DNA of 54,211 bases from Asterionella formosa (taxonomy: Eukaryota): NCBI GenBank assembly GCA_002256025.1, contig NKIB01007262.1:62001-116211 (forward strand), read 5' to 3'. Each line of letters starts with the position of its first letter. Within the stretch, counting starts at the first letter, position 1. A model generated the notes under the pieces. The model was not told where the DNA came from. It saw only the letters and a program-made list of their open reading frames with translations, and searched no databases. Positions 1 to 54,211 of the stretch are shown here, one piece after another. A program made the position numbers and the translations under genes.

Positions 1-3000
1 TGAGAATCTAGATTTGGCAGAAAGCAAGCACTGAGGAGACACAAAGATGTTGTGTTGCTTCTGAAGCTGACTGACACGGGTAAACAAATTGTACCAATCT
101 TGGCGGTGGTTTCCAAAATGAGGAGTTCTCCGATTTCGATGATTTTCATGGCTCAGCATCATCTCGCAAATGGTCAATGCAGCAGAGCAAGTGGCAATTG
201 AAGATTTTTTGGCGGCCTCGCTTGTCGATGCGAACTTTGACGACACTGTTCTCGCAAGATCTTCCAAAGTGGCACATGAAATTGCCAATGCTCGGTCGCA
301 GGCCAGCGCCGCCAGATTCAAATCGATTCGAAACATTTCCTCCGCCAATGCCTGGCAACGGGGAACGTTTCCAGAAACTGCTGCACGTTCAAGAATCAGG
401 ATAGATGCTTCAGACTTTGACAGATATGTGAAAGCATCGCAGAGGTCTATGGCATCCTGAAGAACGCTTTCAAAACTAATGTGGCGACAGACAAAGTCAA
501 GAAGGTTTTTCGCGTGCTGAGGATTGTCCACTCTGAAAAGCTCATGAGCGGCCGAGACGCCGCAATAGCGCTGGACAATGCTGTCAATTACAAGGAGCCT
601 AGAAGCTTCGACAACTTCTGATCTCAGAGCATTTTCGCCCCCGGCCCAGTCAATCGCATCTTTGGAGAGCTGAGACAAGCATGGAGAGAGCTTTCCGCAA
701 AGAAGTGCAGCTCGTAGAACTGACAGAGCAACTTTGCATTTCGATGCAGTTGACTCGCAACATCGTGATAATGACGACGCTTCCGTGATAGCTGCTTCAC
801 TCGCCATGTTGTTATTGCAGCGACCAGAAGCGTAGCTAAAGATTGCATCGTCGTAGCTAACGTTAGAATTGACACAAAAGGATTTGACAAACTGGGTGAG
901 GCTTGAAAGTCTAGTCTCGTGTTCGTCTGCACGACTAGAAAATATTCGCACCAATTCCTTAGCCATCTGTGATGCTCCACCATAATAAGCATAGCTTCGA
1001 AGACACACTTCCTCTCTGCTTAAACCCAACTCCCGAGCTTCCTTCAGTTGTTTCGCGTGAACCAATTTGACTGCCACTGTCGGATCCACCTCGTCATCGT
1101 TCTCGTTGTCACTTCCACGTGATGATCTGATTGCAGGAAGTAGCGAAACTATTGCGCCACCCTTCAGCCTACCCAATTCTAGAACTGTGGGCATTGGTCG
1201 TTCATTTCGAATTGCTGACGTGGCTGACGGTCTCGTATGCAGTGTTTCCGAAGAATCCATCGCGAAGTTCCGGGGACTGTATCGACCTCGTCTCACATCA
1301 GTTGTTCTCTCCGAAGCGAAAGGTGAAAAGGATGAAAAGCTTGAAAAGAGCTTCACTCCAAGCTGGTTTGTGGCGGAGAGGACAGTCTGATAATTGAACC
1401 AAAAAGTTAGAAAAACAGAGAATAATTTCGAGCAGTGTTGCCTTTGGATTTGTTGATACTAACCTCCAAAAGATAAATTGCAGCGTTGATTCCGTGCGGA
1501 TTGGTTCCGTCATCATATGCTTCCGCAGTCTGACAAGTCCAGACCGAAATGAGGGGAAGTGCTTCATGGTTGACAGAAAGCGATGTAATGATGACCTCTT
1601 TGAGCAACGTGGCAAATGTGCGTGGGTCTACAGATGAGGAAATCGTTAACATAGCGGAAACTAGAACCTCCGGCGACAGTTCCTTTCCCTGAGTGGATCG
1701 CCACATTTTCTCTGCTGAAGAAAATAAACTTTGGCTGATGAAAGCTTGGAATAGATCTGCATTGGACCTGACGCTTGCAAATGGCTTGTCAAGAGTAGCT
1801 TCCCCGTCTCTTAAAATATCATGAATACAATTCATGGCCGAAAGACATCGTTCCAGACCTATTTTCTTTTCTTCGATTTTTTTCGAGCATCTTGCTTCGA
1901 AAATTGTCTCAATTGTAGATGCCGTAATGTGCAGGGCCATAATGAACTCAAGCAATTTCGGCGGTTTCTCAGACTTGGATGGCCAGTCCATAATGATATC
2001 AGCAGCCTCCAACAGATTATCAATGGAAAATTTCTCACCGGACAAAGCACCATTCGCCAAACATTTTAAGCAATTACTAGCTGTAGCCATGGTTGATTCA
2101 GAAATCGTGCTTGTGCTAAAGACATGATCAAGTTTGCGGAGAACCACTTCAGATGGATGAAATCGAGCATACTCGTCCCATGGCCCTTGGTAGATGTCTA
2201 TGAGTTTATCTGCTTCATCGAAAGAATTGTTTTGCAAAAGCAGTCTGATTTTTCCAACTAAACCATCAACAGCTGGGTTTCTGCAAGAAAATTCGTTGTA
2301 GACTTCTTTTGTATCCACGGTTTGTATCCATACCCGAAATGAATACGGACCGGCACCTTCTCCAGCCTTCGCAGAAATACCAATGGATTTCAATCCTTCA
2401 TCAATTACCATCGGAATATCGTACAGGAGATGTGGCCTAGAAAAGAAAGTCATACCTAACGTATCCTCTACGGCAGCTTGCAAGACGTGAATTGACACGC
2501 CGTGTTTCGATGACTTGATGGCAACAGCGACAGCGACGGCACTGTCCTGGTAACAACTTTTGACTGGCTCCATAGCTAGTACCCTTGTTGCATCACGCGT
2601 ATCTGAGGTGATGAGAGCCGAACAAGCGATGGTAAGATGAGATATATTATACCACACCGCGTGAGACTTTGTGGATGATCGTCCACAAAGCAAGAAAAAG
2701 GAAGTGGAGATTCCAAGATGTTGCACTCCAATGCCAATGGTGGTATCGAATTGATATGTATCATCGCTATTGTCTACTTCAATGCTCTCTTTGATCATTT
2801 TCGGTATTTTCGTGTCGAGACTGTAGTCGTGGATCGAGATCTTTCCGTTCCCGCTCCCAGCAGCAAAGCGAATGGTATTGGAGTCCAGGAAACAACCTTG
2901 AATCGCGTCAAAATCATAACTTCCTTGAAGCTTGAGTGCATCAATTGCCATAGTCCTTGCTCCTTCTGCCACATTTCCTGGATGCTCGGAGTTGAGTCTG

Positions 3001-3494
3001 TCTCCGTCAATGGCGGAAACAAGAATAATACTTGTCTTCGGGTTCTCCTCCAAGTCTGAAGATACCAAGATCATAAGTGAATCTAAGGGCGTCCTCTGTC
3101 GGTTAGAAACGAAACTGATTTCTGCGGGACGTTGGAGGCCTTCCAAGGTAGAGACTCGACGAGTAGCAAGGACCTTCCCATCTCTTCCTCGCATCAATGC
3201 GATGGTTCCTCCGTCAGTCGACGCCACCACTATTGATCCATTGTGATTCGACGCCACCCGGCAGACGTGATACGGAGCGAAGGATGTTTGCCATGTCGTC
3301 CATTTATCATCGGATCGTTCACCCCCGATTCCATAGACTATAGAGGAACGCGCGACGGCATGCGAGCAGAGAGGAGACCCTTGCTGAATCGACGAACGCT
3401 TCCAATCGTTTCTTGTGAAGTGTTTGTCCCATCTAAGATTTTCCTTGTCGTCATCGGCCGAAACAGGGAGTTTCAGCGTTTCCAAAGAAGCCAT
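1..3494 (-). CDS. ROD/KNTC1-like kinetochore protein (RZZ complex subunit), 3'-truncated by window edge; exons 3494-1464 and 1386-<1
   Basis: ATG at 3494 (MASLETLKL) inside the 728-aa ORF. Phase-0 intron 1463-1387 (GTTAGT...CTAAC...ATCAG) joins to a long open frame heading to the window edge. The N-terminus is beta-rich (propeller-like), followed by a helical solenoid. KIRLLLQNNSFDEADKL and EASRLLVIDSIVQRYCG...LLDFVCRHISFESVLQDAIDLCDAF resemble recalled ROD segments. Gene structure is solid; identity is by eye. Confidence 0.7.
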
Positions 3495-4799
3495 GGATGA
3501 GGATACCGGTATAAGGAGTGGGGGGGGAGAGAGAGATAATATACCGGTAGGAAATAACCAAAAAATGCTCATGCAATGCAGATTTTGAAGCAAACGAAAA
3601 ACATACCGGTACGTTATATTTTAAAAAGGAGTACCGGTACCTAGTACCGGCAAAATATAGAGATGTTTGAATTCATTCACTGGACGATAAAAATTGTTAC
3701 CGGTAGTACGACGAAAGCAATATGTTGTTTTTACGTAGAATTTATTAGCCATCAATGCTGTCACGTTTTATTAATAGCATAAAAAGCTTTCAAATTTCAG
3801 AAAACCCAATCCATTTGCACTCCTGACAATCTGCTGCATTTCTCACTTTGTTTCGCCACTTTTGTACAGGCTAGCATATAATACAATACAAAGTAAATCA
3901 AGAGACAAACAATTTTATATGTCACTGTCCCCAAATATGAGATGTTATATACATATCTCCATTGCATTTGACACATTAATATCTCTTTACTCTGCCCACC
4001 AGCACACCAGCCCATCCCTGTATCCTACCATGAATCCCTTCACTGACTGCCTACCAAGCAGACAGCTTTTGGGACACAAACTCTTGACACATCATTCCAA
4101 GACAACTACCACTGTATTAATGAGTAGGGTATGAAGGTCATGGGCTGTCACAACACTGTTACCCCTTGTCAATTGTCAAGCAATGTAATTAGCAGCGACA
4201 AAACAGCCAACTGGCATATGACATTGTTGCTAATTGCTTGTGTTGGAAACAGCATCAGAGTGATGTGCCTTCACCAACTTTTTCGATACCCTGCCTACAT
4301 CCGTTACAGAGGTTTTTCCTTGGGAAAATAAGATGTATGGAATATTGAGTGATGTCACAGCAAGCCAGATACCACTTGTACACAACTACCCACAGTTTTT
4401 TTCTGCTGCCAGATTGTTTCATGTCCCCAGTACTATTGAAAAATTGAACAAAGCCTTGGACCTCTGGATTCCCCATACTGACCACGCAAGGAGAAATTAT
4501 GAGACCAATGGCAACTAGAACTGCTGCTGGTGCTTTGTATGAGAAACTTACTGAGCAGGTCCCATCATAGCTAGTTTCACTTTTTAATGTAAGTACATAC
4601 ATCAAAAAACATACTAAGCGCCTACAAGACTTCTTATGTATCATGTTGGCCAAATGGTACCTCGTCCCATCATATGGACCATCTCTAGCCAAGACTGCGC
4701 AAATATGCAAAACGAAAAATATATTTGGAGTTAAATAGGATAGAAATTCCAGTGTTTGATGATCAGGGAGAGGATAAGGAATATCGGTCAGTAATATAC

Positions 4800-5900
4800 A
4801 GTTGAAAATTTCTATATTTCAAAGATACTCTTTTTATGCCACATCATGTGTATACTATCAGCAGTTGAGTTTATACATAATTCAAATATATAAAATGGAT
4901 GAGGAAATTATTGTTTTCCACGACCTGATGTCCTGTTGTTGAATTCTTTCCATATCAATTCTTGTACCTAAAAGTTGTTAGTGACTCAATTAAGCCCCCC
5001 AAGTAGCGTTAGTCATCTGGAGGGATTTCATAAGATGATGCAAATCATATAATAATTAGATGATTCATTTTCTCATATCATTGACACCGTTTACCATATG
5101 ATAAATATACTTTGATCAAATGTATAGGATAAGCAAATCAGACTTTATGAAATAAAGATCATACTTTCTGGATAGAAATATAGCCAATAAAATTAGATCA
5201 AGGATAACAATATTTATTTCTTTTGATCTTGCTTTTAACATCAATATATCTATTTTGATCATTTATTTTCTCATATCAATGACATTTTTATTATATGATC
5301 AATATGCATTTATCAAACAAGGATATAGACATCAAACATTACAGATGATACTTTCTGGTGCTTGTAAATGATGCATGATTGCCAGAAAAGATAGGTACCA
5401 ATGATGGGCTGTTTCTATTTGACTTCGTTATTTGCATACCCTCCATCACCTATAGATACCAATGTTAGGTTGTGTGTAGGAGAACCTGTTTTTGCGTACC
5501 CTCCATCCCCTTTAGATACCAATGTGCTGTTGTTTATAGTACTATGAGACCGTCTGTTTGCGTACCCTCCATCACCTATAGATACCAATGTTCTGTTGTT
5601 TGTATGAGATCGTCTGTTGGCGTACCCTCCATCACCTATAGATACCAATGTTAGGTTGTTTGTACAAGACCGTGTTTTTGCGTAATCTCCATTACCTATA
5701 GATACCAAAGTTAGGTTTATAATAACTGACTGTTTTAATGCGTACCCCTTATCACCTACAGATACCAATGTTAGGTTGCTTGCATGAGAACGTGTTATTG
5801 CATACCCTCTATCATCTATAGATACCAATGTTAGGTTGTTTGTACGAGACTGTGTAATTGGGTTTATATCAACTATAGATACCAATGTTGGGTTTTTTGT
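4800..5900. repeat. Dispersed repeat copy 1 (homologous to 26210-26770) containing a 60-bp tandem array
   Basis: Shared blocks such as TTGTTTTCCACGAC, GCCAATAAAATT and GGATAACAATATTTA..TTTGATCTT. The motif GATACCAATG recurs at 5455, 5515, 5581, 5641, 5701 (variant), 5761, 5821 and 5878. Confidence 0.85.
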
Positions 5901-6014
5901 ACAAGACCGTGTTATTGGTCTTCCAGTGTTAGTTGTTTCCATGTCAATGTTGTCGTCACATCGTTGGTAGTCCGGCAATGGCTTCCATGTGAATGTTATC
6001 ATCACATCATGCAT
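5415..6014 (-). CDS. Putative 20-aa tandem-repeat protein (NLTLVSIGDGGYANTRSHTN-like units), unknown function
   Basis: Stop-free 199-aa ORF across ~8 diverged units; unit spacings 60, 66 and 57 are all multiples of 3. Confidence 0.35.
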   Translation of the reverse strand: MHDVMITFTWKPLPDYQRCDDNIDMETTNTGRPITRSCTKNPTLVSIVDINPITQSRTNNLTLVSIDDRGYAITRSHASNLTLVSVGDKGYALKQSVIINLTLVSIGNGDYAKTRSCTNNLTLVSIGDGGYANRRSHTNNRTLVSIGDGGYANRRSHSTINNSTLVSKGDGGYAKTGSPTHNLTLVSIGDGGYANNEVK

Positions 6015-7249
6015 CCCTACTTTTACAGATTTTAAAATGTGGTGAGTTCATGAATCATCACGAGAACGAGCTTTTTGAGCATCAAAGCGACAGGGAATGG
6101 AATGCAGAGAGGTTGTGCGGGCCTGTTCGCTTAGTAATCCTGTATTTCCAAAGAACAGAATTGTAACTCATTTACTGGACTAGAATGTCACAAAGCGATT
6201 CTTAGAGGGTCCAAGGAGGCACTGACAAGCACGGATCAGGCAATGACGTGCGTGATGAATGAAATCATGTCAAAACGAATTTATTCGATTTGTTCAGGAG
6301 GAAGAGGATGATACAAGTTGGAAATGACAACAGTATCTAGAATATTCAATAAGATTGATGAATAATCTTGGTATCATTAAAGCATCATCCTCCACAATGA
6401 AGACCCTTGGACGATAGAATCGAAGGCGTGCATACAATGATATAGAAGATTTCTTTTGCAAGTCAACAGGAATCAATAAGGATAAGCCCCTCCAGTCTTT
6501 GAAGTCAATTCATATTTCATTGAAGAAACTTCCAAGCAATTCGGAATTGAAAATTTGAATTTGCTCTTGGTGGAGAAAATGTTTGAGTATGAGTATGATT
6601 ATGTGCATGAACATCTGGTTCCCACATTAGTTTCAAATTTGGGTTTGGAAATCAATGAGTGGTTCGGGTATGATCTGAGTGACAAAGAATTCCTGCTCTC
6701 CGAAAATTAATTGACAATAACAAACATTTACCACAGATAAGAATGCAATATCTATGATAGTAGAATGCATTTCATGCTGACATTTTCTAGATACTGGAAC
6801 TACAATCATATGATGTGTCAATTCGAAGACAAAATTGATTTCCTAGCTAGATAATGCATCCAACACCTGATAAGTTTGTTTACCTATTCGATTAGTGATC
6901 AGGGCATTCCAAGTAGCAACCTGATGGATTAAATTTGCTCACTATCAATTAATAGAAGCTGTGGTGACCAGAATTCCATTATCCACCACTAAAGCATCTT
7001 TGAACAGGGACCTTGATTTATAGGAATCTATGAAGCACAACTGCAAGCGGCTGGGACAACACATCATCTTCTTGTCCTGCCTGTTCAAATTGGTCAATGC
7101 TGGATGACTCCTGGTGAGCGAAGTTCATGCCAACATGATATCCTTAGTAGTTTATCAAAAACACACCTTGATCTCGTTCGGAATTGATTGCTTACCTTGC
7201 TTCATGAGGAGCTATCACCAAAGGTAAAACAAATGCGAACTTCAGAAAA

Positions 7250-7540
7250 AAATTCGTGGTATGAAATTTAAACTACAAGACAAGGAATATAAGTCAAGGA
7301 AGGCTGGAAAGGCAAGGCAAAGGGGATAATGCAAGTCTTGTGTTGGGGAAGAGTGTTGATTCATGGCAAAACCTTACCTTACTATGATACTACTTTAACT
7401 CGACGGCAAGGTACACATGAAATTGTCAACATTGATTCGAGTTTGAGACACATCATGTCAATGTGTACTGACATCTTGAAAGAGAGCAAAGGAATGATGA
7501 GCATATTGCTTGGCTGGTATTACCAAGCTTGGAGTTAGTT
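7250..7540 (+). mobile_element. Degenerate DDE transposase fragment (Tc1/IS630-like)
   Basis: EGWKGKAKGIMQVLCWGR...SSLRHIMSMCTDILKE resembles the KG-x-x-QVLWERG...L...C.DF..E segment of such transposases; frameshifted. Confidence 0.4.
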
Positions 7541-7549
7541 GCCTTGAGG

Positions 7550-8050
7550 TCATCATGCTTACACCGAGGTGTCGTGCATCACATGAATAAGATGTTTTCT
7601 ATTTGTAGACATTCCCCCGACCATACAGGCAGGCTGAATCATGCATACCAGGCAGGCGCTCTCCACCACAAGCTGCGCGCCATTGTGGCCTCATTCGTCC
7701 TCTTCACCACATCATTACTTACTCAGTCTCCTTCTGCCCTGCATGTGGCCATGTGCCTTGCTTTTTTTCTTACTCTACCATGATGAAGACAACAGCTCCA
7801 AAAATGACTCCCTGTATTTGCCTGCCAAGCACACCATTGCTGTTGCTTTCTACCATTGGTTATGTGAGCATGTCCTATCTGGTGTGCTATATATCCTAAA
7901 ACTTGATATTGCAGTCAACCCTGCCAACATTTTTATTAAAGGTATTGTTACTGAGAAATTTACCAATATCCACAAGCTATTTTGTGGTTGGTGACATTTT
8001 GCCTCTTTTCTTGCTCAGCCCGCAACTGAGACAAGGGAGAGAAAGTTGAA
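7550..8050 (+). mobile_element. Ty1/copia remnant (RT end, RNase H C-terminus, polypurine tract)
   Basis: KHTIAVAFYHWLCEHVLSG...VNPANIFIKG...KLFCGW* matches a copia RNase H end and is followed by the purine tract AAGGGAGAGAAAG at ~8034-8046. Confidence 0.75.
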
Positions 8051-8946
8051 TGCCAACTTATATTTGTCCAGAATTTTGGTTCTGTCATGATTTTTTGTCA
8101 CTGCCCATCATGGCTACTTCACTATATTACTAACTTCCTGTCCCACAATAGTCTTGCTCATTGCCATGGTTACTACGCCATCACTAACTTCCCCCTGTAT
8201 CTCAAGATTGACTGTTGTCAACTGGTGACAACTCCTAGCTACTAGTTTGTCCTTTAACATTTAGCTCACATTCTTATTCTGAAACATAGAGTCAACAAGC
8301 CATCATTCTAGTTACTACTCTTCAATTATCAACAGTTTCTTTAACACTTTCAAGTCACTGGGTATCATACGCTCGACTGGACTCTATCATCATACATTTT
8401 TTGTTCTTATTTGTGACGGTTCCAGTGAGATAACTACCGTTTCCCGGTAGACAATATTATTACCGGTACATAAAACGATGCACCCAACGCTCAGCCAAGT
8501 TTTTGTGTCAATTCGAAATTTATATAGCTGTCAAATATCAGAGTGCATACCATCATCAGTCAAAACGTATGCTACCTGGTACCGGTGGTATTTGTGAATG
8601 TTTGCATGAGAAACATATGTAGCTATTTTCCCTTCAGTCTGGCGATCTACACGAGTATAGGGTGGGAGTGAACTTTCCTTAAATCGCGTGCTGAATACAC
8701 CCCTCTGCGTTTACGCGCCTGCCTTAGTTCAAATTTTGTATTTTGTAATTGCTCTTTCGGTGTGCGGCTGTTTCCTGGACTCTTCCAGTTCAAACAATAC
8801 ACCACGTATTGCGTTGGTGCCGTTGCGAAGCTCTCCTTCATTTACTGAAATCAAGAAGTCTCTCTGTTGATCCTCTTCTTTGCATCTTTCCGAGAGATCC
8901 AGCTTTACGGGAATATTTCGCATTTGTGGACGCTGTTGGCGTAATC

Positions 8947-11212
8947 ATGGAGCCGAATTCTTCCGTTGGACCCGACCAGCATGATGGTACGGCTAGGATT
9001 CTACCGCAGTTCCCTACAGTTGCTCGAGTTCCTCCTGGTCAAGCACCACCTCATGCACCGAGTCCTTCCATGCTAAGCGGACAGTCTTACTATGGATATT
9101 CTCACGGCATACCTCCACCGCCTGCCAATGGATACGAAAGCCAAATCAGTCAACGATATCCCCCGTATCATCCGCCTTATCCAATTGCGAACGAACAACA
9201 ACGGGCAGGCGGTCCCTTTGGACCGCAAATCTCTTCCAAGTCACACAGTGGGGCATACGAACCCACTAACGGACCTTACTATCCGCAAGGATCCTTCGAC
9301 GGACCGCATACTTCAGGGGTCATTTCACGCGCGAATTTTGATCGAAATGCAACGGCCCCACTTCCGCAGCGAGAGGTTCTCCGGACCAATTCATCAGGAT
9401 CCTCTGGCTCTAGCAGTTCTGCTGCTGCTGCTGCTGTTCGAGCAGTATATCCTCCAGCATCTCGCTCGTATTCTCGCGGCGCTCCAGCCCTAGTCAACAA
9501 GTATGGCCATCATCCGGGATCGGGCGCTGGAATTACACTTCCTCTACCACCGCCTCCTCTTCGACCCACTGGACCTTATACTACTGCACAACTGGAATCC
9601 ATGCCCCGTGGACCAGGCAAGACTCTGGGAAAGCAATTGGAAGTAGAAAAAGCACAAGCTGCACGACAAAACGAACCGAACTCGAAGTCTGATCAGATAC
9701 AGCAGCGCAAGGGCCAGCACACAAAATCGTCGGAACACCTCGACCCTGATGAGAGAGCCTACACGGTCATTACTGGCCGCTCTGGAGCCACGTCTCCGAG
9801 TCAGATTGATTCATTTCGACGTGAAGATGTTGTAACCATGGGATGCACCTGCAAGAAATCGAAATGTCTCAAGTTGTATTGCATGTGCTTCGGTGCCTCT
9901 GTCGTTTGTGGACAAAACTGCCGATGCGTGGTTTGTCACAACACACCGAATCATGAGCAAGTCAGAAAGGATGCCATCCGGAACATCTTGGCAAGAAACC
10001 CTAATGCATTTGATACGAAATTCAAGAAGACAGAAAAAGAAGAAGTCGAAGAGGAACTCGCGGCTGTTGCGAGTGGTCCAAGCCGAGCGATTACTCACAA
10101 GTTAGGTTGCAAGTGTCGAAAGAGTTTTTGTACGAAAAAGTACTGCGAGTGCTATAATGCTGGAGTAAAGTGCAGTGGAAGCTGTCGTTGTGTCAGTTGT
10201 AAAAACATACCGGTAGGGGGAGTTGTATCACGAGAAGACGACCCTCCGAAAGGATCCGCATTTTCCATTTCAATGGCGGCCTCGAAAAATAACAAACTGT
10301 TGCCAGTTGTCCTTCGAAAGACTGGGGAGCCGTGGATGGTAAATTCCGCAGCTCAGAACCTGGTAAGTTGTATCTAATGGTTTCATTTGGTGCCATTTGG
10401 TGCACCTACTGATTGGTTCTAACATGGTCACTTTGTTTTTTCACAATTAGGCATTTTTAAGACACGCTTCTCCCGCTAAACCGGATCGAAAGACCGTGAG
10501 ACAACTCAGCGGGGGACGTGAAAACTCTATGGCTTCTTTACCTTCGCTTACTGCCTCAGAGACATCGATTTCACCTACAGAGCAGGAAGCTGATGGGGTC
10601 AATTCCCTCTTGATGGCGGCCTATGCCATGACGGAACTCTTCGCACAAGACGCACCTGCCGTGGCGGGAGGGGGAACACCCGAAAAACAACGGATTGAAG
10701 GAAAAGAGTTTCGTTCTCCAAAGCGTAAAACTCTGGAAAGTAGGAAGCCTGCGAGATTTTCGGATGTCGAAACACATCCGAATATAAAATCAGTCGAAGA
10801 ATCTGTGTCAGCGGTGGCAACCCCTATCACGGCCCGCAAGATGAAACGTACTCGAGTTGGCACGGTGGAAAAAGCGCGTCCGTCATCGTCTCTGGCGGCT
10901 GAATCGTCTTTCTTATGCGAGGAGAGGTTAGATTCAGCCCTTCGGTCGGAAAACCTTTCTGATGGCGAAGCCAGCGAGGATGAAGTTAGCAGTCCATCGG
11001 AGGGGATAGACGATACTGTTACTCCTGTTAAGCCATTTGCTACGCCACAAGGCACGAAGGATATCATTAACGTTATGACACCTGTTACCGCTCGATGTAT
11101 CGATTTCCAGCACATGGGTGTGACTGATGAGAGCGACAGCATGGTTGCGGAAGAAAAAAAAGAAAGCGAAACAGACATGGGGACGGATCAGTTAAAAAAA
11201 ATTGCGTATTGA
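8947..11212 (+). CDS. CRC-domain (tesmin/TSO1-like CXC, LIN54-like) DNA-binding protein; exons 8947-10362 and 10451-11212, ~725 aa
   Basis: Two CXC domains (GCTCKKSKCLKLYCMCF...; GCKCRKSFCTKKYCECY...) separated by the hinge RNPNAFDTK. Phase-0 intron 10363-10450 (GTAAGT...TTAG) joins the 542-aa and 238-aa ORFs in frame. Confidence 0.92.
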
Positions 11213-11271
11213 GAAGATATTTTGAAGGAATAGATTACACATAAAAAGCATTTTAAAACGAACAAGCGACT

Positions 11272-11715
11272 CTAATAACCGTCATTGGACCAAGTTACGT
11301 CAAAGTCCTCATAACGCTTATCTTCCAAAATCACCTTCCTTGTCAACTCATGGTCAGCAGCTCCAAAACCGTATGAGAAGCCAAATATAGATATTTCTTT
11401 GCTGTGTTCATTGAGGTTTATTCTTCCACCACCAGTTATATTGATATCTTGATAACCACTGCCTCCCAGCACTTGAACCATGGGCTCGGCGGCATTCCGA
11501 TGATATGAAGCTCCTCGAAGGCTAATGACAAACCAGCTTAATTCATTTGATCCAGGTTCTTTGGCTGAAATCAAGACATACTTATGAGCTCCACTATCTA
11601 TGCTCACAGGAGAAACCTTTTCAAAAGGTCTCGCTGATCGAGCGCCTTCGTTTTTCGCTAATTGAGCCTTGAGCTTGGCGGCTTCTTCCTGATCTTCTTC
11701 GTTGGTTGTGTGCAT
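11272..11715 (-). CDS. PHPT1: 14-kDa phosphohistidine phosphatase (Janus/Ocnus family)
   Basis: Motifs VSIDSGAHKYVLI, YH (catalytic His region), GGGRI, FGFSYGFGAADH and C-terminal TWSNDGY. Confidence 0.92.
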   Translation of the reverse strand: MHTTNEEDQEEAAKLKAQLAKNEGARSARPFEKVSPVSIDSGAHKYVLISAKEPGSNELSWFVISLRGASYHRNAAEPMVQVLGGSGYQDINITGGGRINLNEHSKEISIFGFSYGFGAADHELTRKVILEDKRYEDFDVTWSNDGY

Positions 11716-12321
11716 TGGAGTCTATTCTTTTGCAATTTAATCAATAAAATAGCAAGCAGGTACTTGTTGCACTACTATTGACATCGGTGCCGGTATACGA
11801 CGAGACAATAATCATTGTACAATACATACCGGTACCAGGTACCGTTATACCAGGAATTCCCACCCTAGCTATCGTCTTGCCATATGGGTACTTCTAAATA
11901 ATTTTTATGCTCTAAGTAATTTCTTAAGTAATTTTTATTTAGGGGCAATATGGGGCACATCGAATTTTTCGGAAATAGAATTGCCGATTTTAGCGAGACA
12001 GACAGAATAACGTAAATATATACATAGAGATGGTACAACAACTGTCAAACACAAGAGAATGATTGCAAAATGCAACTCACTGAAAATTGAACATGATGTT
12101 TGGAGCAACCAAAGTATGACATGCGATGTAATAAGTAGCATCAAATAAGAAATAGAAAAAATTGTTTTGGGTTAGAAATGAAGGTAAAAAATAGGAGTTT
12201 CAATGGAAACATATGCAATGTGACATTGTAGCACTTACACAGGCAACAATGACCAACGAAATAAGAAGAAAAAAGCTGAACCCCATTGAGACCTGCATCG
12301 TTATGTAGCGTAGATGATCTG

Positions 12322-12784
12322 CTGGTTGCTGCAACCATGCACATTGCTGTAGTAGCCTGACACCAGTAGCAGTCTTTCCGCCACAGCCAGCCATTCCTCC
12401 CGCCACCAAACAACCCTGATCATTCCATTCTGAGCAAGCGTGATTGCCAGGCTGCTCCAGCACTATCGACTCCCTCTACTAGCTGAGTATTGTTACGTAG
12501 CTTATGGGAGAATACGTAGCTTATAATACAAACTTGTAGTAGAAAGGTTGCAAAGCGTGTTAGTACCACAAGAAAAGCATGAATGCTTGCAGCAAAATTG
12601 ACATCATGGTCAACAACTATACAAATCAACAAATAGGATCAACAACAATACATCTTCAACAAGTAGGCATTGGTTGCTGCAACCATGCACATCACTGTAG
12701 TAGCCTGACACCAGTAGCAGTCTTTCCGCCAAAGTCATTCCTCTCACCAAACGACCCTGATCATCCATTCTGAGCAAGCATGAT
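12322..12784 (+). repeat. Diverged direct repeat of ~115-120 bp (12322-12444 and 12671-12784)
   Basis: TGGTTGCTGCAACCATGCACAT...GTAGTAGCCTGACACCAGTAGCAGTCTTTCCGCCA...CCATTCTGAGCAAGC is present twice. Confidence 0.9.
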
Positions 12785-13459
12785 CGTGGTAGCAACAGGT
12801 CGAACAGATGATTTGTTATCTGTTACATCTGACCCACCAACCAAGTCAACATACTTTCATCTTGGAACAGGTTGGCCTTAAGTGAGAACGACAAATTCTC
12901 GTGAGGATTTGTTTCAGTTGGAAATAACTGTTCTTCAATCTTGTATCGATAAAATTTTGAGCTCCTATTTAGATTTAAAAATGTTGAACGAAGTATTTGG
13001 ACGACTTCCTTGCAGTTCATCTTTGGACGACTTCCTTGCAATTCTTCTTTCAAGAAGGATGATGCTGTCTACGTGAAATCCATGATCCACCAAATAAACG
13101 AAATAGTTGCGCCCTTCAAATGGTATAATCATGCACCTCTTGGCCAAATTTCTGGATGCATCAAAATTGACAAAAAGTTAAAAATACTTGTAACTAATGA
13201 TAGCCCTTCTGGGATCAAATTGAAAAAGTTTACAGACTCATATCAAACCGCAGTTGAAAAGTGAAGAAGAAAAATTTCGGACGAAACGAAAAGGACCATC
13301 TTAGGTTCTTTGGGAGTGAAAAAGAACAAATAATGGACCATTGGGATCATCCAATCTCATCATTCCTTAGGATATTGTAGTACATGAAAACCTCTTAATA
13401 ACTTAACTAGTATTATGTGAAACTATATTATCACTATTATTTATATTATTCTTGTGTAT

Positions 13460-15890
13460 TTATCAACGTTCGCTTGTTAGTTTTTGATCCCACCCGATTG
13501 ATTTGTTCCATAAATGATGTGGAGGCATGGCAACATAAAAATTATCTTTCCGTATCTGTTCCAAAACTTCTTGCGGTTTCAGAGATTTCCTTGATTCCTG
13601 TGGTTTCAAAGCAGGAACAACAAATGCTGCCGAAAGTATGTTATGAAATTCAACAACGCTCAATTTAGCCACTTGTATCATTGCATAAGGTGTCTCCTCT
13701 TGCAAAAAAGCAGCATACGTTTATGAATTTTCATTTCAGTTGAACTTTTCAAGGAACGAATACACGCTAAGAGAATGGTTGTTGTGTTGGAGAAAATAAC
13801 ACTTCCCCAAAGAAGTAGTTTTGCCAGAACTGAACTGTGTAGGAACTTGATCCATCTCCTTTCTCCCAGTTCACTTCAACCCAGTCAAACCATTCACGAC
13901 GAGAGATTCCTGCTTTTGAATCATTATTCCATTTCGGATGCATGGCATCTGAGAATAGTAGTTAGGCCGGGAACGTTACTTTCAATTTTAACATGATAAT
14001 AAAAGTGAATCCTTAAAATAGAAACAGCACCAGGCCCAACCCCATCTTCAAGACTTTTTATTCTTGCTATTTCTATTGCTGAATTCGCAATGCTCTTTAC
14101 GTAGTTGGCCCCCTTCGGTAAATCAGGATGAACCAATTGAGACCATAAGAAGGGTGCATCCTTACTCCGTGATACAGGCCCAATCTTATCAGGGACACCT
14201 GCTATAGCCCATATACCATTTGATTATGAAGCAGAGAATTGAACTTTAACAAGAAGGGATGGCGAATGGATCTTGGAAGGCGACATTCCAAAATTATCAG
14301 GCGACATAGTAGGCAACATCCTTTTATCCTGAATCATTCCCTCGAAATCAATTTCTGTTGAAATACCCTCAGTTACATTCATATATACTACTTTACTCAT
14401 CTTATTTTGTTTGTTTTCTGTATGTAATGAATCACTTGCAAAAACAACTTTTCGTGCCAAGGAAAACTGCCTTGTTTCATATGACCTTGTTAAAATGTCA
14501 TGCTTTAATCGATGTAATTGTCCATTGACACGCTTACTGGGTTATTCGTTTCAATTTATCTTTCAAAAAAGACTCCAAATGTCTAACAAAGAAATTAAGA
14601 GGAGATCCGAACTTCCTAATCAGATGAGGGTAATGTTTCATTCCATGAAATTTTTCCATTCGTAAGCCAACAATTTGAGATATCATTTCCCGTTGGGGAC
14701 CAATTACAGTCTTAGTATCTGACATAAACCTTTTAATCATTTCCTCTAAAATATTAATACATGTTGATCTATAATGCGGTACTGGCATTGACCAGCAAAC
14801 CAACAAAACGTGATTGCAATTCACACTGTGCACGAAGACTGAGTTGAAATTTGGTCACACCAGATTTGTCTCCTATTATAAATCGTTCTCCACGGCTTGT
14901 CCTGCCTTTAAAATACACTGGAGCAAGAACATCACGCCAGACTTGGTATCCTTGGCTTCCCCTGTCAATGTCCTTTGACTGCGCAAAACGATAAAGCGTG
15001 AATGCCCACCTAATAAAGTCATCAATATCCATAGTCTGGAAGTTTTATTCTGTTAGACCAGCTGGTGTGTCACGAATTATGTAAGCATTTTTAAATTGAA
15101 ACGTATTTGATAAGAATATAATCACTAACTCAAAACATCATCATGCTTTGGGAGCATATCCCTGCAAGAACTTACCTAAGATTTCTTTAAATTAATTGAT
15201 TATACAAGCTTTGTGACAATTGATGGTTCTATTTTAGCTAAGCGGGAACTTCGTTTTGATAAGGCTGCTGAAATTGAAGATTCTTGATAACCTTGTATGG
15301 ACGAGTTTTGAACCGAATTACGACCTTTGTAGTGATTGAGTTTTTGACCAATTGATAATATCCTTTGGCAATTGCAAAGTGTTTTCCCTCAGTTTTTCAT
15401 GTACTTGTTGGTCAGTGCAATTACAAAATTTATGATATGGAACCATGTCATCCATCTGCGTCGGGGAGTTATTACTGGTATTATCGACAGGAGCATGCAA
15501 ATTGTACTCTTTTCCTCAGACAAGTTTCATTTATGGGGCAAACAAATTCATGTGGTGGTCTCATTTTCAATTTTCTACTCCTTTCATAAGTTGCAATGTA
15601 AACTAACAAACTTTCAACAGCACTACAATGGGCTTCTCCTGGATTGAAAAAAGTCCCGACATACTTTTGCGCATACTGGTCCAATTTTCTTCACAAAATA
15701 CAATAATTTTCCAATCATGGAACGATATTCTTTTTGGAGATGGACTTTGTCTGGATTCTTTCTCAGAACAATTCCTGGCAATTCTGGGGTCGATGTCTCT
15801 CTTGGATAGTTTCACAAAATATCATGATAATCTTGGAGCATAACTTATACAAATTTCTCTAGAATCGACTCCGAGTAGCTTTTAACTTTA
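13460..15890 (-). mobile_element. Decayed Plavaka-like (CACTA-related) transposase pseudogene
   Basis: Collinear ORF fragments with stops and frameshifts; EKFHGMKHYPHLIRKFGSPLNF...ESFLK resembles the KFH...HY...IR.FG...N motif of Plavaka/CACTA-type transposases. Confidence 0.55.
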
Positions 15891-15929
15891 TTTTGGCCCC
15901 AATCAGACCACACACCCAAATGTTTCTTC

Positions 15930-17270
15930 AAAAGGCCAGCTCCATGATTGTGAAGCGCTTCTTGATTTCATTTTTGAACCATTTAATATCGATTGGTCTT
16001 TCCAGAAATTGCAAAACCATCGACATGTATAGTAATTATTAGTATTAGTGCATTATTGCTTAAGTTTTGAACCATTTTCTTGAAGAAGTGTGACACTGTT
16101 TGAACTGTGCCATACATAGCCCTCTCCAACCTAATGCATTTGTTTTTCATTGTTTCTTGTGTTTCGAAACCAACTCTAAAACCCCATCTGGCCATTCAAT
16201 GCATATTTGCTCTTCCATATCTCTTTCAAGAGAAGCAGCTTCGACATCAAGGATTTCACAAAACCATTTCTATAACGAGAGGGCAAATAAGTATTAGTAC
16301 CAATTCCTTCAATAATAGTAATGACTTTTTTGTACCCTTTAGGTAACTTATTCATCATGTGTGCAATGACTTCAACCTCTGTCTTTTCGAATGATGTATC
16401 AATTTGACGCATGTTTTTGAGATCAATGAACCATTCATCTGGCTGGTTCCACTTTACTACTCCCCAAAGTACAATCTTTGAATTCGCCTGTTAGCTGAAT
16501 CAAATCAGTAACTTGATGAGGAGTACAGCAATCCTCCAAATACTGCCAGGCAAGAAAAGCATCTCCATCCATCAAATTTTTTTTCTTGGCTGAATTCACA
16601 ATCCCAAATGCAATCCCACTGACGCTAAGAATCAATAGCTGATATGTCTTGTCATTCAACTAATACTTCTTCTTCTCATCATTGTCAGCCAGTAGACACC
16701 AAATAGGTATCATCATTGATTGGCTTTGTGTCTTTGGCACACTCATGCCTAAAACCTTAAGATTTTTCTAGCTGACGAGTCTTGATACTCCACCCAGCAT
16801 GCCAAGCAGTCTTGCTTCCATCAAACTTGATCAAGCAAACAGTCTCACCTGATTTCTCATCAGCCGTAACCATGTCTCTAGACCTGTAGGTTTGTTTCAA
16901 AATGTGTTAAATTGTCTAGCTTTATTTGTTGAGAATTTCACAGATCTTACTTGTAAGATCACTAACGCTGAAAACGTATTTTCACTTTACACTTTCTTTG
17001 TAATATTGTGAGCTCTCTGTTAATAGTCTATCTAATCTTGTTCTTGCCTGATTCCTCATGTAATCCTTAACAAGATATCTCACTGTTTCCTTGATCTTGT
17101 CAATATGATCTTCCTTGCTTTGACAATGACAAAAGTAAACATTGCATATTAGTTTGACAATAAGTGAGCATCTTATTCACTTGTTAATAAGTAAGCATCT
17201 CAATTCATTTGTCAATAAGTGTTGCATGTCTTGGTTTCTAATCACTAAATATTATTGATCCTCAACTCAT
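15930..17270 (-). mobile_element. Ty1/copia remnant with internal deletion (putative 5' LTR, gag, then RT fragment)
   Basis: Gag-like YQLLILSVSGIAFGIVNSAK...GDAFLAWQYL...HMMNKLPKGY, then RT motifs DVEAA, CIRLERAMYGTVQ and IHVDGFAISG. The LTR (~16926-17270) is tentative. Confidence 0.75.
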
Positions 17271-17511
17271 TGGATTTCATATATTTATCACTGCACTACC
17301 AATATGTGGCTTCGGAAGTACCAATGTACTCCAGTATTATATTTCTTTCAGTAGTTGCTACTGTACCAGCTAGAACGTAAACTGCTAAGCTAGTCTCGCT
17401 ACGTAACAGACTTACCAAGCTGAAGTGGAAAAACACCAGAAAATGGTGCTCAACCACGTTGCCAAGCTTCAAATCAACAGTTGAATCCTTGTAAAACCTC
17501 AGAATATTAGG

Positions 17512-20500
17512 CTATAGAACCACACTCGAACATCGTAACTCAACAAGGTTATCAAGGATAAGATCAACAGTTGAACCAATAGCACTGGCCAAGTCTTCTT
17601 GGTCAGGAAGTGACAGGTCACAGTATTGAGTGACGAGATCACCATCAATCACTCCTTTTCGCCGGTCATTGCTACGACATCCACCGCGTCTAGGGGTCCG
17701 CCGGTACAATCTAAAGGCCCGTGGATTCAGGGCACAGTTACTCTCAAGTGCATTTGCCATGACACTTTGCAAAGCAGCCAATCTCCAGTAAACTGGCTCA
17801 CTCAGTGGGACCACTGCTCCAAAGCTGCCATCAGAAGTTCCGTAATGCAAACCTAGACGCTGGTCATCGTCAGTTCTCCCAAATAAGGAATCTTGTGATT
17901 TCAAAGCAGCGAGGGTACTGGTTGGCGTAGCTGAGTTGATTAGTAAACTCGATCGACAAAAGTGGCTTTGCAGAGCAACGGTTTGAGATCCTAAATGAAA
18001 ATCAGCTCGACAAACGAGCTTGTTTCCTCCCCTCGCTGCGGGATCACCAGGAGCGTATTGAAAGAACTGTAGGTTCTGCCGGTCATCATGGACGACGAAC
18101 GACATAGATCCTCCTCGGCTCATCAAGCCCGATGCAAACACTGGGACAGGTTCATAATCCTTTGCTAGTAGAGTCAAACTCTTGTCTGACTCCCGCCATA
18201 CGAGAAAATGCAAGGAGTCGTACGCGTCACTGAGAAGAAAAAATGTCTTGAAAAGCATGATGTCAAGGATTTGCATTTGTGCGCGAAAGAAACCAACCTG
18301 TGTCAGTCGGCCTCTCCCCCATTGTTCGACATTGATATCTGACCCTGCGCCGATGACTAGACGACTTCGTCCTTCACAGTTTAGGCATGTTAATGATGTC
18401 ACTGGGCCTTGGTAGACATCTTTCTGAAAATGCAAGGAAAGTTCGGCAACAGGCGATCCAGCTGCAAGAGCAGCCTCATCCTCGCGCTTGACTTCAAATA
18501 AAAGAATTCGCCCTTTGGAACTAACATCTTCGCCATCACCATCGACAATAGCAGTTCCCACAGTGATGAAAAGAGTATCCGGCCAATCATTATTGTCGCT
18601 GGGAGGACCACCCGGTTCTTCGTCACACTCGGTCAATGACATGACCTGCATAGTCAGTCCGTGTTCGAATTCACCAAGCTCATAAGAATCAACGACATTC
18701 CAGTTGTTGGACGCATCTACAATCCAGACTGCATATGCGGAAGCCTTGACCGGAGGGGCTCCACCAAACGTAAGGTCAACCTCAAAACAGTCCTCTCGTT
18801 CGATCTCCTCTACCCATTCCTGCTCCATATCAAAACCACCTAGGTCCGCTTCGACTTGCCGCTTGGTCTTCGCACTATCTCTCTCCTCCTTGATCCTCCT
18901 TCGCTCCATGGCACTCATACCATCTTCATTCAACTCTGATTGATCCTTTTCCACTTCGCGTGAGATGAGGACAGCGTAGAGTGGGTGAGCACCTGATGAT
19001 ACATGAGAGTCGTCGATAAATTGAATTCGGCGAATGGTCACACCAAAAAGTACTTTTTGAACTGAAAATCCACTTCCCGGCATTAAACCATTTGGGACAA
19101 AAATATTTGAGATTCTGGACAGAACATTAGAGGCGTCGTGATATAAAAAGTATAGAAAGACTACAACAAAGGAAAAGGTACAAACTTACCCCTTGAAAAT
19201 AGTAAGGCGTTGGCTTCCAACGCGCCCAATACGTTCGTGCAAGGTGACAAACCCATTACCAGATTCGCGTTGGTAGTCCTACAAAAAAAAGTGTAAGTCT
19301 TGATAAGGTAGCTAGGAGGAAAAAGCTATGACACACTAACCTTGAGACCAGAACAAAATCCAGTGATCGGCCTAGCCCTTCCCCCGGCAGGTGCAACATG
19401 CCTCAACCGATGATGAAGGAATTTCAGAGAGCCCCTCTCCGACACTAACCAGAGGGGCCTAGCGTTCGCGGCAAAAAGTCCATCATGTCCTGAAATTCCA
19501 ACGAACCTATGACATCGATTATGTCGAAAGGAAACGAGATCAGACATACATTCATCTGGTGCAGTCTTTGAAAGAATGCCTTTTCTTCGTAATTTTGAAT
19601 GATGTCGAGATTGTTCCTTGCTCGGGCGCTCCGAAAGTCGCATCGGCTGGCGTCCAAAGACGCAATTACTCCCCTTTTCTTGTTTATAGATGTGAAAGTC
19701 TCCAGAATCTGTTTCAATGGCAATATAGAGAGGATGAGAGGCAAAGCGTAACTGAGAACGCTTCGAAGATGCTGACGAATCTGTCGTGCCACAAAAGAAG
19801 AAGCGGATTTCACTAGTGAACATTTTATGTAGCCTTGGTTTGCGTGTGGCACTCGTATTCTCGTTTAGGCTTTCAAGTGCAGCACCACCATGACCGCATC
19901 CGCTTGTTTCCCAAACAGGCTGTGGAAAATTTCCGTCTGCAAATTCAGACACTTTGAAAACTTGAAGTAGACCAGATATCCTCACAACGGCTATGTAGCT
20001 CGTGAACGTGCTTCTAGTATTCTCGATGACGATTTGCGCGTTGTCATCAACACATGGCGCCTTAAATTGAGTCCCCGAGTCCCCGTACAACTCAAGCTCC
20101 TCTTCGTCAAATCCATCGTTAGCTAGAATGTCCTTCTCCCTTTGCGCAAATGGACTGCCCAGCCTTTCTTCTGCGCGAACAAACAAATCTTCGGCAGCAG
20201 AGAATACGTCAATCGCCGTTATTCTGTCACTTTGGTAAAAAAACTCTTCTTCATCTTCCCCAATATTGTCAGCTTCATTTTTGACTGTACCTAGAATCAT
20301 CGTCATATTGACGCTGTTGTCATTGGCAACAGTTGCAACCGTGGCACAACCAGTGGACCAGACACACCCGAAATACAACAGATCGCCGTTGACATCCCTC
20401 TCGATGGGAGTTACCGAAAGCAGGGCTCCACCTGACATGGATTCTACTAATGTGTGATCAAGGACTTGTAGTTTGCCATTTACTTCCGAAAGAATAACTA

Positions 20501-22790
20501 GTGCATACGAGAAGCCGTCGTCGGACTTCACTAGTAGCAAAATATGACCATCATGGAGTTCTGATGCGCTCAACAGCGTTGTCTGAGTTAGAACATAGCG
20601 CGCGTCTGCAAAAGTCCCCTCCGTTTTCTTGTCGGAAATTGACCATGATTCGAGATCAACTTCATTGAATTCAATATCGGAGGGTTGGTGGTTGCCTTGC
20701 TCCACCTTGACAGATGATGGTGGTTGCATACGAAGTACACTCATTCCTGCGATTCCTTCCTTGTTTGGGGTCATACCCATAACGATAATACCGCGTTTCG
20801 GTAAGCTAAAAATAGATTGAGCATTTAAACAATCTGCTTCAGCCAAAATGGAAGCATCATCTCGGCCAGGAGTCGTCACCAACGCAAGACCTCCACTTGA
20901 ACCGTAACCGCATGGCAATACATGAGCCGTGCCTCCAAGAACAGGTGATTTTGGTTTATCCCAAACGTTGTCAGCCGTATTCGTTGTTGGCTTTGCTGCC
21001 GATACGGGACCTTCACAGCCAGGCCCGATCGGACCCAACGCTGTGATCGTGTCAAGCGTTGTCAGCGAGCGAAGGACTGAAATGCGCACCAAGTTTGTTC
21101 GCTCTCTCTTTCTCTTGATTTCATTAGATGCCATTTCATTCTCTTCTTCATCACTACTTGGAGGAACTACATCTGGAGTTGTAAGTGCTTTTGAAGCTCG
21201 CGCTTCACTCGTAGCTCCAAATGGAGCATAGAGAGCCTCTTCTTCGCCGCGCATAATGATTTCATACTCATCTTCTTGTGCTTCCATCCCCGTTTCTTCA
21301 TTCGTCCCCCATTGAATTGATCGTATCTTTCTCTTTTTCATTCCTTCTAGCTTGGCTGTATCACCTAATGTAATGCCCGACTCCAATGTGTATCCTAAAA
21401 GAGTTGAATCTCCAATGCGACTTCCAACGAAAGTAATTCCCATGGAAAGATTGTTCGAGGCTTTCGATCCCAACAAATTCTGCATGATTTCTTTTGGTAT
21501 GCTTCCAAAGGGAAGCGTAATCATGTCTCCCACCTCACCAATGCCACGAAGACTTCGTCCCAACGGCATCATGTTCCAGCCATCCCCTATATGTTGTAGA
21601 CAATAGAGCTGACCATTTCTTAGTGACACGAGAGCAACAGAATCATTTATAAATGTCAATCGAGATCCGTCCAATTGAATGGAAAGTCGAGGAAGAGGCC
21701 ACGGATTTGGTTGCAGTTGGTCCAACAGCTCGGCAGGGCACGTCGACTTTGCCCACCCATTGACAGTTAGAATACGGCTCACTCGACCGCAATTTTCAAT
21801 GTCAAATACTTCATTCGGACCCACCACCAAACAACCAATCTTTCCGATGGAATATAATTTGCTGGCATCAGAAGGTACTGCAACAGACCACAAAACGGCA
21901 GCCTGTCGATGCGAGACAGTGACCGTCATTGCGGTGGCTAAGAGACCGTAGGCCGTTCCTCCAGCACCGTGAGGACGGCCCAAACGGCCAGACCAAGTCC
22001 ACCCATGTTGAGGGTTAGAGTGTAGAAGCACAATTGTTGGTTCCAAGTAGCCAGGTAAAAAACACGAGGATATAACATCTCCAAATCCATGAGCAATGGA
22101 TTGTTGGTTGGAAGCTGGATTATTTTGAATGGAGGAAGCCATAGCAGTGGCTTCGACAGAGGATTTCAAGTTCTTTTTCAGAATTGATAGCGGAAGTAAA
22201 TATGGCTCCAAGGCATTCCAAGAGTGCATTCCTTTCGAGGTCTTGATTCGTAGAAGCGTGATAGCGGCGACGGCAACGCCGCCCCCCAAAATCACAGCCA
22301 ACGTCACTAAGTTTGGATTCTTTTGCTCTTTTGAAGCCCGGAGATCTTGCTCCAACGGAGTGACTGATCCCAGAGAAGCTTCTAGGAGTGCAGGTGTCAG
22401 GTCCAACAGGGAATTCGCCATAAGTATATAGCGTTCCGATGTGACCGTTTGTGGAGGTGCAGAAGTGACTGAAACCACCGCCAATCGAGGATGTCCCGCA
22501 AAGCCAATCAAGAGCGAATCAGATTCATCTCCAGGAGATGGAATTGAATCCAAATAGCAAATGCTTCCAGACAAACCTGCAAAGGAATGTTCGAGCAATA
22601 ACTTGCCTGTGGACTCTTCGATGGAATAAATCAGGATCGACGAGTTTTGGGCCGTCACGAGATTTGGAAGCTCGTGCTTCCCAGTCGTAATATGTGCCCA
22701 TGTGGAATGCTCAGACCCCTGGTTCCCTTCAAAAACCGATAGCACACAGGGATGCAAAGGCCGTGCGTTGGGTGCTGCCTTGGAGGCCAT
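17512..22790 (-). CDS. CPSF1: Cleavage and polyadenylation specificity factor 160-kDa subunit; exons 22790-19341, 19278-19190, 19114-17512 (~1713 aa)
   Basis: CPSF_A/DDB1-like motifs FVGSRIGDSTLL, CGYGSSGGL, GEDVSSKGRILLFEV, LVCRADFHLG, LNPRAFR and VIDGDLVTQY. Introns 19340-19279 and 19189-19115 are GT-AG and restore a continuous frame. Confidence 0.93.
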
Positions 22791-23173
22791 GGTGAACTAA
22801 TTGTGTTTCGATCCTTTTATGGTGCCGATGCCATCAAATCGATGGATGATGTACACGGAATACCTGCATCAAAAGACTGCCACCGGCACCAAGTCAAGTT
22901 GCGGTCATTTTGCTTAAACAAAGTACCTGGTACCAGGTAAAGAGTAGCAATTCTTTCTATGTGTTGTCGTCAACATACCAGTACTCGAATTATTTTTACC
23001 GACCGGTAATATAACGGGTAGACAACTGAAACGTGTAATTAAATGATGAATATAGTACAAATATTTATGTAGATATGAACGGACACTATACTACCGGTAA
23101 GTAGCGCATTACACAAATTATGACTAGATTCGTAGTGTATATAAATTATAAGCTTACTGGTCAGGATAGTCAG

Positions 23174-23246
23174 TCCGCTATGATGTAGGTGGTTAACATA
23201 CTTGCCTTTCACGCAGGATCCCCGGGTTCGAGTCCCGGTAGCGGAA
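23174..23246 (+). tRNA. trnE-TTC: tRNA-Glu (anticodon TTC)
   Basis: Acceptor stem TCCGCTA/TAGCGGA, D-arm ATGT...ACAT, anticodon arm CTTGC-CT TTC AC-GCAGG (TTC at 23208-23210), T-arm CCGGG-TTCGAGT-CCCGG. Confidence 0.96.
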
Positions 23247-23351
23247 CAGCTGTTTCTATTTTGTAGTTGATGTTCGTTTTGCTCGAGATGGACAAAGCAC
23301 CAAAACATTGTGTCAAAAGAAGCAGCCAATTCAAATCTTGTTATTCATAAT

Positions 23352-24580
23352 GGGCGCACTCTGATAATTAGAAATTATTATATCATGTGTATTATAACAC
23401 AAATCGTTGTACCCATAACCCCAAATTTTGGTCAACACAAACACAAATTTTTTACAGTTATAAATAAAAGTGCATTATATAAAAAGATGTTTAGGCATGA
23501 ATGACTATATAGAATTTCCCGGAATATTTCAAGACTTGCTTGCTCATACTCAAAATGACTTGCTCTTGACAAAATAGGTATGCATGTTGCATATCGTTAC
23601 ATATCGATCAACTCCTCAATACATCAATCATCATCGCTTTTAGATTTCGACCATGTCTTCATCTTCTTTTGGTCAAAGGAGAGCAGCCAGGGAGGGCTTC
23701 CCTTCCTCTCCAAGGCTGTTTGAACGTCGCCGTCACCAACAAGAGCAACAACAGACTCAAGCAGAAGAAGAGGAGGACGAGGACGACGACAAGAATGAAG
23801 ATGACACTGGTGCTGAATCATTCGCCTTGAAAACCTCAACCAAGCACTCAATGAACCATGAGTTTATCCGAAAATAATCTGATGAATCGTGTAGGAACCA
23901 CGAGTTCTGGTCCATGCTAACCCAAGCGCTAGACAACTGATGGAACAGAGGTATCTTTGCCGACCTTTCTTGGTTGTTGAATTTCTAACAATGAAATCCG
24001 TATTTTTCCTACAGGGAGTAAAGGAATAAAAACAAGGTTTGAACAGCTGGTGTAGGAGCTCGAAAGAAGCATGGTCAAACCGACACAAGGTAATCAGAGC
24101 ATCATCATGCTTGCTGTTGAACAAAGTCCAGAATGGACTTGATAATGGATGCTGTAGTGCGTGGCGACGGATTTTGCCACTTCTTCTTCTGACCTCATCA
24201 ACAGTCAAACTTTCCCTGAACGATGGCATCTTATTTACTGGTGGATAGCACATTGCTAACAGTAGCAATGTGATCATAATGTCATCATCATCATCATCAG
24301 GAGATGAGATGAAAGTCGACATGGTCAGTGACCGATGATGATGAATATATAGAACTCATGCATATAATGAACAAGAGGCGGCATAGCATACAAGAGGATG
24401 CATCAATATGAAAATTTAACTGCTGAAAATTAAAGTTAAAAATATATATTATGTCAGAGAAGTAATCTAAAATATCTCTATTATCAGAGCGCAAGGACGA
24501 TATTATGTAGCAGATCACCAGAATAATTTGTGTTATAATACACACATGATATAATAATTTTTTATTATCAGAGCGCGCCC
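23352..24580 (-). mobile_element. Non-autonomous PIF/Harbinger-superfamily element (1229 bp) with ~55-bp TIRs and AAT target-site duplication
   Basis: Left end GGGCGCACTCTGATAATTAGAAATTATTATATCATGTGT matches the reverse complement of the right end ...TTATTATCAGAGCGCGCCC. AAT flanks both ends (23349-23351, 24581-24583). An internal transposase N-terminus (24322-23864) reads GRQRYL...CLALGLAWTRTRGS...IIFG. Confidence 0.88.
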
Positions 24581-25304
24581 AATACATGCATGGATCCGAG
24601 GGAATGGCTTCGTGTTTTAGCATTTTACCCTTGATCTACTAAGGTATTGTGGTTCAATTCCTGCAATATTTTGAGAAGCAATTGTTAGGTTCAACTCCCA
24701 CACTACTAACTGTCCCAAATGGTCATGCATGGTGTGCAAGAAAAAGTGGTTGCCCGATACAAGCCGCTTGTGCCACCTTCCTAGGTGGTTGGAATTTCAT
24801 TTACACTGTGGCTAAGTCCATCACCTTTTGCTAAAGGTGGTTGGGAATCACCTTTGTTAAGAACAAAACTAGAGAAGCACAGGTCTTTTCGGCAGGTAGC
24901 ACCATGAATGCTTGCCTTGAAAAGGGGAGTAGAAAGCAAGGGCTATAAAATGGCTTCTGCAAATAAAATTTCGAAATAAGATCATGGGAATCATACGATA
25001 TGTGGCACAGAATTTTATGCCACATGATACTTATTTTGTTATAAGTATGATAAATGTATTGTATAATTATATGATCATGTCAAGTAGCTATACTTTTAAT
25101 AAACAACACACCATTTAGTTATCAAAACATTATCTTATGATGTACATTCTTTCATCATATTTCTAGCTTACCATGATGGTAAGTCTAATCGAAATAACTG
25201 TTGAAAATAGGTTGAAATGGATTGTAATTTTACTGCTAATTCTAGAAATGATTTTTATGTTTATACATTCTGTGCGGTCACACAATGTTTCCATTTTCTA
25301 TTGT

Positions 25305-25545
25305 CTCAACGATGCTCTTGATGCATCATGCCTCCTGCCTCCCTTAAATGCACCTGATACATGATGCCTTCTTCTGCCTATCATTCAATGCTCTTGATGC
25401 ATGCCTCTCAGCTCCATTTAATACTCTTGATGCCTGATACCTGCTGATGCCTGAGGCCTCCTGCCTCCCGCCTGCCTTTCACTCTGATTTTGAAACTCAT
25501 TTGACTGCCTTCTGTCTATCCCTCCTCTTCTGTTTGCTCTGATTC
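25305..25545. repeat. Low-complexity degenerate repeat (TGATGC/CTGCCTC-rich)
   Basis: Recurring ATGCTCTTGATGC and CCTCCTGCCTCC motifs. Confidence 0.6.
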
Positions 25546-26209
25546 TGAATGCAAATGCGCTATTCTATTGTTTATCCATTTTGATTTCCTAAACATACTA
25601 ACAACAATCAGAAGGAATTTTTGGTCGTTAGCCATGTTTTTCAAACCTCAACATTGCAGTTCCATTTTATTATGCTTCACCCACCAGAAATCGATGTATG
25701 GTAGCCCTACCCCTAACCCTAACAGTCCTTACACCAATGTTATGTATAACTTACAACAAAACTTTTTGATTACAATTATCCTGAAAGATAAAAAACATAC
25801 ATGTGTCAGTTATGTTCTAACAGTTGAGCATTGATCCAATGAGAGCACTTACCAATTTTGTTTTTTCGACATTGGTGGTTTCCCACCTAATGCAAAATGA
25901 GCTATTGAATCGCTAAGGAACAAAGAAATCATTAAGTCTTTGTGAATCCAGTCAACAATCGATCATCCTGACATGTAGCTGTACCGTAGATAGATTCCAT
26001 TCATTTTTCCATTTTCAATCCTTCGCCAAGTCGCAAGGTGTCGTATCATTGTGTTGTATCGTCACTTCAGTTTTCCTTTTGATGTGGTTCTTGATGTGAT
26101 ATATCATTCCAGGATGTGTACCGGTATGCATGACAAGGAACCGTTGAACATTGTTTTCAAATGTATTAGTCCTGTAAACTTTTAAAAAACTGTAATATAT
26201 AAATATAAA

Positions 26210-26770
26210 CAGTTGAACACTTTCATAGATCAAAGCCACACTTTTTATATCGCACATTGTATGTATTCTATCATCTGTTAAGCTTTTAAATAATTCAAAT
26301 ATATACACTGCAAGAGGATATCATTGTTTTCCACGACTTTCTGGTAAGAAAAGATTGCCAATAAAATTATTTCATGGATAACAATATTTAGCTCTTTGAT
26401 CTTCTTTTAAAATCTATATATCCTACTACTTAAAGTTAATTTTGATCATTCATTTTTTTATGATATCATTATCAAATGATCTATATGCACTTATCTATCA
26501 AATAGGAAATAGACATAATACTTTACAGATAACCATATTGCATACCCTCCATGACCAATAGATACCAATGCTACGTTGCTTGTACGAGAACATGTTCTTG
26601 CGTACCCTTCATCACCTAGTATAGATACCAATGTCACCTGTTTTGTACGAGAATGTGTTAAAGTGTACCCTCCGTCACCTTTAGATACCAATGTCACCTT
26701 GCTTTTACGAGAACGTGTTCTTTTGTACCATCAAGCACCTGAATAGGTACCACTGTCACCTTGTTTCAAC
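26210..26770. repeat. Dispersed repeat copy 2 with ~4 units of the 60-bp repeat
   Basis: GATACCAATG at 26561, 26624 and 26684, with a degenerate unit at 26746. The flank is homologous to 4800-5330 with an internal deletion. Confidence 0.85.
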
Positions 26771-27327
26771 GAAAGCTTGTTCTTGCGCTATGTAGTATTA
26801 CGCACATCTTCTATCTATTATGACGTAATGATGACGATGATAGAATCATGTGATAATGAATGATTAGTTAATTTTTGTAAACACAAGATAATAATATTCA
26901 GGCTAAGGCCCCGTCTTACGGTGCCCGAATTACGAAGATTCAGTCGCCCGGATACCTGTTGGGCGTTTAATCTTCGTATTTTCGTATTTTCGTCCCTTAC
27001 GGGCTAAATAACTCGCAAATGGGGGGGGGCGGGGGGTCACGAAGATTAATCTTTGTTTGCCCGAATATTTCGAGGGTCATCCCCGATATTGACCCAATCT
27101 TCGTATTTTCTTGAACAATCTTCGTTTCCTAAAGATTAATCTTCGGGCAAACGAAGATTGTCTCCACCAATCAGAATGGCGGAAACAATATATAATCGCC
27201 ATCACATATACTGATGATATAGTATTCGATACTTCGATACTTTTATTGTAGTAGTATTGTCATTATTATTACCGTAGATATTAATTCTTACTTTTAATAC
27301 TTTTGTTTTATGATAATAATTTGTAAC

Positions 27328-28514
27328 ATGACGACTCTGCCAACGCTATTGTCAACCTTCCTGGCACATTATCAACAGTGTGTGCAGCCATGGAAGCAAC
27401 AATGGTTGTCATGGCAACTACCAGCAGTCTTGCCAGCTGCATTGCGAAATGAGCTGGTTTCTCAGTTCTATTTGGAAGCTCAATCTGAAAGAGGGAATCA
27501 GCAATCGCCGTCCAACAGCAATTGCCATCCAACAACATCTGCTAAGCGAAAAAGAAAAAAACGACCTCTGGTGTCAAGGGAAGAGTCATGTTGGTGGAAG
27601 AAGTTCCTAACAAACGAAAAGCGCATCTTACAATTGGACATAAACACATGGGCAGCAAGACTCTTTCGCAAAATTTTTGTCTTCCATTCGACATATTCTT
27701 GAAACTGTATGATATGACAATATCTAATGGTTGGTATGATCCGCACAGGAAAGATTGCACCAATCTTCTGTGCAAGGACCTTGAGTTGCTCCTCCTGGGT
27801 GTTCTCTACACTCTAGCAACCGGTGCTTCCCATTTGTATGTGTATATTCTAACTGAAATCTCTAAATAGGTACACCGAAAATTTTTCATTCACTGGACTT
27901 CAAAGTTTGCAGAAAAGAAGGATGAATATGTATACATACTGAGAGAGGAAGGGGAAGATGATGACCAACTGCAACGAATTCTAAATGATTACAGTTCATT
28001 TGGGCTTCCAGGTTGTATAGGCTCAGTCGATTGTGTGCACATTGGATGGAGTCGATGTCCTGCCTACCAGAATAATATATTTAAAGGTTCCAAGGGGTAT
28101 CCTTCAGTTGTTTTTGAGGTGGTTTCTGATCACAGAAGAAAGATTTTATCAATCAGCTACCTACACCCAGGAACAAGAAATGACAAACACATTGTCAAGT
28201 TTGATGCAGCTGTTTCCAATCTACACGATAGAAATTCGTTTCTTGGCAGGCAAGAGTGGAATGTGCTCACTGTTGAGTCTTCTATTACTTGTAAAGGCTA
28301 CTATTTCATTTGTGATGGAGGGTACTTACGATGGCCAGTGTTGATTTGTCCAATTAAATACGGCAATGAACATGGAAAAGAAAGGGCATGGGGTATGATG
28401 GTGGAGTCAGTTCGAAAAGATATTGAATGTATGTTATTTCTTAAGAACTGGAACAACTTGTCTCAACCTGAGAATTTCGTAAAAGATGTAACAAGAAGCA
28501 AGTTAGCAAGATAG
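27328..28514 (+). pseudogene. Harbinger-type DDE transposase (plant transposon protein / DDE_Tnp_4-like), disrupted
   Basis: GLPGCIGSVDCVHIGW, GTRNDKHIVKFD, ICDGGYLRW and VESVRKDIEC; frameshift near 27680 and in-frame stop at 27867-27869. Confidence 0.85.
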
Positions 28515-28714
28515 CTTAATATATATTATGTAACTATATATATTCTTAGTGAAATATATTCATGAGTATTTATGTTGCCTAATTAGTTCCTGAACATCAG
28601 AGCTGTGCATAGAAAAGCAAGCACCACAACACCAAATGTTCTGTAGATTTCGAAAACCATCACAGCAAATGGAGCATACAAATTTGTTGCAATCAATGCA
28701 AAGGTGTTCACTGT

Positions 28715-29770
28715 TCATGACTTGGCAGTCAGTGCAAATGCCTCCAACAAGTCCTGGGCCTTGATCTTTATCTTGTTCATCATACGAACAAAAGAGGGAA
28801 TTGGGGTAGTATTTGTTGGAGTGAGCTCATTTCCAAAGACACTTGTTGCACTGACAACACTTTTGTCAGTCAAAACACTTGTACTCTCAACATCATAAGT
28901 TTGTAGCGAAGGTAGATTATCGAAACAATTCAAAACAGCTGCATGATATCTGTCTTCAGGGAGTATGTGCTTAAATCTTTCATATAGATCAAGATGAGCA
29001 ACAATCTCATCACTTTTTCCCTTTCGAGTTTGTGCTGCTTGAAAATTGAGCATCGACATATCCATCATGGTTGGGGTTTTCTGTTTGCTTGGTGATGAAT
29101 ATTCATCATGATGATGCTTTCATTTGTTGCTCCTTCCATGCTCCCTATTCCTCTTCTCTTAGCGATCTGCCAGCAGCATCTCTCGTCGACTTATGTTTAC
29201 AACATCACTGTCTTTCACATCTGGAACCAATTGCATATTCTTCCGAAAAATCTTTAAAGTAAGCAAATAATAAATTTGACACATTGGATTCTTCTTTTGG
29301 AAACTTTGCTTGTAAATATTGCAGACAAATTTCAAATATGCATCCTTCAAACCTTGTCAACTTGGAAGTTTGTGCAAATCCTGGGCGATGTTTGAACTAG
29401 AAGTGATACTACTGTTGCAAAGTTAGTTTCTAATCTCCTGCCACTTTCTCCATAAGGTATCGCCAGTCATGCTGGACTTATCCTTGGACCCCCATGCATA
29501 TCGCAGTTGATTTTTTATGGCGGTATCACACATATCATCCTCAAGGTCTTCATCCAGAATTCGAAAATACGCTTCAGCAATATCTCGAAATTTCTTCTCC
29601 TCCCTAGATGCAAACCTGTGTTGAAGTTCACAACCAGCAGCAAATATAATGGCAATTTGCACACTTCGAAGCATGTGCACTTGAATGGGGCCGCCTATCC
29701 AATATCGAATACGGTCGCAAAAGGAATGCTCCTCCTCAGTTGAGTATTCTGTTGGTCCTTCAGTCGCCAT
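28715..29770 (-). pseudogene. Accessory (second) ORF of the Harbinger element, fragmented
   Basis: Collinear fragments 29770-29423, 29350-29159 and 29068-28715 lie inside the TIRs, convergent on the transposase. Confidence 0.55.
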
Positions 29771-31185
29771 TGTGATAATAGAGAGATGCTGGTGGTGGGA
29801 GCAGAGGAGAAAGGAGATAGCACGATGTGAAGGCCGATCACCTTAAAACAACAACAGCAACGATGTTGATGGAGCATTGAGTGTTGACAATTTTCATTAT
29901 AATTAATTACTATAATATTCCTGCGGACGAGACTACTAATTTTCATGTAGGAAATAAATTTCAATTATCGAGATCGGTCATTTGACGTATGGATTGACAT
30001 ACTATTTAATCTTTGGGACCGTAAGGTGGCCATAAAATTTCCCGAATACGAAGATGGAAGATTTTGCCATGATAGCTTCGCAATATTCGATCTTCTTATT
30101 TCGTGCACCGTAAGTTTCAGCCTTTAAGATCTGCTTTTGAGTGATGGAACTAAAGTAATGGCTTTATATCATTTATGTTTAGACAATCATTTGAGCATAA
30201 CGACATCATCAAATATTTATATTCCTCAGGTGCTGCTTGTTTTTGGATATAATATGATTCATTCATAAATGTCAATATCAGTTGTTGAAACACATAGAGA
30301 TTCCTGATTCCTGATCAGGTTATGAGAGTGTCAATATATTTTCGTCTCTAGTGACCTGATTAGGAACATGTACCACAATCCACTAGATGATTGATTCAAG
30401 ATCACATGGTTAAATATCTCGTGTAAAATGCCACAGTTGAGAGAGGAACTTTCAGGAGAAGTTCTCTCTAATTGTTAATTGGACTCTAGAAGACGATCAG
30501 ACCTAGAGGCCAAATCAATAAATGATTGACTAGACAATTACTGATATGTCCGCAACATCAAGGAACATTAAAGAAGCAAACTAGATATGATCTAGTTATG
30601 ATTAACAGGATCATTCTGTAAGCAGTCTTCGATCAAACAGCATCTGGCCTAAGTTGAAACAGGCCAAGATTAAGACAAATGTGTATTTAGGAAGAGGATG
30701 TAGTTTATTCTCAGTTCAAGTTGGGAACACAAATGAACCTCGCCTCCGAAGATCACCACTATTTTGAAACATGCATGAGCTTGGAAGTTTCAAAATTATA
30801 ATTCAAATTTTTCATTTACATTAAGCTCACTCTTTTATAAAAACAACTATTAGCAAACAAAGTAAAACAAACTGTGTAGAAACATTTTTCTAGCAAATTT
30901 TCACTGCGTCGGAGCTACAGATACGTAGCATCTACCAACTACTGTATACTTCATTGTCCTGGACCCCCCCTATGGTTGCTGGACCCCACTGTACATTTTT
31001 CTCGAGGTGGAAATAATTTTCTTGTCATAGACAAAGTAACGTGCTAAAATTCTTTTTGTCCCACTAGTATAAAATAATTTAGCTACCATTTTGCGATTCT
31101 TTTGTACATACAAAACACAAGAGACGACAGGTACATCTAAGACGCCGTTTACGGCACTTTTTCGAATTTATGTCTAAAGTGACGT

Positions 31186-31265
31186 ATTTATGCTACTTTT
31201 TTAAAATATTATGTTACTTTTCTAAAATATTATGTTACTTTTTTGAAATATTATGCTACTTTTCC
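31186..31265. repeat. Short tandem repeat, ~21-22-bp unit (AAAATATTATGTTACTTTT), ~4 copies
   Basis: Visible directly; related TTATGCTGCT copies occur at ~31394 and ~31416. Confidence 0.8.
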
Positions 31266-31684
31266 CTAATTTATTCGGATTAAACAAAAATTTATTTCAC
31301 TTATCGAATAATTATGTGATCACACCAATAATTTTGTGTGTTCGTGACAATATATGTTGACTAACTAGCCATCGCAACAGTATAAAAGCGAAATTATGCT
31401 GCTCCGCCGCAATATTATGCTGCTTTCACCATATAATGAATGAAAGAGTCGCCAATTCCGATACACTTATTATTTTTTCCGCTCCGACATATTTCTTTGA
31501 TCTGAACTGGCAAAGAATAACACATGCAAGAGGAAGATTCACACTGTAGAATTCAGCACACGTAGTAGTAGTAGTTGATGTTGTAGACACATTGTTTAGT
31601 CATTGTTGATTGTAGAGATTACAATAGCCTGCCAGATTAGAAATAAAGCACCGTTGGTACTCGTTGAGCATCGTTTAGCATTGC

Positions 31685-32890
31685 ATGTCGCCGTAGTGAA
31701 TCGAAATTGAGATGAATCGAAATTGAGATGTGCCACAATGGCCTTCTCCGTTTCGGAGCAGCTACAAATAGTCTACAGCGATAACTCTAGCAAGTACAAT
31801 ATAGAAAAAGATGGAAAGGATGAGTAGCTGACAATAAGGAATTGAATCCGTTATTTCGTTAAGAAACAGCTGTTGCATATTTCAACCTTGCATTTCGCCA
31901 TAGTGAGTCAAAATTGAGATGTGCCGCAATGGCATTCTCCATTTCGGAGCAGCTACAAATAGTCTACAGCGATAACTATAGCAAGTACAATATAGAAAAA
32001 GAATCAGAGGAGGAGTATCTGTCAAAGATTGAATTCGTAAATTCGCTAAGAAACAGCTGTTGCATATTTTTATTATTCAATGCATGTTGCCATAGTGAGT
32101 CAAAATTGAGATGTGCCGCAATGACCGTCTCCTTCTCGGAGCGGCTACAAATAATCTACAGCAATCACTCTAGCAAGTACAATATAGAAAAAGAAGCAAA
32201 GGACGAGCAGCTGTCATCGATTGAATTCGTAAAATTGTTTAAAAACAGCTGTTGCATATTTTAACATTCAATGCATGTAGCCGTAGTGAGTCAAAATTGA
32301 GATGTGCCGCAATGGTCTTCTCCGTTTCGGAGCAGTTACAAATAGTACAGCGATAACTCTAACAAGTACAATATAGAAAAAGAATCAGAGGAGGAGTAGC
32401 TGTCAACGATTGAATTCGTTAAATTGTTTAGAAACAGCTGTTGCATATTTTAACATTCAATGCATGTTGCCGTAGTGAGTCGAAATTGAGATGTGCCGCA
32501 ATGGCTTCTCCTTTTCGGAGCGGCTACAAATAGTCTACAGCGATGATTCTAGCAATTACAATATAGAAAAAGAAGGAAAGGATGAGCAGCTGTTATCGAT
32601 TGATTTCATTTATTCATTTAGGAACAGCAATTGCATATTTTAGCATTCAATGCATGTCGCCGTAGTGACGAGTCGAAATTGAGATGTGCCATAATGTCCT
32701 TCTCCGGTTTGGAGCAGATAGCAATAGCCTGAAGCGATAACTTTGGCAAGCACAATATAGAAAAGAAGCAAAGGATGAATAGCTGACAACAATTTAATTC
32801 GTAAATTTGTTAAGAAACAGCTTTTGCATATTTTAACATTCATTATATGTCGCCATAGCGAGTCAAAATTGAGATGTGCCGCAATGACAT
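31685..32890. repeat. Tandem array A, ~191-bp unit, ~6 copies
   Basis: GAGATGTGCC recurs at 31725, 31916, 32108, 32299, 32488, 32681 and 32871 (spacings 189-193). Confidence 0.95.
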
Positions 32891-33249
32891 TCTTTTTTCT
32901 GATCGGCTAGATTACATCTATATTGATAACTGTAGCAATAAAAATTGGCTGTAAAGGCAAGGGCCAAGGAGATGAGGACTATCAACTTCATTGAATTCAA
33001 CCACTCCATAGCTAACCTGTATTTTTCGCAATTTTTCGCAATTTTTCTGTACACGCACCACCAGTCAATGCACTCCAAAAATATTTGCTGATGTCTGATT
33101 TTACCAATAAAAATCTTAGCAGTTTAGTAGATGAATGCAATTTGGTAGAAAATAATAGCTTTGAGTTTTGGTGCGCCCCTGCTGATGTACTATTTATCAT
33201 CACGGCATACTAGCACATCCTATCGTAGTAGTAAATCAAAAATGAGAAG

Positions 33250-36200
33250 TGCCACACATCCTGATGCCTCCTCTGATAAATATATGTTCATTATGAGTAC
33301 GTCGACATTTGCCTTGGCTGCATTGATCTTTTGTACATCGAATACTATGCTGGATAGAAATCGGCCTTAAATTGGTTGAGAAAGATGGTTTTGAATTTTC
33401 GTTTCTACAGCATTGATCATATCAGTCCACCATCACCGAAAAATTACAATATTTATACATCCTGATACCTTCTTTTATGCTCGTTCTCAGAAAATCAACA
33501 TTCGCAATGACGGCATTGATCTCGTGTACATCGAATACTTTGCTGGATATAAATCGGCCTGAAATTGGTGGAGAAAGATGATGGTTTCGAATTTTTGCTG
33601 CCACAGCACTGATGATCAGTCCACAAGCATCCGAAAATGTACACATCCGGATGCCTCCTTTGATCAGTATATGTTCGTTCTCAGAATATCGACATTGGCC
33701 ATGACGACATTGATCTCGTGGACATCGAATTCTATGCTGGATAGAAATCAGCCTTAAAATGGTGGAGCAAGATGGTTTGGAATTTTTGTTGGAACAGCAC
33801 TGGTCATGCAGCAGTCCACAGCAAGCACCGAAATTTTACACACCATCCTGATGACCAAATTGATCAATATATGTTCGTTTTTAGACTATCGATATTCGAA
33901 ATAACGGCACTGTTTTTGTGTACATCGAATACTATGCTGGATGGAATCGGCCTTAAATTGGTGGAGAAAGATGGTTTGGAATTTTTGTTGCCACAGAACT
34001 GATGATCAGTCCACAAGCACAGCAAATTAATACATCCTGACGTCTCCTTTGATCAAAATATGTCCGTTCTGAGAACATCGACGTTCGTAATGACAGCATT
34101 GATCTCATGTACATCAAATACTATGTTGGATAAAAGTCGACTTTAAAGTGGTGGAGAAAGGAGGTATGGAAGTTTTGTTGCCACAGTACTTATGATCAGC
34201 CAGTCTACAAGCAACGAAATTTAATTTCACATGCTGATGACCAATTTAGTCAATATATGTTCGTTCTGAGAATATCGACATTGTCCATGACGGCATTTAT
34301 CTCGTGTACATCGAGTACTTTGCTTGATAGAAAGCAGCGTTAAATTGGTGAAGAAAGATGGTTTGGAATACTGGTCATGCAGCAGCCCACAAGAACTGAA
34401 ATTTTACACATCCTGATGACCAATTTGATCAATATACTTTTGTTCTGAGAATATCGATATTCGAAATGACGGCACTGATCTCGTGTAAATAGAATACTTT
34501 GCCGGATAAAAATCAGCCTTAAATTGGTGGAGAAAGATGGTTTGGAATTTTTGATGCCACAGCTCTGATGATCAATAATGCATCCGAAAATTTACACATT
34601 CTCATGCCTCCAGCATTGATCAATATATATTCGTTCTGAGAAAATTGACAATGGACATGACGACATTGATCTCGTGTACATTGAATACTAGGCTGGATAG
34701 AAATCAGCCTTAAAATGGTTGAGCAAGATGGTTTGGGATTTCCGCTGCAGAAGTAAACAGCAAAGACCAAAAACTATTTATACACAATCCTGATGACCAC
34801 TTTGATCAATAGATGTCCGTTCTGAGAATATCGACATTCGAAAAGATGGCAGTGATCTCATGTACATAGAATACTATGCTGGATTAAAATCGGCCTTAAA
34901 TTGGTTGAGAAAGATGGTTTGGAATCTGTGTTGCCACAGCACCACAAGCATCCGAAAATTTTACTCATCCGGATGCCTCCATTGATCAATATATAGTCGT
35001 TCTGAGAATAGCGAAATTTTCATGACAACTTCGATCTCGTCTACATCGAAAACTTTGCTTGATAGAAATCGGTCTTAAATTGGTGGAGAGAGATGGTTTG
35101 GAATACTGGTCATGCAGCAGTCCACAAGAACCGAAATTATGCACATCCTGATGACCAGCAATTTGATCAATATATGTTCGTTCTGAGAATATCGATATTC
35201 GAAATGACGCCACTGTTCTCGTGTACATCGAATACTTTGCTTGATATAAATCGTTCTTATATTGGTGGAGAACGATGGTTTGGAATGTTTGCAACCACAG
35301 CCCTGATGTTCAGTTCACAGCAAGCACCGAAATTTTATACACCATCCTGATGACCAATTTGATCAATATATGTTCATTCTTAGAATATCGACATTCACCA
35401 TGACGGTATTGCTCTCGTAGACATCGAATACTATGTTGGATAAAATTCGGCTTTAAATTGGTGGAGAAAGGTGGTTTGGAATTTTTGTTACCACAGCACT
35501 TATGATCAGTGCACAGCAAGCACCGAAAATTTACACACCCTCTTGGCTGATGACCAGCTCAATTTATATGTGTTTGTTCTAAGAATATCGAGATTCGAAA
35601 TGACGGCAGTGATCTCGTGTACATCGAATACTTTACTGGATATAAATCGGCCTTTAATTGGTGGAGCAAGATGGTTCGGAATTTCCGTTGCAACAGCACT
35701 GGTCATGCAGCAGTCCACAGCAAGCACCGAAAATTTACACACCATCCTGAGGATGACCAATTCGATTTATATATGTTCATTCTAAGAATATCGACATTCT
35801 CCATGTCGGCATTAATCTTTTGTATATCGAATACTATTCTAGATAGAAATCAGCCTTAAAATGGTGGAGCAAGTTGGTTTGGAATTTTTGTTGCCACAGC
35901 ACCAATTACAATCAGTCCACAAGCACCGAAAATTTATTTCACATCCTGATGAACAATTTGATCAAAATATGTTCGTTCTTAGTAAAACGACATTCATTAC
36001 GACGACATTGATGTCTTGTTCATCGAATATTATGATTGATATAAATTAGAATTAAATTGGTGGAGAAAGATGGATTGGAAGTTTTGTTGCCACAGCACTG
36101 ATGATCAGTCCACAAGTATGCGAAAAATTACACATCCGGATGTCTCCTTTGATCAATATAAGTTCGTTCTGATCATATCACCATTCGACATGACTGCATT

Positions 36201-36730
36201 GATTTCGTGTACATCAAATACTATTCTAGATAGAAATCGGCCTTAAATTGGTTGAGAAGGGTTGTTTGGAATTTTTGTTGCTGCTGCACTAATAATGATC
36301 AAGCCACAAGTACCGAAAAATTACCCACCATCCTGACGACCAGTTTGATCAAGGTATGTTCGTTCTGAGCGAGCATATTGGCATTGATCTCGTGTAAATC
36401 GAATACTATGCTAGATAGAAATTGACAATGAATTGGTAGAGAAAGATGGATTGGAATTTTGGTTAAAGCACTAGTCATCAGTCCACAGCAGACACCTAAA
36501 ATTTACACATCCTGATGCCTCCTTTGGACAATATACGTTCCTTCTGAGCGTATCGACATTCGACAAGAAGCCTTTGATTTCGAGTACATCAAATAATATA
36601 TTAGATAGAAATCGGCATCAAATTTATTGAGAAAGAAAATGAATTGGAATTTAGGTTGCTACAGCACTGGTCATCAGTCCACAGCAAGCACCGAACATTT
36701 TACGCATCCTAATGACGAATTTGATCAATA
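33250..36730. repeat. Tandem array B, ~180-200-bp unit, ~18 diverged copies
   Basis: Recurring GATCAATATATGTTCGTTCTGAGAATATCGACATT...TACATCGAATACT...CCTTAAATTGGTGGAGAAAGATGGTTTGGAAT...CACATCCTGATG. Confidence 0.95.
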
Positions 36731-37431
36731 CTGACTAAGCATAGACTGCGCCAGCTTTTTCTGAAGTACAATATACACAAATTTAGTACAAAATGAATGT
36801 TGGCAAGGAGGACCGTCCACGCCAGTTTTCTTAATGAAAAGCAGCTGCTGTAATGAAAGGAACAAAATATCACATTCATGCTAAAATGACATTATTGTTA
36901 TTGTTGTCGTTTTTGTCGTCTTTTCTGATATCATGGCTGTGTTCTTGTTGTTGTTATCGCTGTCCCTGTTGTTTCTGCTGTCATTTTTCTTGCTCTTATT
37001 CTATTGTTCTTTCGTTGTGGTTACTGTGGCTGTATACCCTTCTCTTCCTTGGTGTTCCTCGCCCTGCGTTTGAACTTGAACATGCATTGTTTGATATGGA
37101 ATGTAAAAATGTCTTGTTTGTTAAAAACCAGCCATCATCTGACTCTGTGAATCTTGTTCTTCGCTTCCAGATAACAAGGACTCTGTTGTAGGCCGGTTAC
37201 TCTGGAAGAAACAGGCAGGCATTTTTTGTTCCTCCTTGTCATCACGACCAAGGGTGCATCTGAAAATTCGAGGAAAATATGGTAAGCAGATAATATTTTG
37301 GGAAATGGAAACAGGTCTTCTGTCATATTGTTGTTGTTCTTTTTGTTGTTGCCCTGCACCATCGCTCGTTTTCTTCGTCTTGTGTTCGGAACTATGTTTA
37401 TTGTTGTTGTAGTTCCTTTACCTCCATTTCG
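36729..37431. repeat. Diverged ~700-bp direct duplicate of 39965-40666
   Basis: Shared blocks AAGCATAGACTG..CGCCAG, AAAGGAACAAAATATCAC, TTTGAA.TGAACATGCATTGTTTG, CTGGAAGAAACAGGCAGGCA and CTTGTGTTCGGAACTAT. Confidence 0.88.
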
Positions 37432-39964
37432 TTGCTTCTTCCTCTTACTTGTGCCGTTTGGAATTGGAAAAGTGGTCAGTCATGAGCTTACTCTGCGAAT
37501 CTTGTTCCTTTCCTACAGACAATCAATCTGTTTTTGGTAGGGCAGGGTTGAACCTTGGGAATAATGAAATGAGTCGCTCGTGCTCTGCCTGTGTCTGGTT
37601 ATCAATCATTTGTTATTCGCATTGTTGAAAGGATTCCTCTGGTGCATAGGGGACAAATATATACATGGTAAGGCAAGCACAACGAAAACGATGCCTTTGT
37701 AACAATTTTTTGTTCATGAACTCACTCTGCGACCGTTGTTCACTGATTGCAGACAATCAATTTGATGAGGGCTGGGTTGGACATTGGGGAACATGGTAAG
37801 GAGCACAAAAAAACCGAAATCATGGCTTCGCAACTTTTGCTTTCTCATCAACTCACTCTGCAAATGCTTTTGCCCTCTTGTTTCCACAACAGACAATCAA
37901 TCTGAGCAATGAGAATGAGCAGCCGGCTCATTTGCTATGAATTGATGTACCGATATTAGCAACAGGGACTCCTGCAAGTATGAGTAGCCAGGCAATCTTG
38001 TGAGTCGTTACAGCATGATCCAGCTGCAAGAATGAACATCCATTGCTTGTTGTATTGGTTTGAGAATCACGTTCTATAGAAAGTATCAATGTAAACTATA
38101 TAGCGAAGCGATTAATTTGATTGATTTTGCGATTGTAGCTAGAATTTAATATAAACGTTGATTGGTTACACATAATTATTTGTTTGTCGAAAATATATAT
38201 TTGTTTAACCTTGAGGTATTAATGTGATCAAAGTAAAGATAAAATGGGAGCAAACTAACAGAATTAATGGTAGTCAGAGTGAAGAATATTTGTGAACTGA
38301 AATGTCGCAAATTGTAGAGGAAAGTACCGTATTATACAGATTATTACTGAACAAATTTTTCTTCGTGTCGCCAGAAAATATTGTCAGTTGGCCCCAAAAA
38401 TTATGTGGGTTTCTAAAATAATTATGGAAGTTGTCGAAACTATTTTAGTTCACTCCGTTCATTTATATTGTATGATGCATCATATTTTTTATGTGATGTC
38501 ATACCCTTAAATTATGTATGTAGCTAAATTCGTCATATTGGGCCACCCAAATAATTAATTTGGGTGTTCCTATTTTACTAGCGTTTTTTTTGTGGCGGCT
38601 GTACCAGTAATCGGCGTTGTAGATGTTGGCTTCGGGTTCCTTGCTAGTATGGATGATTTCGAGATTGCCGTGTTTTTCCTGGATGTTATGGATCCAGGAA
38701 GCAAGCAATGCAGCAGGTTTAGCCATTCCTTTATTTTGCGGAATCAGTGGTTGAATGCCAGCTAACTGAGTTGCCTAGTTAGCACGTCTCATCCGGCGAG
38801 AAACTGTCTGCCAACAAGTTTCGCCATCAGCCAATGAGTGATCAGTGGTCATGACATCATGGTGGGTTTCTTTCCCATTTAAATCTCAAAAATGAGGAGT
38901 TTTCCTGCTAGTCCAGTTTCTGTTATGAGGATTCCACAACGGAATTACCGAGTGCCAAATGATTTCTTGGGCGCTTCTTATGGCGCCGATGTGGAGTGAA
39001 AAAGGCATGATGAGGTCACTTATTTTTCTTTGTTGTAGTGTTGTTATAGCACCTGGAAGCGCCGTTTTATGTACTCTGGTTTTCAGTTTCAGTAAGTTGT
39101 ATCTGACACATTGTGGTTACATTAATGACTGTTGTGTGATGCGGATTTGGCAGATCATCATATGTATCCTCGTTTGCAAGTGTGGTATGACTGGAGTCAA
39201 GTGAGTGCCCAGCCATGGAAGAAAGGGATGTTCTGGTCACTGTATCCGTGATCACAGGAATGCGTGCTGCTGTCGGCTTTTGCTGGCAGCAGTCACCGCT
39301 TGAAATTTTCAATAACCGGAGCTGGTGTGCAGAGACTGCCACCGAATTAGAAGGAAAAGAGGTGTCTAGCATGGGGTCGCTTTGTTCATCATTTTTGGTG
39401 GTACTGCGGCAGCAGGTCACCACCACATTGTCCGTGATGAGATGTTATTTTACAGTAAGTTGAGTTTTCGTCCAGTCGTCGTGTTTTTCATTGTTAAAGA
39501 GGATAGGACTTCCCTTCTTAAAGTGTGTGCTCATTGTTGCCTTTGCATCATAGTAAGGAAAATCGAAAGGGGGCTCCGCAGTGTTAAGAGAGTAGTATGC
39601 CGTGAAATCGATGGTATTAACCTGCTGTTCTGTCTTTTTTCGTTGACGGAGTAAACTGTTGCTTGTTGCCCCCAAAACATGAGGTGTCTTTTCGGCAATT
39701 GCCTCCCTTTAGTGAGAAGAAGAGGCATCCGCCATGGTGGAAAGAGGGTACTAGCTACCTTTCGACCAGTAGGCCCGTGGCACATTTTTGTATGTTGTAA
39801 CTAAGTATGCTATTCTCTCTTCCACATAGGTGAAACAATAATTCAGACATCCAATTTGGTGCCGTATAGCATTACTAATCAATTGCAAATCACAATGTTG
39901 AAAATCCTGACAATTCACCATGTTCGTCAGATTTTCGTGAGGTCTGCATTGTTCGCCAAAAATT

Positions 39965-40666
39965 ATACTGACAAAGCATAGACTGTGCGCCAGTTTTTTG
40001 TTAACTGGAATGTACACATGGCTAGTACAAAGCTAAGGAATAGGGAGAGGACCATCCATTCCAGATTTCTTTTAATGGAAAACAGCTGCTGGCTAGAACT
40101 CGGTAAAGGAACAAAATATCACTTTCGTGGTAAAATGCATTATTCATTGTGGCTGTTGTTAGCGTTGTCGTTGTCGCTATTTCTGCTGTTTCTGATGTTA
40201 TCCCTTTGGATCTTCTTCTTGGAAACAAGGAGCTGACTGGTTGCGCATTGTGGTTACTGTGGTTGTTTACCCTTCTCTTGCTTGTTCTTTGCCTTCCCTT
40301 TGAATTGAACATGCATTGTTTGCTATGAAATGGAAAATGGTCTGATGTGAGTTTAAACAACTATGATGTTACTCTGTGAATCATTTTCTTTGCTTCCAGA
40401 AAAGCAAAGAGGACTCTGTTGCGGGCCGGTTCTGGAAGAAACAGGCAGGCAATTGTTTTGTTATTCCTTGTCAGTATTACAGGAAGGATGCATCTGAAAG
40501 TTCGATACATATATGGTAAGCATTTAATATTTGGGAAATGGAGACAGGTCCTGTGTTACATTGTTGCTGTGGTTCTTCCTCTTGTTGCTCTGCACCATTG
40601 TTGTGTTCTTCGACTTGTGTTCGGAACTATTTTGATTGTTGTTGTATCTTCTCTGCCTCCATTTCT
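39965..40666. repeat. Diverged ~700-bp direct duplicate of 36729-37431
   Basis: Same shared blocks as the partner copy. Confidence 0.88.
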
Positions 40667-42424
40667 GCGACAACTATTAGATGCAAAAGGAAGATTACAC
40701 AGAAGTGTGTGAGGCTCTTCTCAAACTGGTGTATGAAACCAATACCGTTAATAAAGAGCGACTGGACCATACCATTGGTTTGTTTTATGTTTAATTCCAA
40801 TGTCAATTTTAAAAAGCTTGGCCCCAGCCAACGATAAGTTCATTACAAGCTCGTTGCCAGCTCTGAAACCTGAGAAGCCTACATGATAAAGTTCATTACC
40901 AGAGTGACAAAGAGGCTTCTAAACTATAGTTGGGAAGATTCTATGGAATATCATGGACCATGAGGACAAACACATTTTGACACCGTTGTCCCACAAGGAA
41001 CAAAGCCAAAAATCATCATCCTTTCATGTCTTCACAGAAATTTCAGAGTAAGGCGCGCACAAAGCAAACTACCCCTCAATAACTTTTGTTCAAGAAAAAT
41101 TGCAAGAGATACAGCCAGGAGACAAACCTATTCAATCATGCCAAGAGAAATAATGTAATTGACACAAAATATCAAGAAAGTAGAACTAGACATACACACC
41201 AGCAGGAAGGAGCATCACGCTCGAAGGACATCATTGCTGGTGATCTAGAAAATGTGTTCCCAACACTGACACTCAATTAAAATCAGTCAAGAGCAGGAGA
41301 CATCCATGGATGGAGCGTGATTACAAACAAGGACAGCAACTACCAAGAATCATGCTCCCAGGCGCTTCAAGAAGCTGCCCACCATGACCAGGCAGTGTTA
41401 CAGACCACCGCAGAAAAAGGCACAACTCAGTCAACTACTATCATGATTTCAGGAAAGCAAGCGCATACGACCTGAGCAGTAGCAGTGAGGACAGTCTGAG
41501 TGCACGGAAAAGTTGATTGTGACACACAAACAAAGGTTTTCCACAATCTCCCCTTCCACTGAGCAAAAGCGCATTTTCTAGAACAATAACAAACGCCCAG
41601 ACAACGCACTCCAACACACCATTCACTGGAGGATGTATGGTCTGAAATAACCCAATCTGAAACGACTTGGATGATCAGGAGCAAAGTGCACAGTGAAATG
41701 TCGTCAATGGGTACAGAACTTATTAAATGCAAACGAACATTCACAAATATCATGCAATTTGCTCAGGCAAGCTTCTTAGTTGACACAGTTCAAATGATGC
41801 AAGATGATACCAAAGAAATACAGGGCACCTTATTCATAATGGTGGACTTAATAAAGCAATTAGAAACTGCAATGACAAATAGGCAGTCTCCAGCAACCAT
41901 AGGTAGGACTTGCTTGTAATCACCACCAGGTGCCCCCAATACTCAGATCATACCAATCACCCCCTCTCCCTTTCAACCCTTTCGACCTGGCGAAGCAAGC
42001 CAGAGTCGACAAGCAAGCAAACACCATGAGATCAACCACATTCACTCCAGACTTTCCTGGAAAACTTCAAGAGTAGCTATGACATCTGTCATACCATCAT
42101 GTCACCAATAGATCCACATAGTAGCACACAAGGAACACTTTCACAACAACAAGCAGTATTGATACTAGCTAGGAGCATCACAGAAACATGGTAGTCCAGG
42201 CCAAACCGATGCTGAGGCAAGGAACATCACCTATGGAGATTGAAGGGATAGTATTCTCACCATTGCCAAAAATGGGAGTACCATCCACAGCAAAAAAATA
42301 CAGAAATTCAACAAAACATTATGAGATCTATTGCACCACACCTCACCAGAATGTGCGAAACTAATGTGAATTGGAGAAATTATCACCCATGCATCTTGGT
42401 TGTAACAAGGGCAGAACATCATAC

Positions 42425-43735
42425 ATTAACTTTACTTTTATAGCGCCTTTAAACTAGTACTTTATTTGTGATAGTAGGGCATGGCGATTACTGGCGTGAA
42501 CAGCTTGGGTGTTCTTAAATACTAACCCTCCTGATATCATCATAACTTATGTGTTGAATTCTGGCGCTGTCAAGCGGGGATGTGTTGTGCGGTGGGACTC
42601 TATCAACCTGCTATCGATGTGTGGAGTAGTGTAGAGTGGTGCTGAAAAAGTGCGAAAGCTGAATGGTTTTGGGTCATTCTATCTCTTTGTCCTGTGACCT
42701 GAGAAGAAAGTGTAAATTTAGATTTGTGGTTGTTTGGTTGACCGTCCTATGGGTTGTCGGGGTGCCAAGTAATGGTGTGCTTTTTTCTCGGAAAGAATTT
42801 GTGGATGTATTGCTGTCCCTTTCTTGTCATTTTTGCCGATTCCTCAAAGAGAAACTCGGTCTTCTTCAGAAACCGTCGTTTGGAGCCTAATTTGGATCTG
42901 AGAAGATCCTCCAGTGGTTGGTGAAACACATGTCTATCTCTTACACATGTGTCATATTTTTGAGCATACAGGGCTTCACTCCTCAGTTCATATTCAGACT
43001 GGACGATGTGGGCTGGGCATTTCTTCCCTGATGCAGTAGAGCCCTGTTGCGGCAGGTCTTCCCATGCCTGGGTAGTCAGAAGCCATATTTCTATAATCGC
43101 ACTCTGGACCCACTGTAGGGCCTGTGCCTGATTGAATTCCTGAGGCTGGGAGGAGAGATCCGTGCATACCTCAATTGCTACCTGCCACTCTATCGAAAGA
43201 TACCCACGTAGAGTGAGCCCCCTCCCAATTGAGATCTGGGACCACTTTACAGCGTTGCGAATGAGCCTTTTCTGAATTTCTGAGCTGTGAGGCGCAAAGC
43301 ATATTTTAAAATCACTGGGTTGTTTATGGTGCAGAAATTTCAGGAGATCCCCAAATATTGTTGCTACTGCCCGGCCTGCTTTGATCCTCTGGAGATGTGA
43401 GATAGCTATTGACAGCCTCTGTCCCCATACAACCACATTTAAGTCCTAATATAGCAGTAAATGTTCTGTGTTTTCAAATGCTTTACAGTGAGGAAACTCT
43501 GGAATTCCTTTTGTCAGAAGGAACCTTCTCTCCCCTGTGGCAAGCCAGCCATGAAAAAATTTTGTGAGCATAGTTTTCTCCTGGTGTGTCGTTTTACCAA
43601 ATGTACTTGAAAATGCTTCCCAATGAATGCTATCATAGCTAGGCAAAGGTGGTTTTGTGTTTGTGAACGAAAAATTCCCTACATGATTATTATTGAATTT
43701 GCTGTGGTGCGTATTCGGTGTGCCATTGAGCAAGG
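42425..43735 (-). mobile_element. Non-LTR retrotransposon (LINE) 3' fragment
   Basis: IHWEAFS...LTKFFHGWLATGERR...PHCKAFENTEHLL is a degenerate C-terminal zinc-knuckle region. It is followed by a W-rich tail ORF (43436-42747) and AATAAA near 42462-42467 on the minus strand. Confidence 0.7.
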
Positions 43736-43749
43736 GCAGAACATCAATG

Positions 43750-44560
43750 CTTCAAAAAGGAGGGTGCAGCATGATAAACACTAATAGGATGGGTTCTTGC
43801 ATCACTCAGCATGGCCACAATGGTGAGGAAATGGCGGGAAAACGGGCTTGGCAAGTAAAGGCTTCGAATTAAGGGTTAGTACCATCACCTGGTGGTCATC
43901 ACGGCATATCAAGTCAGTCAACGCTCATTAAGTGATCTAGGAATGGACACAGCATTCATGCAACAATGGATAATCCTGAAACAAAGCAGCAAGGATCCGG
44001 TGAATCCATGAAAAGTCTTCTGGCGGGATCTCTCTGCCCAATTAAGCACTTTTCAAAGCAACAGAGATGAAATCATTCTCATATCAGATGCGAATTCATA
44101 CTCAGAAGATGAAGGAATAATAGAACTGACCAGCTACTACCATGGACTACTTGACTTGCTTACAATCATTAATGACTTATCTCCACCAGATAGATTTCAT
44201 GCTTGGATCACATACAATCTCCCTACTAGCAGTCACGAAGAGAGGCACTTTAGCTTGGGCGGAAAATTTCCGATCATAGGGGGTTTGTTTGTGGATCTTA
44301 GTGAGGGTCAAATATTCTCTAAATAGAGCAAGGAGACAGTCACACATAAGCAAAGTTGAATAAGAGCAAGAAACAAGAAGCACGAGCTTGAGGAGTATAT
44401 TCCTGCTGGTCTTGATACAAGATGGGAAGTCCATAAAAATGCTGAATAGTAGACAAGGAGAGTCTTCCAACCATATTACCACCATGGCGTCATCAAGATT
44501 GTTGTTGGGCTGCCTGATCATCTCAGAGTATTTCAATGTTCATCCATTTTTCTCTGTAAG
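43750..44560 (+). mobile_element. LINE apurinic-like endonuclease fragment, decayed
   Basis: QQWIILKQ...FWRDLSAQL...EIILISDANS...IDFMLGS with stops; opposite orientation to the adjacent LINE fragment. Confidence 0.6.
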
Positions 44561-45039
44561 GCACCTGTTGTAGTAGTACTACTACTAGCAGAAGAAGGTA
44601 TTTGCTGGAGTTCAGGCAAGCAAGAATCATGTCATGGAATTAACTCACAGCAATCAACAAAGCTTCCACTGAGCTTCCATGAATCTTATATTTGTTGAAA
44701 GACTCAATATTTCAAACTGGTAGGAATGCACAAAGAGTACTATTCTTCATTTTTAGTAGGATGAAATCCTTGATCAATGGGACAACTGGGACTTGAAAAT
44801 ACATCAACATTGTTAATTCTAATTTGACTCTTTTTGAATTCAAAGTGAAGTATCTAACCAAAAGTATTAGTTTTTCTTGAATATATGAGATTGTTAACTA
44901 TCATTGTATCAAAGCCATTCAACTACCTGGGTAAGTTGATACCAAAGTATTCAATAGGTGTTCGTCGAGTTCTCACTTACTGGTAATCGAGTTCTGACAT
45001 ATTTTCCTATGTAGACATGTATTTTGTGCTCCGGGATCG

Positions 45040-45425
45040 CACACCTGGTACCAGGTACAGTATAAGGTAACCAAGTACTCTACCTGGTACTGAACTTGTA
45101 TTCGAGGGTACCAGGTACCTGGTACCGGTACCAGGTGAGCGATCTCGCTAAAGTACATACATACATAGGGTTAGGTATACATAGATAAATCAGAACTCTA
45201 CTTTGGTGTGTCAACCTAGATACAGTAGGAGATCGAGTTGCACACAAGGATTAACTGATAACCTCATATATTCAACAAATACTACGTACTAAGTACTTCT
45301 CCCGGTAGCTAGATACTTCACCAGGTACCCCCAGGTGGTCCAAGGTCTCTCACCTCGTACCAGTACCAGGTACTAACTGGTTTGGGTCCGTGGTATATAC
45401 ACCAGGTATCGGTACCTGGTACTCG
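45040..45425. repeat. GGTACC(A/T)-rich low-complexity cluster
   Basis: e.g. GGTACCAGGTACCTGGTACCGGTACCAGGT at ~45107-45136. Confidence 0.8.
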
Positions 45426-46267
45426 GAGTGGCACCACGTGTATCGGGAATCATGTGTGCAAGAGTTTTCATCCGCCGGGCACAGAAATACGACCGTTATC
45501 ATGCTAACGGGTAGTCAAAGGGACGGGAGGTCTACACGACTGCCGAACCAGTCACGACTTATCGTGTAGAACTCAATCCCTTCTTCGTTTGAAGGTGCCT
45601 GGAGTAATGTGGTATTTACTGGATGAGAACATTGGTGTCCGCCCACCCAGGATTGCATCCGGGAACGGCACTCCTGCTTCTGATAGGACTGGGCACGTAC
45701 CTGCATGAAAATGGTCAACTGCTCACCTTTTCGTTTCCTACATACACACATGTATTTGTCGCTTTTGAGCGAATTCAAATCGGAGAGTTGGATTCAAATG
45801 TGAAACGGCACATGGTGAATCTAAGGGTCATATAAGTCATACACATTTATTTAGCACATATTGAATCTAATTATGTTATGCTCAATACTTCTACAAAGCA
45901 GGCCGATGTGATCGCCAACGCTCGTTGGGAGTTCACGTTTGTCGTTCGGATCCCCCTAGCTGTTGAATCCTACCAGCATCCCTGCGAGGCAACCAGAGTC
46001 TTTCATCGTAGTGGCATGCTTGGTATCAGGTCACCCAGCTTCGTTTAGTGGATTTAAACCTTGTTTGAATCTTGTGCACAAACTTGTGTATACCAATTAA
46101 ACCCGCACAGAGCCAGTTTAGCTGGGATACGGTACCAGGGTACCAGGTACCCTAGTACTACCCCTGTTCAATTCTCGAGTTTACCCGCACGGGTCAGGTC
46201 AACATCAGAAAAGCAAACAATTTTTTCTCATAGTACGACAAGGTCCAATTTCTTAAGCAACCCAACC

Positions 46268-47093
46268 ATGAGAGTCTCCGTATTTACCTTTGTGTGCCTT
46301 TCAGCAGTGGTTAACGCCAAGCTAGCTGTTCGAACTCGACGACATGCTATCGTTCATTCCGAGCACAAGAATGAAGGACCTGACGAAAGAGCCCTTGTAG
46401 AAGAGGAGGAAGAGACATACTTTGGAAGAGTGATGGCAGGTGTGAGCAGCTATCCAAAGGTAAGCATACACCATTGTTATACTCTAATAGTGCACCATTG
46501 CGCAGCTCTGCTTGAATGCTTCGTCGCGCTGAGCGGTTGGAAATGTCTTGATTTCATTTGCTGTGCTATGAATCAGTTTAAACTGCCCGTTGCATTGGAC
46601 TTCGCTAAAATTATTTGCAATCCGATCTTCAACATAGGACGGAAAGGGCTCCCCAGTACCAACCGATGACTATGCACCATCCAGCAAGAGCGGCAAAGGA
46701 AAGGGCTCCAAGGGAGGTAAGGGCTCCAAGGGAGGTAAGGGCTCCAAGGGAGGCAAGGGCTCCAAGGGAGGCAAGGGCTCCAAGGGAAGCAAGGGAGGTG
46801 ACGATGCCTATGCTCCACCATCCAGCAAGAGCGGCAAAGGAAAGGGAAGCGCCAGCTCCAAGAGCGGCAAAGGAAAGGGAAGCGCCAGCTCCAAGAGCGG
46901 CAAAGGAAAGGGAAGCGCCAGCTCCAAGAGCGGCAAAGGAAAGGGAAGCTCCAGTTCCAAGAGCGGCAAAGGAAAGGGAAGCTCCAGTTCCAAGAGCGGC
47001 AAAGGAAAGGGAAGTTCCAGTTCCAAGAGTGGTGGAAAGGGAAGCTCTGTTGGCAATGAATACGCGTACCGAAGTTTGGGCGTAGAGGCTTAA
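46268..47093 (+). CDS. Secreted silaffin/cingulin-like Lys-Ser-Gly-rich biosilica protein candidate; exons 46268-46459 and 46638-47093, 215 aa
   Basis: Signal-peptide-like MRVSVFTFVCLSAVVNA, acidic pro-region with RAL, phase-0 intron 46460-46637 (GTAAGC...ATAG). Exon 2 encodes (KGSKGG)n and six SSKSGKGKGS[A/S] units and ends YRSLGVEA-TAA. Confidence 0.85.
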
Positions 47094-47389
47094 ACAAGTC
47101 ATCAATAATATATGAATGCAATGTGACCATTGAAGGGATCCAGGAGTGGATGTTGCTGTGAGTGACACATTCTGGCATCCCTTTTATGCACATTTGTCGC
47201 TGCAAACCCATTTCTGATCGAGTGCCCCAAGGGGATTTATTTATTATTTGTATTAAAATCTTAATGTCTACAATCAGGCTAGTGAATGCGTCCATACACT
47301 TAGGTTTATTGCTCAATCTGAAGTTTCATTTCATGACAAAACTATTAGAGGTGATGGTATTACCCACCCTAGACAAGGCAGTATATATA

Positions 47390-47720
47390 TACCGGTACTG
47401 AGCTTTGTCGAAGGTGCTATTTAACCACCATTGCACTACATACCGACGACTTGATGTACCAGGTACCTGGTACCCAGTCTAAACGAGTACCGGTACATCG
47501 CTACATAGCTTTTTTGTCGAAGGTGCTACCGGTACTCCATTTACAACTTTGGACAACATACCTACTACTTTATGTGCCGGTACCTGGTACCCTGTCTACC
47601 TGGTACCTGGTACCTGGTACCAGGTACCCTGTATTCAAGTACATGTACATCGCGAGCTTTATCGAAGGGGCTAGTTAACTACCAGTGCAGTACACAGCTA
47701 CGACTATACCGGTATGTATG
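47390..47720. repeat. GGTACC-rich cluster with three GCTTT..TCGAAGG.GCTA copies
   Basis: Copies near 47400, 47508 and 47653; (CCTGGTA)n run at ~47599-47628. Confidence 0.75.
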
Positions 47721-48038
47721 GCCATGAAAGGTTGTGCTGGGAGTTTTGATTATTTTTCGGGTATGTTCGTAATACCGGTACTTTAGGCTTTATGAAGCTA
47801 TTTTGACATAAATACCGACTCATTTGACTGCCTTTCTTGTAAATGTTTCCTTGCTTTGAGATGATCACTTTTTGCTTTTTTTGGTTCTGCACCAACTAAT
47901 CTTTAGGATCGCAATTGGGTTTTCTTTGTAGCTTGGGTGATTTCCTCCCTCCAGGTTAGAGTTTGCACTTAAGCCGGCCATTTTCCATTTATGGCAAATC
48001 TCCTTGTGGGATGAGTGTTCTGGCATGTGCTTCTCGCC

Positions 48039-48340
48039 CTACCATTGTTGATTGAGAAGTGAATGAAAGGGTGGTTTTGGTCTCTCGGTGCCATTTTCTG
48101 GGGGGTGAAAGAATGTGGGTCTGGTGATCATTTTCTGGTTCACGAACTTGATGAATTCCGCCACCTGCTTGCGAACCCAGGTGAGACATACGTCGGATTT
48201 CCACCAGCCAATGAGCATCACCATATAGTTTTGCATGCCTGACAGTATCATGGCCGTTGATGCTGTGCTACATATGGAATGGATTCTGATGGCATCAGGG
48301 TCATGGCCAAGTTTTGCGGCGCCCAACTCCTGTGCTTGTT
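48039..48340 (-). mobile_element. Tyrosine-recombinase C-terminal fragment of a DIRS/Ngaro-like retrotransposon
   Basis: LGHDPDAIRIHSICSTASTAM...MLIGWWKSDVCLTWVRKQV is a decayed version of H-S-x-R...GRW-x-S-x-A-x-x-x-Y-x-R. Confidence 0.7.
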
Positions 48341-48599
48341 GTTGTATCCTTGCTAGCGCGGTGTCAGCTGTGAGCGTGTAGGTGATGCCACCAGACAAAT
48401 ATAAAATAAAATTTATTGTTAACGCCTGTTGATGTTAACAACTGGATCTAGGAGCTTGTAGGCGGAGAATTACTTGGAGGTGACGAAGGCGGTGAGTTTT
48501 TCCCAGTGCGGCATTCATAGTGGGGTCAGCCTGGTCATGTTCAGTACAGGTCGCTAATAAAGATGTGATGGTATCATCACAGACTGTTGCTGATGCCAG

Positions 48600-50296
48600 T
48601 GGGCAGTTTTGATTGCCATTGAACTTGGCTTGAAATTTGTTGGAGGCACTTGAACTTGATAGAACAAGTGGAACTACACATTGGCATGATGCCATCATGA
48701 AAGAAATGACAAATGTAAGGGTGGCTTTTGACTTGAAAGGGAAAGGAAGTGCCCTACCTATTGGACACAAACTATTCCCAATGAGGATGATCTTCGACAT
48801 AATATGGACTTCACGAGGAAGGCACCACGATTGGTAGCAGGTGGACATTGCACCGGCCTGCTGAACTCATTGACCTACTTGTCTGTGTTATCACACGTGA
48901 CAGTGGTGTCTGAATAGTAGCGTTTCTTGTTGCAGCTCTAAATGACCTGGACATAAAGATGGCAGATATTGGGAATGCATACTTGAATGCGTCAACTGAA
49001 GAAAAAGTCCATTGTGTGACTGGGCCAGAATTTGGCGAAGATGCTGGAAAGATTACCGCTATTGTGATGGCCCTACATGGACTTAAGAGCTCAGGTGCAA
49101 CTTGAAGAGCACATTTTGCGGCAGCCTTACATGAACTAAGCCTCAACTCAAGCTATGCAGACCCCGACATGTGATACCATGAATGAACAGCCTCCAAAGG
49201 CCTTGCTTATTATAAATACGTACTCATTTATGACAATGACATTCTCTGCATTTCTGAGAACCCCAAAAAAGTTATTAATGCATTTACAGAACCGCCTTTC
49301 CACTATCAACTTAAGGATGTCGGATCCCCTAGCCGATGCCTTGGTGCAAATATTGGAAAACAACAATTAGATGATTGCACTGAAACGTGGTTCATATCCG
49401 CAGACATATACTTGATTAACACAATATCCATTGTTGAAGAAACATATGGTCCTCTGAAAGTAATGTTAAAATCTAAACTTGACGCACTAGCCTCCCCTGA
49501 CTATCATCCTGAACTGGACAACAGCAAATTCTTAAACGATGAAGACACTAATGTGTATCAGAGTTATATTGGAATAATACATTAGGCAATAGAGTTAGGC
49601 AGAATCAATTTAGCACATACAGGAGGGGCAACGCTAGCAAAATTCATGACGGCTCCTAATGTCACATTGTTCTAGATTTCAGAGAACGTGACTGGAGTCA
49701 TCTTACATGGATTTCTAAAACTTGGAAGTTTTTTTAATCCCCATGTACATGAAGAAATCCCCAACAATGCTCCTAAACCACGAGGATTACCTGTACTACT
49801 CAATGTGCTTTGTGATGGTTCCCACGCCACTGACCTTATAACCAGACGTTCCACAACAGATTTTATCTTATTCCTTAATGGTACACCTACCAAATGGTAT
49901 TCCAAAAGATAGAAAACAATTAAATCATCCACTTTCGGCTCTGAATTTGTGGCGTTGAAAATTGCAACTGAAATGAATGATGCAATGCGTTATAAACTAC
50001 ATATACTGGGTATTCCCATCCTTGAACCTACCAACACATTTTTCGACAACAGCAGTGTTGTTATTAATGTTACCAAACCTGAATTAACCCTACAAAAAAA
50101 CATAACTCCATCGCTTACCACAAAGTTCGTGAATCTGTGGCCTCTGGCGCTGCATTAAAGTTCACCGTGAACCCGGTACTACTAATTTGGCTGATGTAAT
50201 AACCAAATGGCTTCCTCCTCATAAACATCTCGAATTATGTCGCCGCATGTTAGTCCCTTTTCACTTTCAAGGTGGTTCTTTTCCCTCCTTGGGGAG
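48600..50296 (+). mobile_element. Ty1/copia (CoDi-like) RT and RNase H pseudogene
   Basis: WHDAIMKEMTNVRVAF, ADIGNAYLNA, GPEFG, LHGLKSSGA, DGSHATDLITRRSTT, STFGSEFVALKIA, NLADVITK; many stops and frameshifts; GGGGAG tract at 50291-50296. Confidence 0.9.
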
Positions 50297-51744
50297 ACTA
50301 GTCTGCAAATAAAAACCATAATATTCCTATCATGCATCATAGGATTATTATCATGGGATCATAATTGTTTGTTATATCATCTAATAATTTTGATAAATGC
50401 CCTCTACCTCGTAAATTAAATAATAACCCTTTTGACTTTGTATATTTAATTATTATATGTATTGTTTTTGGTAGGTTCCTGTATTTAAATTTCTTGGTAG
50501 GATATTGTACTAGCTAAAGTACTATACTTTGACTCATCATCTTCATCAGTCCTCATCCCGATTTTTGCATCAATGACGAAATACTGTTAATGACGAGTGG
50601 AATGATTGTCTGCAAAAAAATCTTGAATTGTTGGTCAAGTGATCATTATATCTTTGAGTAATCATCTTGTGAAGTGAACCTATGTTCATAATCATTCAAT
50701 AAAGAGTCTGCAGAGAAGAAATCATGCAAACTCGGAATGGTTCAGCACACAGCGTACATAGTAAATCCATTTCGTCGACCAGCATCACAATCTCGCCAAT
50801 CAACTCACAAAGAAACACATTCTAATAGTTCTCATTGACATTTTTCAATTTTCACATACTGCATCTACAATTGAGATTCAGCATAGAAGGAGATACGAAA
50901 ATGTAAGAGACTGCTGTCCACATAGTTATGGTTATAGAATATAATGAAGATTTCAAAAAGAGCACAAAAAACTTTTTAAATATTTCGATGTTTTAAGTAA
51001 ACAAAAAATCAATTAAAATTTAGTTAGGAAATTTTTTTATCAATGATAAAACGCTTATTGATTTGCTAAATATTTAGTGAAAAAAGTAATCCAGGATGCC
51101 CTTGACTAACTCATTGTGCAGATTACAACACTTCAGCAAACATACGATCAAATGATCCTAACAATATGATGTTATAAGACCAACAATGCTATTTAAATTA
51201 TCATGTACGAAATCAGAACCAAGTTTTGTTAATAGTAAATCGTGCTCTCAACTATACAATCAAATGATCCTAAAACTATGATGAGTGAGTGCCCCCCTGC
51301 CGTAACAACAGTCCTAAACATACAGTGTTCTGTGGCTCCCTTACCACCATTATATCACTTTCTACCTGCAAGTTGCGGTAATTTTGCTGAACTAAGGATT
51401 TAGCTCTCTTTATCCCACATTAAATTGTTTATTTAAACAAAATGACCGCATCAGGTTGCTGTACCTGCAAGCTGCGGTCATTTTCCTAAAACCGACAACG
51501 TGTTACCGGACAGCGACACTCTATATCATATATAGTACTAAAAGACCTTCAGGAAACTTAAGGAAATGTCAGAAAGCTTCAGGAAACGTAAGGAACTTCA
51601 GGAAATTCCTGAAAAATTCCTGAAGTCTCCAAAATTAGGCCAAAGTGAAAAACCGCATATCCTTCGTTCTGCATTTAACGTACCAGGTACCCTACCAGTA
51701 ATAGTTAGGATCATTTGAAAGACCGATAGTGTTGTTAATAACTA

Positions 51745-51764
51745 TTATATATATATATATATAT
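51745..51764. repeat. (TA)n microsatellite
   Basis: TATATATATATATATATA run visible directly. Confidence 0.9.
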
Positions 51765-52291
51765 GTATAGTCTGTACGGAGTAGTCTTTATGTATTCCTA
51801 GGTGCAATTTTTGCGGCCATGAGGTAGACCCTGTACATAGAGGCTTATTATTAGCAAAAACCCTGACCCTACTGTATTTAATATTATGTGCCTAAAAACC
51901 CATATTAAAATCACATTGACCATGTCTGTATTATTCTGTTTATTTACTCAACAATTTTACAACAAAACCGTAATGCGAAGTGCTATCATTAAACGCACCA
52001 AGCGGCGCGGGAGCACACAATTTGGTTCTTATTTGCCCTGGTTTGTGTTTTCAGACTGGTTCTTTGGAGTCAGGCAGTTCAGTTGAAATCGATATTTTTA
52101 CTTCTTGGCTGTTCATCATCTACTGATGATAAGGTTTTGATTCTAGAGACTGGACCACAAGAGTATTAAACAAGTTTGATTTTAGTGACATAACATTTCA
52201 TTATCCCCAATTAAGAACTTTTATTTTCCAGACTTAAAAAAATATTTATCTAGAATCAAATTGTTATTAACTTTTTGTTCTCGTTTTGAAT

Positions 52292-53550
52292 TCAAAAGAG
52301 CTCAATCAAATTGTTTCGCAATTGAAAGTTCTCACCTTCAATCATGTACTTCATTCTAATATTCTTGAAATCAAGAAATGTATGAACATTTTCATGATTT
52401 ACTTGGTCAACCAAAAATCCATCCTGAATATTTTCAAATAGATAGTCAATTATATTTTCAGTTTTCCACTTGTCCTCTTTGATCATGTTGTGCAAAATGA
52501 TGCATGCAATGATTACACTGTTCATAGCAGCCACTGAACAAAGTGTTCATGGAAGTGCAATGATCCTCCACCTAGTAGTCAGTAGAACTCCAAATGCTTG
52601 CTTGACGTCCTTGCGCTGTGCCTCCTGACGCATCGAGAAATAACTCTGCTTTGGAAATTGTGGCTCTGCAGTTGTCTTGACAAATATATGCCGATTTGAG
52701 TATATTCAATCAACCAAATAACAATCCAGATTGTGTTGTTGGCTGTTGATGGTAAAGTGCACTTTTGGAGTCCTTCCAAATGACAAATCATGATAAAAAG
52801 TGAAAATGATCCAAGATATTAAGATCATTGTTTGCTCTGGGGCATTCCAAACCATGCATGCCAGAACTAAAGTCTACAATCAACCACAGCTTCCGAAGCA
52901 ATAGCCACCACTCCTTCTTTTCCTTGATACTATGCCCCTCTGTGTGCTTTGGGACAGTTTTTCCACTCCCATTGAATGACATCCAATGAACCAAGAAGCC
53001 CCGGCCAACCCTTTTCTTCATGCAAATTTAGAATCATCTCAAGGTACTCCTTGGTCGGAGCTCTAAGATTCTCTTTCCCATACCTGTTGATACTTGCGTT
53101 ACAGAAGAAGTGTTGCGGATTGGTGAGTATTGTTAACTCTGACATCATTGTTAAATTGTCCATTTGATCAGCTGACATTCCATAGGATAACATGCAAAGC
53201 GCCAAGGTAGGTTTTTGGTGTGGCGAAAATCCCAGCAAACATAAGTCATCCTTCTTCTGAGAAAAATAAGAATCCAAAACAAACAAATGATTTAGAATCT
53301 TCTCAAATAATGACTGGCTCATCCGTAAGCACCTCCAGAACCTTGCTGTTGAGTGAATCGGATTTTCACTGAAATTATCCTTTTTCAAAAGCTTGTTGCA
53401 GTCTGACCGAAAACGATTGAGATTGGATGCCTTTCCCACCTTTGATCCTCTTTGCTTGTTTCTTTCTTGCTTGGCCTTCTCGCTTTGCTTCCGTATTTAA
53501 TGGAAGTGGACAAAGCGATTGTCATCTGATGAGTCGCTATCATTGCTCAT
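52292..53550 (-). pseudogene. PIF/Harbinger (Pong-like) transposase pseudogene
   Basis: RMSQSLFEKIL, GWPGLLGSLDVIQWEWKNCPKA, NNDLNILD and ACIILHNMIKED; ATG at 53550; several stops and frameshifts. Confidence 0.88.
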
Positions 53551-53815
53551 TTTCGCTGTGTATAAATAAAAGTCATAATTTTTGGTAATAAAGAAGTCAC
53601 AATTCTCTACGAACAACATTCAAGTATATATAGTCGACGTATTTCTTTTATGGGCAGTACCAGATAAGCGTATTGCTAGCTGTGTAAGAATAAGGAATGT
53701 GTGCAGCTGCTTCATAAATTAAGAGCGATACTCACGTAACGACAGTCTACTATTATTTCTATTGGCTAAGCATTTAGGCGCGAGATTTGACTAATATAAA
53801 ATTTCGACTCTATTG

Positions 53816-54211
53816 AGAGCATCGCCACCGCATCGACCAAATACCAAAGCCAATTGCAGTTGAAAATATCAATACACGTCACTTGGTTGAGAAAGTTTTT
53901 ATCAATAGTCGAATTTTTCATTTTTTTCCCCACTGCATCGACCAAATCCTAGAATAGTCAAATCTCGCGCCGAAACTTTTAGCGAATAGAAATAGCACTA
54001 GAATGTTATTTCATGTGTATCGTTATATTAATAAACCCGATTACTACCAATAAGAAAATGATGGGACGCACTGCGTAGTTTGTGGTAGCATACCAGGGTA
54101 CTCATCCATATGTATCTGCCTGATGAAATGAGCAACGATAGCGACTCATCAGATGACGACCGCTCCTACACTTCCGTACATACCAGTTAAACATATACAG
54201 GAAGAAAACGA
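53816..54211 (+). mobile_element. 5' end of a second copy of the same Harbinger family, inverted relative to the first
   Basis: Starts with TIR-like AGAGCATCGCCACCGCATCGACCAAAT. ATGAGCAACGATAGCGACTCATCAGATGAC (54128-) is the near-identical reverse complement of 53521-53550. Confidence 0.7.

Follow-up and report, generated by a model that had tools for sequence, protein, structure and literature searches.

The 54,211-nt window, that is, the whole stretch of DNA analysed, holds a two-exon gene that is spliced and transcribed in a diatom and whose product, a protein of 215 aa, carries two modules of regularly spaced lysines. On balance, and with limited confidence, its composition, motifs and layout lead us to favour a lineage-specific silaffin-type protein embedded in the biosilica cell wall of the diatom.

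Gene structure, transcription and host

The gene has the following parts.

46226..46267 (+): approximate 5' UTR and transcript start region, placed by RNA depth
46268..46459 (+): exon 1, beginning with the ATG at 46268; 192 nt, 64 codons (translation P0001)
46460..46637 (+): intron of 178 nt, GT..AG, first bases GTAAGC, last bases ...CATAG
46638..47093 (+): exon 2, 151 codons followed by TAA (translation P0002)
47094..47262 (+): approximate 3' UTR, placed by X2 and X4 RNA contigs reaching 47253-47262

The preliminary description had proposed a 178-nt GT-AG intron and a 215-aa product hidden from the ORF track, and it proved right in coordinates and in sequence; prokaryote-style ORF calling misses the gene completely. 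The joined coding sequence contains a single stop, the terminal one. Without splicing, the frame of the gene meets a stop at 46669, and because 178 nt is not a multiple of 3, the Lys/Ser/Gly frame is reached by the spliced form only. Several frames are open across the repeat region on both strands. No other ATG was present 5' of the start codon in 46200-46267, and the confirmed splice junction together with this sole upstream ATG fixes the Lys/Ser/Gly frame. On the 3' side, AATATA was found at 47107 and ATTAAA at 47252.

The RNA check proposed for the 46459/46638 junction found exactly this junction, in the predicted frame. One contig in X1 and one in X4, which come from different studies, carried a spliced joint from 46457 to 46636 that skips 178 nt, and placement on GT..AG moves the cut two positions to the right, to 46459/46638. 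X2 and X6 contributed loose contig ends at 46460 and 46636, whose sequence continues into the beginning of exon 2 and the last part of exon 1, respectively. The three wholly intronic bins (46478-46603) had a depth of 0 in all four runs, with exon bins in the thousands. Both exons were covered by RNA contigs from three studies, exon 1 in 4/4 runs, and contigs from lake-water community RNA were among those covering the gene.

At the 5' side, the X1 depth rose from about 107 to 7216 in bin 46226..46267 and to 59205 in the next bin, and the polyA run X4 showed a depth of 0 upstream of bin 46268-46309. As contigs cannot show a true 5' or 3' end, the transcript boundaries are approximate, and the thin or absent coverage before 46226 and beyond 47262 carries no weight for them. 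Depths in the repeat bins are sums over contigs of variants, possibly from other organisms, and do not rank expression. No claim on habitat or distribution draws on runs X7-X20, whose shares are small. In some RNA contigs, the acidic Tyr linker directly adjoins units of the module B type (below), an arrangement that this gene lacks.

The silicifying host that the preliminary description presupposed is a diatom, as indicated by the CPSF160 C-terminal ORF in the window. Its best named matches were diatoms, at 55-70% identity versus 26-33% for plants and fungi: 68-70% to Pseudo-nitzschia and Nitzschia, 62-63% to Thalassiosira and 55% to Aulacoseira. In the CPSF160 tree it was placed among the diatom rows, outside the starred Thalassiosirales clade and also outside the more weakly supported raphid-pennate fork (85/89).

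Layout of the predicted precursor and published screens

Along the precursor, these features were recognised.

46268..46318 (+): predicted ER signal peptide, residues 1-17, cut after V-N-A, by heuristic
46319..46396 (+): 'RXL domain', the 26 residues after the predicted signal peptide, ending in R-A-L (residues 41-43)
46686..46793 (+): module A, residues 81-116, a 36-residue lysine-enriched region of 18-nt KGSKGG units
46800..46820 (+): acidic Tyr/Pro linker DDAYAPP, residues 119-125
46821..47051 (+): module B, residues 126-202, six 33-nt SSKSGKGKGS[A/S] units and one degenerate unit
47070..47078 (+): C-terminal R-S-L, residues 209-211, four residues from the C-terminus

The preliminary description had called the N-terminus signal-like, had placed RXL sites on both sides of the repeats and had listed the repeat units with 34 Lys in exon 2, and each of these points was borne out. 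By heuristic, the first residues are arranged like an ER signal peptide (n/h/c): Arg2 makes the n-region positive, residues 3-16 form a hydrophobic core that lacks charge (mean Kyte-Doolittle 2.06; 13-14 core residues), and the predicted cut has small residues at -3 and -1 and is followed by Lys. No later hydrophobic segment follows, the highest 19-aa hydropathy after residue 17 being -0.05, and no transmembrane segment is predicted beyond the signal peptide.

The RXL sites, RAL at residues 41-43 and RSL at 209-211, are two in residues 18-215 versus a shuffle mean of 0.09, with at least two in 46/20000 shuffles. The RXL domain also includes RTRR at residues 22-25. Biosilica proteins typically carry, behind the signal peptide, a stretch of about 30 aa with RXL at its end (PMC5525289), and excerpts of PMC4557024 describe the same layout in diatom biosilica proteins. 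By analogy, the precursor may be cleaved at both RAL and RSL.

Exon 2 consists largely of three amino acids (G 43, S 43 and K 34 of 151 residues, or 28% Ser, 28% Gly and 23% Lys), and Ser and Lys make up 22% and 17% of the whole 215-aa protein. The repeats run in the order KGSKGG x4 and KGSKGSKGG, then SSKSGKGKGS[A/S] x6 (three ending in A, three in S), then SSKSGGKGSS. At the DNA level they correspond to 5.5 copies of the 18-nt unit (96% matches) and 6.2 copies of the 33-nt unit (98% matches). Module A is preceded by DDYAP, which resembles the DDAYAPP linker, and module B holds 20 Lys and 32 Ser with zero acidic residues. The Lys-rich modules account for about 55% of the precursor, and the net charge is -5 in the acidic segment and +13 and +20 in the two repeat modules.

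The spacing of the lysines departs clearly from chance. Exon 2 contains 17 K[S/G][S/G]K motifs versus a shuffle mean of 2.4 (at least 17 in 0/10000 shuffles), and KK dipeptides number 0 versus a mean of 6.1 (as low in 2/10000 shuffles). Eleven of the motifs overlap or abut within residues 81-116, and the other six recur at an 11-residue period with KGK between them. An AlphaFold model made with no alignment had a mean pLDDT of 46.6 and no secondary structure, which is weak evidence of disorder; silaffins and cingulins have one or no Cys and behave as random coil (PMC5525289). The only Cys of the present protein lies inside the predicted signal peptide, and the residue scan gave 0 Trp and 6/215 Tyr (2.8%).

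Measured against published sequence screens, the protein falls on the silaffin side. In the silaffin-like screen of Scheffel et al. 2011, as quoted in PMC3478156 (excerpts), an ER signal peptide goes with minimum contents of 18% Ser and 10% Lys per 100 aa. The richest 100-aa window of the present protein, which begins at residue 94, contains 34 Ser and 26 Lys, and its signal peptide is predicted by heuristic. The KXXK-motif screen of Brembu 2017 combines a signal peptide with RXL, pentalysine clusters and K[S/G][S/G]K motifs that recur at distances of 1-6 residues (PMC5501833). The 17 motifs answer to its motif term, and to its RXL term RAL, which lies 26 residues past the predicted signal-peptide cut, together with RSL. 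A pentalysine cluster is five non-consecutive Lys within 12-14 residues (Poulsen 2013, as cited in excerpts of PMC5501833 and PMC9650480), and Lys-to-Lys windows with at least five Lys numbered 2, 7 and 5 at 12, 13 and 14 aa. The frustule screen for lysine-enriched regions (LERs) looks for a signal peptide, no transmembrane segment and at least two K(X)2K motifs at most four residues apart (PMC9650480, excerpts), a pattern seen here in the 11-motif cluster at residues 81-116 with the signal peptide taken by heuristic. Both of the two new proteins that the excerpts report from the screen for a signal peptide, no transmembrane segment and an LER or UM labelled the frustule (PMC9650480). In cingulins, KXXK regions take turns with regions rich in Trp and/or Tyr (PMC4557024, excerpts), and here Tyr beside the Lys modules is confined to boundaries of 7-9 residues. 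The combined label silaffin/cingulin-like of the preliminary description thus stands in its silaffin-like half, with three published screens agreeing, and falls in its cingulin half, with no Trp and only 6 Tyr. The silaffin-like and KXXK classes are screens and not families by descent, and membership predicts frustule association and silicon response without proving them.

Homologue searches and candidate functions

Protein-level searches gave a single record of the gene. For P0002, none of 8000 candidates scored in a collection of 5.8 billion proteins (lengths 83-265) matched at E <= 0.001. P0001 gave 33 candidates among longer proteins of the same collection, near-length proteins of 35-112 aa being left out of the word search, and P0115 alone was retained, as it was against 1.84 billion representatives. 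P0115, the gene's only database record, comes from an independent contig of 1370 nt and represents this locus as an unspliced ORF. It matches exon 1 at 64/64 residues, and the contig differs at 5/138 flanking and intronic codon positions, a weak hint from small numbers that favours the translated reading. Among JGI metagenome contigs, none of the 593 (P0001) and 597 (P0002) pattern matches was confirmed, the ESM Atlas gave no usable match, and no named silaffin appeared in any protein-search match for P0001 or P0002. The Pfam family LEA_4 was rejected (16.3 bits versus a cut-off of 51.1). In the PDB only collagen-model peptides were returned, (PKG)10 at E 0.036 and two others at 0.046 and 0.34, weak matches that we treated as compositional.

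Correction for low-complexity bias has probably masked compositional look-alikes, and the blank searches therefore do not prove that the protein stands alone. Since the searches found no homologue for either exon, no function can be transferred by descent, and the likeness to known proteins is one of composition and motif only. Similar sequence divergence has been reported for silicon-responsive silaffin-like genes. When all six frames of the window were scanned for stretches rich in Lys and Ser, this gene was the sole repeat-type match, and the neighbourhood is uninformative because no Pfam family was assigned to the ORFs at 42.7-50 kb. Full-text matches to four short repeat motifs included no diatom literature, and the matches listed for silaffins in freshwater araphid genera, 25 of 424, included no report of one.

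For the favoured silaffin-type protein we infer the localisation, the Lys and Ser modification, the silicon response and the silica-forming activity. Silaffins in the strict biochemical sense are bound tightly in biosilica and come free in ammonium fluoride, bear methylated or polyamine-modified Lys and phosphorylated Ser, and precipitate silica from silicic acid in vitro; of these traits the sequence shows the substrate motifs for the modifications. By analogy with Cylindrotheca fusiformis Sil1p, Thalassiosira pseudonana silaffins and LER proteins, the precursor would enter the ER co-translationally and lose the signal peptide and RXL domain, perhaps also the last four residues. In the ER/Golgi, the regularly spaced lysines would be methylated or bear polyamines and the serines would be phosphorylated. 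The dense Lys clusters (K-x-x-K, five Lys within 12-14 residues) may then steer the protein to the silica deposition vesicle and the forming silica, where the polycationic modules, phosphate groups, the protein's own acidic head and long-chain polyamines could form assemblies that speed and shape silica deposition. In a bolder version, which we consider doubtful, a lake diatom lineage would have this protein as its main silaffin, and a small module-shuffled family would descend from it. The product would be a single uncut 'block-copolymer' of about 165 aa that joins an acidic head to two different polycationic blocks, the one being perfect Gly-X-Y, and it would self-assemble by its own opposite charges without being cut into short peptides. 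Module-reordered paralogues or alleles, which the reordered RNA contigs noted above would fit, would tune species-specific silica patterns.

Among other functions, a cingulin-type or surface-matrix protein is rather unlikely; such a protein would sit in ammonium-fluoride-insoluble matrix (girdle-band microrings, valve microplates or a surface coat), Tyr cross-linked, as a template or protective layer and not as a soluble silaffin. The LERs most like modules A and B belong to the cingulins CinW2 and CinY2 and the girdle protein Tp12162 (Table 1 in excerpts of PMC9650480), exon 2 has 26 KG dipeptides, and a Tyr stands at each module boundary (residues 76, 122, 206 and 208). The Lys/Tyr-rich AC3362 of the pennate Amphora coffeaeformis, with its KG repeats, is surface-exposed in the insoluble matrix (PMC4220933, excerpts). 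The Trp/Tyr-rich regions in the definition of cingulins (PMC4557024, excerpts), however, find no counterpart in a protein with the Trp and Tyr counts given above. It is quite unlikely, too, that the product is a secreted polycationic extracellular-matrix protein without a tie to silica, for mucilage, cell-to-cell linking pads or adhesive. The predicted signal peptide, the lack of a membrane anchor, the highly hydrophilic repeats and the cover in lake-water community RNA would all suit such a protein, and composition screens of this kind were designed to find diatom adhesion proteins, but the candidate localised in the Amphora study was a cell-wall protein and not an adhesive (PMC4220933, excerpts). 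Such Lys clusters also target GFP fusions to silica in T. pseudonana (PMC9650480, excerpts, citing Poulsen 2013), and the RXL-domain layout is typical of biosilica proteins (PMC5525289); both argue against an extracellular-matrix protein.

That the product is an intracellular basic low-complexity protein, for example a nucleic-acid-binding one, or that the mRNA is not translated as read, is very improbable. The signal peptide is called by heuristic and both strands carry several open frames across the repeats, but the splice junction fixes the Lys/Ser/Gly frame behind the sole upstream ATG, the N-terminus places 13-14 uncharged core residues between a positive n-region and the V-x-A that precedes the cut, and the identity of exon 1 in the independent contig hints weakly the same way. 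A collagen-like fibrous scaffold, in which module A would form a triple helix, is extremely improbable. It would draw on 11 consecutive Gly-X-Y triplets at residues 87-119, a run overlapping most of module A, on the collagen-model peptides as sole PDB matches (E 0.036-0.34), and on the Lys/Gly/Tyr-rich region of Amphora AC714, which resembled an insect collagen chain (PMC4220933, excerpts). The run has no Pro and one Lys per triplet except in the last, with no counter-charge before the final Asp, so a triple helix should be disfavoured. The 11-residue period of module B moreover breaks the Gly-X-Y register, the PDB matches are weak and driven by composition, and the model without ordered structure gives weak evidence in the same direction.

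Significance and comparison with known systems

Silaffin-like proteins are the best-understood organic agents in diatom silica formation, and many silaffin-like genes are known in diatom genomes. Characterised members come from a few marine model species and are not findable by homology. The present gene provides an RNA-verified silaffin-like example from a different, lake-sampled diatom lineage. It is an expected kind of gene for a diatom, its role in silica being suggested here by sequence likeness, and it leaves the current picture of biosilica formation unchanged. Its design is unusually simple and regular, with two near-perfect repeat modules and strictly spaced lysines, which would suit the protein for use as a substrate in tracing the lysine-modifying enzymes and the RXL protease, as well as for biomimetic silica studies. 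The gene could also serve as a transcript marker of cell-wall synthesis in freshwater community RNA. For T. pseudonana, a count of 89 silaffin-like genes is quoted in PMC3478156 (excerpts).

Compared with Sil1p of C. fusiformis (PMC4557024, excerpts), the present protein has the same N-terminal signal peptide, here predicted, with RXL shortly after it, and the same basic C-terminal part of tandem Lys/Ser-rich units with clustered lysines (265 versus 215 aa). The R1-R7 units of Sil1p end in RRIL or RRNL and are cut into short peptides, as the excerpts describe, whereas no RXL lies between the units here, so a single mature product of about 165 aa would be expected. The units here are also Gly-rich (28% Gly) and arranged in two different modules.

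The T. pseudonana proteins CinW2, CinY2, Tp12162 and Tp5357 share with the present protein LERs built of K(X)2K, with X being S or G, at most four residues apart (PMC9650480, excerpts). Module A, at 36 aa, lies within the 11-40 aa of the LERs in Table 1 of those excerpts, where LER2-Y2 has 40 and LER-12162 has 36. By eye, its KGGKGSK is common to LER-12162 and its KSGKG to several other LERs. LER proteins likewise have a signal peptide, here predicted, and no transmembrane segment, and Tp12162 carries an RXL five residues from its C-terminus, compared with the RSL four residues from the end here (PMC9650480, excerpts). Cingulins, in contrast, place long Trp/Tyr-rich regions between their LERs, where this protein has short Tyr-bearing boundaries of 7-9 residues. 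The LER likeness is one of motifs, with no evidence of common descent. Both operational definitions used for T. pseudonana, that of silaffin-like proteins and that of KXXK-motif proteins, fit the present protein, whose host is a different, freshwater-sampled lineage (PMC3478156 and PMC5501833, excerpts).

AC3362 of A. coffeaeformis offers a parallel from another non-model diatom: it is secreted, as predicted here, Lys-rich and with KG repeats, and it was found by composition and then proved to be cell-wall associated (PMC4220933, excerpts). According to the same excerpts, AC3362 is Pro/Thr/Tyr-rich with 8 mol-% Tyr and belongs to the insoluble matrix, whereas the protein described here is Ser/Gly-rich with 2.8% Tyr.

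Splicing of the two-exon gene

The coordinates, intron and 215-aa product proposed in the preliminary description agreed with the sequence of the region, where the silaffin-like candidate is laid out as follows:

46268-46459, forward strand: exon 1, ATG at 46268, 64 codons, final codon complete
46460-46637, forward strand: intron, 178 nt, beginning GTAAGC and with AG at its end
46638-47093, forward strand: exon 2, 151-codon frame, TAA at 47091-47093

Read unspliced, the frame from the ATG at 46268 reached a stop at 46669; the spliced coding sequence gave 215 aa with one stop, at its end. With exon 1 closing on a whole codon and an intron of 178 nt, the ATG joins the Lys/Ser/Gly frame only via exactly this splice. 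No ATG was found in 46200-46267, exon 2 encodes no Met, and the protein is therefore invisible to a plain ORF list, as had been claimed for the ORF track.

Parts of the window were present in 20 public runs from 13 studies (18 recorded as RNA), and four runs were compared: the polyA library X1, which carries the label algae metagenome; X2 and X4, two metatranscriptomes of lake water from a single study; and X6, a run labelled with an organism. The results showed that one contig each in X1 and X4 skipped the 178 nt exactly, GT..AG with the cut at 46459/46638, and that X2 and X6 held the same junction as loose ends, with exon-2 sequence following 46460 and exon-1 sequence preceding 46636. Depth was 0 in all three wholly intronic bins (46478-46603) in 4/4 runs and in the thousands in exon bins, on contig depths that are unfit for ranking genes, sum variants in the repeat bins and were not taken as expression levels. 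Empty intron bins beside deep exon bins speak for RNA as the source of the cover, against DNA contamination. The predicted junction was thus recovered from RNA, and the splice of the 178-nt intron is real. In the 3' UTR, a 515-nt X6 contig joined 47157 to 47278, skipping 120 nt with GT..AG, which may reflect optional splicing there or a variant with a deletion.

Genomic surroundings and host

Further features of the window were the following:

3636, 8571, 11831, 22922, 45047-45423, 46139, 47455-47628, 51679: GGTACC[A/T]GGTACC sites
5427-5917, 26543-26785, 31713-32893, 33324-36730: satellite-like tandem arrays, periods 60/120/180 nt, 191 nt, 179-387 nt
8749-10377, forward strand: Tesmin/TSO1-like CXC domain protein (Pfam TCR, E 2.4e-21)
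17512-22796, reverse strand: CPSF160 gene in two long ORFs (Pfam CPSF_A, E 7e-53)
23174-23247, forward strand: tRNA-Glu(TTC) gene
27870-28514, forward strand: PIF/Harbinger-type transposase ORF (Pfam Plant_tran, E 1e-18; DDE_Tnp_4, E 2.5e-07)
52930-53496, reverse strand: PIF/Harbinger-type transposase ORF (Pfam Plant_tran, E 1.5e-10; without a DDE_Tnp_4 match)

The GGTACC[A/T]GGTACC motif occurred in 16 copies with at most one mismatch, vs 0.03 expected, and formed short 7-nt arrays at 45107-45136 and 47579-47628. Single copies lay about 20-180 nt from the upstream ends of several genes' long ORFs, and one lay 129 nt before the ATG of the silaffin-like gene; the motif may be an element that sits near promoters or one that stems from transposons. 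The 60-nt satellite family was present at two separate places in the window.

The host was examined with the C-terminal ORF of CPSF160. Its top match was a transcript-derived protein with 99% identity, and further proteins had 72-74%. Identity to named diatoms was 69-70% (Pseudo-nitzschia), 68% (Nitzschia inconspicua), 65% (Seminavis), 62-63% (Thalassiosira), 60% (Stephanodiscus) and 55% (Aulacoseira), compared with just 26-33% to plants and fungi. A single-gene tree of 21 rows placed the window sequence among the diatom rows without fixing its exact position, outside the fork of ten raphid pennates (85/89) and outside Thalassiosirales (100/100). These identities and this placement indicate that the host is a diatom, which may be an araphid pennate or a non-thalassiosiroid centric, so the silicifying host presumed in the preliminary description holds. 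The compared runs carrying the transcript came from lake water and an algal sample.

Anatomy and relatives of the product

The segment order described earlier (signal-like, RAL, two repeat modules, RSL) was found in the 215-aa product:

Residues 1-17: signal-peptide-like; Arg2, uncharged hydrophobic core (mean hydropathy 2.06), V-N-A, then Lys
Residues 18-43: 26 residues that contain RTRR and end R-A-L
Residues 44-77: acidic, net charge -5, with a five-Glu run and three Tyr
Residues 78-118: module A, 13 Lys, 0 acidic residues; 18-nt KGSKGG units, 96% matches
Residues 119-125: acidic linker DDAYAPP
Residues 126-202: module B, 20 Lys, 32 Ser, 0 acidic residues; six 33-nt units SSKSGKGKGS[A/S], 98% matches, and one degenerate unit
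Residues 203-215: C-terminal end, Tyr-x-Tyr, then R-S-L, then 4 residues

Residues 1-17 show the n/h/c layout of a predicted ER signal peptide. In a diatom plastid pre-sequence the residue after the cut is aromatic or Leu; the Lys after the predicted cut is neither, which speaks against such a pre-sequence. No hydrophobic segment followed the predicted signal peptide (maximum hydropathy -0.05), the single Cys lies inside it, and the product has no Trp and no N-glycosylation sequon.

Exon 2 encodes 28% Gly, 28% Ser and 23% Lys, with a calculated pI of 10.2. Lys spacing is strict, with gaps of 2 (7 times), 3 (17 times), 4 (once) and 6 (6 times), and of 12 or 14 at linkers. KK is never present, vs a mean of 6.1 in same-composition shuffles (2/10000 as low). 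There are 17 K[SG][SG]K motifs vs a shuffle mean of 2.4 (0/10000 reach 17), 11 of them overlapping in a 36-residue cluster of module A (residues 81-116), and two RXL sites in residues 18-215 vs a mean of 0.09 (46/20000 shuffles reach 2). An AlphaFold model from the single sequence had a mean pLDDT of 46.6 and no secondary structure, which fits disorder and, without an alignment, is weak evidence.

Protein search with the exon 2 translation gave 0 hits among 8000 candidates scored. For the exon 1 translation, the sole match in a word-indexed search of longer proteins and in an exhaustive search of 1.84 billion representatives was P0115, an ORF on an independent 1370-nt contig that is the unspliced reading of this locus. 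Its exon-1 codons were identical at 64/64, and 5/138 flanking and intronic codon positions differed (called start codon excluded), a weak hint at constraint. Two metagenome-contig scans, Pfam and the ESM Atlas gave no relative, and scanning the window in six frames revealed no further gene of the silaffin-like repeat type.

At the nucleotide level, many RNA contigs matched at 90-99%. Loose ends with good support lay before 46790 in 9, 26 and 39 contigs, and behind 46854 in 5, 11 and 11 contigs, of X1, X2 and X4, respectively. These ends (46770-46860) ran from a module-B-type unit straight onto the Asp-Asp-Ala-Tyr acidic linker, an order absent from the gene. These samples therefore also contain transcripts of alleles, paralogues or orthologues whose modules are reordered. 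One RNA-contig variant in this interval had a Cys-containing acidic insert behind a module-A unit.

With no database protein representing the gene but the mis-called P0115, the sequence is undescribed, as had been suggested; as a kind, though, a lineage-specific silaffin-like protein is expected in a diatom. Its repeat motifs were not found in a diatom context in the literature searched; published supplementary lists and sequences of silaffin-like proteins may hold closer motif-level matches, which would not change the classification. The gene is of value for its highly regular design, its direct support by RNA and its origin beyond the marine model species.

Silaffin-type reading and known silica proteins

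A spliced mRNA in a diatom is observed, and its product combines a signal-peptide-like part, an RXL domain, an acidic stretch and polycationic repeats. That the product is not a secreted one, or that the mRNA is not translated in this way, is very improbable, and a secreted protein without link to silica is quite unlikely. Our analysis leans modestly towards a silaffin-type protein. A matrix or cingulin-type wall protein is unlikely: PMC4220933 places an Amphora Lys-rich protein with KG repeats in the insoluble cell-wall matrix, which keeps the matrix type in play, but the alternating Trp/Tyr-rich regions that define cingulins are missing here, and the "cingulin" half of the earlier label does not hold. 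A collagen-like scaffold could draw on 11 perfect Gly-X-Y triplets in an unbroken run around module A (residues 87-119, window 46704-46802) and on the only PDB sequence matches, weak ones to collagen-model peptides (E 0.036-0.34); we consider it hardly credible.

By analogy, a silaffin-type product would be imported into the ER and lose its signal peptide, and residues 18-43 would be cut off at R-A-L, with trimming after R-S-L possible. The spaced lysines would gain methyl or polyamine groups and many serines would be phosphorylated in the ER/Golgi, and the lysine clusters would deliver the product to the silica deposition vesicle. Together with long-chain polyamines and phosphate it would co-assemble into a phase accelerating and patterning silica deposition, and finally be embedded in the wall. 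We infer that the acidic head beside two cationic blocks would permit self-assembly via the product's own opposite charges.

Sil1p of C. fusiformis begins with a signal peptide followed by an RXL motif and has basic Lys/Ser repeat units R1-R7 that are cut at RRIL or RRNL; KXXK clustering is named as the probable cue by which lysines are recognised for modification, and clustered Lys together with phosphoserines as the signal for silica targeting (PMC4557024). Silaffins and cingulins have 0-1 Cys and are fully random coil (PMC5525289). The Scheffel screen asked for an ER signal peptide and, per 100 aa, for a Ser share of 18% or more and a Lys share of 10% or more, and gave 89 T. pseudonana genes (quoted in PMC3478156), and the KXXK screen used a signal peptide and repeated K[S/G][S/G]K 1-6 residues apart, most of its proteins also having pentalysine clusters and RXL (PMC5501833). 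Lysine-enriched regions (LERs) were defined in PMC9650480, with eight given, 11-40 aa long. Every sequence feature named in these silaffin-like, KXXK and LER definitions occurs in the product, the signal peptide being one predicted from its layout. In a screen for signal peptide, no TM and LER or UM, both new proteins reported label the frustule; in Tp12162, one of the two, an RXL lies five residues from the C-terminus (PMC9650480). Compared by eye, module A and LER-12162 have the 7-mer KGGKGSK in common.
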